In this document: in pieces, positions 1-64,000 of the stretch
Layout: every line of letters starts with the position of its first letter
How positions within the stretch are numbered: the stretch's first letter is position 1
NCBI RefSeq assembly: GCF_965279535.1
Contig: NZ_OZ257244.1
Coordinates: forward strand, 4,874,713-4,938,712
Source: Pedobacter sp.
Lineage (GTDB): Bacteria; Bacteroidota; Bacteroidia; Sphingobacteriales; Sphingobacteriaceae
Length of the DNA: 64,000 nucleotides
Direction of reading: 5' to 3'
The notes under the pieces: generated by a model
The model's input: the letters and a program-made list of their open reading frames with translations, nothing else
What the model was told of the DNA's origin: nothing
Database searches by the model: none
Program-made: the position numbers and the translations under genes

Positions 1-1
1 A

Positions 2-1042
2 GAGGGCTTACAAAAATATTCAGGTACTTCAGATCAGGTAAAAAAACAGTTAACAGCCGAAGCAAAAGTGATCAGGGCATATTGTTATTTTAACCTGGTA
101 AATACTTTTGGCGGTGTACCATTGGTATTAACTACTGATGTAAGTGTTAGTGCCATGTTGCCTAAGGAAACTGTTGCCAATGTTTATGCACAAATCACAA
201 CCGATTTAACAGAAGGTAAAGCAAACTTACTGGCCGATTATTCTGCATCCGGAAATACCAGATTAGGCGTTAACAAATTTGTAGCTGCGGCTTTACTGGC
301 CAGGGTAAGCTTATTTACGGCAGATTATCCAGCTGCAGAAAGTAATGCTTCAGAAGTTATTGCCTCAAATTTGTACAGCATGATTTCTTCTGCCAATATC
401 GCAACAGGGGTATGGGTAAAGAACAATACCGAAAGTATATGGCAAATGTCATCGCCGCTTAACCCAACCCAACAATACACGGTAGAGGCAGGAACATTCT
501 TACCATTTACCGGATCTAATCCTCAGTTTGAGATTCGCCCAGCTTTCTTATCGCTCTTCAGCGCTACTGACCTTCGTCGCCAGCGTTGGATGACAAATTA
601 CACGGTAGCAGGCGTAATCAAAGTGGTACCCTTTAAATATAAATACATAACGAATGCGGCCGCAGTGGCAGCAAATGTGATAGAAGCACCTACAACTATG
701 CGTTTAGCTGAACAATACCTAATCAGGGCAGAGGCAAGAGCCCGAATTGGAACCAATTTGGGTGGCGCATTGAGCGATTTAAATGTGATCCGTACCAGGG
801 CGCAGGCAGATGTGAGTACAAGTACTACACAGGCCGCGCTGATTTCCGAAATAGCCTTAGAAAACCGCAAAGAATTCTTTTGCGAACAAGCTTACCGTTG
901 GTACAATCTGAAACGGACCGGAGAAGCCGATGCGGTAATAGGGGCATTGAAACCCAGTTACCGGCCTGCTGCGAAATTGCTTCCGTTCCCTAATAATGCT
1001 GTAGATGCCAATCCAAATTTAATCCAAAACCCGGGTTACTAA
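2..1042 (+). CDS. RagB/SusD family outer-membrane lipoprotein, 5'-truncated by the window edge
   Basis: Frame is open from nt 2 (EGLQKYSG...EAKVIRAYCYFNL). SusD motifs RAYCYFNLVNTFGGVPL, RLAEQYLIRAEA, ENRKEFFCEQAYRWYNLKR and terminal NPNLIQNPGY. Confidence 0.93.
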   Translation, partial: EGLQKYSGTSDQVKKQLTAEAKVIRAYCYFNLVNTFGGVPLVLTTDVSVSAMLPKETVANVYAQITTDLTEGKANLLADYSASGNTRLGVNKFVAAALLARVSLFTADYPAAESNASEVIASNLYSMISSANIATGVWVKNNTESIWQMSSPLNPTQQYTVEAGTFLPFTGSNPQFEIRPAFLSLFSATDLRRQRWMTNYTVAGVIKVVPFKYKYITNAAAVAANVIEAPTTMRLAEQYLIRAEARARIGTNLGGALSDLNVIRTRAQADVSTSTTQAALISEIALENRKEFFCEQAYRWYNLKRTGEADAVIGALKPSYRPAAKLLPFPNNAVDANPNLIQNPGY

Positions 1043-1050
1043 AAAGAAAC

Positions 1051-3618
1051 ATGAAAAATAACATATTCAACCTGAACACCAAGCCTAAAAGCTTGGTGTT
1101 AGCTACCGCTTTGCTCGTTTTAACAGCAAGTTCATGTAGCGTTTTTAAGAAGAACAAACGTAAAAAGGCAGCTGCAGCATCCACAGCTGCATTGGCTACT
1201 AAACCGAAAGCTGATAGTGTCAAAAGTGTCATCAGGCCTTACAGTGAGATAGTTACAGCTAAGGCAGTAACTCAAAAAGGTTTGTTTACCGTTCATAAAG
1301 TGAACGATAAATACTTTTTTGAAATTCCCAATCAACTATTAAAAAAAGAAATTTTAGCGGTAAACCGACTAAGCAAATCTACTCCCGGAGCAGGTAACTA
1401 TGGAGGTGAAGAAGTAAGTTCGAGAATTATTTATTGGGATTTAGGTCCGAATAATAAATTGTTCTTAAAAGTTTCGGCTACAGTGAGTATTGCCGATTCT
1501 AGCGATATGATTTCTAAAGCAGTGGCGAGCTCTAATCTGAATCCCATTATGGCAGCTTTCCCGATCAAGGCAAAAAGTAAAGATTCATCAGGAGTTGTAA
1601 TTGATGTAACTGATTTCTTGATTAGCGAAACCCCGCTATTATCCTTTAATGGTGAAAATAAGAAGAGCTATGGTTTAGGTCCACAGGTGGCAGATCGTTC
1701 TTACGTCGAGAGTGTAAAGAGTTTCCCAATCAATACAGAGGTAAAAAGCATCAGGACTTATACCGCTGTGGGTGGAAACTTGCCTGCAGTTAGCGAAGCG
1801 GGGGCGATTACATTAGGAATGAACACCTCTTTTATCAAGCTTCCCGAAAACCCCTTAAGAAAACGGATATACGATCCACGTGTTGGCTTTTTTGCCAGTG
1901 CAAATATTTTGTATAAAGATAACCAGCAAAAAGTAGAGCAAGAGGCATTCATCCACCGCTGGAGACTAGAACCTAAAGCAGAAGATTTAGAGAAATTCAG
2001 ACGTGGGGAATTGGTAGAGCCTCAAAAACAGATTGTTTATTATATCGATCCGGCAACGCCTAAGAAATGGAGACCGTTCTTAATCGCCGGGGTTAACGAT
2101 TGGCAAAAGGCTTTCGAACAGGCTGGTTTTAAGAATGCAATTGTGGCGAAAGAATGGCCGGAAGCAGATACCACAATGAGTTTGGATGATGCCCGTTTTT
2201 CGGTAATCCGTTACTTCGCCTCTCCTCAGCAAAATGCCTACGGTCCAAATATCGCCGACCCGAGAACTGGTGAGATTTTGGAAAGTCACATCGGTTGGTA
2301 CCACAACGTAATGAATTTGGTCCACCGTTGGTACATGATTCAGGCAGGTGCCATCGATCCAAGGGCCCGTAAAAATAAGTTCGACGATGAATTAATGGGA
2401 CAGTTAATCCGCTTCGTGTCTTCCCATGAAATTGGCCATACCTTAGGTTTAAGGCATAATATGGGGGCCAGTAGTACGGTGCCTGTCGAAAAATTACGCG
2501 ATAAAAACTGGGTAGAAGCTCACGGACATACACCATCTATTATGGATTATGCCCGTTTCAATTATGTGGCACAACCTGAAGATCATATCAGTGAAAAAGG
2601 AATTTTCCCAAGAATTAACGATTATGATAAATGGGCCATTCAGTGGGGTTATAAACCCATTTTAGATCAGCCAGATGCACAGGCAGAACGGAAAATATTA
2701 AATAAGTGGACAATCGACAGCCTGGCCGGCAACAAACGCCTGTGGTTTGGTGGAGAAGGTAAAGATTTTGATCCACGGTCTCAGGCAGAAGATTTGGGAG
2801 ATGATGGTATTAAGGCCAGCTTGTATGGAATCAAAAATCTTAAAAGAATTGTTCCTCAGTTAATTAACTGGACAAGCGAAGAAGGTAAAGGCTTTGCTAA
2901 TTTGGAAGAAATGTACAAGGAAGCCGTAGGACAATATAGCCGTTATGCATTCCATGTAGTGAAAAATTTGGGAGGCGTTATGGTAACGGAGCGAACCTAC
3001 GATCAATCGGGTCCGGTTTATCAGTCTGTGAGTTTAGCCAAACAAAAAGAGGCGATTAAATTTATGAATGAGCAGATTTTTGCTACACCAACCTGGTTAT
3101 TAAATAAGCAAATTTTGAACAAAATTGATCCGGGATATGGATTCAATGATGTTCAACGCGTTCAGCAAGGTGTTTTGGCGGCAGCTACCTCGCAAAGCAG
3201 GCTTTATCGAATGATGGTGAATCAACGTGATAATGGTAAGGGTGCTTATTCTCCGCGAGAATGGCTTAACGATTTAAAGACAGGTATTTTCACTGAATTA
3301 AAATCGGGTAAACCTACGGATGAATACCGCAGAGCGCTACAGAAAATGTATGTAGGTAGCATAATTACCATGTATAACAAACGTTTCGCCTTGCAAGGCT
3401 CTACAGATAATATTCTGGCTTCTGTAACACCAACTGAAATTTTGTTGTATTCGAATGTGAAATCTTTGGCCTTTGCACACTTAAAAGATTTGCGTGAAGA
3501 TATCACTAAGGGAGCGGCAAGCGCTAAAGATCAGGACACAAAAATTCACTTCCAATACCTGAAACAGATGTTGGATAAAATTGTGAATGAATCTCCTATC
3601 CCAGGGTTAAATTATTAA
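1051..3618 (+). CDS. Zinc-dependent metalloprotease lipoprotein (DUF5117/DUF5118/EcxA-like Met-zincin)
   Basis: Lipobox-like LTASSC, extended zinc motif HEIGHTLGLRHN, Met-turn SIMDY, and family segments YYIDPATPKKWR and DARFSVIRY. Confidence 0.9.
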   Translation: MKNNIFNLNTKPKSLVLATALLVLTASSCSVFKKNKRKKAAAASTAALATKPKADSVKSVIRPYSEIVTAKAVTQKGLFTVHKVNDKYFFEIPNQLLKKEILAVNRLSKSTPGAGNYGGEEVSSRIIYWDLGPNNKLFLKVSATVSIADSSDMISKAVASSNLNPIMAAFPIKAKSKDSSGVVIDVTDFLISETPLLSFNGENKKSYGLGPQVADRSYVESVKSFPINTEVKSIRTYTAVGGNLPAVSEAGAITLGMNTSFIKLPENPLRKRIYDPRVGFFASANILYKDNQQKVEQEAFIHRWRLEPKAEDLEKFRRGELVEPQKQIVYYIDPATPKKWRPFLIAGVNDWQKAFEQAGFKNAIVAKEWPEADTTMSLDDARFSVIRYFASPQQNAYGPNIADPRTGEILESHIGWYHNVMNLVHRWYMIQAGAIDPRARKNKFDDELMGQLIRFVSSHEIGHTLGLRHNMGASSTVPVEKLRDKNWVEAHGHTPSIMDYARFNYVAQPEDHISEKGIFPRINDYDKWAIQWGYKPILDQPDAQAERKILNKWTIDSLAGNKRLWFGGEGKDFDPRSQAEDLGDDGIKASLYGIKNLKRIVPQLINWTSEEGKGFANLEEMYKEAVGQYSRYAFHVVKNLGGVMVTERTYDQSGPVYQSVSLAKQKEAIKFMNEQIFATPTWLLNKQILNKIDPGYGFNDVQRVQQGVLAAATSQSRLYRMMVNQRDNGKGAYSPREWLNDLKTGIFTELKSGKPTDEYRRALQKMYVGSIITMYNKRFALQGSTDNILASVTPTEILLYSNVKSLAFAHLKDLREDITKGAASAKDQDTKIHFQYLKQMLDKIVNESPIPGLNY

Positions 3619-3627
3619 AAAATCGCT

Positions 3628-4734
3628 ATGATCAGTTTAAAAAGGAAACGTTCTAAAACAGCACTTATCGCTTTAGCATTGATCTCTATTTCGGCAGCCT
3701 TTTCGTTTAAGGCTGCCAATTATGAATTCGATGGTGTGCTGGCGGGCCCCGATGGGACGGTTATCAAGCTGAGCTATCGCTATGAGGGAAAAGAAGTAGC
3801 AGATTCAACAGTTTTAAAGAATAACCATTTCTCGTTGAAAGGCGCATTGCCAGAAACAATGATTTGTACATTGAGTAATTCTGCTAATCAGCAGATTAAA
3901 ATATTTGTAGCACAAAATACCATTATTGGTTTTTCAGGAACACTGGATAAATTTTATGATTTAGCAATAAAGGGAGCAACAGAAAATACTCTTTATCAGG
4001 GTTTTAAAAGTAAAACTTTATCACTTTCGGGAGATTATCGTAAAAGCATAGAAAAAGCGAAAATTGATCGCCATGACCGGAGAAATCTACATTTTTTAAA
4101 TTATAAAAGACGGGTAGATAGCCTGACTATTGATTTTGTAAAACGCAATAGTGCTTCTTCTGTTGCGGCTTTAGTTATGATTGATAGTTATTTGAATGAT
4201 ACAGATAGAAAACAGGCCGCTAATGGCTACGCACTGTTGTCTGAGAAAGGAAAAAGCACTTTTTATGCCAAACGGATTAAGCAGTTTATTGATACTGCAG
4301 TAGCCATCAGTAAGGGTAATGAGGCTCCAGCTTTTACTTTGGCCGATTTAACCGGCAAAGCGGTGAAACTGAGTGATTACCGAGGAAAATATGTTTTACT
4401 GGATTTTTGGGCGAGCTGGTGCCCGCCATGCAGAGCTGAGCATCCTTTGCTTAAGCAATTGGAGCAGCGTTATGGAAAAGAAATTGTATTTCTGAGCATA
4501 TCCATGGATGCGGTAAGTAAATCATGGAAACAGGCTGTGCAGGCAGACCAATTAACCTGGACTCAGCTCAACGACCCACAATCAACCAATGGTGAAGTCG
4601 CCGACAGTTATGGGATCAAAAGCCTCCCCTTTAACTGTATTATTGGCCCAGATGGAAAAATATTAGCAACAAAATTGAGAGGGCAGGACCTGGCAAATTT
4701 TCTTGCCAAAAACTTCACCTTACCAAGGAACTAG
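3628..4734 (+). CDS. TlpA-family thiol-disulfide oxidoreductase with N-terminal DUF4369-like region
   Basis: APAFTLADLTGKAVKLSDYRGKYVLLDFWASWCPPCRAE (CxxC thioredoxin fold), with an N-terminal signal segment. Confidence 0.9.
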   Translation: MISLKRKRSKTALIALALISISAAFSFKAANYEFDGVLAGPDGTVIKLSYRYEGKEVADSTVLKNNHFSLKGALPETMICTLSNSANQQIKIFVAQNTIIGFSGTLDKFYDLAIKGATENTLYQGFKSKTLSLSGDYRKSIEKAKIDRHDRRNLHFLNYKRRVDSLTIDFVKRNSASSVAALVMIDSYLNDTDRKQAANGYALLSEKGKSTFYAKRIKQFIDTAVAISKGNEAPAFTLADLTGKAVKLSDYRGKYVLLDFWASWCPPCRAEHPLLKQLEQRYGKEIVFLSISMDAVSKSWKQAVQADQLTWTQLNDPQSTNGEVADSYGIKSLPFNCIIGPDGKILATKLRGQDLANFLAKNFTLPRN

Positions 4735-4818
4735 AAAAGAGAGTTAGTTTAATGATGACAAGCGCAGTTGGTGGATGCCACTGCGCTTCTTTTTTATTAC
4801 AGCATAATATGCAACGAG

Positions 4819-6090
4819 ATGAATAGAAATACATTTATGACCACAACCAGGGTTTTCATAATCCTGATATTTGCTTTTACACAAATCAATGCAAAGCCAA
4901 ACAGCAATTTGATTAGAAAGCCAATTATGGCTGATTCTTTGTTGATTTTGAAGAATGTGCACGTTTTAGACGTTAAGAAAGGAAAATTTTGGCTGGGGAA
5001 GGATATCGTCATTCGTTCAGGAAAGATTATTAAAATAGGCAAGGCACCGCGAAAATTAGATCGTGCAAAAGTGTTGGATTTAACCGGAAGTTTTGTTATA
5101 CCCGGCCTAATTGATGCACACGTTCATGTTACGGCTCACAGAAGTAATAATATTGAAAATACCTATAAGCATCTGGAGTATTTCCTGAAACATGGCATTA
5201 CTTCCGTTCGGGACGCAGGTGGCGACGGAGCATCCTTATTGAAGGCACAAACTGAAATCCGGGAGGGGAGAAGGATTGGATCAGATGTTTATTTCTCCTC
5301 CTTTATGGCGGGTGATTGGTATTACAATAGAGATCAGGGGCTTAGGAACGAACCTTACAGCCCCTGGGAGCAACGCTTAGTGCCTGGCGATTATTTGGAT
5401 AAAGCAATGGCCTCGGCTAAAGCCAGCGGGGCAACCGGGGTGAAGCTTTATCATTCGTTCGATAAAAATTTTTTACCGAAAGTGGCTAAGGCCGCGAGGC
5501 GCCACAACCTGAAAGTTTGGGGACATACTATGATGTACCCTGCCAAACCGATAGAAGTGGTTAAATCAGGCGTACAGGTACTCTCTCATGTTTCTATGCT
5601 GGAAACGATGAAAACGGATACCTTATTTTACAGAAGAACTACATCAGCAGCTTACAAGGATAGCGTAATTGCAAATTTAGATATCACTGAATTTTGTAGG
5701 GAAATGAAAGCTCATCACGCCATATTGGATGCAACTTTATGTGTTTCAGAAAGAGATCGATGGGTTTTTCCTTTAGCAAAAAGGGTTCATCAGCAAGGTG
5801 TTAAAATTGTAGCTGGTACCGATCAGATTGTTGATTTGAAAAGTTCTTATCCACGTTTGGTAGATGAATTGGATTACTATATTAAAGAAGCTGGTTTTAC
5901 AGCTGCGGAAGCCATTCGCTCTGCTACCATAACTGGTGCAGAAGTACTGGGGCAGGAGAAAAATATTGGAAGTATTAAATCAGGGAAACAGGCCGATTTG
6001 CTAATCCTGAGAAATAATCCGCTTTTAAACATCAGGGCGCTCGAAAACATCAGTCTGGTGATTAAGTCAGGGAAAATATTGATAAATTAA
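4819..6090 (+). CDS. Secreted metal-dependent amidohydrolase (Xaa-Pro dipeptidase/imidazolonepropionase-like)
   Basis: PGLIDAHVH, GITSVRDAGG, KIVAGTD and GSIKSGKQADLLIL motifs. ATG 4819 is preferred over the GTG at 4768; ATG 4837 is also possible. Confidence 0.85.
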   Translation: MNRNTFMTTTRVFIILIFAFTQINAKPNSNLIRKPIMADSLLILKNVHVLDVKKGKFWLGKDIVIRSGKIIKIGKAPRKLDRAKVLDLTGSFVIPGLIDAHVHVTAHRSNNIENTYKHLEYFLKHGITSVRDAGGDGASLLKAQTEIREGRRIGSDVYFSSFMAGDWYYNRDQGLRNEPYSPWEQRLVPGDYLDKAMASAKASGATGVKLYHSFDKNFLPKVAKAARRHNLKVWGHTMMYPAKPIEVVKSGVQVLSHVSMLETMKTDTLFYRRTTSAAYKDSVIANLDITEFCREMKAHHAILDATLCVSERDRWVFPLAKRVHQQGVKIVAGTDQIVDLKSSYPRLVDELDYYIKEAGFTAAEAIRSATITGAEVLGQEKNIGSIKSGKQADLLILRNNPLLNIRALENISLVIKSGKILIN

Positions 6091-6125
6091 ATACACAATT
6101 GATTCTGATTCTTGGGCTCAGGGAA

Positions 6126-6150
6126 AAAGGAGCAGAATTTCTGCTCCTTT
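6126..6150. terminator. Bidirectional intrinsic terminator between convergent genes
   Basis: Perfect inverted repeat AAAGGAGCAGAA-T-TTCTGCTCCTTT with A/T flanks. Confidence 0.75.
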
Positions 6151-6240
6151 AAATTGATGGTTAATATAGTCGTAAAATGAATTTATAAATTCAAGGTCGG
6201 TCTGATTATGCCTAAAATAGGCGCTACCTAATATTCAGCT

Positions 6241-7629
6241 TTACTGTTCGCTTAAAGTACTTGGCTCTACAACGGGTTGGGGCAGGTTTAATGCAGAAAT
6301 CTCTGTATAGATGTTTTCATTTACCCGAAAGCCCCATTTTCTGAAGAACACGGTGAGGTCTTTTCCAGAGATATTACATGCTTTTAGCATAAAAAAGCGC
6401 ATTTTTTCTTCATCTGTATTAACGCTAGGATTTTCTATTCGAGTAGCTTTATGTAATTGATGGTAAAAATTATCGCCAAAAGCCATCCATAATTGGTGGA
6501 ACATGCTAAGTCGTACCCATTCGCGCTTACTTGGCATAAAAGCATTATCATTAAAGTTTTTTGTTGAACTGGTATCTGCTAAAAATGTTGCAACAAGTGG
6601 CCAAACATTATCACGTTTTAACCTTGAAGGTGTAACCCCCATTGCTCTTTCTACTGCGAGACTATAAATATTCACGGTTACTTCTCCAAGGCCATCCCAT
6701 TTCCAGGGCTGCTGCTGATGCATATGCCCCAACTCGTGCCACGGTCCCCAGCCATCAATTCCTCCAATTTTTGAAGTAAATGGAGCACTTGCTGCATTTG
6801 TAACGTAAGACGTTCGATACGAGGTCGCAGCCATCCAGCCTGTACCGTCATTTTCTGTCATCAAGATCCTCTGATGTATATTCGGTTCATGCTCAGGTGC
6901 TGAACTGTCTAAACCGGAAATGGCATCCTCTACATCCATTACCTGATCGGCTTTACTGAGGACATAGTTGTTGTCTTGTGCTTGTGTGGTCAATGCCCTT
7001 TCTCTGGAATACACCTGATATACACGATCCCCAATTAATACCACATCAGGAGATTGAGTAAAGCTGTTTAACTGATTAGTCCAGTCTGCTGCGGTAGTCT
7101 GGTTTTTAATATAAGTTGGTACAGATATGTGACCGCTTACAAAGGTAATTCTCACTCTGCTGGAAGGGCTGCCTGAAGCACGAAAACGTACCCAGATTAA
7201 ACCTCCATACTCATTTGAAGTAATGTTATTTGTATCAGCAGTAAGCGTAAATTCCTGTGGATTGGGGTTTGTGGAGTATCGGGAATAAGTACCAATCAGA
7301 AGTTTGGGTCTTTTAGTTCCTTTTAACTGTTTAACCACAATTTGCATTGTGGTGTTGGGAGCGAGGTAAAAGCCTGTCGGATCAAAATCAGACCATGGGC
7401 TTCCCATTTTTAGCCTGGTTTTTTCTGCGTTAGCATCTTTTAGTTCATAAAAATCCTGAGTGTTGCTTCCAACAGTTGTTGTTAGCTTGGGGTTGCTGGA
7501 AGCAGAAAGCTCATCGGGTTTTTTTAGGTTTTCATTTTCCAGTTCAAGGTTTTCTTTACAGCCGAAGAAGGACAGAAATAGTACCATAATGCCTGTTGTA
7601 GACAGAATGTTAAACATTTTGAAGTTCAT
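6241..7629 (-). CDS. M60-like (enhancin-type) metallopeptidase lipoprotein
   Basis: Lipobox FLSFFGC, N-terminal M60 segment DFDPTGFYLAPN, zinc motif GWGPWHELGHMHQ followed by GEVTVNIYSL. Confidence 0.9.
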   Translation of the reverse strand: MNFKMFNILSTTGIMVLFLSFFGCKENLELENENLKKPDELSASSNPKLTTTVGSNTQDFYELKDANAEKTRLKMGSPWSDFDPTGFYLAPNTTMQIVVKQLKGTKRPKLLIGTYSRYSTNPNPQEFTLTADTNNITSNEYGGLIWVRFRASGSPSSRVRITFVSGHISVPTYIKNQTTAADWTNQLNSFTQSPDVVLIGDRVYQVYSRERALTTQAQDNNYVLSKADQVMDVEDAISGLDSSAPEHEPNIHQRILMTENDGTGWMAATSYRTSYVTNAASAPFTSKIGGIDGWGPWHELGHMHQQQPWKWDGLGEVTVNIYSLAVERAMGVTPSRLKRDNVWPLVATFLADTSSTKNFNDNAFMPSKREWVRLSMFHQLWMAFGDNFYHQLHKATRIENPSVNTDEEKMRFFMLKACNISGKDLTVFFRKWGFRVNENIYTEISALNLPQPVVEPSTLSEQ

Positions 7630-7663
7630 AAAATTGGGATTAAGGTGAAGTATTTCAGCTAAA

Positions 7664-7789
7664 GAGACTTAATTTTAATGTTACACACACTGTATTATTT
7701 TTCAGAGGTATTGTATAGCTTAACAGTAGACATATATTGATGGTTAATCATTCGTAAAAGCAGTGTGTGTGGCTTTAAGAATAGGTCTC
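7664..7789. repeat. Long imperfect inverted repeat in the M60/ECF intergenic region
   Basis: Ungapped arms 7664-7692 and 7761-7789: 23/29 Watson-Crick pairs and 4 T-G pairs, including the perfect core ACACACACTG/CAGTGTGTGT. Confidence 0.7.
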
Positions 7790-7894
7790 CATAATTTTAA
7801 TAAGATGCCGTTAAAATCTGTCCCGTGTAATGAAATGATAATTTATTTCGTATGTTCGGTATCTTAAAATTTTGAGCTAACCAAGGGTTTTGTA

Positions 7895-8488
7895 ATGAAG
7901 AGCTATACTGGATTTACCGATGCTGAATTGATTTCTTACCTGAATCAGGATGATCAGTATGCTTTTACAGAGATTTACAGACGCTATTGGGATAAGATTT
8001 ATATAATTGCACGCAAGCGCTTAGGCAATAGCATGGACGCAGAAGAGATTGTTCAGAATATTTTTCTTAATCTTTGGAGAAAACGATCCACTTTTGAGTT
8101 AACCACCCAGTTTCCCAATTATTTTGCTGTGGCAACAAAGTTCGAAGTAATGGATTTAATGCGGAAGCAAGCCAGCATTTTTGAGTATGTGAAGGATTTT
8201 AAAAAGAAATTTTCCGAGCTGGATATGCAAACTCAACAGGAAATTGAGTTTTCGGAGTTTAAAGAGCAAATGCAATCAATCATTACTGCACTGCCAGATA
8301 AATGCCAGATGGTGATTAAGCTAAAATACAATGAAGGGCTCTCGCAGAAAGAAATTGCAGCACAATTAAACATCTCTGAGAAAACGGTTGAGGCCCATCT
8401 TGCCAAAGGCAGAAAAATCCTCCAGCAATCGCTTATGGATTATAATATTCAAATTTTGGTATGTTGCTTATATCTTTTTAGAGATTAG
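7895..8488 (+). CDS. ECF RNA polymerase sigma-70 factor (Bacteroidota ECF type)
   Basis: Region 2 AFTEIYRRYWDKI...AEEIVQNIFLNLW and region 4 LPDKCQMVIKLKYNEGLSQKEIAAQLNISEKTVEAHL; directly upstream of a FecR gene. Confidence 0.93.
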   Translation: MKSYTGFTDAELISYLNQDDQYAFTEIYRRYWDKIYIIARKRLGNSMDAEEIVQNIFLNLWRKRSTFELTTQFPNYFAVATKFEVMDLMRKQASIFEYVKDFKKKFSELDMQTQQEIEFSEFKEQMQSIITALPDKCQMVIKLKYNEGLSQKEIAAQLNISEKTVEAHLAKGRKILQQSLMDYNIQILVCCLYLFRD

Positions 8489-8589
8489 GAAACCAAGACA
8501 AAATCGTCCAAAAAAAATATTTTCATTTCGACTAAGGGATTTTTTGTTCTGAAACGGCTTGATAATAAACCAAGCTATTTTCTAACCGA

Positions 8590-9753
8590 ATGTCAACACC
8601 TAAACCGCCTAAAAGAATTTTACTTTTAGCCCAGAAATGGCTGAATAATACAATTACAGCATCCGAAAAAAAGGAATTCGATGACTGGTATAATGCATTC
8701 GACGATACTGTTTTTGATGTAGATTCACCAGAAGGATTTCAAGAATTGGGAGATGAAATTCATACTAAAATTCTCAGTAAGATTAATCGCGAGCATAAAC
8801 GTAGCAGCCTTAAGCTTTGGAAAACCATCACCATTGCCGCTACAATGATACTGGTGTTTGCTGGCGCTTTACTCGTCTACCAAAAATCAAAGCCTCAGTC
8901 AGAAACCAATCAAACTGCTACGGTAAATATTCTCCCAGGCAAAAATCAGGCTACACTTACACTGGATAATGGTAAAAAAATCTTTCTGAACGATGTGGTA
9001 AATGGTGAACTTGCTGCTGCTGGCAATGTAAAAATTGTGAAGATAGAGAATGGTCAGTTATTGTATAAGGTTGATGGAGCTAAGGCCCAGCCAGGCGATA
9101 CAGCAGCTTTTAACACCATTGAAACTCCTCGTGGTGGTCAATATCAAATTGCACTTCCCGATGGAACGCATGTTTGGTTAAATGCAGGGTCATCCTTACG
9201 CTTTCCGGTTGCCTTTGCTGCTAAGAATCGAATGGTTAAACTTCAGGGCGAAGCTTATTTTGAAGTTGCCCACAATGCTAAAAAGCCATTTCTCGTGAGT
9301 ACGGAAAAACAAACCGTAGAAGTGTTAGGAACACATTTCAACGTTAATGCTTATCAAGGCGAAACATTTACCAAAACAACCCTGCTCGAAGGGAAAGTAA
9401 AGGTGTATCGTGCAAGCGCTAATGGAGCCATAAAAGAAAATAGCATTTTGTTTCCAGGAGAGCAGGCAAGTCTGAGTAAAGATCATTTAGTGGTGAAGCA
9501 GGTAGAAGCCGAAAACGAAATTGCCTGGAAGAATGGCTATTTTATCTTCAATGGCGATGATTTTGAAACTTCTATGAGAACCATCGGAAGGTGGTATAAC
9601 GTTGAAATTATTTGCCAAGGCAATTTTGACGATATCGTCTTAGGTGGAACCATGTCACGGTCTAAAAAATTAGATGAAACATTAACGGTTCTGTCTTTAA
9701 CGCAAAAGATAAAATTCAGATACGAAGGCCGAAAGGTGATTGCAACAAGGTAA
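8590..9753 (+). CDS. fecR: FecR-family anti-sigma factor
   Basis: Single TM helix, NTIETPRGGQYQIALPDGTHVWLNAGSSL, VKLQGEAYFEVAH and VEVLGTHFNVNAY. Confidence 0.93.
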   Translation: MSTPKPPKRILLLAQKWLNNTITASEKKEFDDWYNAFDDTVFDVDSPEGFQELGDEIHTKILSKINREHKRSSLKLWKTITIAATMILVFAGALLVYQKSKPQSETNQTATVNILPGKNQATLTLDNGKKIFLNDVVNGELAAAGNVKIVKIENGQLLYKVDGAKAQPGDTAAFNTIETPRGGQYQIALPDGTHVWLNAGSSLRFPVAFAAKNRMVKLQGEAYFEVAHNAKKPFLVSTEKQTVEVLGTHFNVNAYQGETFTKTTLLEGKVKVYRASANGAIKENSILFPGEQASLSKDHLVVKQVEAENEIAWKNGYFIFNGDDFETSMRTIGRWYNVEIICQGNFDDIVLGGTMSRSKKLDETLTVLSLTQKIKFRYEGRKVIATR

Positions 9754-9832
9754 GTGCTACTAAAACTTTAACCATTGCGATAATTCTTAAACGAGCATCC
9801 CTAACAAGTTTTAAATTTTTAATAACCAAAAT

Positions 9833-12800
9833 ATGAACCTTAACTTAATTCATGTACAGCGGTGTGCCCTGTACAAAAAGATTAGACTATTAACCAGGCT
9901 CACCATCATTTTAATCCTGATGGGCCTCTTACAGGTGAGTGCGGTTTCTATGGCCCAAAGTATTTCACTTTCCCGGAAAAATGCGCCCCTGGAAAAGGTA
10001 CTTAACGACATTAAGAAACAAAGCGGGTACGATATTATTTATATCCGACAGGTGATTAACAAATCGAGGCCAGTTAACATCCAGGTAGAGAATAAAACCT
10101 TAGAAGAAACCTTAAAAATAATATTTGCCGACCAACCCCTCGACTTTAAAATTTACAATCGGACAATTGTTATTAGCGAACGTACCAGTCAGCCTTCAAC
10201 CTTTTCCACACCGGTTTTGAATAAGAACATAGATGTGAAAGGGAAAGTTGTAGATGAGACCGGGCAACCCATGCCGGGCGTTAGTATAAAGGTTAAGGGC
10301 GGATCAAATGGTGCAGTGACAGATCCTAACGGCCTTTTTACCTTGAAAAACATAGATGAAGATGCTATTTTGATAGTATCGTATGTTGGATATGATACAC
10401 AGGAACTTAAAGCGACAGCTTCATTAACGGTGAGCCTAAAGCCTGCTTCCAGTAGCTTAAGTGATGTGGTTGTAGTAGGTTATGGTACACAAAAGAAGGT
10501 GAATTTAAGTGGAGCAGTATCAACTGTTTCCGGAGCAGAACTTACTAAACGTGTTGCTACCAACCCATCACAACTCTTGCAAGGCCAGTTGGCAGGTGTA
10601 AATGTAACTCAGGGGTCAGGAGAAGCCGGTAATGAGAATACGAACATCACCATTCGGGGCCTAGGTACGTATAGTGGGGCAGGAAGTCAGCCATTATATA
10701 TTATTGATGGTATTCCGGGTAATTTTAGCAACTTAAATCCAGAAAGTATTGAAAATGTAACCGTGTTAAAAGATGCTGCATCTGCTGCGATATACGGTTC
10801 GAGGGGTGCCAATGGAGTTATTTTAGTTACCACTAAGCAAGGTAAAGCTGGAAAAACGCAAATCAGCTATAGTTATAATATAGGTGTTACCAATGCAACC
10901 CGGTTACCCGAGTTGATCTGGGATTCGCCTACCTATATGAGGTTATTTAATCAGGCGGCAAACAATTCAGGTTTAGCAGCTGCAAGCAGATTTACATCGC
11001 AACAGATAGATGCTTACACGAATCCTGCAAATCCAAATCAATATCCGAGTTTTAATTGGCTCGATGCTGTTTTTCAATCTGCTAATGTACACACCCACAA
11101 TTTAAGTGTAACAGGTGGGTCAGAGAAAACAACATATAATGTAGGCTTAGGTTTTGTAGATCAACCCGATGTAATGGCTGGTTTCAGTTTTAAAAAAACA
11201 AACTTACAATTCAACATCAATAGTACCATTTCTGATCACATTAAGATGGGTACAAACCTGACCATCAATTATGGAAGAAGAATTTTTCCAAGAAATGGGA
11301 GTGAAGATCAATTCTTATCTACTTTGGCGCAATCGCCACTTTATGCCCCTACTCTAGCCGATGGCAGTGGCCGATATACTGCTGTAGCTTATCCCTTTAT
11401 GGAATCCAACAAAAACCCTATTGCTGTAGCGGAAACAGCATTGGCCTCTACAGACAACTATGCCGTTCAGGGAAATTTATTTGTGGATGTCAAATTGCTG
11501 GAAGGTTTACAATGGAGAACTACTTTAGGAACGAACTTTAACTTTTCTAAAAACTATGAATACAAACCGGTTGTAAATCAATACTATTATCAAAGCGGTT
11601 TGTTTGCCCGTACTTTAGATGTTGCCGGCCAGGGTTTGACGGTAACCGATAATAACGATATTTACCCCTTAGGTATCAGTCAGCTAACTTATAATAAGAA
11701 AATCGGAGCGCATAATTTTTCTGCACTTGCCGGTGTTCAGAAAGAATATTTCAAGGAGCAAAATTTAAGTGCCTCCAGGGTATACTTTGCCAGTGATGGA
11801 ATTAGAGAAATTAATGCAGGTGGCGCCGGAAATTCTACCAATTCGGGTTATGCAAACGAGTGGAGCTTAAGTTCTTACTTCGGACGGGTAAATTACGATT
11901 ATAAAGGTAAGTATCTTTTTGAAGCCAGCGCCAGATACGATGGATCTTCTAGGTTTAAAGAATCAACAAGATGGGGTTTTTTCCCATCAGCCTCAGTGGC
12001 TTATCGCATTTCTCAGGAAAAATTCTTCGAAAACCTGTTGCCGGTAATCAACGATTTGAAATTTAGAGCTTCCTATGGTGTTTTGGGTAATCAAAATATA
12101 GCAGGCAACATTAATGCAAAATACTACCCTTATCAAACCGTGTACAACACAGGCTTTCCATATCCATTAGGAAGTTCATTAGTAGATGGGGTAAGGCAAA
12201 ACGCGCTGGCCGATGATTTAATTACCTGGGAAACGACAGCATCAACCAATTTTGGAATCGATATCGCCTTATTAAAAAACAAATTGAATTTAACCGTTGA
12301 TTACTACAACCGTAATACCAAAGATATTTTGGATGCAGCTGTATTACCCATTTATACAGGAACTACAGCACCTACAGTAAACTTCGGTAAGCTTGCCAAT
12401 AAAGGTTTAGACCTTTCTGTAAGTTATAAGAATAGGGTGGGCGATTTTGCCTATGGCATTCAGGGCATTTTTCAAACCAATAAAAATAAGGTAACAGAAT
12501 ATGGTGCAACCAGTATTTCAGCCAGAAACCTCCGTCAGGCGGGTTTACCTTATGACAGCTATTACTTATATGAATTTGAGAAAATTTTTCAATCTGCAGC
12601 AGAAGTATCCAGCTCAGCAGTTCAGTCGCCTGCAGGGCAGCCAGGTTTATTCAAGTTTAAAGACTTAAACGGTGATAATAAGATCGATGCCAATGACAGA
12701 CGCGTTTTTGATGGCATCTTTCCAAAATTTGATTACTCTTTTAAAATGGACTTCGAGTATAAGAATTTCGACCTGAGTATATTTTTATACGGTTCTGAAG

Positions 12801-13216
12801 GTAGAAAGGTATATGTAAATCAATGGGGAATAGAGCCATTCAGGCAAGGATCTCCTCCTCCGGTAGAATGGGTAGATGCCTGGACAGCTGAAAAACCGAG
12901 TACAACTCTACCACTTATTTACATTGCCAATTCCGGGCCTATTGCTCAGAACCTGGGAGCAGCTTCATCCTACTATCTTAAAGACGCTTCCTTTTTGAGG
13001 ATTAAGAATATTCAGTTGGGTTATAATTTTCCAACAAGCTTAACCAGGAAGTTTTTTGTAAATGCCTTGAGGGTTTATTTTGCCGGAGATAACTTATTCC
13101 TGTTTTCAAAATTTCCAGGTTTAGATCCTGAACGGGCAGTAAATGCAACCAGTGACAGATATGTCACCCATCCGCAAAACAAAGTGTTCAATTTTGGACT
13201 AAGAGTTACACTATAA
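9833..13216 (+). CDS. SusC/RagA TonB-dependent transducer with N-terminal STN signalling domain
   Basis: N-terminal extension [34 protein letters not shown], plug motif KDAASAAIYGSRGANGVILVTTK, C-terminal FGLRVTL. Confidence 0.95.
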   Translation: MNLNLIHVQRCALYKKIRLLTRLTIILILMGLLQVSAVSMAQSISLSRKNAPLEKVLNDIKKQSGYDIIYIRQVINKSRPVNIQVENKTLEETLKIIFADQPLDFKIYNRTIVISERTSQPSTFSTPVLNKNIDVKGKVVDETGQPMPGVSIKVKGGSNGAVTDPNGLFTLKNIDEDAILIVSYVGYDTQELKATASLTVSLKPASSSLSDVVVVGYGTQKKVNLSGAVSTVSGAELTKRVATNPSQLLQGQLAGVNVTQGSGEAGNENTNITIRGLGTYSGAGSQPLYIIDGIPGNFSNLNPESIENVTVLKDAASAAIYGSRGANGVILVTTKQGKAGKTQISYSYNIGVTNATRLPELIWDSPTYMRLFNQAANNSGLAAASRFTSQQIDAYTNPANPNQYPSFNWLDAVFQSANVHTHNLSVTGGSEKTTYNVGLGFVDQPDVMAGFSFKKTNLQFNINSTISDHIKMGTNLTINYGRRIFPRNGSEDQFLSTLAQSPLYAPTLADGSGRYTAVAYPFMESNKNPIAVAETALASTDNYAVQGNLFVDVKLLEGLQWRTTLGTNFNFSKNYEYKPVVNQYYYQSGLFARTLDVAGQGLTVTDNNDIYPLGISQLTYNKKIGAHNFSALAGVQKEYFKEQNLSASRVYFASDGIREINAGGAGNSTNSGYANEWSLSSYFGRVNYDYKGKYLFEASARYDGSSRFKESTRWGFFPSASVAYRISQEKFFENLLPVINDLKFRASYGVLGNQNIAGNINAKYYPYQTVYNTGFPYPLGSSLVDGVRQNALADDLITWETTASTNFGIDIALLKNKLNLTVDYYNRNTKDILDAAVLPIYTGTTAPTVNFGKLANKGLDLSVSYKNRVGDFAYGIQGIFQTNKNKVTEYGATSISARNLRQAGLPYDSYYLYEFEKIFQSAAEVSSSAVQSPAGQPGLFKFKDLNGDNKIDANDRRVFDGIFPKFDYSFKMDFEYKNFDLSIFLYGSEGRKVYVNQWGIEPFRQGSPPPVEWVDAWTAEKPSTTLPLIYIANSGPIAQNLGAASSYYLKDASFLRIKNIQLGYNFPTSLTRKFFVNALRVYFAGDNLFLFSKFPGLDPERAVNATSDRYVTHPQNKVFNFGLRVTL

Positions 13217-13228
13217 AAGACATTAGAA

Positions 13229-14773
13229 ATGAAAAAGATTAATTTATATACCGGCCTGTTGATGGCAATCTTATTTTCTGCATGCCAAAAGGAATTCTTA
13301 AATAGGGTTCCACTTACCCAGCCAACGGAGGAGAATTTTTGGCAAAATAAAACAGATGCTGAATTTGCATTAGCAGGCTGTTACAACTTTTTGAGTAGAG
13401 GAGCCAATGCGGTTTCTACCACGGCTACAGCGCCAGGCTGGGGAGGTGGATACATGCTTTGGGAAACTTTGAGTGATAATGCTTATACGACTTCCGGAAC
13501 AGGAAATTTCGCAATTGCTTCATTCGGAAGTTTCGATCCCTTAACCACAGGGATAATCCTGGATGCATACACAGTGGGATATCAGGCCATAGCCTCCTGC
13601 AATATCTACCTGGCCAATATTGGTCGTGTGCCAGGTTTAACCATCCAGGAACGCAACCGTTATATTGCCGATGTACGTTTTTTACGTGCTTATCAATATT
13701 TTATGCTATCTGAATTATATGGTGGCCTTCCTTTAATAACCAAACCGCTTGGTAACAATGATGAAAGCAAGAGGATAAGTCGAGTCAGCAAAACCATTAT
13801 AGTTGATACAATTTTAGCAGATTTAGAATATGCAATTAACAACCTGCCAAATACAGCTTACAGCGGACGGGTAACAAGAGGTACGGCTTTAGCTTATAAA
13901 GCGAAAGTGCTGATGAGTAATGGCAAATTTACTGAGGCGGCCGTAGCTGCAAAGACGGTGATAGATGAAAAGATGTTTAGCTTAAATGCAAGTTATAATT
14001 CACTGTTTTTGAAACCAGGACAAAATAATAATGCCGAAATCATGTTTTCAGCACGCTATCTTCCTCCTGCATTTTATAGCCCACAAGACTGGCTTTTATC
14101 CTATGTTAACTTCGTTCAACCTTTAAAATACCTGGTAAACGATTATGAGTGTACAGATGGATTACCTATTTCTTCGTCTCCCTTATATAATGCTGCAAAA
14201 CCATATGAGAACAGGGACATAAGATTAGCAAGTACGGTAATTGTACCTGGAAATTTAAGAGGAGTAAGCCCTGGAACTGAGTTTGATCCTGCAAGAGATA
14301 ATGTTCCAAGTGGTTTTCTGCCCAGAAAAGGTGTAGATCCAAACAGATTTCCTACTACCTACGCAACAATTAGCGATCAGGATTGGGTTTTGATGCGATA
14401 TGCCGAAGTTTTACTTACCTATGCGGAGTGCCAGAACGAGGTTTCAGGACCGGATGCAAATGTGTATGATGCAGTAAATAAAATTAGAAAAAGAGTTAAT
14501 ATGCCTGATTTACCAGTTGGCTTAACACAAACGGCGATGCGGGAAAAGATAAGACATGAAAGAAGGGTGGAGCTTGCGCTGGAAGGCCAGCGGTACTTTG
14601 ATTTGAAAAGATGGGGTAATATTAAAAGTGTGATTACTGCAGTGATAGATCCTAATAATAAAGCCAGAACATTTCCAGACAGAAACCTGCTTTGGCCAAT
14701 ACCACAATCAGAAATTGATAAGGCAAAAGCTTTGGGCAATACTGGTTTAACTCAAAATCCAGGATATTTTTAA
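13229..14773 (+). CDS. RagB/SusD family lipoprotein
   Basis: Lipobox LFSAC, RFLRAYQYF, MRYAEVLLTYAE, ERRVELALEGQRYFDLKRWG, terminal QNPGY. Confidence 0.95.
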   Translation: MKKINLYTGLLMAILFSACQKEFLNRVPLTQPTEENFWQNKTDAEFALAGCYNFLSRGANAVSTTATAPGWGGGYMLWETLSDNAYTTSGTGNFAIASFGSFDPLTTGIILDAYTVGYQAIASCNIYLANIGRVPGLTIQERNRYIADVRFLRAYQYFMLSELYGGLPLITKPLGNNDESKRISRVSKTIIVDTILADLEYAINNLPNTAYSGRVTRGTALAYKAKVLMSNGKFTEAAVAAKTVIDEKMFSLNASYNSLFLKPGQNNNAEIMFSARYLPPAFYSPQDWLLSYVNFVQPLKYLVNDYECTDGLPISSSPLYNAAKPYENRDIRLASTVIVPGNLRGVSPGTEFDPARDNVPSGFLPRKGVDPNRFPTTYATISDQDWVLMRYAEVLLTYAECQNEVSGPDANVYDAVNKIRKRVNMPDLPVGLTQTAMREKIRHERRVELALEGQRYFDLKRWGNIKSVITAVIDPNNKARTFPDRNLLWPIPQSEIDKAKALGNTGLTQNPGYF

Positions 14774-14819
14774 TTGTAATTATTTATAGCATAGTTTGTA
14801 TAGTTTAATTGGAACAACA

Positions 14820-17363
14820 ATGAGATACACTTTTTTACTGACTTTGATGCTCGCAGCTTTTTGCAGACAGGGCTTTGCCCAGCAGGGCGAGCAACAACTA
14901 TGGTATAATGAACCTGCCGTTACCTGGGAGGAAGCTTTACCCCTAGGAAACGGCAAAACCGGAGCAATGGTTTTTGGCCGGGTAAACCGCGAAAGGATTC
15001 AATTAAATGATAATACACTTTGGTCAGGCTATCCCGATGCCGGAAATAATCCAAACGGACCTACAGTATTGCCACAGGTTAGGGCGGCTATATTTCAGGG
15101 AGATTACGAGAAAGCCACTCAGCTATGGCGGAAAATGCAGGGACCTTATAGTGCAACCTATCTTCCATTGGGAGATATTTTTATACAGTTTCATCAAAAA
15201 GATAGTGTATGTACCAATTACAAGAGGCTTTTAAGTCTCGATCAGGCCATTTCTAAAACCAGTTATACCCTAAAAGGAATAAATTATGAACGGGAGGTAT
15301 TAACCAGTTACCCGGATAAGGCTTTATTGGTGCGGATTAAGGCCAGCAAAGCGGGAGCACTTAACCTGAATATTGGCTTACTGAGCAAACTCAAATTTAC
15401 TGTACAGGTTGAATCTGGAAATACAATCGTTTTGAGTGGTAAGGCTCCAAAATATATCGCTAACCGAAAGTATGAGCCTCAGCAAGTGATATATGACGAA
15501 AAAGAGGGCATGACCTTTCAAATTCGTTTAAAAGTTAAAAATGAAGGTGGTACGGTTTCAGTGGATAACAATCAGTTAAAAGTTTTAAATGCAAAGGCCC
15601 TGTCTATTTACCTTACCGAAGCAACCAGCTTTAATGGATTTGATAAATCGCCTGTAACACAAGGAAAGGATCCTGCTATAGAAACCAGGAAGAGTATGGA
15701 TAATGTCTTTGTCAAAAGCTTCGAAAAAATAAAGCTGGCTCATATAGCAGATCATCAGGAATTGTTTAACAGGGTTAAATTTCAGCTGATCCAAAACCCG
15801 CTTGCCGAACAAAAACCCACCAACCTGAGGTTATTAAATTATACAAAGGAAAAAAATGATCAGGGTTTACAGGTTTTGTATTATCAATTCGGTCGATATC
15901 TGATGATTGCATCCTCAAGGCCAGGTTCGCGTCCATCTAATTTGCAGGGCATATGGAATGACCTTGTACAACCACCATGGCACAGTAATTATACCACCAA
16001 CATCAATACGGAAATGAATTACTGGCCTGCAGAAAACACCAACCTCTCCGAATGCCATCAACCCTTGTTCGATTTTATCAAAGAATTAGCAGTAAACGGG
16101 GCAATTACTGCCAAGGTAAATTATAACATTGATAAAGGCTGGGTAGCGCACCACAATTCCGATCTATGGGCAAAAACATCACCTCCCGGTGCATACGATA
16201 AAGATCACATGTCTAACCCGCGCTGGTCTGCCTGGCCAATGAGTGCCTCCTGGTTCAGTACCCATCTTTTCGAACACTATTTGTATACAGGAGATCAGGC
16301 TTTTTTAAAAAATACAGCTTACCCCTTAATGAAGGGAGCGGCAGAATTTATGTTACATTGGTTGATCAAGGATGATCAAACCAACTATTTAGTTACGGTT
16401 CCCTCAACATCTCCAGAGAATACAATGAAGATTGATGGTAAGGAGTATCAGCTGTCTAAGGCTTCTACAATGGATATGTCTATCTTAAGGGCATTGTTTT
16501 CTGATTTAATTTCGGCCTCGGAAATTTTGGATATTGATAAAGATTTTCGCAAGGAACTTATGGAAGCTAGATCCAGGCTTTATCCTTTTCATATTGGGCA
16601 ATACGGGCAGTTGCAGGAGTGGTTTAAAGATTACGACGATCCGAAAGATACACACAGGCATATTTCTCATTTATTCAGCCTTTTTCCAGGGAATCAAATT
16701 TCCGTATTCAATACTCCAGAACTGGCAAGCGCTGCTAAGCAATCGCTAATTTTCCGTGGTGATGTAAGTACAGGATGGTCTATGGCCTGGAAAATTAACT
16801 GGTGGGCGCGCTTACAGGATGGTAATCATGCTTACAAAATACTGGAAGATGCTTTCACTTTTATTAATTCGAAGGAAGAAAATATTAAGGCCGGAGGAAC
16901 CTATCCAAATCTTTTTGACGCGCACCCACCATTTCAAATTGATGGAAACTTTGGCGCAACAGCAGGAATGACAGAAATGCTGCTGCAGAGCCAGGATGGG
17001 ATGGTTAGCTTATTACCTGCATTGCCCGCAGCATGGAAAACCGGACGCATTGCTGGAATCAAAGCCAGAGGAAATTTTGAGATCGGAATAGGCTGGGATA
17101 AAGGAAAGCTAACTGAGGCATCTGTAAAATCACTCATTGGAGGTAACTGTAAATTGAGAACCCTTCAAAAGGTAAGGGTAGTAGATTTAAGTGGGAAAAC
17201 TGTTGAAAATCTTGCTGTTAATCCATTACTAAAAAAGCCTTTTGTACCACCCTATCAAAATAATTCAAAAACCAGCTTAAAAGAAATAAACCATGAAACA
17301 GGGTTCATCATTGATTTCAAAGCGGAAAAGGGAAAAGTTTACCGCATAGTTCCGGAAAGTTAA
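14820..17363 (+). CDS. GH95 alpha-L-fucosidase/alpha-L-galactosidase family
   Basis: EALPLGNG, YQFGRYLMIASSR, YTTNINTEMNYW, HRHISHL and FQIDGNFG motifs. ATG 14820 (MRYTFLL signal peptide) is preferred. Confidence 0.92.
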   Translation: MRYTFLLTLMLAAFCRQGFAQQGEQQLWYNEPAVTWEEALPLGNGKTGAMVFGRVNRERIQLNDNTLWSGYPDAGNNPNGPTVLPQVRAAIFQGDYEKATQLWRKMQGPYSATYLPLGDIFIQFHQKDSVCTNYKRLLSLDQAISKTSYTLKGINYEREVLTSYPDKALLVRIKASKAGALNLNIGLLSKLKFTVQVESGNTIVLSGKAPKYIANRKYEPQQVIYDEKEGMTFQIRLKVKNEGGTVSVDNNQLKVLNAKALSIYLTEATSFNGFDKSPVTQGKDPAIETRKSMDNVFVKSFEKIKLAHIADHQELFNRVKFQLIQNPLAEQKPTNLRLLNYTKEKNDQGLQVLYYQFGRYLMIASSRPGSRPSNLQGIWNDLVQPPWHSNYTTNINTEMNYWPAENTNLSECHQPLFDFIKELAVNGAITAKVNYNIDKGWVAHHNSDLWAKTSPPGAYDKDHMSNPRWSAWPMSASWFSTHLFEHYLYTGDQAFLKNTAYPLMKGAAEFMLHWLIKDDQTNYLVTVPSTSPENTMKIDGKEYQLSKASTMDMSILRALFSDLISASEILDIDKDFRKELMEARSRLYPFHIGQYGQLQEWFKDYDDPKDTHRHISHLFSLFPGNQISVFNTPELASAAKQSLIFRGDVSTGWSMAWKINWWARLQDGNHAYKILEDAFTFINSKEENIKAGGTYPNLFDAHPPFQIDGNFGATAGMTEMLLQSQDGMVSLLPALPAAWKTGRIAGIKARGNFEIGIGWDKGKLTEASVKSLIGGNCKLRTLQKVRVVDLSGKTVENLAVNPLLKKPFVPPYQNNSKTSLKEINHETGFIIDFKAEKGKVYRIVPES

Positions 17364-17416
17364 TAGAGAATGATATTGCTTTAAGTGAAATTTAAATAAT
17401 ATTTAGTTTTGGTTTG

Positions 17417-17455
17417 AGCCGGAGTATTGCATTAAGCTTTACACCGGTTTTTTTT
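17417..17455 (+). terminator. Probable intrinsic terminator after GH95
   Basis: AGCCGG...CCGGTT stem followed by a long T run. Confidence 0.6.
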
Positions 17456-17534
17456 ATATCTTCTATTTTTTTCTTAACTGAATTTTCAATACTTTCGCCG
17501 CCCCTCGTCCATTTTTTTAATTTTATCCTGCGCA

Positions 17535-18797
17535 ATGAAAAAGTTTTTATACGGTATTGACTTTGGTACAACCAATTCGGCTTTGGCCATTTATGATGAA
17601 GAAAAGCGTGAAATCCACAGTACCATTATTATACCATCGCTGATTTATTTTTATCATGAACTTCAAACCGGCGAAAAGAACTATGTAGTGGGGGAGGAAG
17701 CCATCGCGGCTTATCTGCAGGAAGGAATGAAGGGACGTTTCATTAAATCTATAAAGCAGATTCTATCTCGTACCAGTTTTTCTGAAACCCGGATACAAAA
17801 CAGGCGCTATAATGCTTCTGATCTGGTAGCCATTATTTTGAAGGAATTGAAGAGCAAAGCCGATAAGATTATCGGACAGGATTGTCAGAAGGCGGTTATT
17901 GGTAGGCCAGTTTTTTTTGATGATGACAATGTGCAGAAAGATACACTTGCCCAGAACAGGTTAAGTAAGGCCGCAGAATTAGCAGGTTTTACTGATGTTC
18001 GTTTTCAATTTGAACCTATTGGTGCTGCATTTGCTTATGAGCAAACCCTAAGCAAAAAGGAAAATGTTTTGGTTGCCGATTTGGGTGGTGGTACCACCGA
18101 TTTTACTTATCTGGTACTGGATCCTGCCAAAGTTGGAAGTAAGGACCGGAAAGGCGACATGATTGCAACAGGGGGTATCTACATTGGTGGAGACAGTTTT
18201 GATTCTGCTTTTATGTGGGAAAGGGGAACACCGTATTTTGGGAAATATACCCAATACGAAGCTACCCGGGGTAAGGTTTTAACCGTGCCTAAATCACTTT
18301 TTGCCAATATTTGCTCCTGGGAGCAGATGAATTTCTTTAACGGGCAGCGCATCAGAAAAGATATTGAGGATTATTATTATTTCTCGGGCAACGATCGGAA
18401 GTTCAAGAACCTGATCACGCTCATCGAAAATAACCTGGGGTATTCGGTTTTCCAATCCATTGAACAAACTAAAATTGCATTGTCAAGCCAGGATAGTACC
18501 TCATTTGCCTACAATCATTTAGGGATAGAGATTGATGAAACCATATCCTTAACAGATTATGAGCAATTAATCAAAAAAGATGTCGATCGGATTTCAGCTT
18601 ATCTCGAAACTTTTATGGAGCAATACCAGATTGACGTGAAAGATATAGATAGCCTCTTCTTAACGGGTGGTACTTCTATGGTAAGTAGTATTCAGAAATT
18701 ATTTAAAGAGAAGTTCCCGCACATCAGTCTTAACTCCGGAGATAATTTTAAAAGTGTTGCACAGGGTTTGGCGTACAGTGGTTACCTTTTTAATTGA
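17535..18797 (+). CDS. Hsp70-family protein, short YegD-like type
   Basis: YGIDFGTTNS, VIGRPVFF, FEPIGAA, ADLGGGTTDF and FLTGGTS motifs. At 420 aa it has no room for a DnaK substrate-binding domain. Confidence 0.88.
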   Translation: MKKFLYGIDFGTTNSALAIYDEEKREIHSTIIIPSLIYFYHELQTGEKNYVVGEEAIAAYLQEGMKGRFIKSIKQILSRTSFSETRIQNRRYNASDLVAIILKELKSKADKIIGQDCQKAVIGRPVFFDDDNVQKDTLAQNRLSKAAELAGFTDVRFQFEPIGAAFAYEQTLSKKENVLVADLGGGTTDFTYLVLDPAKVGSKDRKGDMIATGGIYIGGDSFDSAFMWERGTPYFGKYTQYEATRGKVLTVPKSLFANICSWEQMNFFNGQRIRKDIEDYYYFSGNDRKFKNLITLIENNLGYSVFQSIEQTKIALSSQDSTSFAYNHLGIEIDETISLTDYEQLIKKDVDRISAYLETFMEQYQIDVKDIDSLFLTGGTSMVSSIQKLFKEKFPHISLNSGDNFKSVAQGLAYSGYLFN

Positions 18798-18974
18798 TGG
18801 GTTAAAGGGGAGTGTAAAGTATAAAGTATCAAGAATAAGTATCAGGACAAAGACTGTTATATGTGTGCTCCTGATCATAGATGATATTGAAACTGACCCG
18901 CTTTAATCCACAAGATCTGGCTACAAAATGACATAAATTTGAAAGGCTATGTCTGAGATAACTAACCCATAATA

Positions 18975-19334
18975 CTATTGGGGTTTAAAATCCCTTGCAT
19001 CAGCCCATTTCACCATTTCATCCAGAATGGGTCTTAATTGTTCTCCTTCGGCACTTAAACTATAAGTTACGAAAGGAGGAATTACATTTTCAGCTTTTCG
19101 GATTACCAGTATGTCTTCCTGCATCTCTTTCAAATGCTGTATTAGCATTTTTTCTGTTACCGCCGGAATTAGCCTTTTTAATTCACTGTAGCGTTTTGGC
19201 CCACTTAACAAATGAAAAAGAATAATGGGTTTCCAATGTCCTCCAATTTTGCTCATTACAAAGCTAACAGGGCAGGTAGCTTTACTACTTCTTCTGTTGG
19301 CGTTGGATGTCGAATTTTCTTTTATGGCAGTCAT
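18975..19334 (-). CDS. HxlR-family winged-helix transcriptional regulator
   Basis: CPVSFVMSKIGGHWKPIILFHLLSGPKRYSELKRLIPAVTEKMLIQHLKEM. Start moved to ATG 19334 (MTAIKEN). Confidence 0.92.
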   Translation of the reverse strand: MTAIKENSTSNANRRSSKATCPVSFVMSKIGGHWKPIILFHLLSGPKRYSELKRLIPAVTEKMLIQHLKEMQEDILVIRKAENVIPPFVTYSLSAEGEQLRPILDEMVKWADARDFKPQ

Positions 19335-19412
19335 GATACATACTTTGGGGTAAGTACTTGTAAAAAAGTAAGTACAAATATAACTTTGACTATTCAAAAA
19401 AAGAAGATAATC

Positions 19413-20300
19413 ATGAAAATAATTTTAACAGGATCGCTGGGAAATATCAGCAAACCACTAACAACTAATCTTACTGTTCAGGGACATGATGTAACTGTGG
19501 TGAGTAGCAATCATGACAAAGCAGATCAGATAAAAGCACTTGGTGCAACACCTGCTATTGGCTCTGTAACTGATGAAGAATTCTTAACCGGAATTTTTAA
19601 ACAAGCAGATTTAGTATACCTGATGGTACCTAATGATTTTTCAACTAATGATATGAGAAATCATAGCAAGACCATTGGTCAGCACTATATTAATGCAGTG
19701 AAAAAAGCAGGGGTTAAGAAAGTGGTTTTGCTCAGTAGCATTGGTGCACATTTAGAAAAAGGAACAGGACCTATTGCCGGACTGCATGATGTTGAACAAA
19801 TTTTTAGAAGCGAAGATGGCTTAGATTTGCTGATTTTAAGGCCAGCTTATTTCTACAATAATTTTTATGCAAATATGGATATGATTAAACATGCCGGTAT
19901 TATTGGAAGCAATTATGGAGCAAATAAACCTTTGGTAATGGTTGACCCTCAGGATATTGCTGCGGTGGCTGCCAGGGAAATCCATTCAGGCTTTACCGGA
20001 ATAAGTACCCTTTACATCGCCAGTGATAAACGGACACTGGGAGAGGTTGCTACTCAAATTGGAATAACCATTGAGAAATCTGATTTGCCTTGGGTAGAAT
20101 TTACAGATGAGCAGTCTTTTGAAGGTATGGTAAGTGCCGGGCTTCCAGAAGAAATTGCAAAAAACTACGTGGAAATGGGAACTGCCATTAGAAGTGGTGT
20201 ACTTTGGGAGGATTTCGATACCAAAAACATTATACCAGAAGGCAAAATAAAATTGGAAGACTTTGCGCTTAAGTTTGCGCAGGCCTACAAAGCCAAATAA
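19413..20300 (+). CDS. NmrA-like NAD(P)H-binding protein (atypical SDR)
   Basis: MKIILTGSLGNIS Rossmann start, VVLLSSIGA, LRPAYFYNN. Divergent from the HxlR gene. The ORF-track start 19212 overlaps HxlR and was not used. Confidence 0.88.
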   Translation: MKIILTGSLGNISKPLTTNLTVQGHDVTVVSSNHDKADQIKALGATPAIGSVTDEEFLTGIFKQADLVYLMVPNDFSTNDMRNHSKTIGQHYINAVKKAGVKKVVLLSSIGAHLEKGTGPIAGLHDVEQIFRSEDGLDLLILRPAYFYNNFYANMDMIKHAGIIGSNYGANKPLVMVDPQDIAAVAAREIHSGFTGISTLYIASDKRTLGEVATQIGITIEKSDLPWVEFTDEQSFEGMVSAGLPEEIAKNYVEMGTAIRSGVLWEDFDTKNIIPEGKIKLEDFALKFAQAYKAK

Positions 20301-20323
20301 TATACCCAAATATTATAGCTAAG

Positions 20324-20360
20324 CTCTTGTTGATCATGACTGGTTGGCAAGAGTTTTTTT
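20324..20360 (+). terminator. Probable intrinsic terminator
   Basis: CTCTTG...CAAGAG stem with a G-U-rich extension, followed by a T run. Confidence 0.55.
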
Positions 20361-20503
20361 GCAAAAATTAATGATGACCAAACTAAATGATCATGTAAAT
20401 GTTTAATCTAGCAAGTATTCAGACTGAATTAAAGAATAATAATCATTTGAAATACCGAATAGTAAGAAAAAGCCGTTTTAATAAAAACAATTACATTAAA
20501 CAT

Positions 20504-20593
20504 ATGAGCCCAACCGTTTTCATCTGGACAGGACTTTTAATTGCCCTTGGTTTTTATATCCGATCATATTGGAAGTTGAATAGAAAAAAATAA
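20504..20593 (+). CDS. Possible small membrane peptide (29 aa)
   Basis: MSPTVFIWTGLLIALGFYIRSYWKLNRKK: one hydrophobic helix, basic tail, A-rich sequence upstream of the ATG. Confidence 0.3.
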   Translation: MSPTVFIWTGLLIALGFYIRSYWKLNRKK

Positions 20594-20897
20594 CAAGCAT
20601 TCTTGAGTTCCTTACCTCAATTCCTGGCTTTCAAGCTGAGATCAAAATCATAAAGTTGCTCCTGCCTGAATATTTACCCAAATTAAAACCCAATCCGAAC
20701 TTCCGCTTAAATTGAAATCCGCGGGCTAAGCTTTCCACACAAACATCCCTGATTTCAGCATTTTTCTGGTTATAGAAAGCATCATCTTTTTCAATAAATA
20801 TTTCTAGCGGATTGAGGAGATACCTTTTTATTCACTTGCCTAAAAACGAATAAAACCGACGAAAAACCAGTAGCAGTTCACTTGTTTTTTGAAAATA

Positions 20898-20953
20898 CCC
20901 CTATCTTGTTAAGGATATTCCCCTATCGTTTCGAGCGATCAGCCTTAGGTTTG
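20898..20953 (+). promoter_or_regulatory. Putative HTCS-activated promoter of the susC-like gene
   Basis: CCCCTATC direct repeat at 20898 and 20920 (22-bp period), then Bacteroidota -7 element TAGGTTTG at 20946-20953. Confidence 0.65.
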
Positions 20954-21018
20954 TGTCTACAGGGATTTACCTTTTTGGTTATAACTGTATATAAACAACC
21001 AATCTAAACAATTAAATT

Positions 21019-24000
21019 ATGAGTAAACTTTACAATGGATGTGAGGTGGAAAGAGTGAGATTCTGCATCATCCGCTATCCAGGGATTTTGCTACTCCTCA
21101 TCTCCTTATTTTTAACCGCAAATGTTTTTGCCCAGCAAAAAACAATTGTGGGTATGGTGGTAGACGAAAAGAGCGAAGCCTTACCAGGCGTATCTATTTT
21201 GGTTAAAGGTACAAAATTGAGTACCCAAACGGATAAAGATGGTAAGTTCAAAATTCAGGCTTTAACAACAGACCGGTTAGTTTTTAACTACATTGGTTTC
21301 GGTGTTCAGGAAGTACTTGTAGGCACCAAAACAACCATTAATGTTGTACTTCATTCTACTTCCACGGGACTAAATGATGTAGTAGTTGTTGGATATGGCA
21401 CTCAAAAGAGAAGCGATTTAACAGGTGCTGTAGGCTCAGTAAATATGACCGATTTCGCTAAAGCACCTGTAAAATCATTCGATGAAGCATTGTCAGGACG
21501 GGTAGCTGGCGTACAGGTTCAAAGCAGTGACGGACAACCGGGGGCAGTTGCAAATATTATTATCAGGGGAGCAGGTTCTATTACCCAGGATAACTCACCA
21601 CTTTACGTAGTAGATGGTTTCCCTTCCGAATCCTCAAATGCCAATTCGATCAGTCCCTCAGATATTGAGTCTATTGATATCCTTAAGGATGCATCAGCCA
21701 CTGCTATTTATGGCGCAAGGGGCGCCAATGGTGTTGTTTTAATTACTACTAAAAAAGGTAAATCGGGTCCGCCACAAGTGGTTTACAATGCCTACTATGG
21801 CATTCAGAAGGTGCCGGAAAAGGTTAAACTAATGGATGCTTACGAGTTTGTACGCTATGTGCGGGATCTTAACGCTCCACTGGCCGATTCTACCTACCTG
21901 AAGAATGGTACTACTTTAGATTTTTATAGAACAGCACCAACACTTGATATGCAGGATTATGTTTATCAAACCGGGCAAAATCAGAATCACGACATTGCCA
22001 TCAGAGGAGGCTCTGAAGGTACACAATATGCCATTTCCGGTAATTTTAACAACCAGAAAGGTATTGTAAAGTACGGTGGTTTTAAAAGATATCAGGGTAG
22101 GTTTGTGTTAGATCAGAAAGTTAACAACAAACTTAAAGCAGGTGTAAATGCCAATTATGCCTATAGTGAGCAGTTTGGAATCCCTGTAAGTGCTACTAAT
22201 TTTTATGCTTCTTCTGTATTTCTTTACTCCGTTTGGGGGCAACGCCCAACCAATGGGGTATCCTCAGCAGGCAAAAATTATGATCCCTTAGTTGATTTGT
22301 ACGATCCCGTTAACGAATTCGGCAATAACCAGGATTATAGAGTTAATCCCCTGGTAAATATGCAAAATCAGATCACAAGGTTTAAAACCAATACCTTAAC
22401 AGCCAATGCTTATGCAGAATACGCCATTTTGAAGAACCTTACTTTGAGGGTGTCGGGAGGGATTACCAAAAACAATGTAGAAACTAATATCCTTAACAAT
22501 TCAAAAACACAAGCAGGCAGTAAATATGTCACCTCCGGCCCGAATGGAACAATTGGGTTTGCAAATCAGGCGAGCTGGCTATCTGATAATACTTTAACCT
22601 ATAAAGTGAAAATCGAAAAGGATCATAATATCAATGCATTAGTGAATTACAATGCTCAGGGAAATAATAATTCAAACAGATCTTTTTCAGCATTTCAGTT
22701 GCCAAATGAAGACCTGGGTTTCGATGGATTCGATTTAGCAGCTGCGGCAAATACCAATCGGGTATCTAACAGTTCAAGATGGGCAATGCAATCTGTATTG
22801 GCGAGAGTAAATTATGACTACAAATCAAGGTACTTATTAACGGCTTCTATCAGGGCTGATGGTTCTTCTAAATTTCCTCCGGGAAGTAAATGGGGATATT
22901 TTCCTTCTATATCCGGTGCATGGCGCTTTAGTAGCGAGGAGTTTATGAAAAACCTGAAATGGATTTCCAATGCAAAATTACGTCTGGGTTTCGGCCAGTC
23001 AGGTAATAACAGGGTAGGTGATTTTGCTTACATGCGTCAGCTTCAATTATCCAATACCAATTATTGGTATTCAGCAAACAATGTACCTGCTCTAACCGGA
23101 GCATTTCTATCGGCCATTGGCAATGAAAATTTGAAATGGGAAACCAGCGAGCAAACCAATATTGGTTTGGACTTAGGATTTCTGAAAGACAGGATCAATA
23201 TTACCGCTGATGTCTATCGTAAACGAACCAAAGATCTGCTATTAAATGCTTCTTTACCATATTCGTTAGGGGTAGAAGGAAGCACCGGATTTAAAAATGT
23301 GGGTAGTCTGCAAAATCAAGGTTTAGAATTCTCTGTTGATACCAGAAATATTGTAACCAAAAATTTCAGCTGGTCTACCAACTTCAATATCAGTTTCAAC
23401 CAGAACAAAATATTAGCATTAACAGATAATCAAAATTATCTTTTAGCAGGAAATGGCACTTTCTTTAATACCACTTACAGCGGATTGTTCCCGTATATAT
23501 CAATGGTTGGAAACCCGCTCGGTCAAATGTATGGATTAATCTCCGACGGAGTTTACCAATACGGAGACTTTGATAAAATGCCAAATGGTGCATATGTACT
23601 TAAATCTACAGTCACAACGAGTTTAGCGGCCAGAAGCGCGGTGCAACCTGGTGATGTAAAATACAAGGATATTAATGGTGATTTATTAATCAATGGTTCA
23701 GATTATACCATTATTGGAAATGGATTACCTAAATATACGGGTGGTTTATCTAATAATTTCAGCTATAAGGGATTTGATTTGAACGTGCTGTTGCAGTGGT
23801 CAGTTGGAAATGATGTGATTAATGCCAATCGATATATTTTCGAAGGTGGGATTGTTGCTAATCCTAATTTAAACCAGTTTGCCACTTATCAGGACCGTTG
23901 GACATCCACCAATCCGAATAATACCTATTTCAGAGCAGGAGGACAAGGTGCAGCAGCATACGCTTCAAGGGTAATTGAAGATGGTTCTTACCTGAAATTG

Positions 24001-24225
24001 AGGACAGTCTCATTTGGCTATACCATTCCTAAAAACACCATTCAAAAATGGGGTATGAACAATCTCCGCTTTAATGTTTCTGCGCAGAATTTAGCTACAA
24101 TTACCGGATATTCCGGTATCGACCCCGAGATTTCTTCCAGACAAAGTAACCTAACACCAGGATTTGATTATGCCGGATATCCACATTCATTAACAGTTGT
24201 ATTTGGTGTAAACGCTACTTTTTAA
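21019..24225 (+). CDS. SusC/RagA TonB-dependent receptor
   Basis: [41 protein letters not shown], terminal GVNATF. No STN extension. Confidence 0.95.
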
Positions 24226-24235
24226 TTTTAAAATT

Positions 24236-26122
24236 ATGAATGTTATGAAACTAAAATATTTATTGCTGATCAGCTTAATGATCAGTGTGTGCGCCTGTAA
24301 GAAGGCACTGGATACCGAACCTTCTGATTTTTATACACCAGAAAATTATTTTAAAACTCCTGAGCAATTGCAACAGGCTTTAAATGGCGTTTATGGGACT
24401 ATGATGAGCAGCAGATTGTACGGGCAGATATTAGCGGGTTATTATGAAACTGCTGATGAATTGTTGTCAAACAGAGGCGCAGATGGAGATGCCAGAGGCT
24501 GGCGATATACATACTCCGCTTCCAATACAAACGTGCACGCAATCTGGTTGGCTTGTTATCAGGGAATTAATAATGCCAATATTTTGTTGGATAATATTAA
24601 TAAGCCCACGATGAATGAAACAACAAGGAATAGGATTAAAGGACAGACATTATTTCTGCGTGCTTACTATTACTGGATTTTAACTACCCATTTTCAGCAA
24701 GCTATTATCAGTTTAAAGCCATCATCTATCACCGATATCGATATCCCTGCCTCGAGTCCAAAACAAGTTTATGCTCAAATAGAAGTCGATTTAAAAGAAG
24801 CTGAAGGTCTGTTGCAGGGGTATACATCTGCAAGTTTGGGGTATAATGATGTGGTAACCATTACTGCGGTTCAGGCCATGTTGGCCAGAGTATATTTATA
24901 CATGGCAGGGTATCCGGTAAATGATGTTACTAAATATCAAAGCTGCATTGACTATTGTGCTAAAGTGATCAATTCGGGACAACATGCGCTTAACCCTGAT
25001 TATAAACAGGTTTTTATTAACCTCATGCAAGATAAGTATGATTTAAAAGAGAATATTCTGGAGTGGGGCTTTGCTACTGCAGCTGCAGGAACGGTAACTA
25101 AAGGGGCCAATGATATCGGAAGCTTTATAGGGGTAACCTCAAGTGTAGTTGCTTTTGATCCTACATCCTATGCAGCTGCTGGATGGACCTATGTTACCCG
25201 CAATCTTTTCGATGCATATGAAGTAAATGCCAGTAGCACATCAACCCCTAAAACCTCATTTGATCAAAGACGCGACTGGAATTGCGCCAATTACATTTAC
25301 ACCAATACATCAACTGCACGTACTAAAACAACCATCACCAATCCATGGTTAATGCCCTCAGGAAAATTTAGAAGAGAATATTCGGCAGCAGAAGCCAGGA
25401 ATTTAGGTATTTATGGAACCAACTGGCCTGTAATCCGGTATGCAGATATATTGCTGATGTATGCAGAAGCTTCAAATCAATTGGTTGGCCCAACAGCAAT
25501 TCCAACCGGAGGAACTTTAACCGCATATGAAGCCATTAACCTGGTTCGCAAACGTGGTTATGGCATTTTGAATGGAAACATAGTTAGAAACATTACTGTA
25601 AGCAATGGTGGTGCTGGTTACACTTCCGTGCCTGCTGTAACCATTAGCGGTGGAGGAGGAGCAGGGGCAACCGCTACGGCTGTTATTTCAGCCGGCCGGG
25701 TTACAGGAATAAATATTACCAGTCCAGGAATTATAGCTACAGGAAGTTACTACACTTCAGCCCCGGTAATAACAATAACCGGAGGTAATGGCACAGGCGC
25801 TGTTGCAACAGCAACAATTACAACAGGCACCGAAGCCAATTTAACTGCAGGTTTAAGCAAGGATAATTTTCAACTGGCCATTCGCGATGAAAGATTGCGT
25901 GAGTTTAATGCAGAATCGCTACGGAAAAATGATGTAACACGTTGGGGGAATTTTTATCAGGACATGGTTACATTTAAAATCTATTGTGAAGCCAATGGGG
26001 CAAGTGCAAATGCAAATGGATTAACCGGAGCGAGAAATGTGGCGCCACGGCATGTTGTGCTTCCCATTCCTGATTACGAACTGAACCTAAATAAATCATT
26101 AATTCAAAATGCTGGTTGGTAA
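24236..26122 (+). CDS. RagB/SusD lipoprotein with an ~86-aa Gly/Thr/Ala-rich insertion
   Basis: Lipobox [35 protein letters not shown], terminal QNAGW. Insert at 25571-25828. Confidence 0.93.
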
Positions 26123-26140
26123 ACCCTAATCCGATTAATT

Positions 26141-27052
26141 ATGAAAAATCTTATTATACTTATCACTTTCGTCTGCTTTTTTGCAAGCTGCGAAAAATCC
26201 TTAACGGTTACAGAACCAGATTGGGATATTCAAGTTAGCAATGCCAGGTCTGTTAATGGTAATACCTATGTATTTAAGCTGGGCGATTCCTGTAAATATA
26301 CCATTTCAGGTAATGCACATAACGTGATCACTTATCCGGGAACAGCAGGATTTACTTACGCCAATAAAGACCGTACCTCCGCTGTAGGAGAACCTGGTTT
26401 GACATTTACATCATTCGCTCAGTTTGGCACGCAAACCAATACCTTAAAATTATTGGCATCTAATAGCTTGTCTGCTTTAGATTCAGTCAGCGTAGTAAAT
26501 GCGAGTTGGACAGACATCACCAGCAGGGCCGTACTCTCCACCGGAACTGATAATACAGCTTCAGGAAAAATATCACTTTCAGATTTATATGTAGCCGGTA
26601 AGCCGCTCTATATTGCCTTAAAATATAATGGGACTACTGGTTCTACTCAAAAAACCTGGACCTTTAAAAATTTAACCGTTAGTAACTTATTGCCTGATGG
26701 TACCAGTGTTACAGTTTCTACATTATCAGATATATCCTGGACCGTTTATGGAAATGTACGTACTCCTGCCAATGGGAGCTGGATTGCAACAGCTTCACAA
26801 ATTCAGGTTGTAGGTGGAGGCGCTACTGCTCCCACAAATGAGAGCTGGGCAATAAGTAAACCGCTTGATCTTAGGAAAGTGGCCCCTGATGTAAGCATTC
26901 CCATTAAAAGCTTAACCTCAGCAGCTTTAAAAACCTATGCGTTCCAATATCCCGCTGTAGGAAAATACAAAGCTATTTTTATTGCCAGCAATAATACCTT
27001 AAATGACAGCAAACAGGTAATGAAAGATATTGATATCGAGATTGTCCCATAA
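26141..27052 (+). CDS. PUL surface lipoprotein, DUF5017-like (probable glycan-binding protein)
   Basis: Lipobox FFASC, located after SusD, beta-rich segments FTSFAQFGTQTNTLKLLASN and YPAVGKYKAIFIASN. Confidence 0.65.
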   Translation: MKNLIILITFVCFFASCEKSLTVTEPDWDIQVSNARSVNGNTYVFKLGDSCKYTISGNAHNVITYPGTAGFTYANKDRTSAVGEPGLTFTSFAQFGTQTNTLKLLASNSLSALDSVSVVNASWTDITSRAVLSTGTDNTASGKISLSDLYVAGKPLYIALKYNGTTGSTQKTWTFKNLTVSNLLPDGTSVTVSTLSDISWTVYGNVRTPANGSWIATASQIQVVGGGATAPTNESWAISKPLDLRKVAPDVSIPIKSLTSAALKTYAFQYPAVGKYKAIFIASNNTLNDSKQVMKDIDIEIVP

Positions 27053-27082
27053 ATCTTTTAATGGTTAGTTTAATTTTTGTTT

Positions 27083-27110
27083 AGCCGGGCCTACAAGGGT
27101 TCGGCTTTTT
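27083..27110 (+). terminator. Probable intrinsic terminator
   Basis: AGCCGGGCC...GGTTCGGCT stem (with G-U pairs) followed by TTTT. Confidence 0.6.
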
Positions 27111-27162
27111 AATTAATAAACAGGAGAAGATGTGGTATTCCTGCCCCATCCTGGCTTATTGC

Positions 27163-27345
27163 TTATTTCAAAATGATAACTGTTCCTTTATTTGCGCTCA
27201 GCTTAAAATAGTAATGAATTTCAGCTCTGAACGATACTCTATCGATGCGTTCTACCAGACCCGATTGGCCGAGGTCATCTTCAATGTAATCGCCATATTT
27301 GATGGCATCAAGTATTTTAACAGGGGTTAATTTATCTATTTTCAT
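27163..27345 (-). CDS. Small hypothetical protein (~60 aa)
   Basis: MKIDKLTPVKILDAIKYGDYIEDDLGQSGLVERID... looks protein-like from ATG 27345; the upstream extension to 27534 does not. Confidence 0.5.
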   Translation of the reverse strand: MKIDKLTPVKILDAIKYGDYIEDDLGQSGLVERIDRVSFRAEIHYYFKLSANKGTVIILK

Positions 27346-27688
27346 ATAAGATCCAATTGAATAATCATTCAGCGGCATCCTATTGTCTGCACTATGGGGC
27401 GAACAAAGGAATTCAGAACGCTGAAAGGCTACAAACGAGGGAGGAACTGTTCCCCTCCAGGTTTGCTTCAGTTGATCTTGGGATGGAAAAATAACAAGGG
27501 ATGTTATTGATTCAGATAAATAAACATAGCTCAATTTAATTGGATTGAGCTATGCTGTAAAAGCTGACGTGACAACTTTCACGAATTACAAAGATAGTTT
27601 AATCTCGGAACAACGAAAAAAAATCGGCGATTTGGAGACTGTAATTTCGGGAGATGTTATTAGCAGGATATTTTTTCTTCTGGTTGAT

Positions 27689-28477
27689 TTATTTTTGGGT
27701 CTTATAGACCCTCACATAATCTACCTCATATTTCAGTGGAAGTATATCTTCGTTTAAAGGGCCACCCAGAGTTCCTTGTCTGCCCAATGCGAGATTTAGC
27801 AATAAGTAAAAATCTTTTTTAAACGGATTCTCTCGTCCCTGAGCATCTTTTAGATTAAAAGTGAAGTACTTTTTGTTGTCATAGTAAAATTCAATGTTTT
27901 CTTTGGTCCAGTTAATGGCATAAATATGAAAATCTTCATATGGTTTGCCCATATCAGGCTTTTCACCTTTGTATTTATAGGTATTAGTAGAATCAGCATA
28001 GTGTACCGTTCCGTAAACCAGGGTAGAATCCTTTCCTACAAACTCCATAATATCTATTTCACCACAATCCGGCCATTTAACAGCGCCTCTGTTTGTACCT
28101 AACATCCATATTGCAGGCCAGCTGCCAATACCTTTGCAAACCTTCGCACGTACTTCTATCCTTCCATATTTAAAATGTTGTTTACCAAGGGTAATTAAAC
28201 TTGCAGAGGTGAATTTCGCACCTTTATATGTTTCTTTTTTGGCTTCAATAACTAACTTTCCACCTTCAACTCTTGCGTTTTCAAGCCGTGCTTTGGTGTA
28301 ATATTGTGGCTCTTTATTTCGGACAAGACCAACTTCGTAGTCCCATTTGCTGGGATCAGGAAGACCTTGATAATTGAATTCATCTGCCCAGATGAGTTTT
28401 CTTTTGATTCCATCGCTTTGCGCAAATAACGAAATAACAAGGAATTGCAACAGTAGAGTTAAGAGGGACTTTTTCAT
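27689..28477 (-). CDS. GH16 glycoside hydrolase (laminarinase-like clade), secreted
   Basis: LIWADEFN, KYGRIEVRAK, WPAIWMLG, catalytic EIDIME, FYLLLNLALG and VDYVRVY. Confidence 0.93.
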   Translation of the reverse strand: MKKSLLTLLLQFLVISLFAQSDGIKRKLIWADEFNYQGLPDPSKWDYEVGLVRNKEPQYYTKARLENARVEGGKLVIEAKKETYKGAKFTSASLITLGKQHFKYGRIEVRAKVCKGIGSWPAIWMLGTNRGAVKWPDCGEIDIMEFVGKDSTLVYGTVHYADSTNTYKYKGEKPDMGKPYEDFHIYAINWTKENIEFYYDNKKYFTFNLKDAQGRENPFKKDFYLLLNLALGRQGTLGGPLNEDILPLKYEVDYVRVYKTQK

Positions 28478-28567
28478 GTAATTACAGGTGTTTTTAAATT
28501 ATCGGATAAGTGCTTTGAAGAATAGGTCTCTCATACAGAGAGCCAGTTTCCTAACCATTCTCCTGAT

Positions 28568-28623
28568 CAAAAATATCACTGTACCAAGTTACTATAGGGG
28601 TAAAATCCCAATGGATGTAGGGG
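28568..28623 (-). promoter_or_regulatory. Putative HTCS-activated promoter of GH16
   Basis: Minus strand CCCCTAC (from 28623) and CCCCTAT (from 28600), then TATTTTTG at 28575-28568. First repeat to -7 distance is 48 nt, the same as at the susC promoter. Confidence 0.6.
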
Positions 28624-28770
28624 AGGATTCTAAAGAAAAAAAGCAATAAATATATGGATTAGCCAGGTTCAGGGATGCAGTAATTGGTACATCCCGAAAT
28701 TTCAAAGATTTACTGATAAGAAGTAGAAAAATCTAAACAAATAGGGTTAAAAATAGAAAGTTTAAACAAT

Positions 28771-31700
28771 CTAATCTGGGTTAGAACCTTCGTTTAGATT
28801 TTCTTTTGTGCTTTTTACATAATCTGTAGGTGATAAACCAAATTGTTTTTTAAACTCTTTGGTGAAATATTTTGGATCGCTAAAACCCACAGCATATGCT
28901 GTTTCTGAAACATTGTATACCTGCTGATTGAGGAGTTGAGCAGCTTTTTTTAACCTTACCGACTTGATGAAATCATTTACTGATAAATCTGTTAGTGCCC
29001 TGATTTTTTTATAAAGAATTGGCTGGCTCATGCCCATCTCACCCGATAACATGGGAACATTGAAGTTAGGATTAGCCAGTTGCCCTTCTATATAATTCAT
29101 GATTTTAGTTAAGAAAGCCTGATCAGGCGCTGCTATGGTAACATTTGTTGGTTCCAGGGTAACAATTTGTCCAAACTTTTGCCTGATTAGGTTTCGGGTA
29201 GCAATGAGATTCTTAATATTTGCCGCCAATAATTCGAGGCTAAAAGGCTTAGTCATATATAGGTCAGCTCCTGTTTTTAGGCCAGCTAACTGATGTGCAT
29301 GCGATGCCTTCGCTGTCAAAAGTATAACTGGGATATGACTGGTCCGGTCATCCAGCTTCACTTTCTCACAAAGTTCCAGTCCGTCAATCCCAGGCATCAT
29401 AATGTCACTGATAATTAAATCAGGAATTTGAGTGGTGGCCATTTCCAGCCCCTGAATACCATCAGCACATTCCAGTATATGGTATCTACTGAAAAGCTCG
29501 TCTCTTAGTAATTTCCTAATTTCAGGATTGTCTTCTATCAGTAGAATAGTGCTTTCTATATGTTCATTTTTGTCCGGGTTTTGCTGTAGTACCTTTTCTG
29601 AATGAGGCTGAACAAATCCTGATTCAAGCTTCTCATAAGGATCAGGTTCAACAATAGTTTTTCTGTCAAAATGAGCATTTCCCTTCTTTAGTTTTACTGA
29701 AAACGTAGTGTTGCCCTCCTTATTTGCTGCAACCGGTTGACTATTCACCTGAATTGTGCCCGAATGTAATTCTACGATAAGCTTACTTAAGGCTAAACCT
29801 ATCCCAGTTCCGGTTTGCCCCTTAGTACTATCGATCTGATAAAATGAACTAAAAAGCCTGTCCTGTTTCTCTAAAGGAATTCCCCTGCCATTATCTGTCA
29901 CCTTTATTATCACATAATCTGCAAATTCTTCAATAAATACGCTGATCTTACCGCCATTGACAGAGAACTTGAAGGCATTTGAAAGGAGGTTAAACAAAAC
30001 TTTTTCCATTTGAAAGCGGTCAAAGTAAAGTTGTATGTCTTCCGTTTGGCAGTTAAAGGTATAGTCAATTTGATTTTGCGTAGCCAATTCCTGAAAAACA
30101 TGAAATATTTGCTTTGAATAGGCTACAATATTGTTTTTACTGATATGAAGATCCATGTGTCCCGACTCTGCTTTTCTAAAATCGAGGAGTTCGGTAGTTA
30201 AGCGCATCAGGCGATCTGCATTATCCTTTATCGAGTGGAGTTGAGTACTCAAGCCGCTATCAGATGAAGCATTGTCGATCATTTTTTCCAATGGGGCCGT
30301 AATCAAAGTAAGGGGAGTCCTGATTTCATGAGAAATATTGGTGAAAAAGTCGAGTTTTAAATTATGAACCTCCTGCTCTTTTTTAAAAAGTTCCCGCATT
30401 AAAGCATATCGGAGTACGATAAAAATTATGGATCCAAAGAATACAAGATAAAACAAATAGGCGTACCAGGTTCTCCAAAGGGGGGGAAGAATTTCTATTT
30501 GAAGTTTGGATATATTTTTACTCCAAATGCCATCATTGTTACGCCCTTTAACCAATAATACATACTTACCTTCATGAAGATTAGTATAGGTTACTGAGGG
30601 GATATGCACAAAATTCCAGTCTTTCTCAAAACCACTTAACTTATAAGCATAGCTGTTATTGCCCGGCTTGATGTAGTTGAGTGTAGCAAACTCAACACTG
30701 AAAATATTCTGGTCATGGCGGAGCGTAATCTTTTGTTCTCCATTACTATCCTTTTTTATGTGGTATGGAGAGTTTGCCTCAATTGTTTTATTGAAAAGCT
30801 TAATGTCTGTGAAAATAACAGCAGGTGCGTAGTGATTTTGATGAAACTGAGCAGGAAAGAAGGATACCAGCCCACTAAAACCACCGAAAAACATTTTACC
30901 TGCTTTGTTCTTGTAATATGAGTTTTCATTGAACACATTTCCGGGAAGACCATCGTTGGAATTGTAATTTTTAAAGGTTTTCTTTTTTGTATCAAATCTT
31001 GATATACCTTTATCCGTACTTAGCCATAGAATTCCCGGCTTTTCTGTTAAAATTCCTAAAATATTATCATTAGGTAAACCATCCTTTATTCTCCAGTTCT
31101 CCAGTTTTTTAGTTTCAGGATTAAAACAGGTTATCCCACCGTAATAAAACCCAATCCATATATTTCCAGCTTCATCTTCAGTAATACAATTAGGGCTATT
31201 GCTGAAATTAAGCCGGGTAAATGCATCACTCTTGTATTTTAGAAAATAAAGACCACCAACTGCCCCAACCCAGATGTTCTTTTGGCGATCTTCATGAATG
31301 CAACGAATAATAGATTTACGTATCGCTGAATTATTCCCCTTTGAAGCATCGGGCTGACTGAATTTTAGGCTTTTTTTATCTAATAGGTTTAGGCCTCTTG
31401 TTGTTCCCACCCAAAAGCGTCTCTGGCTGTCATGCAGCATACAATAAACATTGTTAGAGCTAATGGTGCCTTTAACACCCTGCTTATTTTTATAATGGAT
31501 AAAATCTTGATTGCCTTGGTTAAATTTCTCCAGTCCGCCCAGAAATGTACCTATCCACAGCTCCCTATCTTGGTCTATATAAATTGTTTTTACCAAATTG
31601 GAGCTTAAGCTATTTGGATTTGCAGGATTATTTTTAAAGGTTCGAAAGGTTTTCGATTGTTGATGATATAAATTTAAACCTTCGGCTTCAGTTCCGATCC

Positions 31701-32832
31701 ACAGGTTTTGCTCAGCATCTTCACAAATACCGCTGATGATGTTACTGCTTAAGCTGTTCTTAAAATTGCTGCTTTTAAATACCTCAAAAGCGCTTAGGTT
31801 TGGAAATACCACATTTGCCCCACCATAATAGGTGCCAATCCATATAGAACCATGGTTATCGGCAAATATTTCATAAACAGAATTCTGACTGATACTTTTT
31901 ATATTGTCCGGATCATGTTGGTATACCATAACCTTTCCATTCAATGGATTTAAAATATTGATACCTTTCTGTGTACCAATCCACAGCAGACCATTTTTGT
32001 CCAGTAAGAGTTTGCGTACGCTATTACTGGATAAGGTTTTGTTGGCGGTAGAATAGAATTGCGTGGCTCCGGTGATCAGGTTTAATTTAATTAATCCCGC
32101 CTTGCTCGTTCCGATCCAAAGTATGTTGTGCTGATCTGTAATTAGCGTATTGATACTGTTCTCGACAATGCTGCTAATTTTCTTATTGAATGTTCGTTGA
32201 AGGTTAATTTTATAAACATTGCCGCTTTTGCTTAAGCGCATCAAACCTTTATTTGTGCCAACCCAAATAATACCTTTACCCGCGCATGCCAAAGCGGTAA
32301 TTTTGACATCTTTCAGGAATGATTTAAAAAGAGTTCTTTTTTTGTTTATCAAAAGATTTAAACCAGAATCTGTTCCAACCCATATCTTTTTGTCTTTATC
32401 TTCTAATACCGCATTAATAACATTATTAGAGAGGCTAAACCTGGCAGAAGAATGTTCAATCCGTTCAAAATTCTCACTTTCTGGATGATATTTATTCAAC
32501 CCTCCTGATGTTCCAACCCACAATGTTTTCTCCTGATCAGAGAAAAGAACCCTGATGTAATCACTGGAACTTAAAGTAGTGCTATCCTGATCCGAATGCT
32601 TAAATATCTTGATTTTGTTGGTGTCGTATTTATTTAATCCAAACCGTGTGCCTAACCAGATATATCCCTGCGCATCTTGAGTAATGGCCAATACCGAATT
32701 TTGAGAAAGCCCATTTTCTACGGTTAGGTGATGAAAGGAAATATTATCCTGACTCTGAGCTGTTGAGCAAAAGGATAGTATAAGTAATATAATAAACAGA
32801 TTCTTCAACCCATAGGGAAGTAATATTTTCAT
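28771..32832 (-). CDS. Hybrid two-component system (beta-propeller sensor, Y_Y_Y, HisKA, HATPase, REC, AraC HTH)
   Basis: Repeated LWIGT propeller blades, FFTNISHEIRTPLTLI, GTGIGLAL, PDLIISDIMMP and AYAVGFSDPKYF. ATG 32832 (MKILL) is preferred. Confidence 0.95.
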   Translation of the reverse strand: MKILLPYGLKNLFIILLILSFCSTAQSQDNISFHHLTVENGLSQNSVLAITQDAQGYIWLGTRFGLNKYDTNKIKIFKHSDQDSTTLSSSDYIRVLFSDQEKTLWVGTSGGLNKYHPESENFERIEHSSARFSLSNNVINAVLEDKDKKIWVGTDSGLNLLINKKRTLFKSFLKDVKITALACAGKGIIWVGTNKGLMRLSKSGNVYKINLQRTFNKKISSIVENSINTLITDQHNILWIGTSKAGLIKLNLITGATQFYSTANKTLSSNSVRKLLLDKNGLLWIGTQKGINILNPLNGKVMVYQHDPDNIKSISQNSVYEIFADNHGSIWIGTYYGGANVVFPNLSAFEVFKSSNFKNSLSSNIISGICEDAEQNLWIGTEAEGLNLYHQQSKTFRTFKNNPANPNSLSSNLVKTIYIDQDRELWIGTFLGGLEKFNQGNQDFIHYKNKQGVKGTISSNNVYCMLHDSQRRFWVGTTRGLNLLDKKSLKFSQPDASKGNNSAIRKSIIRCIHEDRQKNIWVGAVGGLYFLKYKSDAFTRLNFSNSPNCITEDEAGNIWIGFYYGGITCFNPETKKLENWRIKDGLPNDNILGILTEKPGILWLSTDKGISRFDTKKKTFKNYNSNDGLPGNVFNENSYYKNKAGKMFFGGFSGLVSFFPAQFHQNHYAPAVIFTDIKLFNKTIEANSPYHIKKDSNGEQKITLRHDQNIFSVEFATLNYIKPGNNSYAYKLSGFEKDWNFVHIPSVTYTNLHEGKYVLLVKGRNNDGIWSKNISKLQIEILPPLWRTWYAYLFYLVFFGSIIFIVLRYALMRELFKKEQEVHNLKLDFFTNISHEIRTPLTLITAPLEKMIDNASSDSGLSTQLHSIKDNADRLMRLTTELLDFRKAESGHMDLHISKNNIVAYSKQIFHVFQELATQNQIDYTFNCQTEDIQLYFDRFQMEKVLFNLLSNAFKFSVNGGKISVFIEEFADYVIIKVTDNGRGIPLEKQDRLFSSFYQIDSTKGQTGTGIGLALSKLIVELHSGTIQVNSQPVAANKEGNTTFSVKLKKGNAHFDRKTIVEPDPYEKLESGFVQPHSEKVLQQNPDKNEHIESTILLIEDNPEIRKLLRDELFSRYHILECADGIQGLEMATTQIPDLIISDIMMPGIDGLELCEKVKLDDRTSHIPVILLTAKASHAHQLAGLKTGADLYMTKPFSLELLAANIKNLIATRNLIRQKFGQIVTLEPTNVTIAAPDQAFLTKIMNYIEGQLANPNFNVPMLSGEMGMSQPILYKKIRALTDLSVNDFIKSVRLKKAAQLLNQQVYNVSETAYAVGFSDPKYFTKEFKKQFGLSPTDYVKSTKENLNEGSNPD

Positions 32833-32983
32833 GCGATTTGGTTTCAGGATTTGAGCTTTACCCTGCCTGAATTTAAGACAGCGTATTTCCATTTTCCTAT
32901 ACTTAAATATAAATAAAAATAGCCTAAAAATTAGATGAGGCTAAACCTTTTAAGCTTGCAATGAAGATTGTTATGGATTTTCA

Positions 32984-33037
32984 CCCATGTTATTTAGTAT
33001 TATACCCCATCTCCGGATTCCTTCTGTTTCAACTTTG
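32984..33037 (+). promoter_or_regulatory. Putative HTCS-activated promoter of the kinase gene
   Basis: CCCAT at 32984 and 33006 (22-bp period). Variant -7 element CAACTTTG at 33030-33037, at the same offset from the second repeat as in the susC promoter. Confidence 0.45.
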
Positions 33038-33065
33038 AAATACTTTGATAAATAGTTAAATAAAT

Positions 33066-33896
33066 ATGATTTTAATCGCAGATAGTGGATCTACAAAAAC
33101 CACATGGAGTATTATTGATGATGGGAAGGAATTTTTAAGATTCAGCACTGAGGGGTATAATCCCTACTTTGTTTCTAACGAATATATTATTGATTCGATC
33201 AAGCAATCGATAGATAGAAAAATCAGAAAAATGAGATTTAAAGCCATACACTTTTACGGAGCGAGTTGCGATGGAGTTCAGGCTAATAGAGTGGCAGAAG
33301 CCTTAAAGCAAATCTTTAATAAGGCTGAGGTGTTGGTTCATTTAGATTTATTGGCTGCAGCCAGAGGCGTTCTGGGGCGGGAAAGTGGTTTTGTAGCCAT
33401 TTTAGGGACCGGTACAAACACTTGTTTATACAATGGAGAGGAGATTACACATAACATTGATTCATTGGGTTTTATTCTGGGAGATGAAGGAAGCGGGGCT
33501 TACCTGGGTAAAAAAGTTTTAAGTGATTATCTACGCGAAAATATGCCACTGGCAGTTAAGAAACGGTTTGAACAATCCTATCACACGAGTAGTAAAGAAA
33601 TTATTCAAAACATTTATAAACTACCACTTGCAAATAGATATTGTGCCACATACAGCCGGTTTCTTCATAGTGATTGTGCCTATTCAGTATCGGTATTGAA
33701 AATGGCATTCCGGCGGTTTTTTTCAGATTTGGTTATGCTTTATCCCGGTTATGAGCAATACAAATTCAATTGTATTGGTTCAGTTGGCTTTGTATTTAAA
33801 TCCATTTTAACGGAAGTTGCCCAGGAGTTTGGAATTGAGGTAGATAAAGTGCTAAAATCTCCTATTGATGGTCTTATCGAATATCATAGGGGATAG
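33066..33896 (+). CDS. BadF/BadG/BcrA/BcrD-type ATPase, N-acetylglucosamine kinase-like
   Basis: MILIADSGSTKT, FYGASC, DLLAAARG, ILGTGTN and ILGDEGSGAYLG. Confidence 0.9.
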   Translation: MILIADSGSTKTTWSIIDDGKEFLRFSTEGYNPYFVSNEYIIDSIKQSIDRKIRKMRFKAIHFYGASCDGVQANRVAEALKQIFNKAEVLVHLDLLAAARGVLGRESGFVAILGTGTNTCLYNGEEITHNIDSLGFILGDEGSGAYLGKKVLSDYLRENMPLAVKKRFEQSYHTSSKEIIQNIYKLPLANRYCATYSRFLHSDCAYSVSVLKMAFRRFFSDLVMLYPGYEQYKFNCIGSVGFVFKSILTEVAQEFGIEVDKVLKSPIDGLIEYHRG

Positions 33897-33995
33897 TAAA
33901 GATATGAAATTTTGAAATTACACATTTAAAGATGTGAGTCCGGGCAAAAGTGATACTCCTCATTAATAGAAGATAAGTAGCAAAAACATTAACAG

Positions 33996-34301
33996 ATGGT
34001 ATTAGTAGCAAATAGTGGTGCTGTCAAAACAGCTTGGAGCGTTTTATATGAAGGGACAGAAGTGTTAGGTTTTACAACCGCAGACTCCAATCTTGATTTG
34101 AGATATAGCAATAATATTGTCGCTGCGATTAATCGTAATTTGGATCAGGAAATAATCAATCTGGGCTTTAAAGCTGTGTATTTCTATGGTTTTTATGTTA
34201 ATGAAATAGAAAAAAGTAGTATGAGAGAGGCTTTGGAATCTGTTTTTGAGGGAGCAGAAGTGGTGGTCAGCCAAAATTCAAATCAAGGCCCCAAATTCTA
34301 G
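33996..34301 (+). pseudogene. Truncated, diverged paralogue of the upstream kinase (N-terminal ~95 aa only)
   Basis: MVLVANSGAVKTAWSV...FKAVYFYG...EALESVFEGAEVVV aligns with MILIADSGSTKTTWSI...FKAIHFYG...EALKQIFNKAEVLV. Confidence 0.65.
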
Positions 34302-34313
34302 AAATATGTAGTT

Positions 34314-34553
34314 ATGAGAATTGAAAATATTAATCCCTGGTTACTCAATATTATTGTAATCATTTTAATTTCCGTTATTTCTTACTATTCCAATCCTAAA
34401 ATGAAGAGCCTAAAAGAAGTTTCAGGGATGAAAACAGGAAAGCGTACATTTAATTCCAATATGGGGATATCATATAACTATTTCAATGCAAATATTAAGC
34501 AAAATCAGGTAGCGAAAAAACAAGATTTTTATGCCATTTTTACCTGTTGGTAA
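34314..34553 (+). CDS. Small hypothetical membrane protein
   Basis: 79-aa ORF with one hydrophobic segment (WLLNIIVIILISVISYY). No family recognised. Confidence 0.35.
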   Translation: MRIENINPWLLNIIVIILISVISYYSNPKMKSLKEVSGMKTGKRTFNSNMGISYNYFNANIKQNQVAKKQDFYAIFTCW

Positions 34554-34639
34554 ATGCTTATCCAAACCAATCTCGATCATAATCAATCCCGGAAAGAACA
34601 CCATGTCTTAACCTTATTGCGACTGGTGTAAACCCATTG

Positions 34640-36985
34640 TTAGTTTTTAAGCGAAATCGCCAATTGCTGCTCTGTTTGATTTCTTACAACGACAATTGTG
34701 CAATCTCCTTTCCATTTAATGTTATTATATATTTTAAGTAAATCTGCAATTGAGGCTATGCTCTTATCATCTAGTTTTACAATCACATCGCCTTTCTGTA
34801 AACCATTTTTAAAAGCAATAGAATTGTTTGGTACCTGAACAATCAGCGCACCATTATTATCATGCAAACCTGCCGCAGAACGCTCACCCAGATTTTCTAT
34901 GTTTTTTACTACTCCTCCAAGCCAGGCTACAGTAGCCGACTTCTCTAATGAAAGTTTAGTGTTTACAGGATTAATCTTAGGCGATGAAGTAATTCTCTTT
35001 AGTCTTGGCTCATTGACACCAAAATCCATCGGAAAATTTTTAAAACCGATCAGTAGGGCAGGTGAATTAGGTTCAACCTGATAATTACCAGTTTTTTCAT
35101 TCAGGAATTTAGGATCTCCAAATGCACTGTGAAGGTCGATACCTAACTTTTGACTTTTAGATAAACCCTCCTCTGTTAGGAAAAAATTGTGGTCTATACT
35201 GCGGCCCCAGGTATTCATTTGAATGGGTGCATAAGGCATTGAAACAATGTTTTTTTCGAAAACGTCATCACTATTTTTTAGCCAAACATGTGGATGAAAA
35301 GTATTATTAATAATGATGTTATTGCTTACCTTACGGTGGTAGCCTTCTCTCAGTTTAAGTCCGCCGCTTAAACACACATTATTGTATATTTCATAATTTC
35401 CACTTCCATCATCAAGATCAATATCCCAGCCATGATCACATTGAAAACGATTGTTCCGGATGATGATAGGCTTTTCAACATCTAACAATTCTATGCCTGC
35501 ACGTGCGGCAACAATACTGTCAATAACCTGCCTGCTCGGACGCCAGAAACGATCTCTTCCCCAGGAATTGAATGCACCATGATCCCCTGTTTCCAATACG
35601 GTTTCAAAAACATCATTAAACTCGATCACATGGCCACCCCAGGTTCCTTCACTTACATTTATACCAGCACGCGGAACGTGGTAAATGGTATTGTGACTAA
35701 TCAGTATCTGGGATGACATTGAAAGCTGAACACCTGCTGATTGTTTTTCTATCGATCCTGTATGATGGATTAAATTGTTTGAAGCTTCACATTCCTGTGG
35801 ATAGTTATTTGACTTTGGTCCGGGCGTATAATCCATTTCATCCCAAGGGATAAAATTTTCATATCTGAAAGCAGGGGAGCGTACTGCAGCTGCATCGCCA
35901 ACAAAGGCAATGGCGCTGGCACCTATATTATGTATATGATTACCAACAACTTTGGCTCCTTTATTATAATTACTTAAGAAAATGGCATTACCGCCCAGAT
36001 TGTAAAAGTTACAGTTTTTAATGCTTACCTGTTCAGTACCATCCAGCAGGATAGCTGCTCCACGATAAATGGTCCAGTCGCTCCTTAACAAAGGTTCTTT
36101 GGTTAGCATAAAACTCCTTGCGGTTTGTGCAAAATCGATATCAGTAATGCTAATGTTTTTAATTGGAGCTTTCGCTGTACCGCTAAAATGTAAAATATCA
36201 GTTGTTGTACTGATTGTGACTTTAGCGGTTTGAATATTTACACCTGCCGGTGGTATCAGGTATATCATTTTCGATTTCTCGTCGTAAAACCATTCTCCCG
36301 CAGCATCGAGCTCCTCAAAAATATGCTCTACGTAACGGTGTTGAGGGTGCATTTTTGATGGTCTGTTGTTTTGCCAGCCACCATCTGATTTGAGTTTTCC
36401 CTTTGCATCTTTGCCTGTAATAAGATAATGAAATCCACCCCACTCACCCTGGTGAAGTGCATGGATATATCCTCCCGCTGGGTTATTCCATTTACTTATC
36501 CGATCATCCGATAAGGCATCGGCTGAAGTGCCACTAAATACCCTTGCAGTTGAATCATAATTAGGATATCTGGCCATTTGTAATAAGTGATCATTTATGA
36601 AAATCTGATCGGGACGCTCCGCTAAATCCAGCCTGGCTGATAAAATATCACCTTTAAAGGCCGCCCATTTTAATTGATAGGCTTTAGAACCAGTTATTAA
36701 AACTTTAGATCCTTTTTTTGCTCTGATGCTTAATGATTTGAGTTGATAATCGACAGCTGAAACAATAATGGTCTTTTCTATCGGGTATGTCCCCGCTAAA
36801 AGTTCGATCACAATATCCTTGCCCGGATGTTTTAGTGCCAGGCTTACTCCCTTAACAAGTGTTTTCAAGGGTTGTGTATTCGAACCAACAGCCTGATCAT
36901 TCCCGTTTGGAGAGATAAAGATGGTTTGTCCGGTGCAAAGTTTAAAGCTTAATAACAATAAGCAACTAATCAGAGGTATTCTCAT
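34640..36985 (-). CDS. Secreted right-handed beta-helix protein (GH141-like) with C-terminal PDZ domain
   Basis: IFISPNGND and MARYPN segments, many Asn-ladder repeats (HNTIYHVPRAGINV, DIDLDDGSGNYEIYNN), C-terminal GALIVQV...GLQKGDVIVKLD PDZ motif. Confidence 0.7.
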   Translation of the reverse strand: MRIPLISCLLLLSFKLCTGQTIFISPNGNDQAVGSNTQPLKTLVKGVSLALKHPGKDIVIELLAGTYPIEKTIIVSAVDYQLKSLSIRAKKGSKVLITGSKAYQLKWAAFKGDILSARLDLAERPDQIFINDHLLQMARYPNYDSTARVFSGTSADALSDDRISKWNNPAGGYIHALHQGEWGGFHYLITGKDAKGKLKSDGGWQNNRPSKMHPQHRYVEHIFEELDAAGEWFYDEKSKMIYLIPPAGVNIQTAKVTISTTTDILHFSGTAKAPIKNISITDIDFAQTARSFMLTKEPLLRSDWTIYRGAAILLDGTEQVSIKNCNFYNLGGNAIFLSNYNKGAKVVGNHIHNIGASAIAFVGDAAAVRSPAFRYENFIPWDEMDYTPGPKSNNYPQECEASNNLIHHTGSIEKQSAGVQLSMSSQILISHNTIYHVPRAGINVSEGTWGGHVIEFNDVFETVLETGDHGAFNSWGRDRFWRPSRQVIDSIVAARAGIELLDVEKPIIIRNNRFQCDHGWDIDLDDGSGNYEIYNNVCLSGGLKLREGYHRKVSNNIIINNTFHPHVWLKNSDDVFEKNIVSMPYAPIQMNTWGRSIDHNFFLTEEGLSKSQKLGIDLHSAFGDPKFLNEKTGNYQVEPNSPALLIGFKNFPMDFGVNEPRLKRITSSPKINPVNTKLSLEKSATVAWLGGVVKNIENLGERSAAGLHDNNGALIVQVPNNSIAFKNGLQKGDVIVKLDDKSIASIADLLKIYNNIKWKGDCTIVVVRNQTEQQLAISLKN

Positions 36986-37312
36986 ATAAATAATTAATTA
37001 TGCCGTCCGTATCTACCCGGAATATTTGGGGAGATTTAGCAATTTCGGATAAAATAAATATTTGGCTAAAGTCTGCTATGCTGTATTATAACAGCTGAAT
37101 TAATTAATAGTTAATTCAATAGCAAATACTAAATAAATTTTGGAAAAATATTGAGTAAAATGAGCATGTTATTCTGTGTTTTTGGTGTAAAATGAATGCT
37201 AATCATTCAGTTAAAACCATTAAACATCAATGAATTATAAATTAGAACAATCACAAAGTTCTCTTCTCGTAGCCTACAGGCAAATAATTGCTTAATTGGT
37301 TATAGCTGCTTT

Positions 37313-37546
37313 ATGAAAAAAGTACATTCTATTGATGGTAATTTTGCCATCAGGCAAGGCAAGTGGAAGCTTGAACTTTGCCCGGGGTCAGGAGGTTGGG
37401 CGGCTCCTAAAAATGCTGAAACTTTGAGAGCCGGCGATCCAGCCGTACAACTTTATGATTTATCATAGGATACAGCAGAAAAGGATAATTTACAAGCCAG
37501 ATATCATGAGGTAACCATGAGGTTGACTACTTTGTTACTGAAGTAG
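37313..37546 (+). pseudogene. C-terminal remnant of an arylsulfatase
   Basis: Reads VHSIDGNFAIRQGKWKLELCPGSGGW...VQLYDLS*DTAEKDNLQARYHEVTMRLTTLL in a single frame, with an internal TAG at 37466-37468 and no N-terminal catalytic domain. Confidence 0.75.
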
Positions 37547-37688
37547 GTAAATCAAATGATGCTTAGGTGAGCATCTGGAAGCATGAAATCAAAAATAACC
37601 GTAAACTCTTCAGTAATTTTAAATATTTAACATTTTTTTTTAACTCTATGAGTTAAAAAACAAAATTAACTCTGTTTTTTAATTAATT

Positions 37689-37730
37689 CTACTATTCCTA
37701 TAGGAATTATAGTTTTAAGTTTTATCTTTG
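37689..37730 (+). promoter_or_regulatory. Promoter and palindromic operator of the sulfatase locus
   Basis: Consensus -7 element TATCTTTG (37723-37730). 24-bp imperfect palindrome CTACTATTCCTATAGGAATTATAG with perfect 14-bp core ATTCCTATAGGAAT, over the expected -33 region. Confidence 0.7.
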
Positions 37731-37754
37731 TCGCATCATCTTTTAAAACATGAC

Positions 37755-37844
37755 ATGAAGACACTTTACAAGCACATTTCATTTCATCTAACGGCTCTAA
37801 ACACACCATTCCACCTCGGTATGCGAATGTGTTGTTGTTGTTAA
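37755..37844 (+). CDS. Putative polycysteine leader peptide (29 aa, MKTLYKHISFHLTALNTPFHLGMRMCCCC)
   Basis: ATG 24 nt after the -7 element, A-rich upstream sequence, four consecutive TGT codons immediately before TAA, at the head of a SusC/SusD/arylsulfatase locus. Confidence 0.7.
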   Translation: MKTLYKHISFHLTALNTPFHLGMRMCCCC

Positions 37845-37947
37845 ATACCACAAATAATTTTCAATAAATTAATGATTTACCTGCTTTAAGTCACGAGAAG
37901 CTTATGCTCAGACTATGGACCAGGTGAAGGTAACCACAAGAACAGCC

Positions 37948-38187
37948 ATGTACCGAATTTCTATTTCCATCACCATTATCTTTATCATTTTTCTTACAGG
38001 CTTTTCTGTTTCTAAACGCAGGCAAGCGGCAAAGCAGAAAGGAAAATCTTTATTTCCGAAGGTAGAAGCATGTTGCTCTTCGGGATTACCAAATAGATTT
38101 GGTATCCCCAGATTATCTGATACCCCGTATCAGTCCGGGGCATTAACAGCAGGCCATCAGTCATCAAAGGTAAAAAAGGCAGAATAG
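37948..38187 (+). CDS. Small exported protein with a CC motif (79 aa; 90 aa from ATG 37915)
   Basis: Hydrophobic N-terminus MYRISISITIIFIIFLTGFS, basic linker, then EACCSSGLPNRFG. Lies between the leader ORF and susC. Confidence 0.5.
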   Translation: MYRISISITIIFIIFLTGFSVSKRRQAAKQKGKSLFPKVEACCSSGLPNRFGIPRLSDTPYQSGALTAGHQSSKVKKAE

Positions 38188-38279
38188 TAGGGCTTAGCGG
38201 TAAATACCTAAATAGATATTAAGTATCAATAATTATATGTCAAAAAGGAGGGAAATACAATAAACTATACATTAAAATA

Positions 38280-38301
38280 GGGGAAACAAGCATTGTTCCC
38301 C
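38280..38301 (+). other. GC-clamped hairpin about 80 nt upstream of susC
   Basis: GGGG-A-AACAA-GCA-TTGTT-CCCC with no U-tract. Confidence 0.45.
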
Positions 38302-38380
38302 CAGGAATTAAACTATCGAAACAGGCATTCAATTGGCGTTGGCACCTGAATCTATTAACAACTTAACTCAATACAAAAGT

Positions 38381-41300
38381 ATGCAAAATTCTGATGAACT
38401 CCGACAGCAGGGCTGGCCGGATTCGAACCCTTGTGGTCAAACAGCAAGGTCTGAAAAAAAACTGTTTTCTAAATTTTCACTATGCAAGGCCCAGGTTTGT
38501 GGCCTGATGCTCTTACAAATTTTAGCTTTTTGGTTTTATGAAGGAAAAGCCCAAACTACACCCCTAATTAATTCAACCTTAAGCGGTCAGGTACTGGATT
38601 CAAAAACAAAAGAGCCTATTCCAGGTGTGGTTGTTCGGATTAATGGTACCACACACTCGGCGGCTACGGATAATGACGGGAGATTTAAGTTTGTAACCGG
38701 GCAAAAGTTTCCCTATACCTTAACCATCAGTTATATTGGTTACAAAACCCTTGAAGTTGTGGCAAATGGAAGTCCTATTCAGGTAACTTTAGAAGAACTG
38801 GCCAATCAGCTCGAAAATGTAGTGGTAATTGGCTATGGTACTCAGAAAAGAAGCGACATTACAGGTTCTGTTTCTTCTGTTTCTAAAACGGCCTTAAAAC
38901 AGCCTTTAAGTTCAGTGGATCAACTTTTAAAGGGAGCCGCCGCAGGGGTCCAGGTAACCCAAACATCTGGTCAGCCAGGTGGTGGAGTAAGCATTCGGAT
39001 TAGAGGTGGCAGCTCAGTTCAGGGTGGTAACGAGCCCCTGTATGTGGTTGATGGTTTCCCGATTTACAACAGTTCGGCATCTGCAGGAACTTTAAGCGGA
39101 ACACCACTAAACCCCTTAGCCAGTATTAACCCCTCCGATATTGAAACCGTAGATATCTTAAAGGATGCCTCAGCTACTGCAATATATGGCTCAAGAGGAG
39201 CCAATGGAGTGGTAATTATCACTACCAAAAAAGGTAAAGCAGATAGAAGTTCGGTAAGTTATGAAGGAAGTTATGGTAGCCAGGCGGTAGTTAAAAAGAT
39301 TGATGTTTTGAATGCCCGCGACTTTGCCTTGTTGAGAAACGATGTTTTTTATGATACCGACCCAGGCAAAGGCCGCTTTCAATACCTGAGTCAGGCTCAA
39401 ATAGATCAATTGGGTGCCGGAACTGATTGGCAGGGCGAAGCTTTTGTAAAAGCACCAACCCAAAACCACCAGTTAACCATTAGCGGAGGTAACCAAAAAA
39501 CACGATATCTGATTTCGGGAAACTATTTCGACCAGGAAGGAATTGTGAGAAACACAGATTATTCCCGAATTAGTGTTAGGGCCAATGTAGATGCACAACC
39601 TTTTGAAAAGTTAAAAATTAGTGCCAATATTACGGGTAGCAAGGCCGATGCAAACGTATCACCATCAGGGATAATTTCTGGTTTGTTGATTATGCCCGCT
39701 GTAGCAACTGTTTACGATGCATCAGGGGCATATACCCTTCGAAATCCGTTTGAGAATATTTTTTCTAATCCTATCGCTTCCCTCAACGAGCAAATCAATA
39801 AATCTACAACCAATAAATTTCTAGGAACCGCTTTCGGAGAATATACAATTATAGATGGATTAAACTTAAAAGTCCTTTTGGGTGCAGATGTGAATAATGT
39901 GAATGAGAAAAATTTCATTCCTTCAAGCATTTATGAAGGGGCATCAATAGGAGGTTCAGCAGGCAGAGGTACGTATAATTCTTACTCCTGGTTAAATGAA
40001 AATACACTTTCTTACTCTAAAATCCTGGGAAAACATACCATTGATGCCTTAATCGGTTTTACACAGCAAGAGTTTAAAAGTGAAACTGTTCGATCAAATG
40101 CCCAGAAATTTGTAACTGACGATTTAACCTACAATAGTTTACAAAGTGGCGCCACATTGGTAGCACCTTATTCAGATGCAGCGTCATGGGTCCTTCATTC
40201 TTATCTGGCCAGGGTTAACTACAGTTATAACAATTTATATTTTTTAACGGGCAGCATCAGGGCCGATGGCTCTTCCAGGTTTGGTAAGGGCAATAAGTGG
40301 GGGTATTTCCCCTCTGCAGCAGCTTCCTGGAAGTTAAGCAATGAGGATTTTTTTGAACCCCTGAAAGCGGTGGTATCTGAACTGAAAGTGAGGGGAAGTT
40401 TTGGGACAACAGGAAATTTGGAAATTGGCCAATATCAATCTTTGGCAACCCTTTATAGCTTGAATTACGTTTTCGGAGGAGCAACTTCTACCGGATTTGC
40501 GCCAAATAGAATCGCAAATGATAATTTAGGTTGGGAAACCACTCATCAGTATGATGCAGGAATCGATGTTGGATTTTTGAATAACAGAATTCAACTGACA
40601 CTAGATGCCTACTACAAAAAAACGGAAGATCTTTTATTGAATGTCGAAATTCCATGGACCACTGGTTATGCTTCTTCACTTCAAAATTATGGTTCGGTAT
40701 CTAATAAAGGGCTTGAAATTGGTTTAAATACTAAAAATTTAACAGGTGAACTGGTTTGGAATACCAATCTCAATCTTTCTATTAACAGAAATAAGGTGCT
40801 GGCCATTGGAAACGGGGCTCAATCCTACATCAGCGGAAATTACATAGTACAGGTAGGTCAACCCCTGGGCAGCTTTTATGGAAATTTAACTAACGGAATT
40901 TTGCAAACCGGTGAAGAGGCTACAAAGGGGAAGTTTACCGGAAGCGCGGTGCCTAAGGCCGGAGACCGCTTATATCAGGATGTTAATGGCGATGGAACTT
41001 TTACCGTTGCTGCGGATAAAGCAATCATTGGAAATGCACAACCCGATTTTATATTCGGTTTAACCAATAGTTGGGAGTGGAAGGGATTTGATTTAACTGT
41101 TTTTATACAGGGCGCTTATGGCAACCAGATTTTAAACTCGAACAGGCAAACCCTGGAGCTGTTTACAGGACAACAAAATGCTTCTACTACAGCACTGGAC
41201 CGTTGGACAACCACCAATCCGAGCCAAACTATTCCCAGGGCTAAACTGGATCCGGCACCGGTATTTTCCGATCGGTTCATTGAAGATGGCTCTTTCTTAA

Positions 41301-41527
41301 GGCTGAAGGATATCTCATTTGGTTATACTTTGCCCAGAAGAATTAGTACTAAAGCCAAATTATCCAATGTCTATTTCTATATAGCTGGTCAAAACCTGCT
41401 TACCTGGACAGATTATTCAGGCTTCGATCCTGAGATTACTTCAGGTAGCAATGTTTCTCCGGGAACTGATTCAGGAATTTACCCAATAGCTAAATCAATT
41501 AGGGCAGGCTTACGATTAACTTTTTAA
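38381..41527 (+). CDS. SusC/RagA TonB-dependent receptor of the sulfatase locus
   Basis: [41 protein letters not shown], terminal GLRLTF. ATG 38381 is preferred over TTG 38333. Confidence 0.95.
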   Translation: MQNSDELRQQGWPDSNPCGQTARSEKKLFSKFSLCKAQVCGLMLLQILAFWFYEGKAQTTPLINSTLSGQVLDSKTKEPIPGVVVRINGTTHSAATDNDGRFKFVTGQKFPYTLTISYIGYKTLEVVANGSPIQVTLEELANQLENVVVIGYGTQKRSDITGSVSSVSKTALKQPLSSVDQLLKGAAAGVQVTQTSGQPGGGVSIRIRGGSSVQGGNEPLYVVDGFPIYNSSASAGTLSGTPLNPLASINPSDIETVDILKDASATAIYGSRGANGVVIITTKKGKADRSSVSYEGSYGSQAVVKKIDVLNARDFALLRNDVFYDTDPGKGRFQYLSQAQIDQLGAGTDWQGEAFVKAPTQNHQLTISGGNQKTRYLISGNYFDQEGIVRNTDYSRISVRANVDAQPFEKLKISANITGSKADANVSPSGIISGLLIMPAVATVYDASGAYTLRNPFENIFSNPIASLNEQINKSTTNKFLGTAFGEYTIIDGLNLKVLLGADVNNVNEKNFIPSSIYEGASIGGSAGRGTYNSYSWLNENTLSYSKILGKHTIDALIGFTQQEFKSETVRSNAQKFVTDDLTYNSLQSGATLVAPYSDAASWVLHSYLARVNYSYNNLYFLTGSIRADGSSRFGKGNKWGYFPSAAASWKLSNEDFFEPLKAVVSELKVRGSFGTTGNLEIGQYQSLATLYSLNYVFGGATSTGFAPNRIANDNLGWETTHQYDAGIDVGFLNNRIQLTLDAYYKKTEDLLLNVEIPWTTGYASSLQNYGSVSNKGLEIGLNTKNLTGELVWNTNLNLSINRNKVLAIGNGAQSYISGNYIVQVGQPLGSFYGNLTNGILQTGEEATKGKFTGSAVPKAGDRLYQDVNGDGTFTVAADKAIIGNAQPDFIFGLTNSWEWKGFDLTVFIQGAYGNQILNSNRQTLELFTGQQNASTTALDRWTTTNPSQTIPRAKLDPAPVFSDRFIEDGSFLRLKDISFGYTLPRRISTKAKLSNVYFYIAGQNLLTWTDYSGFDPEITSGSNVSPGTDSGIYPIAKSIRAGLRLTF

Positions 41528-41556
41528 TTGTGCAGTGCTCATTAAAATATAATCCA

Positions 41557-43032
41557 ATGAACAATAGAAAAATATTATGGGCTTTAATCCTTGTTTTTAG
41601 CATCTCAAGCTGCTCAAAACTGGAAGAAGATCCCGATTCGGTTTTAGTTACCGAACAGTTTTATCAGAATGAAAATCAAGCTGTCTCGGCTGTAACAGCA
41701 AATTACAGAAAGCTGTATGAAAGTGGTCAGTCTCTGTATAACAGTCTTTTCCAGATTGGTGTAGAAATGGCAACAGATGATTATGAAGCTGGTCCCAGGG
41801 CAAGAAACGCACATGTAAGAGCCATTTCAGGGCTTACCCACGACTCCTCAAACGATAGAATGGAGCAATTGTGGAAGCAAAGTTATGATGGTATTAATGC
41901 TTCAAATATTGCCATTGATAAGATTGCTCAAATTGACGCCGGCAAAATAAGTGCAACAATCAGAACCCGCTTAATCAATGAATCTAAATTTTTAAGGGCA
42001 CTGCATTATTTCAATCTCGTGCGCTGGTTTGGCGATATTCCCATCGTACTCCACGAAACGACTTCATTAACACCTGAAAATCTGTATGTTGCCAATGCTG
42101 CCGAATCTGCTGTGTACGCGCAAATTATTCAAGATCTAAAAGATGCAGAAGGACTTCCCTCTGCGGCAGAATACGGAAGTAAAGATATAGGCCGGGCAAC
42201 CTCCGGAGCTGCAAAAAGCTTATTGGCTAAAGTATACCTGACGCAGAAAGATTGGGCTAATGCGGCTAAAAAAAGTAAGGAAGTGATTGATAGCAAGGCT
42301 TATGGCTTGTTTAGTAATTTTGCAGACGTATTTAATGTGGCTACCAAAAATGGTAAGGAACACATTTTTTCTGCCCAGTTTGTTGGCAATGCAGGCTATC
42401 AGGGCAACAGTTTAGCCAGCCGATCTGCAGCTGCAGATGTGCCGGGGATTAATGGCGATTATGCCGATGCACTACATACCGCAGGGGGACTTTATGAAAC
42501 GTTTAGCAACAATGATACCCGTAAAACCGTTACTTTTGTAACACAATTAGTAAGTCCGACTAACGGGCAGCTTTATACTTTCTCTCCTCAGTTTTTTAAA
42601 TATTACGATCCTGCTGTGGTAGGTAATCAGGGCCAATCATCTAAAAACTTACCCATTATCCGTTATGCAGAAGTACTTTTAATATATGCCGAAGCTTTAA
42701 ATGAACAAAATACAGGTCCCAATAGTGATGCCTATACTGCGATTAATGAAGTAAGGCTCAGGGCTGGGATTGGTAAGCTGGAGGATGTTTCTCCGGGCCT
42801 GAACCTGAATACTTTTCGTGATGCAGTTTTTTTAGAGCGGAGAAGGGAATTTGTTTACGAGTACCAGCGTTGGTTTGATCTGGCCAGAAGAGGCGCAGAT
42901 TATTATATCGCTACATTAAAAGCTGCAGGCAAAACACTGGCTGCAAAAAGACATATTCACTTTCCAATTCCGCAAAGAGAACTAAATCTGAATCCAAAAT
43001 TGAAACAAAACCCTGATTGGGTGGGCTTCTAA
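41557..43032 (+). CDS. RagB/SusD family lipoprotein
   Basis: Lipobox SISSC, KFLRALHYFNLVRWFG, IRYAEVLLIYAEA and ERRREFVYEYQRWFDL. Start ATG 41557. Confidence 0.95.
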   Translation: MNNRKILWALILVFSISSCSKLEEDPDSVLVTEQFYQNENQAVSAVTANYRKLYESGQSLYNSLFQIGVEMATDDYEAGPRARNAHVRAISGLTHDSSNDRMEQLWKQSYDGINASNIAIDKIAQIDAGKISATIRTRLINESKFLRALHYFNLVRWFGDIPIVLHETTSLTPENLYVANAAESAVYAQIIQDLKDAEGLPSAAEYGSKDIGRATSGAAKSLLAKVYLTQKDWANAAKKSKEVIDSKAYGLFSNFADVFNVATKNGKEHIFSAQFVGNAGYQGNSLASRSAAADVPGINGDYADALHTAGGLYETFSNNDTRKTVTFVTQLVSPTNGQLYTFSPQFFKYYDPAVVGNQGQSSKNLPIIRYAEVLLIYAEALNEQNTGPNSDAYTAINEVRLRAGIGKLEDVSPGLNLNTFRDAVFLERRREFVYEYQRWFDLARRGADYYIATLKAAGKTLAAKRHIHFPIPQRELNLNPKLKQNPDWVGF

Positions 43033-43043
43033 TTTCTAAAAAT

Positions 43044-44693
43044 ATGAATCAAAAAATAAAGTTTCCTGTAAAAGCTGTTGGGATGGCTTTTACAATAATC
43101 ATGCTCCTTGGAACCAATGCCTGGGCACAAAAGAAAGCGAAACCAAATATTGTTTTGGTTTTGGTTGATGATCTGGGTTTTTCAGATATCGGTCCTTACG
43201 GTGCTGCAGATATTGCGACACCAAATTTAGATCGCTTAGCGGCTGAAGGTATCCGGTTTAAAGAGTTTTATAATAATTCTATTTGTGCACCAACACGGGC
43301 ATCGTTGCTCACAGGACAATATCAACATAAAGCCGGAGTAGGTTTCTTTAACAACAACTTGGGATTACCTGCTTATCAGGGTTTTTTAAATAAAGAATCA
43401 CTCACTTTAGCAGAGGTGTTGAAAACAGCAGGATACACTACCCTTATGTCTGGTAAATGGCATGTGGGTGATGATGAAAATCAATGGCCAAACCAGAGGG
43501 GTTTTGATCATTTCTTCGGTTTCATAGGTGGGGCAAGTAATTACTACGAGATTGGGAACCAGGGTAAACCAACAGTACCTTTAGTAAAAGATAATAAGCC
43601 ATTTTATCTGGAACCAGGGAAATACCTTACGGAAGAAATCACCAATAATGCACTTGGGTTTTTAGACGATCAGCAGAAAACGAATAAGCCATTTTTTTTA
43701 TACCTGGCTTACAATGCCCCGCACTGGCCATTACAGGCATTGCCGGCAGATTTGGCTAAGTACAAAGGAAAGTATAAAAAGGGATGGGATTCTCTTCGGA
43801 TAGAGCGATACCAGAACGCTATAAAAAAAGGTGTAATTGATGCCGGGCAAAAAATTGCTGTTCAGGATGCTCAGGTGAAGCCCTGGAATAAGCTTACTTA
43901 TGATGAGCAACAATATTGGCAAACCCGTCAGGAAGTATATGCTTCGATGATTGACCATGTTGATCAGGGAATAGGTCGTTTATTAGCCAAACTAAAAGCA
44001 CTTAAACAAGACGACAATACGATCATTATTTTTATCTCGGATAATGGTGCGCAAGGTGGAAATGGAACGCGTTTATATACTTCGCGTAATACTGGTTTGG
44101 TAGGTACTGCCGGTTCATATGAAACACAAAACAGCAACTGGTCGCAAACAGGAAATTCTCCTCACCGGGATTACAAGGGGGCGCCTTACGAGGGCGGAAT
44201 CAGTGCTCCGTTCATTGCCTGGTATCCACAAAAAATTAAAGCCAGTAGCATAAGCCAGGGTACTGCACACCTGATTGACCTTGCTCCAACCTTCTATGAA
44301 CTGGCAGGAGCAAAATATCCCTCAGTTTTAAACGGGGTAAGCAGTAATGCACTTCCAGGAAAAAGTTTACTTCCTGTGCTAACAGGTAAAGCGGGTAGAG
44401 TAGAACGGGGAGAACCCCTTTTTTGGGAGCGTGGTGGAAATAAAGCTGTTAGAGATGGAGACTGGAAGTTGGTTTCATCAGCAGCTAAGGGAGAGAAATA
44501 CGAATTGTTCAATATCGCCGAAGATAGGGCTGAAAATTTGGATGTTGCCGCCCAGCACCCCGATATTGTTGCCCGGTTGAAAGCAGCATATGCGCAGTGG
44601 GCAGAGAAAAATGGTGTAGTCGATTACAACAAGTTAAAGTCTGTCCCTGTTCGTCAGCAAGGTGCTCCAAACAGGGGAAATCAAAATTTTTAA
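43044..44693 (+). CDS. Arylsulfatase (Cys-type S1, AtsA-like), secreted
   Basis: KPNIVLVLVDDLGFSD, active-site motif CAPTRASLLTG, SGKWHVG, YNAPHWPL and SDNG. Start ATG 43044. Confidence 0.93.
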   Translation: MNQKIKFPVKAVGMAFTIIMLLGTNAWAQKKAKPNIVLVLVDDLGFSDIGPYGAADIATPNLDRLAAEGIRFKEFYNNSICAPTRASLLTGQYQHKAGVGFFNNNLGLPAYQGFLNKESLTLAEVLKTAGYTTLMSGKWHVGDDENQWPNQRGFDHFFGFIGGASNYYEIGNQGKPTVPLVKDNKPFYLEPGKYLTEEITNNALGFLDDQQKTNKPFFLYLAYNAPHWPLQALPADLAKYKGKYKKGWDSLRIERYQNAIKKGVIDAGQKIAVQDAQVKPWNKLTYDEQQYWQTRQEVYASMIDHVDQGIGRLLAKLKALKQDDNTIIIFISDNGAQGGNGTRLYTSRNTGLVGTAGSYETQNSNWSQTGNSPHRDYKGAPYEGGISAPFIAWYPQKIKASSISQGTAHLIDLAPTFYELAGAKYPSVLNGVSSNALPGKSLLPVLTGKAGRVERGEPLFWERGGNKAVRDGDWKLVSSAAKGEKYELFNIAEDRAENLDVAAQHPDIVARLKAAYAQWAEKNGVVDYNKLKSVPVRQQGAPNRGNQNF

Positions 44694-44705
44694 AGCGATA
44701 AAACG

Positions 44706-46352
44706 ATGAAAAGAAAAATATTAACATTCCTCTGTGCGGCCTTAACCTTGCAGAGCATGGCTCAAAAGGTAGCTAAACCCAATATCATTCTGATTTTGGC
44801 TGACGATTTAGGCTACTCAGATTTAGGGGCTTATGGTTCAGAGATTCATACGCCTAATCTTGATCGTTTGGCCAATGAAGGCTTACGATTGCAAGAATTT
44901 TATAACAATTCTATTTGCGCACCAACCCGGGCTTCTTTATTAACAGGGCAATATCAGCACAAAGCTGGAGTAGGTTATTTCGCTAATGATTTGGGCTTAC
45001 CTGCCTATCAGGGATATCTGAATAAAGAATCTTTAACCTTAGCCGAAGTGTTAAAAAGTGGTGGTTATCACACGCTGATGTCAGGAAAGTGGCATGTGTC
45101 TGGTAAAGATCAAAGTTATCCTTGGCAAAGGGGATTTGAGCAGGTAATGATGTCGGAGAACGGAAGTTATTTCGATCAGGGCGATTTTAACGGAGGCAGA
45201 AAAAGACCCTATACCTTAAACGGCAAACCATACGATTTAGCGGCAGGTAAATTTTACCAAACTGATGTAATTACCGAAAATGCAATAAACTTTCTGGATA
45301 AAAAGGAGAGTGCCAATAAACCTTTCTTCCTTTATCTGGCTTATACGGCACCCCATTGGCCTTTGCATGCGCTCCCAGAGGATATTGCGAAGTACAAAGG
45401 CAGATATGATAAAGGTTGGGATGTTTTAAGAGCAGAACGTTTGGAGCGTCAGAAGAAGTTAGGGATAATCGATAATCAGGCAAGTGTATCTGAAAAGGAT
45501 GCAGATATTTACGACTGGAGTAAGCTTTCATACGATCAACGTTCGCAATGGGCAAAAAAAATGGAAATCTTTGCTGCTATGGTAGATCGTTTAGACCAGG
45601 GGATTGGTAAAGTTTTGGAAAAACTTAAAGCTACGGGTGCAGATAAGAACACGCTCATTGTATTTATTTCTGATAATGGTGCGCCTGCAGAAGATCTGGT
45701 AACCTGGTATCATGGAGCAGTTAGAAATACTGGTGAGGTAGGTACCATAGGTTCTTATGAATCGCAAAGTAAAAACTGGTCTTATGCTTCCAATACGCCA
45801 TTTAAGGCCTTTAAAGATTACATGTATGAAGGTGGAATCAGCTCTCCTTTTATCGCCTGGTATCCTGCTAAAATTAAAGCCGGCAGCATTAAAAAAGGTA
45901 CAGGACACATCATTGATATAGCACCAACATTTTATGATTTGGCTGGCGTAGTTTATCCAAAGAAATTGAATGATGTAACCGCCAACCCACTGGCAGGGAA
46001 AAGCTTGTTGCCTGTGCTTTTTGCTGATCAAAAGGCCGTAGATCGTCAGCAACCTTTATTTTGGGAAAGGGCCGGCAACAGGGCGGTACGCCAGGGGAAA
46101 TGGAAACTGGTGTCTACCTGGCCAAGCTATAACTGGGAACTGTATGATCTAGAAAATGATCGTGCTGAGACTAAAAATGTAGCCCGCCAAAATCACGATG
46201 TGGTGAGCAAACTATCTGTGGCTTATTTTGATTGGGCAAAGAAAACGGGGGTGGTTGATTTTGCTACTCTGGAAGCCAAAGAACCTGCTTCAATGAAAGA
46301 ATTCAGAAAAAGTAAAGTGCAGGAACAAGCAGTTGAAAGTTACGGCTTTTAA
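44706..46352 (+). CDS. Arylsulfatase (Cys-type S1, AtsA-like), tandem paralogue
   Basis: KPNIILILADDLGYSD, CAPTRASLLTG, SGKWHVS, YTAPHWPL and SDNG. Confidence 0.93.
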   Translation: MKRKILTFLCAALTLQSMAQKVAKPNIILILADDLGYSDLGAYGSEIHTPNLDRLANEGLRLQEFYNNSICAPTRASLLTGQYQHKAGVGYFANDLGLPAYQGYLNKESLTLAEVLKSGGYHTLMSGKWHVSGKDQSYPWQRGFEQVMMSENGSYFDQGDFNGGRKRPYTLNGKPYDLAAGKFYQTDVITENAINFLDKKESANKPFFLYLAYTAPHWPLHALPEDIAKYKGRYDKGWDVLRAERLERQKKLGIIDNQASVSEKDADIYDWSKLSYDQRSQWAKKMEIFAAMVDRLDQGIGKVLEKLKATGADKNTLIVFISDNGAPAEDLVTWYHGAVRNTGEVGTIGSYESQSKNWSYASNTPFKAFKDYMYEGGISSPFIAWYPAKIKAGSIKKGTGHIIDIAPTFYDLAGVVYPKKLNDVTANPLAGKSLLPVLFADQKAVDRQQPLFWERAGNRAVRQGKWKLVSTWPSYNWELYDLENDRAETKNVARQNHDVVSKLSVAYFDWAKKTGVVDFATLEAKEPASMKEFRKSKVQEQAVESYGF

Positions 46353-46356
46353 AATG

Positions 46357-46390
46357 CCGGCAGGAGAGGCTTTACTGCGTCGCCTGCCGG
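46357..46390. terminator. Stem-loop between convergent genes, probable terminator
   Basis: CCGGCAGG...CCTGCCGG 8-bp perfect stem. The U-tract is weak. Confidence 0.5.
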
Positions 46391-46412
46391 TTATTATACC
46401 TTCATTTTGCTT

Positions 46413-46709
46413 TTAAAAATCTGATGGTGTATAGTAGTTTGTTTTAAGAACAGAAAGTTCTTTCTGACTAATCATATCCTGATAAATTAAAGCAAGCGGC
46501 AGAACAGCACCTTTACCATCGGCTGATAGGAAGGTCAGATTTGAATCATGAGAATAGCCCAACATATGCGCCATTTCATGCACCGCAGTAAAACAAATCT
46601 CCTGGGGTGTATAGTTCTTTAAGATAACCTCGCCAAGACCGAAAGTTGAACCACCCGCAAAACCGGGAGCATTTACGCATACGCCACACCCAAAAAAGGG
46701 TTTTGACAT
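46413..46709 (-). pseudogene. C-terminal fragment of a zincin metallopeptidase
   Basis: HEMAHMLGYSH (HExxHxxGxxH). 98 aa, no signal peptide, with an in-frame stop five codons upstream of the ATG. Confidence 0.55.
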
Positions 46710-46814
46710 TTGAATAGTTGGCTAGATAAAGCTAGACATTCAAAATCATCATTAAAATCAACTCATTTTATCATAAAAGTGCAATTATATCACAAAACCA
46801 TTAGTGTTGATTTC

Positions 46815-46842
46815 AAATGCAACTAAATTGCTTTTATATTTG
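46815..46842 (+). promoter_or_regulatory. Promoter with Fur/Zur-like palindrome upstream of the MerC-domain gene
   Basis: AAATGCAACTAAATTGCTTTT (8/10 pairs), abutting TATATTTG at 46835-46842. Confidence 0.65.
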
Positions 46843-46857
46843 TGGCAAATCGCTATT

Positions 46858-47250
46858 ATGAATATTTTAAAATTCAATCTGGATAAAATAGGCATTTCTG
46901 CCTCCTTATTATGTGCCATTCATTGTGCCGCATTACCATTTATTATGACGCTGCTGCCCCTATGGGGGTTAAGTTTTATCGCAAATGACTGGGTGGAGAT
47001 CGGTATGATTGGTTTGTCGCTGATATTGGGGATATGGTCTTTGGGCAAATCCTTTAAATTACACAAGCGAACTACCCCGGTTATCTTCCTGATTTTGGGA
47101 TTTGGCAGCATTGCAATTGGTCACTTTTCCGGGTTAGAGGTTTTAGAACCCATCCTGATTCCCTTAGGTGGACTGATTATTGCTTTTTCGCATCTTATTA
47201 ACTTAAAATACCTGAAAAAATGCAGGGTTAACCATATTCACCAGCATTAG
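46858..47250 (+). CDS. MerC-domain membrane protein (putative metal transporter), His-rich tail
   Basis: LDKIGISASLLCAIHCAALP signature, four hydrophobic helices, terminal HIHQH. Start ATG 46858. Confidence 0.88.
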   Translation: MNILKFNLDKIGISASLLCAIHCAALPFIMTLLPLWGLSFIANDWVEIGMIGLSLILGIWSLGKSFKLHKRTTPVIFLILGFGSIAIGHFSGLEVLEPILIPLGGLIIAFSHLINLKYLKKCRVNHIHQH

Positions 47251-47313
47251 CCAATTTTTATCGATCTTTGGCAAAATTACTGTTAAATTAATATAGATTG
47301 ATTGTTATCTTAT

Positions 47314-47355
47314 TAAAACAACATTGTTGCGTTTAAAAAGCAAAGCTTATATTTG
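47314..47355 (+). promoter_or_regulatory. Second promoter with Fur/Zur-like palindrome, upstream of the ABC operon
   Basis: TAAAACAACATTGTTGCGTTT (core CAACA-T-TGTTG), followed by TATATTTG at 47348-47355. Confidence 0.65.
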
Positions 47356-47358
47356 TGC

Positions 47359-47529
47359 ATGCATTTCAATAAAAAACAGCTGTTTCTTCCCGCGATGTTA
47401 CTGATTTCCGTGTTGAATCCGGCCTGTAAACATGGAACAAACGATGGGATTACGTTATATAAACGTTATGTGATTAAAAATCTGGTAATTAAAAAAGACC
47501 CTGTTGCAAAACGTATTGATCATGATTAA
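47359..47529 (+). CDS. Small lipoprotein-like ORF (56 aa), absent from the ORF track
   Basis: MHFNKKQLFLPAMLLISVLNPACKHG...: signal-peptide-like segment ending in Cys. Its stop overlaps the ABC ATPase start (ATGATTAA). Confidence 0.4.
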   Translation: MHFNKKQLFLPAMLLISVLNPACKHGTNDGITLYKRYVIKNLVIKKDPVAKRIDHD

Positions 47530-48148
47530 GATTAAAAACCTATCTCACACTTACGCCGGTGGGAGAACGATTAACTTTCCCGATTGGGAAATTGCAGATA
47601 TGGATCAATGGCTGCTTTTGGGGGCTTCCGGGAAAGGAAAAAGTACACTTTTAAATATCTTATCAGGATTATTAAGTCCAACTGCCGGGGCGGTGATGCA
47701 CAACGAGCTCAATCTTTACAGCCTCTCAGGCACTGCTTTAGATCGCTTTAGGGGCCGGCATATCGGAATTGTTTTTCAGCAAACGCATGTCATTAAAACT
47801 TTAAATGTCATGCAAAATCTTCAGATCGCATCCTCCCTGGCTGGATTACCCTTTGATGATTTACATGCAAAAACCTTGTTAAAAGACCTTGGAATTATCG
47901 AACTTCAGAAAAAATACCCTCAACAGTTAAGTCAGGGGCAGCTTCAGAGGCTCTCGGTGGCTCGTGCATTAATAAATAAACCTGATTTGTTGATAGCAGA
48001 TGAACCTACTTCGAGTTTAGACGATGAAAATGCATTTCAGGTTTTAGAAATGCTCCAGACACAGGCCAAAAATAATAAAGCAGCGTTAGTTATTGCTACT
48101 CATGACCAACGGGTGAGCCAACGTATTGATAAATCTTACTTATTGTAA
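47522..48148 (+). CDS. ABC transporter ATP-binding protein (LolD/MacB-like)
   Basis: Walker A GASGKGKST, signature LSQGQLQR, Walker B LLIADEPT and H-loop IATHD. Start ATG 47522. Confidence 0.93.
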   Translation: MIKIKNLSHTYAGGRTINFPDWEIADMDQWLLLGASGKGKSTLLNILSGLLSPTAGAVMHNELNLYSLSGTALDRFRGRHIGIVFQQTHVIKTLNVMQNLQIASSLAGLPFDDLHAKTLLKDLGIIELQKKYPQQLSQGQLQRLSVARALINKPDLLIADEPTSSLDDENAFQVLEMLQTQAKNNKAALVIATHDQRVSQRIDKSYLL

Positions 48149-49359
48149 TGAATATTTACCAGATCAGTTTTAAAAACCTTTATCGTAATCCACTTACTAC
48201 CGCACTCAATGTAATGCTGGTTGCTTTTGGGGTTGGTATTTTATGTATCCTCCTTTTGGCCTCAAAACAAATTGAAAGTAAACTGGAGCAAAATGCCAAA
48301 GATATCGATCTTGTTGTTGGTGCAAAAGGAAGTCCGCTTCAACTGATATTGAGCAGTATTTATCATATCGATTTTCCAACAGGCAATATTTCTGTTGCAG
48401 ATGCTGAACCCATTATGCATAATCCTATGGTAAAACGGGCGGTTCCACTTGCCCTTGGTGATAGCTATGAGGGCTTCAGGATAGCAGGTACAGACAGTGC
48501 TTTTATACAACTCTACCAATTGGAGCTGGGGAGTGGAAAATACTGGAAGGACGATCTGGAAGTAAATATCGGAAGTACGGTAGCTAAAACAACTGGTCTT
48601 AAAGTTGGCGACCGCTTTTATGGTGCGCATGGTTTAGATGGTAATGGCGATGAGCATAAACACCATATGTACATGGTAACGGGAATATTAAAAGCTCGTG
48701 GAAACGTAACTGATGACTTAATTTTAACCAACGTTGGAAGTGTGTATAAAATGCATGAAGCTGAAGGAGCGGAGGAGCATGAACCTACCGGCCATCATGA
48801 AGAGAAAGAAATTAATGATAAGGAAATCACCGCTATCTTAATCCAATATCGCTCACCCATGTCCGTAGTCCTTTTTCCCCGAATGGTGAATAAAAATACC
48901 AATATGCAGGCCGCTTCTCCGGCAATGGAAAGTGCAAGGCTATTTTCCTTAATTGGTATTGGATTAGATACTTTGAAATATTTTGCCTTTTTGATTATGG
49001 CGATATCAGGTTTAAGCATCTTTATCAGTTTGTATAACTCCATGAAAGAAAAGAAATATGATTTAGCACTCATGAGGTGCCTGGGTGCTTCAAAAGGCAA
49101 ATTGTTTTTCCATGTTGTACTGGAGGCGATAGCTGTTACGTTGATTGGAAGTTGTTTAGGCATTCTTATTGGTCATGCAGCCGTTCAGATAATTGGTTTT
49201 TACCAGGAATCGGCTCAGGCCAGATTAACCGGGAATTATTTTATTCAGGAAGAACTATACCTGATTTTAGCCGGATTGATTATCGGTTTAGTAGCTTCAA
49301 TCATTCCAGCTTTACAGGTATACCGGGTAGACATTGCTAAAACACTCTCTAAAAGTTAA
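48148..49359 (+). CDS. FtsX/MacB-type ABC permease with His/Glu-rich periplasmic loops
   Basis: DLVVGAKGSPLQLILSSIYHID, His-rich DEHKHH and EEHEPTGHHEE, C-terminal TM bundle with LMRCLGAS. Confidence 0.88.
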   Translation: MNIYQISFKNLYRNPLTTALNVMLVAFGVGILCILLLASKQIESKLEQNAKDIDLVVGAKGSPLQLILSSIYHIDFPTGNISVADAEPIMHNPMVKRAVPLALGDSYEGFRIAGTDSAFIQLYQLELGSGKYWKDDLEVNIGSTVAKTTGLKVGDRFYGAHGLDGNGDEHKHHMYMVTGILKARGNVTDDLILTNVGSVYKMHEAEGAEEHEPTGHHEEKEINDKEITAILIQYRSPMSVVLFPRMVNKNTNMQAASPAMESARLFSLIGIGLDTLKYFAFLIMAISGLSIFISLYNSMKEKKYDLALMRCLGASKGKLFFHVVLEAIAVTLIGSCLGILIGHAAVQIIGFYQESAQARLTGNYFIQEELYLILAGLIIGLVASIIPALQVYRVDIAKTLSKS

Positions 49360-49362
49360 GAT

Positions 49363-49797
49363 ATGAAAGGTTTTGGTTTATTGATTTTGTTGTTCAGCTC
49401 ATTTTTCGCTTCAGCACAGGTAAAAGTACATACCGATATGCGCACGCCTACCTGGAACATTATTGGCTTACGGTACGATAAAGAAATTGCTCCGGGAAAA
49501 TGGGGAAGCGGCTATCCACCTGCATTGAAAAAACTCCATAATAAAATCATTGAGTTGCCTGGTTATATTATTCCAACCAAAGTGGGAAGCAAGTTCTCCG
49601 AGTTTATGTTTTCAATTGTGCCCATAGCCTCTTGTCCTTATTGTGGTACAGGAGATATTCCTGCTATGATTGAAGTAAAAACGCTGACACCTATTCCCAT
49701 CACCGAAAAACCTATAAAACTCCGTGGGATATTCATTATAAACGATTCTGGTGACGACCGGAGTGAATTTTTTCTGCTAAACGCCAAGAAAATATGA
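49363..49797 (+). CDS. DUF3299-like exported protein, copy 1
   Basis: Signal peptide, IELPGYIIP, CPYC motif, PIKLRGIFIIN. Confidence 0.7.
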   Translation: MKGFGLLILLFSSFFASAQVKVHTDMRTPTWNIIGLRYDKEIAPGKWGSGYPPALKKLHNKIIELPGYIIPTKVGSKFSEFMFSIVPIASCPYCGTGDIPAMIEVKTLTPIPITEKPIKLRGIFIINDSGDDRSEFFLLNAKKI

Positions 49798-50240
49798 TGA
49801 AGCATTTAAATAAATACTTATTGTTCGGCCTCTTATTGTGGAACTTGAGTTTGGCTGCCCAGGTTAATGTACATAAAGAAATGCGTACAGCGAATTGGAA
49901 TTTAATTGCATTGCGGTACGAGAAACAGGTAAAGCCACTGGTCTTCAAAAGTATTTTCCCTTCCGAGCTCAGGGCCATTAATAACACAGTGATTGAGTTA
50001 CCCGGTTACATTATTCCAACTAAGGTGGGTAATACTTTTTCAACATTTATGCTTTCTATAGTGCCCATAGAATCTTGTCCTTTTTGTGGAACAGGAGATA
50101 TTCCCTCCATGGTAGAAGTTAAAATGTTAAAAAACTTAAAATGGACTGATAAGGTGGTACGGATAAAGGGAAAATTTGTGATTAACGATTCTGGAGATAA
50201 CAGATCCGAGTTCTTTTTACTTGATGCCGAGCAGCTATGA
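49794..50240 (+). CDS. DUF3299-like exported protein, copy 2
   Basis: Signal peptide, IELPGYIIP, CPFC motif. Close paralogue of copy 1. Confidence 0.7.
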   Translation: MMKHLNKYLLFGLLLWNLSLAAQVNVHKEMRTANWNLIALRYEKQVKPLVFKSIFPSELRAINNTVIELPGYIIPTKVGNTFSTFMLSIVPIESCPFCGTGDIPSMVEVKMLKNLKWTDKVVRIKGKFVINDSGDNRSEFFLLDAEQL

Positions 50241-50686
50241 GATATGTATGGTTGTTATTCTTTTTATTTACAGGATGCCTTGTACAGGCCCAGAACCCTA
50301 AACATAATCCAAACGATCAGTTACGCTCACTCAATTGGGATATTATCGGAACTGTCAAGTTCGAACTAACGGAAAAGAACGAACTCAATCCAGTTTATAC
50401 CGATGCAATAAAAAGGTTTGAGCATAAACCATTTGAACTTAAAGGATATTTAATCCCTATTAAAACCGGCCAAAAGCAACAGAAGTTTTTATTGGCTACT
50501 TTACCCATTAATCAATGTTTCTTTTGTGGTCAGAATGGTGTGCCGGTTATGATCATGATAGAAATGGATCAGCCAATCAGTTATTCTGAAAAACCTATAA
50601 CTGTAGTGGGTATATTGGAATTGGAACAGAAAGATGCCAGTTATGCCCCGCCAATTTCCATTAAGCACGCCAGATTAAAAGGATAA
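50237..50686 (+). CDS. DUF3299-like exported protein, copy 3
   Basis: Signal peptide, FELKGYLIP, CFFC motif, ITVVGILEL. More diverged than copies 1 and 2. Confidence 0.7.
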   Translation: MRYVWLLFFLFTGCLVQAQNPKHNPNDQLRSLNWDIIGTVKFELTEKNELNPVYTDAIKRFEHKPFELKGYLIPIKTGQKQQKFLLATLPINQCFFCGQNGVPVMIMIEMDQPISYSEKPITVVGILELEQKDASYAPPISIKHARLKG

Positions 50687-50691
50687 GCCAT

Positions 50692-51522
50692 TTATTTCGG
50701 CCTGGTGCTTTCTTTTGCATGTTGCCTGCTGTGGATGTAATCGGAAGGAGACATGCCAAACTGCTTGGCAAAGTTTCTTCCAAAGTGGGTTTGTGAACTG
50801 TATCCCACCATTTCGGATACTTCATAAATTTTAAAGAAACCTTCATTTAACAACTCTGCTGCCTTTTTTAACCGGGCCAGGTTAATCAATTCATTCGGGG
50901 TAAGGTCGGATATGGATTTGATCTTTCTATATAAGGTGGGCCTGCTCATATTCATATGTTCTGCCAGGTGCTCAACATCCAGATCCTGATTGTCTAAGTT
51001 TTTAATTATAGTTTCCTGGAGCTTTTCTAAAAACTGTTCATCACCCTTAGAGTATGCCATTGTTTTGATATGAATTAGTGGCGAGCTTGCAAAATAGGCT
51101 TTGATTTTATTTCGGTTTTTGATTAAGGATGATACTTGTACCTGTAAAAATTCAGGAGAAAATGGTTTCTCTATATAGGCATCTGCACCAAGTTCGATAC
51201 CCTCAATTTTAGATTGCAAAGTGTTTTTTGCGGTAAGTAATATTACCGGGATATGGCTGAATTCGAGACTGGATTTAATCCTGCTACAAAGTTCAAAGCC
51301 ATCCATTTTGGGCATCATAACGTCGCTTATCACGAGTTGGATAATTTCTTTATTCAAAATTTCCAGCGCTTCTACACCGTCTCTGGCCTGCCGTACCTCG
51401 AATTTTTCAGACAGGTCATCGGCAATAAAATCCAGTATATCTTCATTGTCATCTACTAAAAGGATAATGGATTTTTCTTCCTGTTGCTGTCCCTGCATAT
51501 CGGCTGCTAAAGTTTTTTCCAT
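50692..51522 (-). CDS. Response regulator (REC + AraC-type HTH), output half of a split HTCS
   Basis: ILLVDDNEDI, SDVMMPKMDG, PVILLTAK and SEMVGYSSQTHFGRNFAKQFG. Confidence 0.93.
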   Translation of the reverse strand: MEKTLAADMQGQQQEEKSIILLVDDNEDILDFIADDLSEKFEVRQARDGVEALEILNKEIIQLVISDVMMPKMDGFELCSRIKSSLEFSHIPVILLTAKNTLQSKIEGIELGADAYIEKPFSPEFLQVQVSSLIKNRNKIKAYFASSPLIHIKTMAYSKGDEQFLEKLQETIIKNLDNQDLDVEHLAEHMNMSRPTLYRKIKSISDLTPNELINLARLKKAAELLNEGFFKIYEVSEMVGYSSQTHFGRNFAKQFGMSPSDYIHSRQHAKESTRPK

Positions 51523-54500
51523 TTGCCTTTTAAATTAAATTCGATGAGTTGATGGATTGGAAGTTCGAGTATAAAGATATTATGATTATTGTTATGTTCA
51601 TCCACAAATAATTTCCCATGGTGAAGTTCTGCAAGCGATTTTGAAATAGATAAGCCTATGCCCGTACCATGCTTAATTTCTGTTTCCGTAGCCCTGAAAA
51701 AAGGTTCAAATATTTTTTCTTTAAGCTCTTTTGGAATAAGTGGCCCATCACTTTCTACAAAAATTTGAAAATAGTCCTGATTTACAACAGGAAAGAGGCT
51801 AATGGTCACCATGCGTTCACCATATTTTAGGGCATTATCAGTTAGGTTACTCATGATTTTATACAGCGCCTCGACGTCCACATATGCTTCTATAGTATTT
51901 TCGGGGAGTTGCAAAACATAATGGATTTCCTGTTGCTCGGCTGCGGCCTGAAAGCTTAGAAATATATCCTGCAGGATTTCATTGATATTCGCTTTTACAA
52001 AATTAAGGGAGAAATTCTTAATTTCCGTTTTGCGGAAATCGAGCAGTTGATTGGTTAATGAAAGGAGCCTGTTGGTATTCCTATCCATTATTTTTAAATT
52101 TTTTTCTATAGCAGGTACACTTTCGGCCAGTTTAATTACCTTTTCCATAGGCCCTTTTATAAGGGTAAGTGGTGTTCTGATTTCATGCGCAACATTGGTA
52201 AAAAATTCGATTTTTGCCTGATAAATTTCCTTCTCTTTCTTATTCTCGAAAAGCTCCATCCGCCTTTTATTTTTAGTTTCAATTCTGCGGTGATAGCGCA
52301 TTACCAGGTAAATAATCAAGGCAGAGGCAAGAATGAAATATAGAAAATAGGCTAAAGGACTCTTATAAAAAGGAGGTAAAACCTTGATTAATATTTTAAC
52401 ATTCTTTTGGCTCCAGTTATTGCTGCCATTGATTAGTGCTTTAGCCTCAAAAGTATAAGTACCAGCGGCTAGTTTGGTAAAGTATACTTTTCTGTTGGTT
52501 TTAAGGTAAACCCAGGTTTTATTTAAGCCACTCATTTTGTAGGCATACTCCGTCATGTCAGGCGAAGCATAACCCAGGGCAGCAAAATCAAAACTGAAAG
52601 AAGATTGATCATCTTTAATAATGAGTGTATCAGTATAAATAATCGATTTTTTAAGCACCGAATCAGGACCATTTACTAAGGTTTCTTCGTTGTCGATCTG
52701 AAAACCTGTTAAAAAAACAGGTGGCTGGATATTGGTATTCCTTAAGTTCGCAGGTAAAAAACTAATCAAACCTTTTACGCTTCCGAAATAGAAGCGACCG
52801 TCTGTATCTTTAAAGGATGAGCTGTAGTTAAATTGATCAGTTAATAATCCGTTAGACCTGGAATAGGTTTTGATCTGTTTACTTTCAGGATCGAAACGAA
52901 TCAAACCCCGGGTGCTGCTAATCCATAACTTTTGATCTTCATCTTCCAGTATCCTGAAAATAGAATTGCTGGGAAAACCGTCTTTTGTTCCGAAATGGAT
53001 AAAACTTTCGCTGTTGGCATCAAAAAGGTTGAGTCCGCCACCATCAGTAGTTACCCAGATGTTGTGTCGACTATCTTCAAAAACGCTGTTTACACTGTTA
53101 TGGCTAAGCGATTTTTTGTCGCCAGCTATATTTCTATAATTTTTAAACCCTTTTTTATCCAAACGGAACTTGTAAATGCCGTCATTAAAGCTGCTAGCCC
53201 AGATATTACCTTTGCTATCTTCCATAACGGCATCATAAAAGAACATGGGCACCTCCGGAATAGGCTCAAAGAAATCTTTACCGGGGATATAACGGTATAA
53301 ACCATAAATAGTTGCAACAAGGATATCACCTTTACTTGTTTTGCAAAAGGAAACAATAAAATTGGTTCGGAGTCCGTTTTTATCACTGGCGGTATAATGT
53401 TTTACCACCTTTCGGCTTTTAATATCCATAATATCGAGACCATGCTCAAAAGTTCCGATCCACAGTTTATCACCATCTACCAGCAGGCCGTGAATGTTAT
53501 AGTAAGCAATGCTATGCGGAGTTCCATCGGGTAGGAAATTTTCAAACAGACCTGTTTTGGCATCGAGTTTATTTAAACCTGCATCTTCAGTACCTATCCA
53601 TAAGTTACCATCATTGTCTTTACATATTTCACGAACATCACTTCCGCTAATAGAATTACTTCCTTTTTGAGGAAAATATTTAGTAAATACTGCATACTGG
53701 CTTGAATAATAGTTAATTCCGCCAAAATAAGTGCCAGCCCAAATGCCTCCTTCACGGTCGCGGTAAACGGTATAAATGGCATTGTCGGATAGGGCATAAA
53801 AATTATTATACTGCTTTTGCAGGTGCGCTAACTGCCCGTTCTGGCTATTGTAGATGTACACACCTGATTCTGTGCCAATCCAAAATTCATGCTCTTTAGA
53901 TTGAAGGATATCTCTGACAAAAATGGAGGTTTTATCTTCATTAAATGTTTTAAGATTGCTGATGGAATAAGTTTTGAGATCGAAGAGCTTTAATCCCTGG
54001 TTTGCTGTTCCAACCAGAAGTTTTCCGTTACCGGCATCAAGGATCTTGGTGGTCCAGCCACTTTCCTTACTTTTACTCATTACATAATGAGATTCAAAAT
54101 TGCCCTGCAGCGGATTATACTTTTCTAATGTTCCCTGCATGCTACTGATCCAGATTGCCCCATCATTGGTGATGCAGATTGAATTTGCTGAAAAGGGTGC
54201 TTTTTGGTTAAAAGGATAAAACCGCTTTTCTGCCGTATGATAAGTAAATAGCCTGCCCAGCGAAACAATCCAGAGATTTCCTTTCCTGTCACTCTGAACA
54301 TCATTGATGCGCATGTCTTTAGTTTCGGGAATGAGTTTAAAACTTTCTTGCTGTGGGTTATACAGGTATACCCCTTTATTGGTGCCTATCCAGAGCCTGT
54401 GCTGTTTGTCGGTATGTAAAGCATAAATAAGATCATTGCCTATGCTTTTGGGATCTTCATCGTTATGGCGATAAGTTTTAAAGGTGTAACCATCAAAGCG

Positions 54501-54674
54501 ATTTAAACCATCCTTAGTACCAAACCACATGAAGCCTTTATCATCCTGGACAGCGCAGAAAACAGTATTGTTTGATAATCCATTCTCTACCTGGTAGCGT
54601 CTGAAATAATAGGGCTGAGCCATGATGAGCTTACTCATCAATAAGAAGAAAAATAGGATGGCTGGTTTTTTCAA
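51507..54674 (-). CDS. Sensor histidine kinase with beta-propeller and Y_Y_Y domains, no receiver domain
   Basis: FMWFGTKDGLNRFDG blades, FFTNVAHEIRTPLTLI, NLTDNALKY and GTGIGLSI. The protein ends just after the HATPase domain. Confidence 0.93.
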   Translation of the reverse strand: MKKPAILFFFLLMSKLIMAQPYYFRRYQVENGLSNNTVFCAVQDDKGFMWFGTKDGLNRFDGYTFKTYRHNDEDPKSIGNDLIYALHTDKQHRLWIGTNKGVYLYNPQQESFKLIPETKDMRINDVQSDRKGNLWIVSLGRLFTYHTAEKRFYPFNQKAPFSANSICITNDGAIWISSMQGTLEKYNPLQGNFESHYVMSKSKESGWTTKILDAGNGKLLVGTANQGLKLFDLKTYSISNLKTFNEDKTSIFVRDILQSKEHEFWIGTESGVYIYNSQNGQLAHLQKQYNNFYALSDNAIYTVYRDREGGIWAGTYFGGINYYSSQYAVFTKYFPQKGSNSISGSDVREICKDNDGNLWIGTEDAGLNKLDAKTGLFENFLPDGTPHSIAYYNIHGLLVDGDKLWIGTFEHGLDIMDIKSRKVVKHYTASDKNGLRTNFIVSFCKTSKGDILVATIYGLYRYIPGKDFFEPIPEVPMFFYDAVMEDSKGNIWASSFNDGIYKFRLDKKGFKNYRNIAGDKKSLSHNSVNSVFEDSRHNIWVTTDGGGLNLFDANSESFIHFGTKDGFPSNSIFRILEDEDQKLWISSTRGLIRFDPESKQIKTYSRSNGLLTDQFNYSSSFKDTDGRFYFGSVKGLISFLPANLRNTNIQPPVFLTGFQIDNEETLVNGPDSVLKKSIIYTDTLIIKDDQSSFSFDFAALGYASPDMTEYAYKMSGLNKTWVYLKTNRKVYFTKLAAGTYTFEAKALINGSNNWSQKNVKILIKVLPPFYKSPLAYFLYFILASALIIYLVMRYHRRIETKNKRRMELFENKKEKEIYQAKIEFFTNVAHEIRTPLTLIKGPMEKVIKLAESVPAIEKNLKIMDRNTNRLLSLTNQLLDFRKTEIKNFSLNFVKANINEILQDIFLSFQAAAEQQEIHYVLQLPENTIEAYVDVEALYKIMSNLTDNALKYGERMVTISLFPVVNQDYFQIFVESDGPLIPKELKEKIFEPFFRATETEIKHGTGIGLSISKSLAELHHGKLFVDEHNNNHNIFILELPIHQLIEFNLKGKWKKL

Positions 54675-54887
54675 TGCTGTTTATACTCGGTTGTTCAAAT
54701 ATATCAAAGAAATGGTTCGATTTCGGGATTTTGACTGCAGTTTGCTTTTTTACATGCCAGTAAGTATCACTGCAGTCATAAGATAGCTTTAATGTTTTGA
54801 ATCGTGTTATAAGTGTTATTTTATTGATAAACAGTGTGTTATTTGGAGGTTGGCGAGTGCTAAAACTGAGCAGGTTGGGAAAAAAAA

Positions 54888-54953
54888 GAGACAAATTGAG
54901 GAAATATTGATACAAATGCAGCGCTTAGCAGGGGCTTAAAAGCATCATATTTG
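54888..54953 (+). promoter_or_regulatory. Putative activator site and promoter of the last PUL
   Basis: GAGACAAAT (54888) and GATACAAAT (54909), 21-bp period. Variant -7 element CATATTTG at 54946-54953. Confidence 0.5.
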
Positions 54954-55013
54954 TTTGTTGCTTAACCACATCTAGCGGGTTTTAACAGCAGAGCTAACCA
55001 AATAACAATTCTT

Positions 55014-58000
55014 ATGAGAAAAATTTTATCCTCTTCAGGAGGAGCCAAATGGCCTACATGGTCTCCTCTACAAAATCCTTTTAGTAAGCCAAAAATGCTG
55101 TTTTTGATTTTTGGATTCTTAATTGTGCTTTGCACGGGTAATGTTTATGCCCAGGAGCAGGCCACGGTAACGGGAACAGTTACCGACGAAAAAGGAGAGA
55201 GCTTAGTTGGCGTGAGTATCAAAGTTAAGGATGCCACTACTACAACCACTACCGATGGGAGTGGTAAGTATAAAATTGTAGCCGCTAAAAATGCTACATT
55301 GATATTTATCTACGTAGGCTATGCCAATCAGGAAGTTGCCATCAACGGACGTACTACTGTTAATGCTAAATTAAAATCTTCTTCTACAGATTTAACCGAT
55401 GTAGTAGTAGTAGGTTATGGTACGCAGAAAAAAGAAGCCATTACTGGAGCAGTTGCCACCATTAGCAGCAAAGATTTTGAAAAGGTACATGGTGGATCTA
55501 CTGTAAGTACAGGTCTGGCAGGAAAACTGGCTGGGGTTTCTTTCCGGATGCCCGATGGAAGACCAGGAGCAAGTGCCAATATTCAAATCCGGAACATGGG
55601 TGATCCTTTGTACGTAATTGATGGAATTCAGCAGGATGCCGGGCAGTTTAACAATATTTCTCCTAACGATATAGAAAGCATTACAGTTTTAAAAGATGCA
55701 TCGGCAGCGATTTATGGTAGCCGTTCAGCAAATGGGGTAATTATCGTAACCACTAAAAAAGGTAAAAACAGTACACGAAATTCTTTCTCTGTTGATGCTT
55801 ATACCGGTTGGCAAAACTGGGTGAGGTTCCCGGAAACAACCGATGCCTATCAGTGGATGCTGGGGAAAGCGACCGCCGAAATGAATGCCAACGGAAAAAC
55901 CGATATTACACAGGCAGAATTAGATAAATGGAAAGCAGGAACCGAGTATGGCTACCAAAGTCAGAATTGGAAAGATGTGATTATTTCGCCAAATGCCCCA
56001 CAGTCTTCAGTAAATTTAAGCGCTTCAGGCGGATCGGATAAGTTAACATACTATATCTCCGCTACCCATTTAGATCAAAAAGGTGTTTATGGGACAGCAC
56101 GAGAGTTCGAATTTAACCGTACCAACATTCAAAGTAATGTAGAAGCTAAGATTACCGATCGTTTTAAAGTGAACATGTTAATCAATGGTCGTGTAGAAAC
56201 CAGAGATCAACCAGGTGTACCGGGCGGAGATGATTACTGGGCGGCCCGTTTCGCACTATTGAGAAACCGCCCAACTGAACAGGCCTATGCCAATGGTAAT
56301 CCAAATTACCCTAATGATATTGGGCACAATACCGAGCAGTTCGCCGTTCAAAGTAAGGCCTTAAGTGGTTATTGGAAATCAGACTGGAGAGTTTTACAAA
56401 CCAACTTAACGGCAACCTATAACACACCGATTACAGGTTTGGAAGTAAAAGGACTTTATTCTTATTACATTGCAGACAACGTAATTAACGGTCATGAATA
56501 CACTTATAATGTATATACCTACCATCCCGAAACAGGTGTTTATGAACAAAAAGTAGGAAGTTCTAACCCTTATCGTGAGCGTAGAAATGAAAAGGTTTTA
56601 ACCAATACTTATCAATTACAGGCCAATTATAACCGTACTTTCGGCAAGCATACTGTTGGCGCTTTACTGTTAGCAGAAAGATTGGATCGTTTCCGTACTT
56701 ATACTTTCCAGCATGCAGTACCTCAAACCAATGTTTTACCTGTACTCCAGTTTGCCGATATGGATGGGCAGGATTTTACTGATCAGCAACAAGAGGAAGC
56801 CCGTATTGGTTACGTAACCAGGTTAAACTACAACTACGATAATAAATACTATGTTGAATTTTCCGGAAGAAGAGATGCTTCCTGGAAATTTGCTCCAGAC
56901 AGGCGTGTAGGTTATTTTCCTTCTGCTTCTATTGGCTGGAGAATCACTCAGGAGGGATTTATGAAGTCTCTTTTAGGTGAAAACAGTATTTTAGACGATT
57001 TGAAATTCCGTGCCTCATACGGGATATTGGGAGATGATAATATCAACCTGGATCCTTTTGCTTACTTGCCAGGGTATACCTATAATGTGGGTACTGTTAT
57101 TTTGGATGGAAAAACAATTACCACCTCAAGAGATAAAGGACCAATCATTAATACTTTAAGTTGGTTTAAGAGCAGAATCGCTGACGTAGGAGCTGATTTC
57201 TCCCTGTTCGGTTCTAAATTGAATGGTACTGTTGATTATTTTTACCGTAAACGTACCGGGCTGCGGGGAACAAAAAATGATATCCTCGTACCAGCAGAGC
57301 TAGGTTACAATCTTCCTGATTACAACATTAACAGCGATGCGCAATATGGAGCAGAGTTTTCTTTAAACTATCGCAACAAAATTGGAGAATTCAATTACAA
57401 CGTTGGTGGTAATTTTTCTATCACCAGAAGTAAGTTCTTAGAATCATATAAACCCCGTTTCAATAACTCATGGGATCAATACCGCAACTCTTTAGAAAAC
57501 AGATACAATAATATTTTCTGGGGATATGAAGTTACCGGACAATTTCAAAGTATTGATGAAATCAACAACTATAGGGTAAATATCGATGGAAAAGGAAACC
57601 GAACCTTGCTTCCCGGAGATTTAATCTATAAAGATCAAAATGGCGATGGTGTTATTGATGGGCTTGATGAACGTCCTATTGGTTATACCACTACCGGCCA
57701 GCCGAATGTTATGTATGGTTTCACCATTGGTGGTTCATGGAAAAACTTTGACTTTACTGCCGATTTTTCTGGTGGCTCATTGTACTCCTGGAATCAGAAC
57801 TGGGAGCAAAGATGGCCCTTCCAAAATACCGGAGCCTTATTGCAAAACTTTGCTGATGACAGCTGGCACAGAACAAACCTATATGATTTGAATAGCCCCT
57901 GGGTTTCTGGTAAATATCCTGCTATGCGTTTTAACGATAATCAGTTGAGTAACTATAATAAGAACTCTACTTTTTGGTTGCACAATGTAAGCTATTTGCG

Positions 58001-58211
58001 TGCACGTACTTTAGAATTAGGTTATACTATTCCTAAAAGATGGTCTGAAAAAATTAAAATTCAAAGTGCAAGGATTTATGTTAACGGTTACAATCTTTTC
58101 TCTCTTGATAACTTAAGCGATTATGGTGTGGATCCGGAGATTGCTGATGATAATGGTTTACAATATCCTCAAAACAAGTTTTACAATATCGGTTTCAAAT
58201 TAACGCTGTAA
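55014..58211 (+). CDS. SusC/RagA TonB-dependent receptor
   Basis: [33 protein letters not shown], terminal GFKLTL. Confidence 0.95.
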   Translation: MRKILSSSGGAKWPTWSPLQNPFSKPKMLFLIFGFLIVLCTGNVYAQEQATVTGTVTDEKGESLVGVSIKVKDATTTTTTDGSGKYKIVAAKNATLIFIYVGYANQEVAINGRTTVNAKLKSSSTDLTDVVVVGYGTQKKEAITGAVATISSKDFEKVHGGSTVSTGLAGKLAGVSFRMPDGRPGASANIQIRNMGDPLYVIDGIQQDAGQFNNISPNDIESITVLKDASAAIYGSRSANGVIIVTTKKGKNSTRNSFSVDAYTGWQNWVRFPETTDAYQWMLGKATAEMNANGKTDITQAELDKWKAGTEYGYQSQNWKDVIISPNAPQSSVNLSASGGSDKLTYYISATHLDQKGVYGTAREFEFNRTNIQSNVEAKITDRFKVNMLINGRVETRDQPGVPGGDDYWAARFALLRNRPTEQAYANGNPNYPNDIGHNTEQFAVQSKALSGYWKSDWRVLQTNLTATYNTPITGLEVKGLYSYYIADNVINGHEYTYNVYTYHPETGVYEQKVGSSNPYRERRNEKVLTNTYQLQANYNRTFGKHTVGALLLAERLDRFRTYTFQHAVPQTNVLPVLQFADMDGQDFTDQQQEEARIGYVTRLNYNYDNKYYVEFSGRRDASWKFAPDRRVGYFPSASIGWRITQEGFMKSLLGENSILDDLKFRASYGILGDDNINLDPFAYLPGYTYNVGTVILDGKTITTSRDKGPIINTLSWFKSRIADVGADFSLFGSKLNGTVDYFYRKRTGLRGTKNDILVPAELGYNLPDYNINSDAQYGAEFSLNYRNKIGEFNYNVGGNFSITRSKFLESYKPRFNNSWDQYRNSLENRYNNIFWGYEVTGQFQSIDEINNYRVNIDGKGNRTLLPGDLIYKDQNGDGVIDGLDERPIGYTTTGQPNVMYGFTIGGSWKNFDFTADFSGGSLYSWNQNWEQRWPFQNTGALLQNFADDSWHRTNLYDLNSPWVSGKYPAMRFNDNQLSNYNKNSTFWLHNVSYLRARTLELGYTIPKRWSEKIKIQSARIYVNGYNLFSLDNLSDYGVDPEIADDNGLQYPQNKFYNIGFKLTL

Positions 58212-58230
58212 ACATCCAAAATTTAAAATA

Positions 58231-60126
58231 ATGAAAAAATACATCTATATATTGTCTGCTGTTGCATTATTAACCTTTGGAGAATCATGCAAAAAAGACT
58301 CAGAATTTTTAGATAAACAGCCTACCAATACCCTCGATATTGAGGCTACCTGGAAGGATCCAAACTTGGTTTTATCTGTAATTGGTGATTTGTATGATCG
58401 CTATCCGGATTTTCAAAGAATAGAATCCTGGTGGTTATTTGCTGATTTTGATGAGGGTTTTGCTTCAGCCGGAGGTGATTATTTTCGACACCAGAATCTG
58501 GAATATAATTATGATTCATGGAACATGTGGGATTATGCCTACGTTCGCGACCTGAATAATTTTATTAAAAAAGGAGAAGAATCTACCACTTTAAAACAAG
58601 CGGATAAAGATCGTTTCCTGGCCGAAGCAAGATTCATCCGTGCAGGTCTTTATTTTGAAATGGTTAAAAGGATGGGTGGTGTACCTTTAATTACAGAGCC
58701 TTTAACTTATGACTTTAGCGGAGACCCTACTTACCTGCAACGTCCTAGAGCAAAAGAAACAGAAGTTTATGATTTCGTAATTGCAGAATTAGAAGCCATT
58801 AAAGGCCTTTTGCCTAACTCGGCAACAGTTCAGAGCAGGGCAACCAAAGCTGCAGCCTTAGCAATGGAATCAAGAGCTGCACTATATGCCGGATCTATTG
58901 CAAAATACAGTACATCGCAACTGATGCTTCCAAATGGCGAAGTAGGTATTCCGGCCGCTTTAGCCAATGCCTATTTTACGAAATCGCTAAATGCCGCTAA
59001 AGAAATTATAACAGATGGTAAATATTCACTTTACCAGAAAAACCCAAATCTATCAGAGAATTTTGCCAGTTTATTTACGGATAAAGGAAATAATCCGGAA
59101 GTAATCTTTGTGAAAGACTTCAAATTGAAAACCAATAAGGTTCATGGATTTACCATTGATAACCAGCCACGTTCTTCTGCAGAGGAAGCACAGGGCGGGC
59201 GTTTAAATCCATCTTTGAATTTGGTTCAATCTTTCGAGAAATTAGATAATACATACGCCTCTTTTCCAATTACCGATGGTTCTGGAAACCCGGTTTATTA
59301 TACTGGTATTACAGATATTTTTGCAGGTAGAGATGCCCGTTTAGCCGGAACGGTTATTTTACCCGGAACTTTGTTCAAAGGAAATAGGGTAGATATCTGG
59401 GCAGGCTATCAACTGGCTAATGGAAGCATTGTTACCGGAGATAATTTTGGACAAAGTAAAACTGATGTACTCCCTGGAAATCCTGGAAGTGTACAGGTAG
59501 TTGGTGGCGATGGGCCTGTTGATGGTTTGGAATTCAGTGCTCAATCAGGCTTTTATGTTCGCAAATATTTAGATCCTGCTGCAGGTTCCGGCCAGATTGG
59601 TACCAGAAGCGAAGTTTGGTGGATCAGGTATCGCTATGCAGAAGTTTTGTTAAACGCTGCTGAAGCGGCATTTCAATTGGGCGATTTAGGAGCAGCTGCA
59701 GGTTATTTGAAACCCGTAAGAGATAGAGCTGGTTTAACTACTGCCTTAACCGCTGCTGATATGACTTTCGATCGCATCGTACACGAACGTAAGGTAGAAC
59801 TGGCTTTCGAAGGACATGAACTTTGGGATATGAAACGTTGGAGATTAGCCGATAAAGTTTGGAACGGCAATAATATGAGCAATGCTGATTTTATTAATGC
59901 CACGAATATAGGTTCGGCAACCAGAACCAGTACACAGGTGTTTGGTTTGTGGCCTTACAAATATTACAATCCAGGTAATGCAAATCACAATAAATACATT
60001 TTCAAAGTAGTAAAACCAAGCCGTGTAACCGCTGCACATCGTTTCCGTTTAGGCAATTATTACTCGCTGATCAATCAGGATATCATCAACAGAAATCCGA
60101 AGATTGTAAGAAATCCAAATCAATAA
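58231..60126 (+). CDS. RagB/SusD family lipoprotein
   Basis: Lipobox FGESC, RFIRAGLYFEMVKRMGGVPL, YRYAEVLLNAAEA and ERKVELAFEGHELWDMKRW. Confidence 0.95.
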   Translation: MKKYIYILSAVALLTFGESCKKDSEFLDKQPTNTLDIEATWKDPNLVLSVIGDLYDRYPDFQRIESWWLFADFDEGFASAGGDYFRHQNLEYNYDSWNMWDYAYVRDLNNFIKKGEESTTLKQADKDRFLAEARFIRAGLYFEMVKRMGGVPLITEPLTYDFSGDPTYLQRPRAKETEVYDFVIAELEAIKGLLPNSATVQSRATKAAALAMESRAALYAGSIAKYSTSQLMLPNGEVGIPAALANAYFTKSLNAAKEIITDGKYSLYQKNPNLSENFASLFTDKGNNPEVIFVKDFKLKTNKVHGFTIDNQPRSSAEEAQGGRLNPSLNLVQSFEKLDNTYASFPITDGSGNPVYYTGITDIFAGRDARLAGTVILPGTLFKGNRVDIWAGYQLANGSIVTGDNFGQSKTDVLPGNPGSVQVVGGDGPVDGLEFSAQSGFYVRKYLDPAAGSGQIGTRSEVWWIRYRYAEVLLNAAEAAFQLGDLGAAAGYLKPVRDRAGLTTALTAADMTFDRIVHERKVELAFEGHELWDMKRWRLADKVWNGNNMSNADFINATNIGSATRTSTQVFGLWPYKYYNPGNANHNKYIFKVVKPSRVTAAHRFRLGNYYSLINQDIINRNPKIVRNPNQ

Positions 60127-60148
60127 TTTATTATCAAGACATAAGAAC

Positions 60149-60847
60149 ATGAAAAATAGAGTTTATATCATCATGCTACTAGCCACCGTAATTTTTGCTT
60201 CCTGTAAAAAGGATAATTACGATGCACCTGCGGCCGATTTTACTGGTCGGCTGGTATACAAGGGAGAAGCCATTGGCGTACAGTACGGAAACGTAAATTT
60301 TGAACTTTGGCAACCTGGTTTTGGTAATAATGGCGCCATCAATGTAAACGTCACCCAGGAAGGAACTTTCGGAGCAAAATTATTTGATGGTAACTATAAA
60401 TTGGTGTTTACTGCTAACCAAGGCCCTTTTTTATGGCCTAAAAATTCAGCAGGAAGACAAGATACCATAGCTGTGCAAATCAGTGGCAGTAAGACGATGG
60501 ATTTAGAGATATTGCCTTATTACATGATCAGAAGTGTTGCTGTTGCAGCAGCATCTGGTAAAGTAAATGCCAGTTGTAAATTAGAGAAAATCATCACTGA
60601 TGCAAATGCGAAGGATGTAGAACGTGTAAGTTTGTACATCAATAAAACCCAGTTTGTAGATGGAGGAAACAACATTGCTGCACAAGATTTAACAGGTACA
60701 GCCATTGCAGATTTGAACAATCTGAATATGTCAGTAACCATTCCTTCCCTTGTACCCACGCAAAACTATGTCTTTGCCCGTATTGGTGTGAAGATAGCAG
60801 GGGTGGAGGATATGATTTTTAGCCCTTCTCAAAAAGTAACTTTTTAA
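60149..60847 (+). CDS. DUF3823-like PUL lipoprotein
   Basis: Lipobox IFASC-KKDNY, GTFGAKLFDGNYKL, LEILPY; located after SusD. Confidence 0.75.
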   Translation: MKNRVYIIMLLATVIFASCKKDNYDAPAADFTGRLVYKGEAIGVQYGNVNFELWQPGFGNNGAINVNVTQEGTFGAKLFDGNYKLVFTANQGPFLWPKNSAGRQDTIAVQISGSKTMDLEILPYYMIRSVAVAAASGKVNASCKLEKIITDANAKDVERVSLYINKTQFVDGGNNIAAQDLTGTAIADLNNLNMSVTIPSLVPTQNYVFARIGVKIAGVEDMIFSPSQKVTF

Positions 60848-60863
60848 CTCTACCTATAAAAAA

Positions 60864-60902
60864 AGCTGTCGGGATAGCAGGTTTAAGATCTGCCCGACAG
60901 CT
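60864..60902 (+). other. Intra-operon stem-loop
   Basis: AGCTGTCGGG...CCCGACAGCT 10-bp perfect arms, preceded by an A run, with no U-tract after. Confidence 0.55.
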
Positions 60903-60922
60903 TCCTAATCATTCAAACACAC

Positions 60923-63358
60923 ATGAAAAAATTTTCCCTGTTTTTTTCCCTGGCATGCAGTGCTGTTTTCTCTTTTGCGCAAGAACGAAAGGCACCTGCA
61001 TACCCGCTTATTACACACGATCCATATTTTAGTGTTTGGTCTTTCAGCGATCAGCTGAATGAGTCGCCCACCAGACACTGGACAGGCGCTACGCAATCCT
61101 TAATCGGGATGATCAAAGTAGATGGCAAAACCTACAGTTTTTTAGGAAACGTAGATAAAACTTATATTTCTGTTGTACCAGGGGCCGATGAAAAGCCTTA
61201 TCAGGCAAAGTATACCGAACAAAAACCTGCCAATGGATGGGAGAAAACCAATTTTGATGATCAGCAGTGGAAAACCGGAACGGGTACTTTTGGCGATGGA
61301 CAGGCGAAAACACAATGGAGAACAGATAATATATGGTTAAGAAGAACATTTGATGTAACTGAAATCCCCAATCAGCAACTGAGCCTTAAAATTAGTCATG
61401 ACGATAATGCAGAAGTGTTCTTAAACGGAGAATCTATTTATGATTGTCAGTGCTTCGTGGGCAAATATATTTATGTTCCGATTGATCGTAGCAAACTTAA
61501 GAAAGGGCAAAATGTTTTGGCTATCCATGTTAGAAATACAGGTGGCGGCCAATTTATTGATGCAGGCATTGTATACGAAAAACCAGCTGCACAATTGCAA
61601 AATTTAATTGCTGCAAAACAGACAGATGTAAAGATCAACGCTACGCAGACAACTTACAATTTTAACTGTGGAAAAGTCGATTTAGAAGTGGCTTTTACAT
61701 CACCGCTTTTAATGAACGACCTTAATTTATTAGCCAGACCGGTTTCTTATGTAAACTTCAAGGTAAGGGCCAATGATGGCAAAGCCCATCAGGCAGAAGT
61801 TTATTTCGGGGCTTCATCAGATTTGGCTGTGAATACTAAATTTCAGGAAGTAGAAGCCAAAAGCTATACCAGTGGAAACTTATCCATCCTTAAAGCAGGT
61901 ACTGTAGAACAACCTGTTTTAAAGAAAAAGGGAGATGATGTGAGGATTGATTGGGGATATGCATATGTAGCGCTAAATCAAAAGGATGGAAAACAATATT
62001 TAACAACAGATCCTACCGCCTTTATCCAGGGAAAGTTGAATGCTACACCTGCATTGAAGGGTAAAAGCTTAACCTTGGCAACGGTGATGCCTTTTACGGT
62101 GAATGGTCAAAAGATTGCAGAGAAGCAGGTTTTGGTGGCATATGATGATTTGTATGCAGTTCAATATTTTGGTGAAAACCTTCGGTCATGGTGGAATAAA
62201 GATGGCAACAAGAAAATAGAAAATGTATTGACCGAGGCGGCAACATCGTACCCCGCTGTACTGCAAAAATGCGCTGCTTTTAACCATACATTTCATACTG
62301 ATAACGTAAAAGCAGGTGGGGAGAAATATGCCAAATTGAATGATATTGCCTATCGCCAGGCCATTTCCGCTCACAAACTGGTGCAGGCACCAAATGGAGA
62401 TATCTTATTTTTATCAAAGGAAAATTTCAGCAATGGCTCAATCAATACTGTTGATGTGACTTATCCGTCTGCACCTCTTTTTTTAACCTACAATCCCGAT
62501 TTATTGAAAGGAATGCTGAATGGTATTTTCTACTACAGTGAAAGTGGGAAATGGAAAAAACCTTTTGCAGCACACGATTTAGGAACTTATCCATTAGCAA
62601 ACGGTCAAACATATGGAGAGGATATGCCGGTAGAGGAGTCAGGTAATATGATCATTCTTACAGCAGCAATTGCCAAAGTAGAAGGAAATGCCGATTACGC
62701 TAAAAAACACTGGCAAACCCTGAGCGTTTGGGCAGATTACCTGAGTAAAGAAGGTTTCGATCCTGCAAATCAGCTGTGTACAGATGATTTTGCTGGTCAT
62801 TTGGCCAGAAACACCAATCTTTCAGTTAAAGCGATAGTGGGTTTAGGTGGCTACGGTATGCTGGCTAAAATGTTGGGAAAAGCTGAAGAAGCCAATAAGT
62901 ATACCCTTATGGCTAAAGATATGTCAGCAAAATGGATTCAAATGGCCAATGATGGTGATCACTTTGCCTTAACATTCGATAAAAAGAATACCTGGAGCCA
63001 AAAATATAACCTGGTTTGGGATAAGGTTTTAAATCTTGATATTTTCCCTAAAGAAGTATATAAAAAAGAGATCGATTTTTACCTGACCAGGCAAAATGCG
63101 TTTGGACTTCCTTTAGACAGTCGAAAAACGTATACCAAATCAGATTGGATTATGTGGACAGCAACTTTGACGGATAATCGTGCTGATTTCGATAAATTTA
63201 TCAACCCGATCTATAAATTCTCGGTAGAAACGCCAACGCGTGTGCCACTAAGCGATTGGCATGAAACCACAGATGGAAAGCAAGTAGGTTTCCAGGCCAG
63301 GAGCGTGGTTGGTGGTTATGCCATAAAGCTATTGGATTCAAAATTGAATAACAGGTGA
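60923..63358 (+). CDS. Glutaminase-A-like (DUF5127/DUF4964/DUF4965/DUF1793) secreted protein with an inserted sugar-binding-like domain
   Basis: RKAPAYPLITHDPYFSVWS, FLSKENFSNGSINTVDV, AAHDLGTYP, MPVEESGNM, QLCTDDFAGH, YSQ-type TWSQKYNL and YTKSDW. Confidence 0.85.
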   Translation: MKKFSLFFSLACSAVFSFAQERKAPAYPLITHDPYFSVWSFSDQLNESPTRHWTGATQSLIGMIKVDGKTYSFLGNVDKTYISVVPGADEKPYQAKYTEQKPANGWEKTNFDDQQWKTGTGTFGDGQAKTQWRTDNIWLRRTFDVTEIPNQQLSLKISHDDNAEVFLNGESIYDCQCFVGKYIYVPIDRSKLKKGQNVLAIHVRNTGGGQFIDAGIVYEKPAAQLQNLIAAKQTDVKINATQTTYNFNCGKVDLEVAFTSPLLMNDLNLLARPVSYVNFKVRANDGKAHQAEVYFGASSDLAVNTKFQEVEAKSYTSGNLSILKAGTVEQPVLKKKGDDVRIDWGYAYVALNQKDGKQYLTTDPTAFIQGKLNATPALKGKSLTLATVMPFTVNGQKIAEKQVLVAYDDLYAVQYFGENLRSWWNKDGNKKIENVLTEAATSYPAVLQKCAAFNHTFHTDNVKAGGEKYAKLNDIAYRQAISAHKLVQAPNGDILFLSKENFSNGSINTVDVTYPSAPLFLTYNPDLLKGMLNGIFYYSESGKWKKPFAAHDLGTYPLANGQTYGEDMPVEESGNMIILTAAIAKVEGNADYAKKHWQTLSVWADYLSKEGFDPANQLCTDDFAGHLARNTNLSVKAIVGLGGYGMLAKMLGKAEEANKYTLMAKDMSAKWIQMANDGDHFALTFDKKNTWSQKYNLVWDKVLNLDIFPKEVYKKEIDFYLTRQNAFGLPLDSRKTYTKSDWIMWTATLTDNRADFDKFINPIYKFSVETPTRVPLSDWHETTDGKQVGFQARSVVGGYAIKLLDSKLNNR

Positions 63359-64000
63359 TATTGAAAAAATATAGTTTTCTTATCCTGGCCCTTGCTTTGA
63401 GCCTGGGCCAGGCTTTTAGTAAAGGAATTGAGCTTAAATCCGGCATTTATTCCGTTACTGATACCATTGCGGTTGCAGACCCCACTATTTTCTTAGATAA
63501 AGGAATTTATTATTTATATGGTACGAGCAGTGATGACGGATTTCTGGTTTATCAATCAACCGACCTGAAGAAATGGTCAGGTCCTGTAGGTAAAAATAGC
63601 GGCGGATTTGCGCTTTCTAAGGGTCAAAGTTTTGGAACCAAGGGATTCTGGGCACCACAAGTATTTAAGCAAGGAGCGAAATATTTTATGGCTTACACTG
63701 CAAATGAGCGAATTGCCATTGCCGAAAGCGATAACCCATTGGGGCCATTTAAGCAAAAAGAATTAAAGCCCTTACCAGCCGATGGTTTGCAGATAGATCC
63801 CTTCGTTTTTAAAGACAATGATGGGAAGTTTTACTTATACCATGTACGGTTATCCAAAGGAAATAGAATCTTTGTAGCAGAACTAAATGCTGATTTTTCT
63901 GCGGTAAGGGAAGAAACCTTAAAAGAATGCATTACCGCTACCCAAACCTGGGAAAATACACAAGCTGTAAATTGGTCCGTTACTGAAGGCCCTACCGTTA
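63355..64000 (+). CDS. GH43 glycoside hydrolase, 3'-truncated by the window edge (absent from the ORF track)
   Basis: GTG start overlapping the upstream TGA, signal peptide, ADPTIF, FWAPQV, IDPFVFKD and EGP motifs. Open to the end of the window. Confidence 0.88.
   Translation, partial: MILKKYSFLILALALSLGQAFSKGIELKSGIYSVTDTIAVADPTIFLDKGIYYLYGTSSDDGFLVYQSTDLKKWSGPVGKNSGGFALSKGQSFGTKGFWAPQVFKQGAKYFMAYTANERIAIAESDNPLGPFKQKELKPLPADGLQIDPFVFKDNDGKFYLYHVRLSKGNRIFVAELNADFSAVREETLKECITATQTWENTQAVNWSVTEGPTV

Follow-up and report, generated by a model that had tools for sequence, protein, structure and literature searches.

Does the SusC/SusD and sulfatase locus of a soil Pedobacter gather sugar or sulfur? 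A preliminary description of the stretch of DNA analysed here (64,000 nucleotides, hereafter the window) had argued for sulfur. Between 37,723 and 46,390 it placed a promoter, a Cys leader, a small CC protein, SusC, SusD, two secreted sulfatases and a stem-loop, with neither a CAZyme nor a regulator among them. All of these elements were found where they had been placed, one of them (the small CC protein) under a new identity, and no gene for a CAZyme or regulator lies within 37,723–46,390. We found no published description of such a locus in the literature. We consider it quite probable that this is a self-contained operon by which Pedobacter scavenges sulfur from sulfate esters, and not a sugar-feeding locus. 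Its features, with a relic just upstream, are as follows.

37,313–37,560: C-terminal relic of a sulfatase with an in-frame stop, just upstream of the locus
37,688–37,710, plus strand: operator-like 23-nt motif TCTACTATTCCTATAGGAATTAT, which includes the palindrome ATTCCTATAGGAAT and overlaps the expected -33 region
37,723–37,730, plus strand: -7 promoter box TATCTTTG of the Bacteroidota type (TAnnTTTG), by consensus match only
37,755–37,844, plus strand: leader sORF of 29 codons, MKTLYKHISFHLTALNTPFHLGMRMCCCC-stop, with the C-terminal end MRMCCCC-stop
37,915–38,187, plus strand: N-terminal relic (90 codons) of a formylglycine-generating enzyme (FGE), from alignment with full-length FGEs
38,280–38,349, plus strand: conserved bipartite element of the 5' leader of susC, with a GC hairpin (38,280–38,302) followed by ACAGG-N4-CAATTGGCGTTGGC-N-CCTG (38,321–38,349)
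38,381–41,527, plus strand: SusC-type TonB-dependent outer-membrane transporter, 1048 aa, without an STN domain
41,557–43,032, plus strand: SusD-family outer-membrane lipoprotein, 491 aa
43,044–44,693, plus strand: periplasmic S1 formylglycine sulfatase A, 549 aa (PF00884, E 4e-67)
44,706–46,352, plus strand: periplasmic S1 formylglycine sulfatase B, 548 aa (PF00884, E 3e-62)
46,356–46,397, plus strand: terminator-like hairpin GCCGGCAGG...CCTGCCGG, then TTATTAT (direct reading; GC hairpin and T-rich tail), starting 4 nt past the sulfatase B stop codon

The supposed small CC protein exists as an open reading frame, but not as a protein in its own right. The same slot in the sister Pedobacter loci L013 and L016 holds a full-length FGE (367–385 aa; PF03781, E 1e-80), and the 90-residue product matches only the first ~85 residues of these enzymes, at 35–42% identity; a separate protein was rejected on this ground. 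In the relic, membrane anchor and CCxxxLPNRF motif (ACCSSGLPNRF) survive, and the catalytic domain is deleted. The loss of the cassette's own FGE, reduced to this stub, and the sulfatase fragment just upstream could be taken as signs that the locus is decaying and non-functional in this strain. Such decay is very unlikely. The susC, susD and sulfatase genes are all undamaged, their products are 68–87% identical to orthologues and keep the catalytic motifs and signal peptides, and an intact, full-length FGE paralogue is encoded elsewhere in the genome (428,729–429,841). Moreover, the FGE-less arrangement is common to several Pedobacter species, in which the leader and all four genes are kept.

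Three further genes lie within the 10 kb upstream of the cassette.

27,689–28,477, minus strand: GH16
28,771–32,892, minus strand: hybrid two-component regulator (HTCS)
34,640–36,985, minus strand: beta-helix protein, a possible CAZyme, resembling BT_1002

With these neighbours 1–10 kb away, in a window rich in PULs, and with glycan import as the classical role of SusC/SusD, the cassette might be an ordinary accessory PUL. The pair would then bring in a piece of sulfated polysaccharide for its carbon, the sulfatases would only unblock it for glycosidases encoded elsewhere (the GH16 or beta-helix protein, for example), and the neighbouring HTCS would exert control. We regard this as unlikely, given what travels with the cassette and what does not. 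The HTCS, GH16 and beta-helix protein accompany it in no other genome examined (7 other Pedobacter; 80 loci), and its flanks in other Pedobacter have no synteny with the window. The cassette itself, SusC-SusD followed by one or two sulfatases at identities of at least 55%, was present in 80/80 of the related loci retrieved, which span Sphingobacteriia, Chitinophagia, Cytophagia, Flavobacteriia and Bacteroidia; SusD is 60–87% identical across these classes. Only four families recur beside it across genera: FGE (22 loci), a rhodanese+thioredoxin fusion (20 loci, at a median of 250 nt from the cassette), a PF03601/YeiH-type transporter (16) and a hexapeptide transferase (6). These recurrent neighbours are sulfur-related, and no CAZyme is among them in the 80 loci. 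The cassette also has no inner-membrane sugar transporter and no cytoplasmic sugar enzyme, its SusC is without the STN domain, and its promoter, inspected by eye, is without a C-rich repeat like that noted for the neighbouring HTCS.

The composition of the proteins likewise argues for sulfur rather than sugar capture, as a carbon-source locus has no place for sulfur-poor proteins, nor for the poly-Cys leader and the operator shared with a cys operon that are described below. Met and Cys are very scarce in SusC, SusD and sulfatase A, where together they make up 0.48%, 0.61% and 0.91% of the residues, against a proteome median of 2.7%. SusC (TIGR04056, 920 bits for a cutoff of 368; also matched by TIGR04057, the SusC signature, by Plug and by CarboxypepD_reg) has besides its initiator 2 Met and 3 Cys, with all the Cys and one Met in the N-terminal signal region, and by Met+Cys share it ranks at percentile 1.2 of all proteins of the genome. 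SusD (SusD_RagB, E 1e-36; SusD-like_3, E 2e-20), which has a lipoprotein signal with the lipobox ...FSISS|C, contains 2 Met and 1 Cys and is second lowest among 39 SusD paralogues. Sulfatase A, with 4 Met and the catalytic Cys alone, is the lowest among 10 sulfatase paralogues. The orthologues are similarly poor in Met and Cys (SusC median of 2 Met and 0 Cys).

The two sulfatases are 56% identical to each other. Both have the C-A-P-T-R motif and a signal peptide of the signal peptidase I type (ending AWA|Q in sulfatase A and SMA|Q in sulfatase B), and the catalytic and Ca-binding residues of AtsA are conserved in sulfatase B. The best solved relative of both is 7ALL, which we take to be the PDB entry of BT4683 (3.7e-95 for A, 4.7e-96 for B), followed by Pseudomonas aeruginosa AtsA, 1HDH (9.5e-88 and 5.4e-95). 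BT4683 is an S1_4 endo 3S-Gal sulfatase acting on mucin O-glycans. A SulfAtlas assignment had been proposed as a means of telling the two roles apart. By their sequences both enzymes look like members of S1_4, the nearest subfamily, yet this subfamily houses AtsA, an enzyme of sulfate starvation, together with BT4683 and BT3487, which act on glycans, and membership therefore cannot tell the possible substrates apart. As S1_4 includes endo- and exo-acting glycan sulfatases, and as sulfatase B keeps the equivalent of BT4683 Glu335, a sulfated glycan is a possible ligand; the S1_4 resemblance is also a point in favour of an accessory PUL. Arg72, a specificity residue of BT4683, is replaced by Ile, and Trp505 of BT4683 has no aligned counterpart.

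The leader may bear on how the locus is controlled. Of the seven codons before its stop, all but one encode Met or Cys. A poly-Cys sORF, with 3–5 terminal Cys codons, precedes the cassette in 25/74 related loci by a strict rule and in 34/74 by a relaxed one. This is far beyond chance, which gives 0.16 in dinucleotide shuffles of the 74 loci, 0 on the opposite strand and 0–1 for runs of other amino acids. The leader is conserved in Pedobacter, Filimonas, Chitinophaga, Mucilaginibacter, Niabella, Chryseolinea, Cyclobacteriaceae and a Flavobacterium, across classes, while its N-terminal part is unrelated between genera; a strain variant has two N-terminal residues changed and the Met/Cys tail unchanged. 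Conservation of the C-terminal Cys (and Met) run at the stop codon alone, with the rest free to vary, is the signature of a codon sensor and not of a functional peptide.

The same genome has 8 poly-Cys sORFs in upstream regions, compared with 0.77 expected. They precede metY-metX-hom, a PhyH-type dioxygenase, a SusC-SusD-sulfatase set, a bare SusC-SusD pair and a SusC-SusD-...-cytochrome c-sulfite-oxidase-like enzyme-PF03601 operon; besides the cassette, three other SusC genes have such a leader. Three of the sORFs adjoin SAM-I riboswitches. The operator-like motif is likewise shared. Its consensus, TCTACTAAWTCYATAGRWTTTAT, occurs at four more poly-Cys-leader loci of the genome and at orthologous promoters, where a TAnnTTTG box is also found at the equivalent position. 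A PWM scan gave 21 intergenic sites of at least 16 bits, versus 0.65 in shuffles, among them sites upstream of the sulfite reductase operon, which has an Rrf2 gene at its head, and of a cobA-type (tetrapyrrole methylase) gene adjoining the sulfate-assimilation cluster. The bipartite element stands upstream of susC in 27/80 related loci; the sequence of its first stem varies with the hairpin kept, its second stem has one compensatory pair, and no Rfam match was found for it. The public runs that contain this DNA have a flat read depth over 15 kb and resemble DNA runs.

A shared operator could mean that the locus is sulfur-regulated by purely transcriptional control, the sORF being a by-product or a Cys-rich peptide (metal-binding, or a RiPP precursor). 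Consistent with this, neither a terminator/antiterminator nor base-pairing between the Cys tract and the sequence after it recurred consistently across lineages (mean z -0.74, with only 16% of loci below -1.64), and about half of the related loci, which include most of those from Sphingobacterium, Flavobacterium and Bacteroidales, showed no such sORF in a span of 1 kb. We nevertheless think it improbable that the sORF is not a sensor, because its conservation is confined to the Cys (and Met) run and the place of this run at the stop codon, no maturase or exporter is linked to it, and two of the three SAM-riboswitch loci have an sORF and no operator site of at least 16 bits. The same design is, moreover, experimentally proven in mycobacteria (10.1101/834739).

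For the preferred reading, sulfur acquisition, we infer the following course. SusD, a lipoprotein, and SusC, a TonB-dependent barrel, would carry a sulfate-esterified organic compound, be it a small aryl or alkyl sulfate or a sulfated oligomer, across the outer membrane. Judging from family and targeting signals, two FGE-matured periplasmic S1_4-type sulfatases would release inorganic sulfate, which would enter the cell's own sulfate-reduction pathway, the carbon skeleton not being the prize. The genome encodes sulfite reductase, cysH, cysD and cysN and can thus use released sulfate. Control would turn the operon on when sulfur is scarce, in two layers. Scarcity of Cys-tRNA, and probably of Met-tRNA, would stall ribosomes on the Met/Cys tail of the leader and relieve attenuation; a DNA-binding regulator, with the Rrf2 protein whose gene heads the cys operon as a candidate, may act at the putative 23-nt operator common to the sulfate-assimilation regulon.

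The leader invites comparison with the trp, his and leu attenuators of Proteobacteria, whose leader ORFs hold an excess of codons for the very amino acid that the operon serves to replenish. The short ORF here would follow this principle. The differences are that a terminator/antiterminator pair was not identified at this locus, that the controlled genes serve uptake and scavenging in place of biosynthesis, and that the host belongs to Bacteroidota, which largely do without Shine-Dalgarno-led initiation. Another comparison is with the mycobacterial "Cys ribulon", in which leaderless poly-Cys sORFs are Cys-responsive attenuators (Canestrari et al., bioRxiv 10.1101/834739). In both, several sulfur-related operons of one genome are preceded by short ORFs that contain consecutive Cys codons, and the proposed logic is the same, a ribosome pause from lack of Cys-tRNA turning on the downstream genes. 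The Pedobacter system belongs to a different phylum, its targets include SusC/SusD importers, and its Cys run always abuts the stop codon, often after Met codons. Its transcripts are probably not leaderless, as the ATG lies ~25 nt past the -7 box, and the RBS-sequestering duplex of mycobacteria could not be shown here.

With the sulfatase PULs of Bacteroides, such as that of BT4683, the locus shares a SusC/SusD pair encoded with S1 sulfatases. Those PULs are devoted to carbon nutrition, with glycoside hydrolases and regulators of the HTCS or ECF type, whereas the present locus has no CAZymes, is linked to sulfur-related genes, encodes sulfur-poor proteins and has a Cys leader. A functional counterpart is the Pseudomonas atsACBR-sftR-atsK-sftP cluster, which encodes the arylsulfatase AtsA, the ABC importer AtsRBC, the LysR regulator SftR and the TonB-dependent receptor SftP (PMC3596284; PMC5066984); AtsA, of S1_4, is produced in sulfate-free medium (PMC5066984). 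Both loci have an S1_4-like formylglycine arylsulfatase and a TonB-dependent outer-membrane receptor, and the Pedobacter locus would, like the Pseudomonas cluster, serve to obtain sulfur from such esters at times of sulfate shortage. The Pedobacter locus has no ABC transporter, AtsK or LysR regulator. Its receptor is instead a SusC/SusD pair, its sulfatases have signal peptides and are periplasmic, so that no inner-membrane importer of the ester is needed, and its control apparently lies with a poly-Cys leader and an unrelated operator.

The genome of this Pedobacter strain consists of a single contig of 5.47 Mb, of which the window (contig 4874713-4938712) is rich in SusC/SusD loci. For one of these loci the preliminary description had listed a series of elements, all of which were found, and all on the forward strand:

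Elements of the locus (window coordinates, strand)
37723-37730, +, -7 box of Bacteroidota type, TATCTTTG
37755-37844, +, leader ORF of 29 codons, MKTLYKHISFHLTALNTPFHLGMRMCCCC followed by a stop codon; its four Cys codons are TGT
37915-38187, +, ORF of 90 codons
38381-41527, +, SusC (TIGR04056, 920 bits (920.2), cutoff 368)
41557-43032, +, SusD, with a lipoprotein signal
43044-44693, +, sulfatase A, family S1 (PF00884, E 4e-67)
44706-46352, +, sulfatase B, family S1 (PF00884, E 3e-62)
46356-46397, +, GC hairpin followed by a T-rich tail

The 38381-41527 protein is a SusC/RagA transporter by its TIGR04056 score above the cutoff, by TIGR04057 (63.7 bits, cutoff 46.2) and by the Plug domain (E 5e-20). 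Its start is ATG 38381, in agreement with the conserved MQN start; TTG 38333 was rejected as the start, as orthologues show stops in the conserved block or have it in another frame. The susD gene starts approximately 30 nt past the susC stop and encodes a SusD/RagB lipoprotein (PF07980, E 1e-36; PF14322, E 2e-20), with the lipobox cysteine after FSISS. Immediately 5' of the promoter lies a C-terminal remnant of an unrelated third S1 sulfatase (37313-37560, +; ...GKWKLELCPGSGGW...QLYDLS*DTAEKDNL), which is interrupted by an in-frame TAG and shares 35% identity with sulfatase B over residues 457-505 of the latter; this remnant hints at a past rearrangement here. On the opposite strand beyond the hairpin (46413-46709, -), a 98-aa ORF carries the HExxH zinc-protease motif HEMAHMLGYSHD and has no match in Pfam or NCBIfam; it represents a fragment or else a minimal metalloprotease-like protein.

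Sulfatases A (549 aa) and B (548 aa) are 56% identical to each other, and both contain the sequence C-A-P-T-R. Their domain and the C-x-P-x-R motif, with the AtsA-type residues of sulfatase B, identify both as formylglycine-dependent S1 sulfatases. When sulfatase B is aligned to 1HDH, the catalytic and calcium-binding positions of AtsA (DD, K..H, H, DN, K) are conserved, and sulfatase A has ...NNSIC... at the corresponding place. Both enzymes have signal peptides of the signal peptidase I type (AWA/Q in A, SMA/Q in B) and neither has an extra C-terminal domain, from which a periplasmic location is most likely. The closest solved structures are 7ALL and AtsA of P. aeruginosa (1HDH), at 298-326 bits; the next are S1_19 carrageenan sulfatases, at 198-220 bits. 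AtsA is assigned to S1_4 in SulfAtlas and is produced in sulfate-free medium (PMC5066984). Since 7ALL was deposited with the study that characterized BT4683, and its residue numbering agrees with Arg72 and Glu335 of BT4683, it is taken to be this S1_4 enzyme. By their nearest solved structures, as distinct from a formal HMM or phylogenetic assignment, sulfatases A and B are consistent with S1_4. The BT4683 study termed S1_4 “this arylsulfatase subfamily”, yet 3S-Gal and 6S-Gal activities were found there. Of the BT4683 residues, Arg72 is replaced by Ile in sulfatase B, Glu335 is kept, and Trp505 is without a counterpart. An S1_4-like placement would fit the proposal of the preliminary description that the locus captures organosulfur compounds rather than sugars; given the 3S-Gal and 6S-Gal activities in the subfamily and the retention of Glu335, a sulfated sugar as leaving group would be compatible with it as well.

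The cassette is an autonomous unit that extends across the phylum and carries no CAZymes. The four genes recur at 68-87% identity in seven of the 36 other Pedobacter genomes searched, and in none of these seven do the flanking genes of the window lie beside the cassette. A scan with the SusD alignment, at one genome per species, gave 80 loci. Their hosts are Pedobacter, Mucilaginibacter, Sphingobacterium, Chitinophaga, Niabella, Filimonas and Ohtaekwangia, and further Chryseolinea, Cyclobacteriaceae, Flavobacterium, Paludibacter, Tannerella and termite-gut or rumen Bacteroidales. As far as contig ends allow, all 80 have SusC, SusD and one or two sulfatases of this type in an unchanged order and at an identity of at least 55%. 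SusD is 60-87% identical across classes, an unusual conservation that suggests one conserved ligand. When 699 flanking ORFs were clustered into families, those that recurred across genera were a formylglycine-generating enzyme (FGE; 22 loci), a rhodanese-thioredoxin fusion (20 loci, median distance 250 nt), a PF03601/YeiH-type transporter (16 loci) and a hexapeptide transferase (six loci). No glycoside hydrolase or lyase is present inside the operon, as the preliminary description had noted, and among the flanking genes of the 80 loci no CAZyme family is recurrent. The locus thus has no conserved co-localized CAZyme; nor has it a linked regulator of the HTCS, ECF sigma/anti-sigma or SusR type, and the SusC contains no STN domain. 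A hybrid two-component regulator (HTCS) does lie 5.5 kb upstream of the susC start, and is not beside the cassette in other genomes. This regulator, a GH16 and a beta-helix protein, 1-10 kb upstream in the window, are part of the local neighborhood and not of the cassette. Of the defining features of a polysaccharide utilization locus (PUL), the locus has only the SusC/SusD pair.

The beta-helix protein (34640-36985, -; 781 aa) is right-handed, carries a C-terminal PDZ domain and is not kept beside the cassette elsewhere; among solved structures it comes closest to 9RX2 and to BT_1002 (5MQP), a glycoside hydrolase, and it may be a CAZyme in which the PDZ fusion is unusual. In the Flavobacterium loci (L096-L110), additional sulfur-poor sulfatases, approximately 30% identical to A and B, are located some 2-6 kb 5' of susC, together with a gene of the fatty-acid-hydroxylase family and a rhodanese-thioredoxin gene. 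No short ORF with a cysteine run was seen within 1 kb of susC in these loci, whose operon may start further upstream or use other control.

The preliminary description placed a “small CC protein” between the leader and SusC. The ORF is present (37915-38187, +), but its reading as a protein in its own right did not hold, since it matches the N-terminus of FGE. In sister Pedobacter the slot between leader and susC is occupied by a full-length FGE of 367-385 aa (PF03781, E 1e-80), and the 90-aa ORF of the window aligns with the first 85 or so residues of these enzymes, inclusive of the membrane anchor and CCxxxLPNRF. It ends where the catalytic domain would start, and Pfam finds no match in it, the FGE-sulfatase catalytic domain (PF03781) being absent. 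This ORF is an FGE relic and does not belong to the FGE family. The full-length enzyme in the sister species and the relic here show that the ancestral operon had the order leader-FGE-SusC-SusD-sulfatase-sulfatase and so was a module with its own maturation enzyme. The FGE copy of the cassette has been lost in this strain and in several other species; an intact paralogue, 55% identical, is encoded at 428729-429841 of the genome.

The proteins of the cassette are poor in sulfur. Apart from the initiator, SusC has two Met and three Cys in 1047 residues, and the three Cys and one Met fall in the N-terminal signal region. SusD has two Met and the lipobox Cys, and sulfatase A four Met and the catalytic Cys. 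For Met plus Cys (proteome median 2.7%), SusC, SusD and sulfatase A rank at percentiles 1.2, 1.9 and 4.7 of the proteome, and each is at or near the bottom of its own set of paralogues; sulfatase B ranks at the 23rd percentile and shows no depletion. The SusC orthologues across the 80 loci have a median of two Met and no Cys. SusC, SusD and sulfatase A thus display the Met/Cys depletion by which sulfate-starvation-induced proteins are recognized, the pattern expected of proteins made under sulfur scarcity. The public runs that contain DNA of the locus have a flat depth over 15 kb and look like DNA runs, and a search for RNA runs with this DNA found none.

A short ORF with three to five Cys codons, a few codons from the stop, precedes the first gene of the cassette in many lineages:

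C-terminal ends of the leader, by host
Pedobacter: ...SMRMCCCCA, ...FSMRMANMCCC, ...MQMMMCCCCNE
Filimonas: ...SSFRCCC
Chitinophaga: ...CGARCCFVCCCRR
Mucilaginibacter: ...VCMCCCC
Niabella: ...SMFCCCC
Chryseolinea: ...SACCCCC
Cyclobacteriaceae: ...CSCCCC
Flavobacterium palustre: ...GRMCCCC

Conservation is limited to the Cys run and its position next to the stop codon, and in Pedobacter to the flanking Met codons as well. Under a strict rule the leader was found in 25 of 74 loci, compared to 0.16 in dinucleotide shuffles; the same rule gave none on the opposite strand and zero or one for runs of ten other amino acids. A near-identical strain (public run X8) has nonsynonymous changes at window positions 37791 and 37811 (Thr to Pro, Phe to Leu), which fall in the N-terminal half of the leader and leave the Met/Cys tail unchanged. 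Leader-peptide attenuators are marked by a run of regulatory codons that persists across taxa while the remaining peptide varies, and on these comparisons the leader is real and behaves like a codon sensor.

To our knowledge, experimental proof of a poly-Cys leader sensor exists so far for mycobacteria alone. On the model of their polycysteine sORFs (10.1101/834739), a ribosome stalled on the Met/Cys tail would bring about derepression. Rfam returned no relevant family for 36900-38600 at E values up to 1. Pairing of the Cys tract with the sequence 3' of the stop was evaluated at 25 loci by RNAduplex against 200 dinucleotide shuffles. The duplex energies were only weakly better than those of the shuffles (mean z -0.74) and clearly significant in a Pedobacter subclade only, which gives no basis for an RNA mechanism common to the loci. 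Minimum-free-energy folds of 14 leaders gave different hairpins by lineage, with no common terminator or antiterminator. Because the stall site adjoins the stop codon, the stalled ribosome could as plausibly shield a Rho entry site, as in the tna operon of E. coli, as unmask a start site.

A further element precedes susC. Approximately 45 nt before its start (38280-38349, +), and likewise in 27 of the 80 related loci, there is a bipartite element made of a GC hairpin of variable sequence and then ACAGG-N4-CAATTGGCGTTGGC-N-CCTGT; in Sphingobacterium the stem is ACAAG/CTTGT. It corresponds to no Rfam family and possibly serves in RNA control or processing for the SusC family of the cassette alone; the conserved CAATTGGCGTTGGC hairpin could be a further, undescribed RNA control element. 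The TTGGCGTTGGC core was rejected as a genome-wide marker because it is too short; of its copies, the one at this locus alone is both intergenic and flanked by the inverted repeat.

The leaders mark a sulfur regulon in this genome, whose upstream regions contain eight poly-Cys sORFs, against 0.77 expected. The targets from the first genome screen are as follows:

Genes preceded by a poly-Cys sORF
metY (O-acetylhomoserine sulfhydrylase)-metX-hom
PhyH-type Fe/2-oxoglutarate dioxygenase
second SusC-SusD-sulfatase locus
bare SusC-SusD pair
SusC-SusD-S51 peptidase-two unknowns-cytochrome c-sulfite-oxidase-like molybdoenzyme-FAD oxidoreductase-PF03601 transporter
two AhpC/TSA-type redoxin genes

Rfam places SAM-I riboswitches directly next to three sORFs, those of metY, of the bare SusC-SusD pair and of the redoxins. 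Among the 74 SusC paralogues only four are preceded by the leader, and all four have a sulfur-related context. The bare pair (L027; 1103173-1108185, -) combines a SAM-I riboswitch (81 bits) and a poly-Cys sORF (...VMCCCFN) with SusC/SusD and no enzyme gene; its SusC has four Met and no Cys, and the locus has the look of a Sus-like importer that responds to methionine/SAM and to cysteine. At the head of the molybdoenzyme operon (L028; 1340355-1353827, -) the sORF ends in ...PICCCCS, and the SusD has no Met and one Cys; this is a candidate operon for organosulfur uptake and sulfite handling. Directly before the dioxygenase (L026; 973796-974749) are the operator motif described below and an sORF (...SRMRMCCCCA) whose tail is that of the sulfatase-locus leaders in sister species. 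The enzyme is reminiscent of desulfonating or desulfating dioxygenases of the TauD/AtsK type.

An operator-like motif of 23 nt with a CTATAG core, TCTACTATTCCTATAGGAATTAT, at 37688-37710, covers the expected -33 region of the promoter and is present at four other leader loci and in orthologous promoters. A search for the 14-bp palindrome (AATTCTATAGAATT, at most two mismatches) was too loose to interpret, and a 23-nt PWM built from five sites was used instead, with shuffle controls. It gave 21 intergenic matches of at least 16 bits, compared to 0.65 in shuffles, and 13 of at least 20 bits, compared to none. One match lies between an Rrf2-family regulator gene and a sulfite reductase gene (genome 5001872-5010140; L119, L120), in a sulfate-assimilation cluster of sulfite reductase, cobA, cysH, cysD and cysN with the Rrf2-family gene at its head. 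Further matches stand before a second cobA-type gene, one more redoxin gene, a thioredoxin-reductase-like gene and an amino-acid permease. A candidate binder of the motif, and possible master regulator of its regulon, is the Rrf2 protein encoded at 5001872-5002309.

In the mechanism that we propose, SusD would capture a sulfate ester, SusC would carry it to the periplasm with TonB energy, and sulfatases A and B, judged by family and targeting signals, would free the sulfate. The genes that assimilate released sulfate are present in the genome. The cassette encodes nothing to import or catabolize the carbon skeleton, which is consistent with a harvest of sulfur. The operator would add a second layer of control to the leader. 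We consider it an even call that a phylum-wide family of Sus-like importers serves sulfur and not carbon acquisition, under a poly-Cys ribosome sensor of Cys/Met and an Rrf2-type operator, with SAM riboswitches at sister loci. If so, the 60-87% identity of SusD across classes would denote a single, widespread natural sulfate ester as ligand, for which this highly conserved protein is a good bait.

SusC/SusD loci are routinely annotated and counted as PULs, and sulfatases in them are taken as markers of the degradation of sulfated glycans. The cassette occurs in Bacteroidota of soil, rhizosphere, freshwater and gut and appears to be a sulfur-starvation kit; its count as a PUL would overstate glycan degradation in genomes and metagenomes. 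We know of no description of the genes by which abundant soil Bacteroidota mobilize organic sulfur. In aerobic soils sulfur is mostly organic, largely as sulfate esters (PMC3596284; PMC4267179). The poly-Cys leader offers a simple marker, readable from sequence, of a sulfur regulon in Bacteroidota, where little is known about the regulation of sulfur metabolism.

The literature, as far as our incomplete coverage extends, describes no SusC/SusD locus for sulfur scavenging and no poly-Cys leaders in Bacteroidota. The nearest system in function is the ats/sft sulfate-ester cluster of Pseudomonas, likewise with an S1_4 arylsulfatase and a TonB-dependent receptor (PMC3596284). Unlike the locus here, it employs an ABC importer and a LysR regulator. 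The ats/sft sulfatase is not known to carry a signal peptide. The regulatory logic is that of the mycobacterial “Cys ribulon”, where the ribosome-based poly-Cys sensor was demonstrated experimentally (10.1101/834739); here it would operate in another phylum and before Sus-like importers.

Follow-up and report, generated by a model that had tools for sequence, protein, structure and literature searches.

The window, by which we mean the whole 64,000-nt stretch of Pedobacter sp. DNA analysed here, carries on its plus strand a short open reading frame (sORF) ending in a run of cysteine codons. This sORF starts just after a predicted promoter and is read in the same direction as the putative operon behind it, which encodes a SusC-type transporter, a SusD-family lipoprotein and two secreted sulfatases. 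The features of the locus, in window coordinates, are:

37688-37707, no strand assigned: operator-like palindrome TCTAC..TATAGGAAT, just upstream of the promoter box
37723-37730, plus strand: predicted Bacteroidota-type -7 promoter box TATCTTTG, matching the consensus TAnnTTTG of Bacteroidota -7 promoters
37755-37844, plus strand: leader sORF of 29 codons, MKTLYKHISFHLTALNTPFHLGMRMCCCC and stop (ATG at 37755, TAA at 37842-37844)
37821-37841, plus strand: proposed sensor tract ATG CGA ATG TGT TGT TGT TGT (Met-Arg-Met-Cys4), with the stop codon directly 3'
37915-38187, plus strand: 90-codon remnant of an FGE/SUMF1 (formylglycine-generating enzyme) gene, reduced to the N-terminal signal/TM segment and the CC..LPNRFG motif
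38280-38302, plus strand: hairpin HP1, a conserved G/C hairpin in the susC 5' region, whose stems vary between genera and still pair
38320-38349, plus strand: conserved hairpin HP2, lying ~50 nt 5' of the susC ATG, with stem AACAGG/CCTG and the invariant loop CAATTGGCGTTGGC
38381-41527, plus strand: SusC-type TonB-dependent transporter (Pfam; TIGR04056, 920 bits)
41530-43032, plus strand: SusD-family lipoprotein (Pfam)
43017-44693, plus strand: secreted Cys-type sulfatase 1 (PF00884, E=3.6e-67), with CAPTR motif and signal peptide
44706-46352, plus strand: secreted Cys-type sulfatase 2 (PF00884, E=3e-62), with CAPTR motif and signal peptide

A sequence-only reading of this stretch had described a polycysteine leader peptide at the head of a sulfur-scavenging locus, and the items in its description all proved correct. 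Reading and translating the frame at 37755-37844 confirmed a real 29-codon ORF, in which the sulfur residues after Met1 are confined to the last seven codons and four TGT codons (37830-37841) adjoin the stop. The TATCTTTG box indeed lies 24 nt before the ATG, the sORF body is C-rich and G-poor as claimed (20 C versus 5 G in 37761-37820), and Pfam searches recovered susC, susD and two sulfatase genes on its 3' side. The statement that no intrinsic terminator follows the ORF also stands, none being found on the plus strand between the sORF and susC. The description needs one correction, which is the 90-codon FGE remnant lying between the sORF and susC. Pfam and NCBIfam searches of the sORF peptides gave no family match, and the window leader, which is without a riboswitch, gave no match in an Rfam search. 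On the opposite strand, (TGT)4 reads as Asn4 within a 61-codon ORF.

To judge by its alignments, the ORF at 37915-38187 is a decayed FGE gene and does not encode a small protein of its own. The alignment covers the first ~62 residues of a 385-aa FGE from a relative (BLASTP E=6e-09, residues 13-67), and related Pedobacter genomes have a full FGE (PF03781, 270 bits) in the interval from sORF to susC. Since relatives keep an intact FGE at the same place, the ancestral order was promoter, Cys leader, FGE, susC, susD and sulfatases, and the FGE has decayed in the window genome and, independently, in some relatives. An intact FGE gene, without a polyCys leader, is found elsewhere in the genome (G000:428729-429841). 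A sulfatase C-terminal fragment at about 37337-37531, just upstream of the leader, is another sign of past rearrangement.

Translation of susC likely starts at the ATG at 38381, within a frame that is open from 38333. HP2 is present as 40 copies in 29 orthologous loci, with one more in the genome's second sulfatase-susCD leader; its loop was considered as a sigma-54 promoter and as a tRNA-3'-end binding site, and both ideas were dropped on grounds of spacing and sequence. A G/C hairpin followed by a T-run lies at about 46356-46397, after the second sulfatase gene. The operon comprises only susC, susD and the two sulfatases, without the glycoside hydrolases or lyases and the dedicated sensor of a carbohydrate PUL, and the nearest hybrid two-component gene (28771-32892, minus strand) is 5 kb away, beyond other genes.

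The susC-susD-sulfatase module of the window, with one or two sulfatases and with FGE present or absent, recurs in 80 loci anchored on the window SusD, whose orthologues are 60-84% identical across Bacteroidota. These loci come from Pedobacter, Mucilaginibacter, Sphingobacterium, Chitinophaga, Filimonas, Ohtaekwangia, Chryseolinea, Cyclobacteriaceae, Flavobacterium and Bacteroidales-type MAGs; 75 of them were usable, and gene models outside the window rest on ORF scans and tblastn. A Cys-ended sORF was defined as an ATG frame of 4-80 codons with at least three Cys in its last eight or nine codons, located no more than 600 nt upstream of susC. Such sORFs occur on the sense strand at 39 of the 75 orthologous susC (or FGE-susC) loci in four orders, a count that overstates independence because the genomes are related, and they represent at least eight unrelated sORF types across these orders. 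The antisense control gave 0 of 75, and dinucleotide shuffles gave a mean of 0.55 loci with a maximum of 2. When the same test was applied to sORF ends rich in other residues, Lys reached 11, Phe 5 and the rest 0-3. The positive loci span Pedobacter, Mucilaginibacter, Sphingobacterium, Chitinophaga, Filimonas, Cytophagales and Flavobacterium; the criterion detected no Cys-ended sORF in the other 36 loci, including Bacteroidales-type records and several from Sphingobacterium and Chitinophaga, and some Sphingobacterium leaders have decayed to Met-Cys-Arg-stop around the stop codon. The sequence-only reading had named the lack of Cys-rich sORFs upstream of orthologous susC genes as evidence that would overturn it, and these counts uphold it on that point.

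Between lineages, the sORF peptides are unrelated except at their ends, which read, directly before the stop codon, ...MMYCCCK, ...MRMANMCCC, ...QYCCCC, ...VCMCCCC, ...FRCCC, MSTT..GARCCFVCCCRR, MKTK...ACCCC and ...CRMRMCC, and in Flavobacterium MCMCC or MCCCC. Their length ranges from 5 codons (MCMCC of Flavobacterium) to 43. Reading of the fetched loci showed that congeners have sORFs of the same length at the same place, for example MNKFYFLSFSTYAIHCSNHNRSMRMCCC(C/R/Y)A and stop, and one Pedobacter has lost the upstream ATG, with only MRMCCCCA left before its stop. Among 87 collected sORFs, all contain 3-6 Cys within the last eight codons, 86 have their final Cys at 0-2 codons from the stop, 76 include one or more Met codons among the last eight, and TGT and TGC are used 165 and 134 times. 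The MRMCCC motif is kept through synonymous TGT/TGC and CGA/CGG changes, and the Met-Arg-Met that precedes the Cys run, conserved in Pedobacter, recurs in Flavobacterium, Sphingobacterium and Olivibacter. When the whole leader was compared by DNA similarity with 40 relatives, only the susC-proximal block at 38262-38398 came up, and the diverged sORFs were missed.

The degenerate motif ATG-MGN-ATG-TGY-TGY-TGY (Met-Arg/Ser-Met-Cys-Cys-Cys) was found in 33 of 401 genomes of the family, as against one with the reversed control, and within the genus Pedobacter in 20 of 55. Matches lying out of frame in bacilliredoxin-like CGCAAG active sites, and a few chance matches inside genes of other genera, were discarded. 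The real matches fall into three contexts, namely FGE-susC, a gene for a 268-aa PhyH-family dioxygenase and the gene for O-acetylhomoserine sulfhydrylase (metY). The dioxygenase is preceded at 45-50 nt by a 26-codon sORF ending in ...MRMCCCCA; it is 85-88% identical between Pedobacter and Flavobacterium, and its orthologues in Flavobacterium, Xanthocytophaga and Olivibacter also have a polyCys sORF (for example ...NMRMCCCCCCSCC, ...GYRCCC and ...LLVCCCYC, each before the stop). Because Cys is kept at the end of the frame as N-termini and wobble positions vary, selection probably acts on the decoding of Cys (and Met) codons. The pattern fits such selection; it does not fit a peptide, repeat or nucleic-acid motif as the selected feature, and a regulatory codon run that is kept as the rest drifts is what an amino-acid-responsive leader would be expected to show.

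Within the 5.47-Mb genome of this Pedobacter, a raw count of Cys-Cys-Cys in any frame was uninformative, with ~1000 matches inside genes, and the search was restricted to intergenic ATG-ORFs of 6-70 codons with at least three consecutive Cys. It yielded 14 ORFs, of which seven have a C-terminal run and a co-directional downstream gene. All seven of these polyCys leaders stand in sulfur-linked contexts:

Leader 1: metY-metX-hom, with a SAM-I riboswitch
Leader 2: PhyH-like dioxygenase, with an operator-like palindrome
Leader 3: second susC-susD-sulfatase locus, with an operator-like palindrome
Leader 4: the window locus, with an operator-like palindrome
Leader 5: susC-susD, S51 peptidase, cytochrome c, sulfite-oxidase-type molybdoenzyme, FAD oxidoreductase and YeiH-family (PF03601) membrane protein, with an operator-like palindrome
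Leader 6: susC-susD pair, with a SAM-I riboswitch
Leader 7: redoxin/YceI/peroxidase/TonB locus, with a SAM-I riboswitch and an operator-like palindrome

It is reasonable to suggest that these loci, which have a Cys tract in common, form a regulon, and that the genes under its putative control belong to sulfur metabolism, as indicated by the sulfatases, metY-metX-hom, the sulfite-oxidase-like locus and the SAM-I leaders. The polyCys leader is found on only four of at least 57 SusC paralogues, and no Cys-ended sORF turned up before the other sulfur-poor susC paralogues even under relaxed search settings.

Three of the four SAM-I riboswitches in the genome share their leader with a polyCys sORF, and the fourth (metH) is without one. 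In the Pedobacter metY leader the SAM-I aptamer (73.9 bits) is separated by 7 nt from the start of the sORF, which ends in ...ICCDMRAxTCMCCCIQ and stop, has 41-43 codons and is present in 27 of 29 loci, the differences being in-frame indels only. Cytophagales-type copies of the window susC-sulfatase locus are built alike, with the polyCys sORF starting 8-9 nt after the end of a SAM-I aptamer (62-77 bits). Such close spacing (7-9 nt) of P1 of the aptamer and the sORF suggests a model in which SAM binding would hinder initiation at the sensor ORF, and such gating is plausible because the phylum relies on unstructured start regions.

The products of these operons are themselves poor in sulfur. 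Over the 983 residues that the family model matches, the window SusC has no Cys and one Met, the smallest Cys plus Met content among the 57 paralogues. Ranked likewise by Cys plus Met, the SusDs of the four polyCys loci stand at 1, 2, 3 and 8 of 57 (rank-sum p ~7e-4), with 0.63% in the window SusD after the signal peptide, and MetY, MetX and Hom contain 0.23-0.85% against a genome median of 2.66%. Sparing of sulfur in proteins that are made under sulfur shortage is an established phenomenon, and the sulfur-poor products argue that the operon is meant for expression when sulfur is scarce. The tie to sulfur nutrition that had been proposed for the locus is upheld by the SAM-I riboswitches beside the same kind of sORF, by the seven sulfur-linked leaders and by the Cys/Met-depleted SusC and SusD.

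The promoter region suggests a further level of control. In Pedobacter relatives a TAnnTTTG box lies 17-31 nt before the sORF ATG, and the position of the box in the window predicts a 5' UTR of ~18-30 nt, so that the mRNA would not be leaderless. The operator-like palindrome has a perfect core, ATTCCTATAGGAAT, at 37694-37707, and palindromes of the form TCTA(C)-N9-(G/A)TAGA lie at or adjoin the promoters of the window leader and of four other polyCys leaders of the same genome. Palindromes of the TCTA-N9-TAGA type are also present in relatives, including Sphingobacterium, Flavobacterium, Olivibacter and Xanthocytophaga. Since the palindrome is kept at the promoters of polyCys leaders, a transcription factor probably acts alongside the leader, and this putative factor could be the dominant switch of the operon. 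Taken at the level of sequence, the leader element belongs to a phylum-wide set and appears often to be paired with a promoter-proximal palindromic operator or a SAM-I riboswitch.

The base composition of the leaders differs from that of ordinary upstream regions. In the 80 nt before the Cys run, C amounts to 0.22 and G to 0.13, and 42 of 43 leaders have more C than G, as compared with C of 0.165, G of 0.15-0.17 and an excess of C in 42-55% for 980 ordinary upstream regions of the same genome. No intrinsic terminator occurs consistently among 22 leaders of five lineages, and RNAalifold of 17 aligned dioxygenase leaders found no conserved structure that would tie the start codon of the following gene to the Cys region; the spacer of these leaders, 45-50 nt long, is pyrimidine-rich, nearly G-free and unstructured. 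The fold of the window leader is not unusually stable (z=-1.03). An ATGCG...CGCAT hairpin over the Cys codons was set aside, being not conserved and lost in the window and several relatives. The classical terminator and antiterminator of trp/his leaders were seen neither in the window leader nor in the 22 leaders or the 17 dioxygenase leaders. Without a terminator or a conserved helix masking the start, both a terminator/antiterminator switch and a start-site-masking duplex of the mycobacterial type are unsupported. The leaders do have candidate features of a Rho-type (tnaC) leader, in that ribosomes would presumably stall right beside the stop codon, and a C-rich, G-poor potential loading region comes without an intrinsic terminator; this absence is compatible with Rho, though no demonstration of it.

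Could the sORF have been kept for another reason? The run (TGT)4 is a simple repeat, and a chance ORF around a trinucleotide microsatellite would need no function; this explanation, which the sequence-only reading had raised against itself, is hardly credible, being contradicted by the conservation in four orders, by the near-zero shuffle and antisense controls and by the sulfur-linked context of all seven such ORFs in the genome. The tract might instead be a nucleic-acid motif, bound by a DNA- or RNA-binding regulator or serving as an sRNA site, with the reading frame incidental. Within Pedobacter, ATGCGAATGTG is nearly invariant in nucleotides, and the dioxygenase leaders have a weak hairpin over the Cys codons, as such a motif might require. 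However, the wobble positions vary freely with Cys kept, an upstream ATG always shares the frame of the tract, which is followed by a stop within 0-2 codons and occurs on the sense strand only, and the indels of the metY leader are multiples of three, all of which makes a site read as nucleic acid very improbable.

The conservation of MRMCCC at the peptide level, together with an oxidase as the next gene in two contexts (FGE and the PhyH-like dioxygenase), might also indicate a functional Cys-rich micropeptide that binds a metal or Fe-S cluster, donates copper to FGE or is a precursor or substrate that the neighbouring O2-dependent enzymes modify, FGE being an enzyme that oxidises Cys. Yet the same kind of ORF stands before metY, before bare susC/susD pairs and in SAM-riboswitch leaders, where the neighbourhood contains no oxidase; it can be as short as 5 or 8 codons, has N-termini that are unrelated between lineages, is accompanied by no signal peptide, protease or exporter and belongs to no Pfam or NCBIfam family. 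A RiPP or metal-peptide reading was rejected on these grounds, and we regard a functional micropeptide as unlikely, if somewhat less so than a nucleic-acid motif. A little more room is left for a leader peptide that works by nascent-chain arrest as in tnaC, with ...MRMCCC in the exit tunnel sensing a free sulfur metabolite or redox state instead of the depletion of charged tRNA-Cys. The stall site would adjoin the stop codon like that of tnaC, Met-Arg-Met is conserved before the Cys run, and N-terminal stretches are conserved within clades; nevertheless, many lineages have a Cys run without a common preceding motif (...QYCCCC, ...ACCCC, ...FRCCC, MCMCC), and a 5-codon peptide is unable to fill the exit tunnel, so that this mode of sensing is also improbable.

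We consider it likely that the sORF of the window is a ribosome-sensed Cys/Met leader of a sulfur-limitation regulon, regulatory in nature rather than a gene for a functional peptide. The interpretation given in the sequence-only reading is thus supported, on account of the conservation at orthologous loci, three independent links to sulfur and the conserved C-rich, G-poor character of the leaders; the response to Cys-tRNA and the Rho step are what we infer from this pattern, as are stalling at the Cys codons and the direction of the response. Transcription would start at the TATCTTTG promoter, with the sORF as the first frame to be translated. When charged tRNA-Cys, and perhaps tRNA-Met, is scarce, ribosomes would stall at the terminal Met-Arg-Met-Cys4, and transcription or expression would continue into the operon, ancestrally comprising FGE, now a remnant, followed by susC, susD and the two secreted Cys-type sulfatases, whose products would take up sulfate esters and free the sulfate in them. 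With ample cysteine, the ribosome would terminate and leave, and the bare C-rich, G-poor leader would be open to premature termination, most likely by Rho. Any effect of the sORF must be polar, as its stop codon lies 537 nt from the susC ATG, with a decayed gene in between.

A tnaC-type model, in which a ribosome on the terminal Cys codons would mask or block the Rho entry tract, seems the most economical, and the Rho step taken on its own has somewhat less than an even chance of being right. Expression might otherwise be raised through stabilisation of the mRNA by the stalled ribosome or through effects on downstream initiation. A wider scheme could be drawn, in which a ribosome-read sulfur regulon extends across the phylum, stalled ribosomes serve as roadblocks or masks against Rho, a SAM-I riboswitch gates the sensor ORF so that SAM and tRNA-Cys are read together (as proposed for metY in Pedobacter and for the window-type susC-sulfatase locus in Cytophagales), and SusC/SusD systems for sulfur nutrition form a class of their own. 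This scheme as a whole is speculative, and we put it forward tentatively.

The closest known system is that of the mycobacterial polycysteine leaderless sORFs (Ms5788A, the 'Cys ribulon'), Cys-codon frames 5' of sulfur and cysteine operons that are proposed to sense through pausing of the ribosome (Canestrari et al. 2020, bioRxiv 10.1101/834739). As in mycobacteria, the Bacteroidota leaders occur at several independent loci per genome with only the Cys tract in common. They differ in that the mycobacterial sORF mRNA is leaderless, whereas a 5' UTR of 18-30 nt is predicted here, and in that no conserved pairing corresponding to the mycobacterial RBS-sequestering duplex was found in the Bacteroidota leaders. 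Moreover, unlike in mycobacteria, the Cys tract adjoins the stop, the targets include SusC/SusD and secreted sulfatases, and some copies are fused to a SAM-I riboswitch. To our knowledge, Bacteroidota are without Shine-Dalgarno-based initiation.

The cysS uORF of Rhodobacterales (the uORFC-8-2 motif) has conserved tandem Cys codons, both TGC and TGT, and has been put forward as a sensor of tRNA-Cys charging (Brewer et al. 2021, PMC8632094). In that motif, a clear two-stem structure runs into an intrinsic terminator, and the gene under its control encodes cysteinyl-tRNA synthetase (PMC8632094). The Bacteroidota leaders likewise have conserved tandem Cys codons with both TGC and TGT in use, but they have no conserved terminator, and their targets are genes of scavenging and methionine synthesis.

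In Escherichia coli tnaC, free tryptophan is sensed via the nascent peptide with inhibition of the release factor, and termination is Rho-dependent. The window leader would resemble tnaC in stalling at the last codons, in the lack of an intrinsic terminator and in a C-rich Rho loading region that would be masked or blocked, but its likely signal is the supply of charged tRNA-Cys, and its use of Rho is a presumption. The Salmonella mgtA leader combines an Mg2+ riboswitch with the proline-codon sORF mgtL and Rho-dependent termination. The SAM-I/polyCys composite leaders are similar in having a metabolite-sensing RNA and a putative amino-acid-sensing sORF in one leader, although both ligand and amino acid are different and the window leader is without a riboswitch. 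Full-text literature searches returned no report of Cys-codon leader ORFs in Bacteroidota or upstream of SusC/SusD, and the element is best described as a form of ribosome-mediated Cys sensing that has new targets and is partnered at some loci by a riboswitch.

If this interpretation is true, the sequence signature would mark a sulfur-limitation regulon in soil and freshwater Bacteroidota, with a strongly conserved SusC/SusD/sulfatase module and a PhyH-like dioxygenase among its members. It would offer a tractable case of ribosome-mediated attenuation without Shine-Dalgarno pairing and without an obvious terminator, as well as a natural composite leader made of a riboswitch and a sensor ORF. 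Some 'PUL-like' SusC/SusD loci would then serve sulfur nutrition and not carbon, which would bear on how sulfatase-rich loci in metagenomes are understood.

From the operon promoter to the susC start, the region around the polyCys leader (a short ORF ending in a Cys run) contains three further elements (G000:C1 denotes whole-genome coordinates of the same Pedobacter, and L numbers denote fetched loci):

Window 37688-37707; G000:C1:3716361, 1353859, 973790 and 5453420: TCTA(C)-N9-(G/A)TAGA palindromes.
Window 37915-38187: a 90-codon ORF, located after the leader and before susC, that is what remains of the N-terminal part of an FGE gene (SUMF1-type).
Window 38280-38349; G000:C1:3716680-3716735; L073-L132: two conserved hairpins, HP1 and HP2, ahead of the susC start.

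In several genera, operons with a polyCys leader carry these palindromes at their promoters, and the palindromes are probably the operator for a sulfur-regulon transcription factor. On the opposite strand, 5 kb upstream (window 28771-32892, minus strand), is a hybrid two-component system gene whose product combines Reg_prop, Y_Y_Y, HisKA, HATPase, receiver and AraC HTH domains; it probably serves a nearby carbohydrate locus rather than the susC-susD-sulfatase operon.

HP2 was found in 40 copies across 29 orthologous loci, its stems covarying (AACAGG/CCTGTT, ACAAG/CTTGT, GTCGTT/AACGA) around the invariant loop CAATTGGCGTTGGC, and it is without an Rfam entry. Sphingobacterium leaders carry two HP2 copies each, one of them at the predicted transcript 5′ end. 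HP2 may be an RNA element that binds a protein or ligand. In Flavobacterium (L137-L152), a second short ORF with Met/Cys codons (variants MKIMHCPILS*, MKKRMCCS* and MEKMHNRCCK*) follows the MCMCC* mini-ORF by ~150 nt, and a conserved hairpin, CCATTTCTG-CGGCAA-CAGAAATGG, lies a few bases past its end, upstream of susC.

Relatives possess an intact FGE gene at the same leader-susC position, and in other Pedobacter this gene has been hit by independent internal deletions; full-length FGE enzymes keep an N-terminal CC..LPNRFG motif. Immediately upstream of the leader, window 37337-37531 gives a short match to the C-terminus of sulfatase 2, the second sulfatase of the operon (35% identity, 65 residues, E=4.5e-07), and this fragment is probably a pseudogene remnant.

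PolyCys leaders also occur at other loci:

G000:C1:707997-708243 (L042:198-444); L097, L101, L104, L108 and L109: composite SAM-I/polyCys leaders.
G000:C1:973943-974749 (L007:1575-2381): PhyH-family dioxygenase, 268 aa.
G000:C1:1338000-1354200 (L038): susC-susD operon with a polyCys leader.

In the composite leaders, 7-9 nt separate the SAM-I riboswitch aptamer end from the sORF start codon; these leaders sit ahead of metY in Pedobacter, with a covarying hairpin 3′ of the sORF, and ahead of the susC-sulfatase locus in Cytophagales-type records. The dioxygenase shows 85-88% identity between Pedobacter and Flavobacterium, and in every case a polyCys sORF and the palindrome lie ahead of it. Among proteins of solved structure, MysH and EctD come closest to it, though as weak matches only. 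The L038 operon also carries genes for an S51 peptidase, two uncharacterised proteins, cytochrome c, a sulfite-oxidase-type molybdoenzyme, an FAD oxidoreductase and a membrane protein of the YeiH family (PF03601). It looks like a locus for organosulfur uptake and sulfite handling.

Follow-up and report, generated by a model that had tools for sequence, protein, structure and literature searches.

The Zur-regulated ZrgABCDE system of Vibrio cholerae and V. parahaemolyticus combines a split LolD-like ATPase and FtsX-type permease with a DUF3299-family periplasmic protein, and aids growth under zinc limitation (PMC9820375, PMC9817125). In P. aeruginosa, PA4063-PA4066 has the same ATPase-permease-DUF3299 order and a predicted MacB-type fold; export of pyochelin-cobalt has been argued for its PA4064-65 pump, and zinc binding by PA4066 was not evident (PMC11481552).

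We analyzed a 64,000-nucleotide stretch of the genome of Pedobacter sp., a soil bacterium (hereafter the window). It carries a cluster that is a variant of this poorly understood Zrg/PA4063-66 transporter, with a MerC-like membrane protein added and without the usual zinc-binding protein. Sequence comparisons suggest that the locus is probably the part of a Pedobacter Zur-type regulon that serves under zinc limitation. An initial annotation had described two palindrome-bearing promoters, a MerC protein, an ATPase, a His-rich permease and three CxxC proteins, all of which were found in place. Its overall reading, which extended to a hypothetical role in the loading or retrieval of metal from periplasmic proteins, is partly supported, and we add to it the independent regulation of MerC, a peptide gene at the head of the ABC operon and a third, decayed box.

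Genes of the Pedobacter locus

The gene content of the locus and the homologies of its products are demonstrated; all genes lie on the + strand. The first encodes a MerC-family membrane protein of 130 aa (46858..47250; PF03203, E 8.5e-25, full length), the single copy in the genome. Like Tn21-type MerC, it is small and multi-pass (about four transmembrane segments are predicted) and has cysteines in TM1. Unlike Tn21-type MerC, it has no mer operon context and its TM1 motif, C-A-I-H-C, contains a histidine; the C-terminal tail is rich in Cys and His. The LCxIHC motif is common to the MerC homologues of Chondrinema, Polymorphobacter and Xanthomonas, and a tblastn search gave no match to canonical plasmid merC at E 0.01 or better. 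Neighborhoods vary: a boxed merC stands on its own in one genome (G041), merC and a COG0523 gene are co-oriented 5 bp apart in Chondrinema, apparently as a single operon, and in Polymorphobacter merC is followed by a thioredoxin-like (redoxin-like) gene, then by the ABC genes and a pair of DUF3299 genes. The Pedobacter copy also differs from Tn21-type MerC in lying under a Zur-type box, and appears to be an independently regulated member of the regulon, linked to a zinc chaperone GTPase. It is likely a candidate inner-membrane zinc channel.

The ABC operon opens with a conserved gene that had been missed (47359..47529), encoding a small exported or lipid-anchored peptide of 56 aa, the counterpart here of the small single-pass membrane protein ZrgD. 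The peptide has a signal or lipoprotein-like N-terminus, an invariant N-P-x-C-K-H that directly follows its hydrophobic segment, and a basic L-Y-x-R-Y tail; it matched no Pfam family. Its gene is kept between merC and the ATPase gene in Pedobacter relatives, with a median dN/dS of 0.13 (40 pairs), and its stop overlaps the start of the ATPase gene.

The ATPase (208 aa, 47522..48148) is of the LolD/FtsE/MacB type (ABC_tran, E 2.5e-28; best NCBIfam matches LolD, FtsE and DevA, each below cut-off), and the permease (403 aa, 48148..49359) contains FtsX and MacB_PCD domains. These domains, together with Foldseek matches led by LolE, MacB, Spr0695, HrtB and FtsX (E down to 1e-16; AF2 model pLDDT 84), bear out the MacB-type architecture first proposed. 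As in the type VII ABC mechanotransducers MacB, LolCDE, FtsEX, HrtBA and BceAB, a four-TM FtsX domain and a large periplasmic domain (residues 51-257) are served by a separate ATPase. In contrast to them, the Pedobacter system has no MacA/TolC-type partners, no membrane-fusion or outer-membrane partner being encoded in the operon, and no lipoprotein-release or cell-division context; its periplasmic domain bears metal-ligand-rich loops, with three invariant histidines (His161, His170 and His203) and, at residues 206-223, a disordered insertion rich in His and acidic residues (AF2 pLDDT below 50). The three histidines are kept in the permease of a Phaeobacter Fur-ZrgA-ATPase-permease-DUF3299 operon, which the Pedobacter permease matches at E 1e-34. 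Unlike ZrgABCDE, the Pedobacter operon lacks ZrgA (DUF2796/PF10986), whose place is apparently taken by the permease's own His-rich loop. The claim that a binding protein is absent also holds genome-wide, as neither ZnuA nor ZrgA was found; ZnuA was found in 0/31 Pedobacter genomes.

The operon closes with three paralogues that carry signal peptides and share an invariant CxxCG: p1 (144 aa, 49363..49797, CPYC, subtype B), p2 (148 aa, 49794..50240, CPFC, subtype B) and p3 (149 aa, 50237..50686, CFFC, subtype A). With 55% identity to p1, p2 is a recent p1 duplicate in the tree; a p3-type copy is present in every Pedobacter operon. Their proposed DUF3299 identity stood at the profile and fold level and fell short of the Pfam cut-off (E 0.07, 13.7 bits against 22). 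PA4066 (PDB 4hsp) is the top match of p3 both by profile (E 0.0033) and by Foldseek with its AF2 model (pLDDT 85.8), a remote similarity with 15% identity and TM 0.43, and PF11736 is matched by 21 of 43 distant members of the family. The three proteins are thus, on predicted structure and profiles, divergent DUF3299 members whose relationship is seen solely at that level. Compared with the Vibrio system, the DUF3299 motif C-I-H-x-P-P-P-P gives way to C-x-x-C-G in Pedobacter, where the gene is triplicated. Each monomer offers only two conserved ligand residues, the CxxC cysteines, which could form a simple periplasmic disulfide. In 76 of 80 loci, DUF3299-like genes come after the permease gene. 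Altogether, the profile and fold matches to PA4066 and the permease match to Phaeobacter indicate that the ABC core shares ancestry, as proposed, with ZrgBC-ZrgE and PA4064-PA4066. Pedobacter differs from the P. aeruginosa cluster in lacking a PA4063 homologue and the pyochelin context, and from the Vibrio system in its added MerC-family gene and its operator sequence.

Palindromic boxes and a probable Zur-type regulon

A 9-3-9 palindrome (consensus AAATGCAAY-N3-RTTGCATTT) is present at each of two promoters whose -7 element is TATATTTG, of the Bacteroidota TAnnTTTG type; the promoters precede merC (P1) and the tightly coupled ABC operon (P2). Box 1 (AATGCAACTAAATTGCTTT, 46816..46834), a putative Fur-family (probably Zur) operator, immediately adjoins the P1 -7 element (46835..46842, + strand), which lies 15 nt 5' of the merC ATG, a position kept in relatives. 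Box 2 (AAAACAACATTGTTGCGTT, 47315..47333), a weaker putative operator, is degenerate and retained in the closest relative, G012, where the layout around the P2 -7 element is the same. That element (47348..47355, + strand) lies 14 nt downstream of the box and 3 nt 5' of the small-gene ATG, and the P2 transcript is probably leaderless or carries a very short leader. TAnnTTTG alone showed no enrichment in the window (72 found, 82 expected), so its value rests solely on position and conservation in relatives. The initially proposed box consensus, with up to 3 mismatches, matched twice in the window against 0.11 expected. We further scored the 5.47 Mb genome with a weight matrix trained on the relatives' boxes and box 1, leaving box 2 out: box 1, itself in the training set, ranked first (29.4) and box 2 seventh (15.4). 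Across 31 Pedobacter genomes, AATGCAAYNNNRTTGCATT with at most 1 mismatch occurred 78 times, against 5 for the reversed control.

Conservation of the operator is demonstrated. In relatives, merC is preceded by orthologous boxes, and the box also precedes the orthologous operon in Sphingobacterium, Cyclobacteriaceae, Flammeovirgaceae and Ohtaekwangia; this putative repressor site, probably for Zur, is conserved across the phylum. In 19 loci, merC and a ZigA-like COG0523 gene (NF038288, 549 bits) point away from each other with two boxes between them; the relatives' boxes are spaced 38 bp apart. The decayed distal operator that we add here (AGTGCAATTATATCACAAA, 46778..46796) is a remnant of the box serving the divergent COG0523 gene in relatives. 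G012 retains COG0523, and its homology with this genome begins only at window position 46766.

The composition of the regulon is likewise demonstrated. In this genome, a copy of the box is found 45 bp ahead of an operon with a ZIP transporter, and others precede TonB-receptor clusters carrying His-rich small proteins and a flavin oxidoreductase gene. The box recurs in Sphingobacterium and Cytophagales, and Chondrinema gathers the ZigA-like COG0523, ZIP and TonB-receptor features in one island with boxes. In about 26 of 80 loci, some Cytophagales included, the gene that directly follows DUF3299 belongs to the Fur family; the candidate regulator gene of this genome (G000:C1:846883-847308) lies apart from the operon. 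Since the operon-linked zur and COG0523 are both absent here, the strongest zinc markers come from relatives. The set resembles Proteobacteria and Firmicutes Zur regulons (COG0523/ZigA, ZnuD-type receptors, ZnuABC) in its Fur-family repressor, its palindromes over promoters and its COG0523 chaperone, TonB receptor and transporter targets. It differs in that ZnuABC was not found among the 31 Pedobacter genomes and in its operator, TGCAAY-N3-RTTGCA, of which we found no published description in the literature searched. As with the Vibrio genes, the locus has ties to a Fur-family regulator and to zinc limitation; on comparative evidence, the box set points to a Zur-type zinc regulon. The proposed Fur-family control, probably by Zur, is thereby strengthened by the operon-end gene in relatives, the box-sharing COG0523 gene and the boxes at TonB-receptor and ZIP loci.

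Proposed zinc capture and its alternatives

From this arrangement we infer zinc responsiveness, the direction of flow and a channel role for MerC. When zinc is sufficient, the Fur-family repressor would bind the palindromes overlapping the two TAnnTTTG promoters; when zinc is scarce, repression would lift and both units would be expressed. One would supply the MerC-family inner-membrane protein, and the other, translationally coupled, a small membrane-anchored peptide, the type VII ATPase with its permease, and three OB-fold proteins in the periplasm that represent a CxxC branch of DUF3299. In place of a ZrgA-type binding protein, the permease would use its disordered His/acid loop and three invariant histidines. 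To our knowledge, type VII ABC proteins have no transmembrane substrate path (MacB, LolCDE and FtsEX structures), and the machine therefore most likely acts on the periplasmic side. The His loop and CxxC partners may capture zinc and hand it on by ATP-driven mechanotransmission; passage across the membrane, in the direction of a ZigA-type chaperone where present, would then fall to the MerC-like protein (C-x-I-H-C in TM1), a ZIP transporter or both. Periplasmic zinc capture by a Zrg-type type VII ABC machine is our best reading, with MerC likely as the membrane channel.

The same regulon could instead control an exporter or extractor that clears the membrane or periplasm of a metallophore, free or complexed with metal, or of a wrongly acquired metal such as cobalt, leaving zinc entry to MerC, ZIP and TonB receptors. 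The pyochelin-cobalt data from P. aeruginosa favor this (PMC11481552), as do a co-regulated receptor, ABC and DUF3526 cluster that looks metallophore-related and the outward or periplasmic action of all known type VII ABC proteins, with LolCDE, MacB and HrtBA as fold matches. We nevertheless consider it unlikely: the Vibrio system aids growth when zinc is chelated (PMC9820375), the CxxC partners and the permease's His-rich periplasmic loop resemble capture devices, the operon offers no membrane-fusion or outer-membrane partner, and the loci inspected showed no genes for metallophore synthesis. Direct import, the original view of Vibrio, would make the ABC proteins a true inner-membrane zinc importer with the CxxC proteins as its binding proteins and MerC an unrelated or redundant co-regulated permease. 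Growth phenotypes assigned this role to ZrgABC (PMC9820375), and both the missing ZnuABC of the genus and the recurrent permease-DUF3299 order would fit; yet single zrgE knock-outs in Vibrio have no phenotype, and MacB-type transmembrane domains, with which the fold match agrees, have no known substrate channel, which makes import quite improbable.

The palindrome could instead be the operator of a Fur paralogue that responds to another signal (iron, manganese, cobalt, nickel or peroxide, for example), in which case the cluster would serve that metal or a thiol-redox role. Sequence models do not separate the regulator from Fur or PerR, all NCBIfam matches being far below cut-offs; among the regulon members are TonB receptors and a pyridine-nucleotide-disulfide oxidoreductase, the Polymorphobacter operon includes its redoxin-like gene, and a further small Fur paralogue sits beside two boxes in G009. 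Against this very doubtful alternative, ZigA-like COG0523, the ZIP transporter, the His-rich loops and homology to the Zur-controlled Zrg indicate zinc, and a canonical Fur exists separately, as the genome's second Fur lies in a relA-fur-purA context and matches the FUR model far better. That the palindromes are chance or non-regulatory and the genes constitutive is extremely improbable. Some high-scoring genomic sites do sit within genes, and the -7 motif alone is not enriched in the window; against this stand the genome-wide ranks of the boxes, their excess over the reversed control, their retention at orthologous promoters across two orders and the decay of the single box whose gene was lost.

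Gene order and putative operator boxes

The genome comprises a single contig of 5.47 Mb at 39% GC, with the window at G000:C1:4874713-4938712, and the placement of the window in Pedobacter follows from named homologues. The initial annotation had proposed two promoters with palindromic boxes, a MerC protein, an ABC ATPase, a permease and three CxxC proteins, and we found these elements in that order on the + strand, from 46778 to 50686. A decayed palindrome (46778-46796) is followed by box 1 (46816-46834), a 9-3-9 palindrome that abuts the TATATTTG -7 element (46835-46842) of P1, the promoter in front of the MerC-family gene (46858-47250, +; Pfam MerC, E 8.5e-25). Box 2 (47315-47333) lies 14 nt upstream of a second TATATTTG, the -7 element of P2 (47348-47355), which precedes a small gene of 56 codons (47359-47529, +). 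Next come the genes for the ABC ATPase (47522-48148, +), the FtsX/MacB permease (48148-49359, +) and three paralogous exported CxxC proteins, p1 (49363-49797, +), p2 (49794-50240, +) and p3 (50237-50686, +). Because stops and starts from the small gene to p3 overlap or lie 3 nt apart, we read these genes as one translationally coupled operon; the gene next after p3 is convergent. A scan for sigma-70 promoters and terminators, which is uninformative for the Bacteroidota phylum, returned no terminator between merC and P2.

Both boxes are putative operators of a Fur-family repressor, probably Zur. The box consensus proposed from the sequence stood up in the window, where it matched twice at up to 3 mismatches against 0.11 matches expected. 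A weight matrix (consensus ATAAATGCAATnnnATTGCATTTAT) was trained on 34 boxes, of which 33 came from relatives and one was box 1. Under this matrix box 1, itself among the training boxes, ranked first genome-wide, and box 2, which was outside the training set, ranked seventh of ~5.5 million positions. Across 31 Pedobacter genomes, AATGCAAYNNNRTTGCATT with at most 1 mismatch occurred 78 times versus 5 for the reversed control, and boxes also lie upstream of the operon in Sphingobacterium, Ohtaekwangia and Cyclobacteriaceae. TAnnTTTG by itself showed no significant enrichment in the window, so that it counts as evidence solely through its placement and the fact that relatives conserve it. Further high-scoring matches in the genome, at C1:2890105 (within a SusC-like ORF), C1:2373558 and C1:359780, may be chance matches. 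A literature search in a limited library turned up no publication that describes a Zur box in Bacteroidota, nor one that describes this operator.

The ABC core and its partners

Zrg of Vibrio and PA4063-PA4066 of P. aeruginosa represent a widespread, Zur-controlled kind of system whose mechanism is disputed, the Vibrio work arguing for import and the Pseudomonas work for export. The locus belongs to this known kind, of which it is a distinct variant. A separate LolD-like ATPase and an FtsX/MacB-type permease are encoded by adjacent genes (Pfam ABC_tran; FtsX and MacB_PCD), and the permease is 28% identical (E 1e-34) to that of a Phaeobacter plasmid operon with the order Fur, DUF2796 (ZrgA), ATPase, permease, DUF3299. 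The AF2 model of the permease (pLDDT 84) matches LolE, MacB, HrtB and FtsX in Foldseek at E 1e-16 to 1e-7, and PDB profiles match as well. Altogether, Pfam, PDB profiles and the predicted fold all place the protein in the type VII superfamily, in agreement with the MacB-type assignment made at the outset. His161, His170 and His203 are invariant in 28 Bacteroidota-type permeases and also present in Phaeobacter. A long His/acid-rich insertion, here residues 206-223 and disordered in the AF2 model, was seen only in permeases of the ZrgA-less type. PF10986, the DUF2796 family of the His-rich periplasmic zinc-binding ZrgA/PA4063 proteins, had no match in the whole genome and none in the Bacteroidota loci examined; ZnuA was not found here, and a search of 31 Pedobacter genomes gave none. 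The proposed lack of a solute-binding protein is thus borne out for both ZrgA and ZnuA in this genome.

The DUF3299 identity of the CxxC proteins holds at the level of the superfamily, by profile, fold and gene position right after the permease, but the window proteins themselves stay below the Pfam cut-off: p1 and p3 score 13.7 and 13.5 bits on PF11736 against a gathering cut-off of 22, and p2 has no match. Single-sequence searches returned nothing in the PDB and nothing in Pfam at E ≤0.01, and profiles alone were successful, with a profile of 18 sequences retrieving PDB 4hsp as its top match (E 0.0033). The AF2 model of p3 (pLDDT 85.8) likewise has 4hsp, "DUF3299 family protein PA4066", as its best Foldseek match. 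The family counts 2253 representatives at 50% clustering, and 21 of 43 sampled distant members match PF11736. Whereas PA4066 and its Phaeobacter homologue carry the loop C-I-H-x-P-P-P-P, the window proteins carry C-x-x-C-G-x-x-G-P; the Polymorphobacter loop, C-x-F-C-P-P, is intermediate. In a tree the paralogues fall into two old subtypes. One, represented here by p3, is found in all Pedobacter operons; the other includes p1 and p2, products of a recent duplication, and is the only one that Dyadobacter carries, in a single copy. A fourth, orphan DUF3299-like protein (CFYC), 46% identical to p3, is encoded at G000:C1:3519826-3520260 (+), elsewhere on the contig, with neither adjacent ABC genes nor a strong box.

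The product of the small gene has a signal-like segment and an invariant N-P-x-C-K-H, its stop overlaps the ATPase start, and its dN/dS of 0.13 indicates purifying selection. Given these features, a pure regulatory leader is less likely, and the ORF may have a regulatory role alongside its coding one. Its product may be the functional counterpart of the single-pass ZrgD of Vibrio. A tie of MerC to the ZrgD family was also considered and was not seen, the Pfam search at E ≤10 returning MerC and a faint MerT match only.

A candidate zinc regulon and the place of MerC

In a species-genome scan, ~26 of the 80 best loci had a Cys/His-rich Fur-family gene (~140 aa) at the end of the operon, among them a Cyclobacteriaceae locus, a Flammeovirgaceae locus and a Chondrinema plasmid, showing that a Fur-family regulator is genetically linked to the target genes. 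The orthologue in this genome (C1:846883-847308, 55-76% identity) is divergent from a TonB receptor gene; its upstream region contains two ATTGCATT half-sites and no clear palindrome was found there. The genome's sole other Fur-family gene, between relA/spoT and purA, is a far better match to FUR models. For the operon-linked protein, the NCBIfam Fur, Zur and PerR models all match far below their cut-offs, and its PDB matches are mixed. In G009, a Pedobacter genome with no ABC operon, two adjacent boxes (L059 = G009:C1:2455600-2462700, ~3524-3970) lie between a FAD oxidoreductase gene and an extra short Fur-family paralogue (126 aa).

The box precedes hallmark targets of zinc sparing and acquisition, namely a ZigA-like COG0523 GTPase in relatives and, here, a ZIP operon as well as clusters with TonB receptors. 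The GTPase (cobW and CobW_C) is divergent from merC in 19 related loci and scores 549 bits, against a cut-off of 600, on the NCBI ZigA zinc-metallochaperone model; the short spacer between the two genes in these relatives holds two boxes 38 bp apart. The ZIP operon (G000:C1:1529706-1531810) encodes a methyltransferase-like protein, a membrane protein and, as its last gene, a ZIP-family transporter, with a moderate box (score 12.8) 45 bp upstream. The weight matrix also places sites ahead of three more units. One encodes a small His-rich protein, a TonB receptor and a pair of DUF4625 proteins; in another, a second His-rich protein is joined by an ABC ATPase, a TonB receptor and DUF3526 permeases; and the third is a pyridine-nucleotide-disulfide oxidoreductase gene. 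Orthologous positions in other Pedobacter genomes carry the oxidoreductase and receptor sites too. On the Chondrinema litorale plasmid nearly all regulon genes stand side by side, with boxes in both intergenic regions: one arm carries the ATPase, folE, the Fur-family repressor, the permease and DUF3299, and the divergent arm MerC and COG0523, then an ABC ATPase, a TonB receptor and a DUF3526 gene. Taken together, the linked Fur-family gene, the conserved boxes and the co-regulation with ZigA and ZIP provide comparative support for predicted repression of the locus by Zur and induction under zinc limitation.

The second-best box in the genome belongs to a thioredoxin-reductase-like flavoprotein gene (L053:562-1458; G000:C1:2322125-2323021, -), and the site is kept in G009, G011 and G012, three other Pedobacter genomes. 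Taken with the redoxin-like gene of the Polymorphobacter operon, this box hints that thiol redox state is relevant to the CxxC proteins. A pair of related small membrane proteins (119 aa, L025:4459-4818, G000:C1:5467458-5467817; 121 aa, L026:4273-4638, G000:C1:1619272-1619637) share an HHH(C/D) cluster and the residues NKGPP at the C-terminus, match no Pfam family, and each head a TonB-receptor cluster directly behind a box.

MerC is a member of this regulon in its own right. It is the sole PF03203 protein of the genome, with a full-length match (profile positions 1-108 of 108), and shows no similarity to merC genes of plasmid mer operons at E ≤0.01. MerC of mer operons occurs with merR, merP/T and merA, whereas the window MerC has zinc-regulon genes as neighbours and no mer operon. 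The L-C-x-I-H-C in its first transmembrane segment is conserved across phyla. In the genome G041, merC stands alone behind a strong box; in Chondrinema, the COG0523 gene follows merC by 5 bp in the same orientation, apparently in one operon; and in Polymorphobacter, merC lies upstream of a thioredoxin-like gene and the ABC set. The literature search in the limited library found no paper linking MerC to Zur or describing it as a Zur target. The Polymorphobacter set, on an alphaproteobacterial plasmid (NZ_CP080245, 135741-144718; L150), is of the Bacteroidota type, with MerC, the ATPase, a permease 41% identical to that of the window, two CxxC DUF3299 genes and PAP2, which suggests horizontal transfer.

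Proposed modes of action and history of the locus

The analysis shows the homologies, how the operon is built, the conservation of the operator and the composition of the regulon. Beyond these, we consider it somewhat probable, for the reading as a whole, that zinc limitation would take the repressor off the boxes, that the ABC machine would capture zinc in the periplasm and hand it on via the permease His loop and the CxxC partners, and that MerC and/or ZIP would transport it inward. A type VII (MacB-type) ABC machine has no known transmembrane path and would therefore act on the periplasmic face. The rivals to this reading are a true ABC importer, an exporter, another metal and chance. An ABC importer would fit the import side of the Vibrio work; a MacB-type fold should carry no ions across the membrane. 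Export has been argued for PA4064-65, as a MacB exporter with pyochelin-cobalt as its substrate, and zinc binding by PA4066 is not evident (PMC11481552). On the other side, Vibrio Zrg helps growth under zinc chelation (PMC9820375), genes for a MacA-type adaptor or a TolC-type channel were found neither in the operon nor in 80 related loci, and the company of ZigA-like and ZIP genes points to zinc. Chance may account for single box matches in the genome, and has to be set against the recurrence of boxes before the same operon in relatives.

A more specific proposal, which we regard as tentative and rather unlikely, is that MerC-family proteins are the inner-membrane zinc channel so far missing from Zrg-type systems, with a mer-like thiol/imidazole relay gated by ATP-driven MacB-type ABC mechanotransmission. 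Zinc would leave the CxxC OB-fold proteins of the periplasm and the permease His loop for the C-x-I-H-C of MerC TM1 and go on to a ZigA-type chaperone. If true, this relay would be the main high-affinity zinc route of Bacteroidota lacking ZnuABC. The Bacteroidota form offers a simpler test system, with no ZrgA, the metal-ligand loop inside the permease, clean CxxC partners, a MerC-like protein recurrent beside the ABC genes, and ZnuABC not found in the genus. For Sphingobacteriales and Cytophagales, the analysis also supplies a candidate Zur operator with its candidate regulon, and MerC proteins outside mercury transport gain a first plausible function.

In the closest relative, G012, COG0523 is kept upstream of merC and the same response-regulator and kinase genes lie downstream, so that the zur-less end of the operon is common to both genomes. 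Homology with G012 starts only at 46766, and tblastn found no COG0523 in this genome. COG0523 has been lost here and the box that would have served it has decayed, as expected of an operator kept only while it controls a gene. The place of COG0523 in relatives, here between a sulfatase locus and merC, is taken by a 98-aa ORF (46413-46709, -) with a metzincin-like HEMAHxxGYSH motif and only faint Pfam matches; its paralogue (45% identity) is encoded at G000:C1:3501559-3501846. Beyond p3, a response-regulator/AraC protein of 276 aa (50692-51522, -) is encoded separately from a hybrid two-component-system-like sensor of 1055 aa (51507-54674, -), with a 16-nt overlap between the two genes and the same split in G012.
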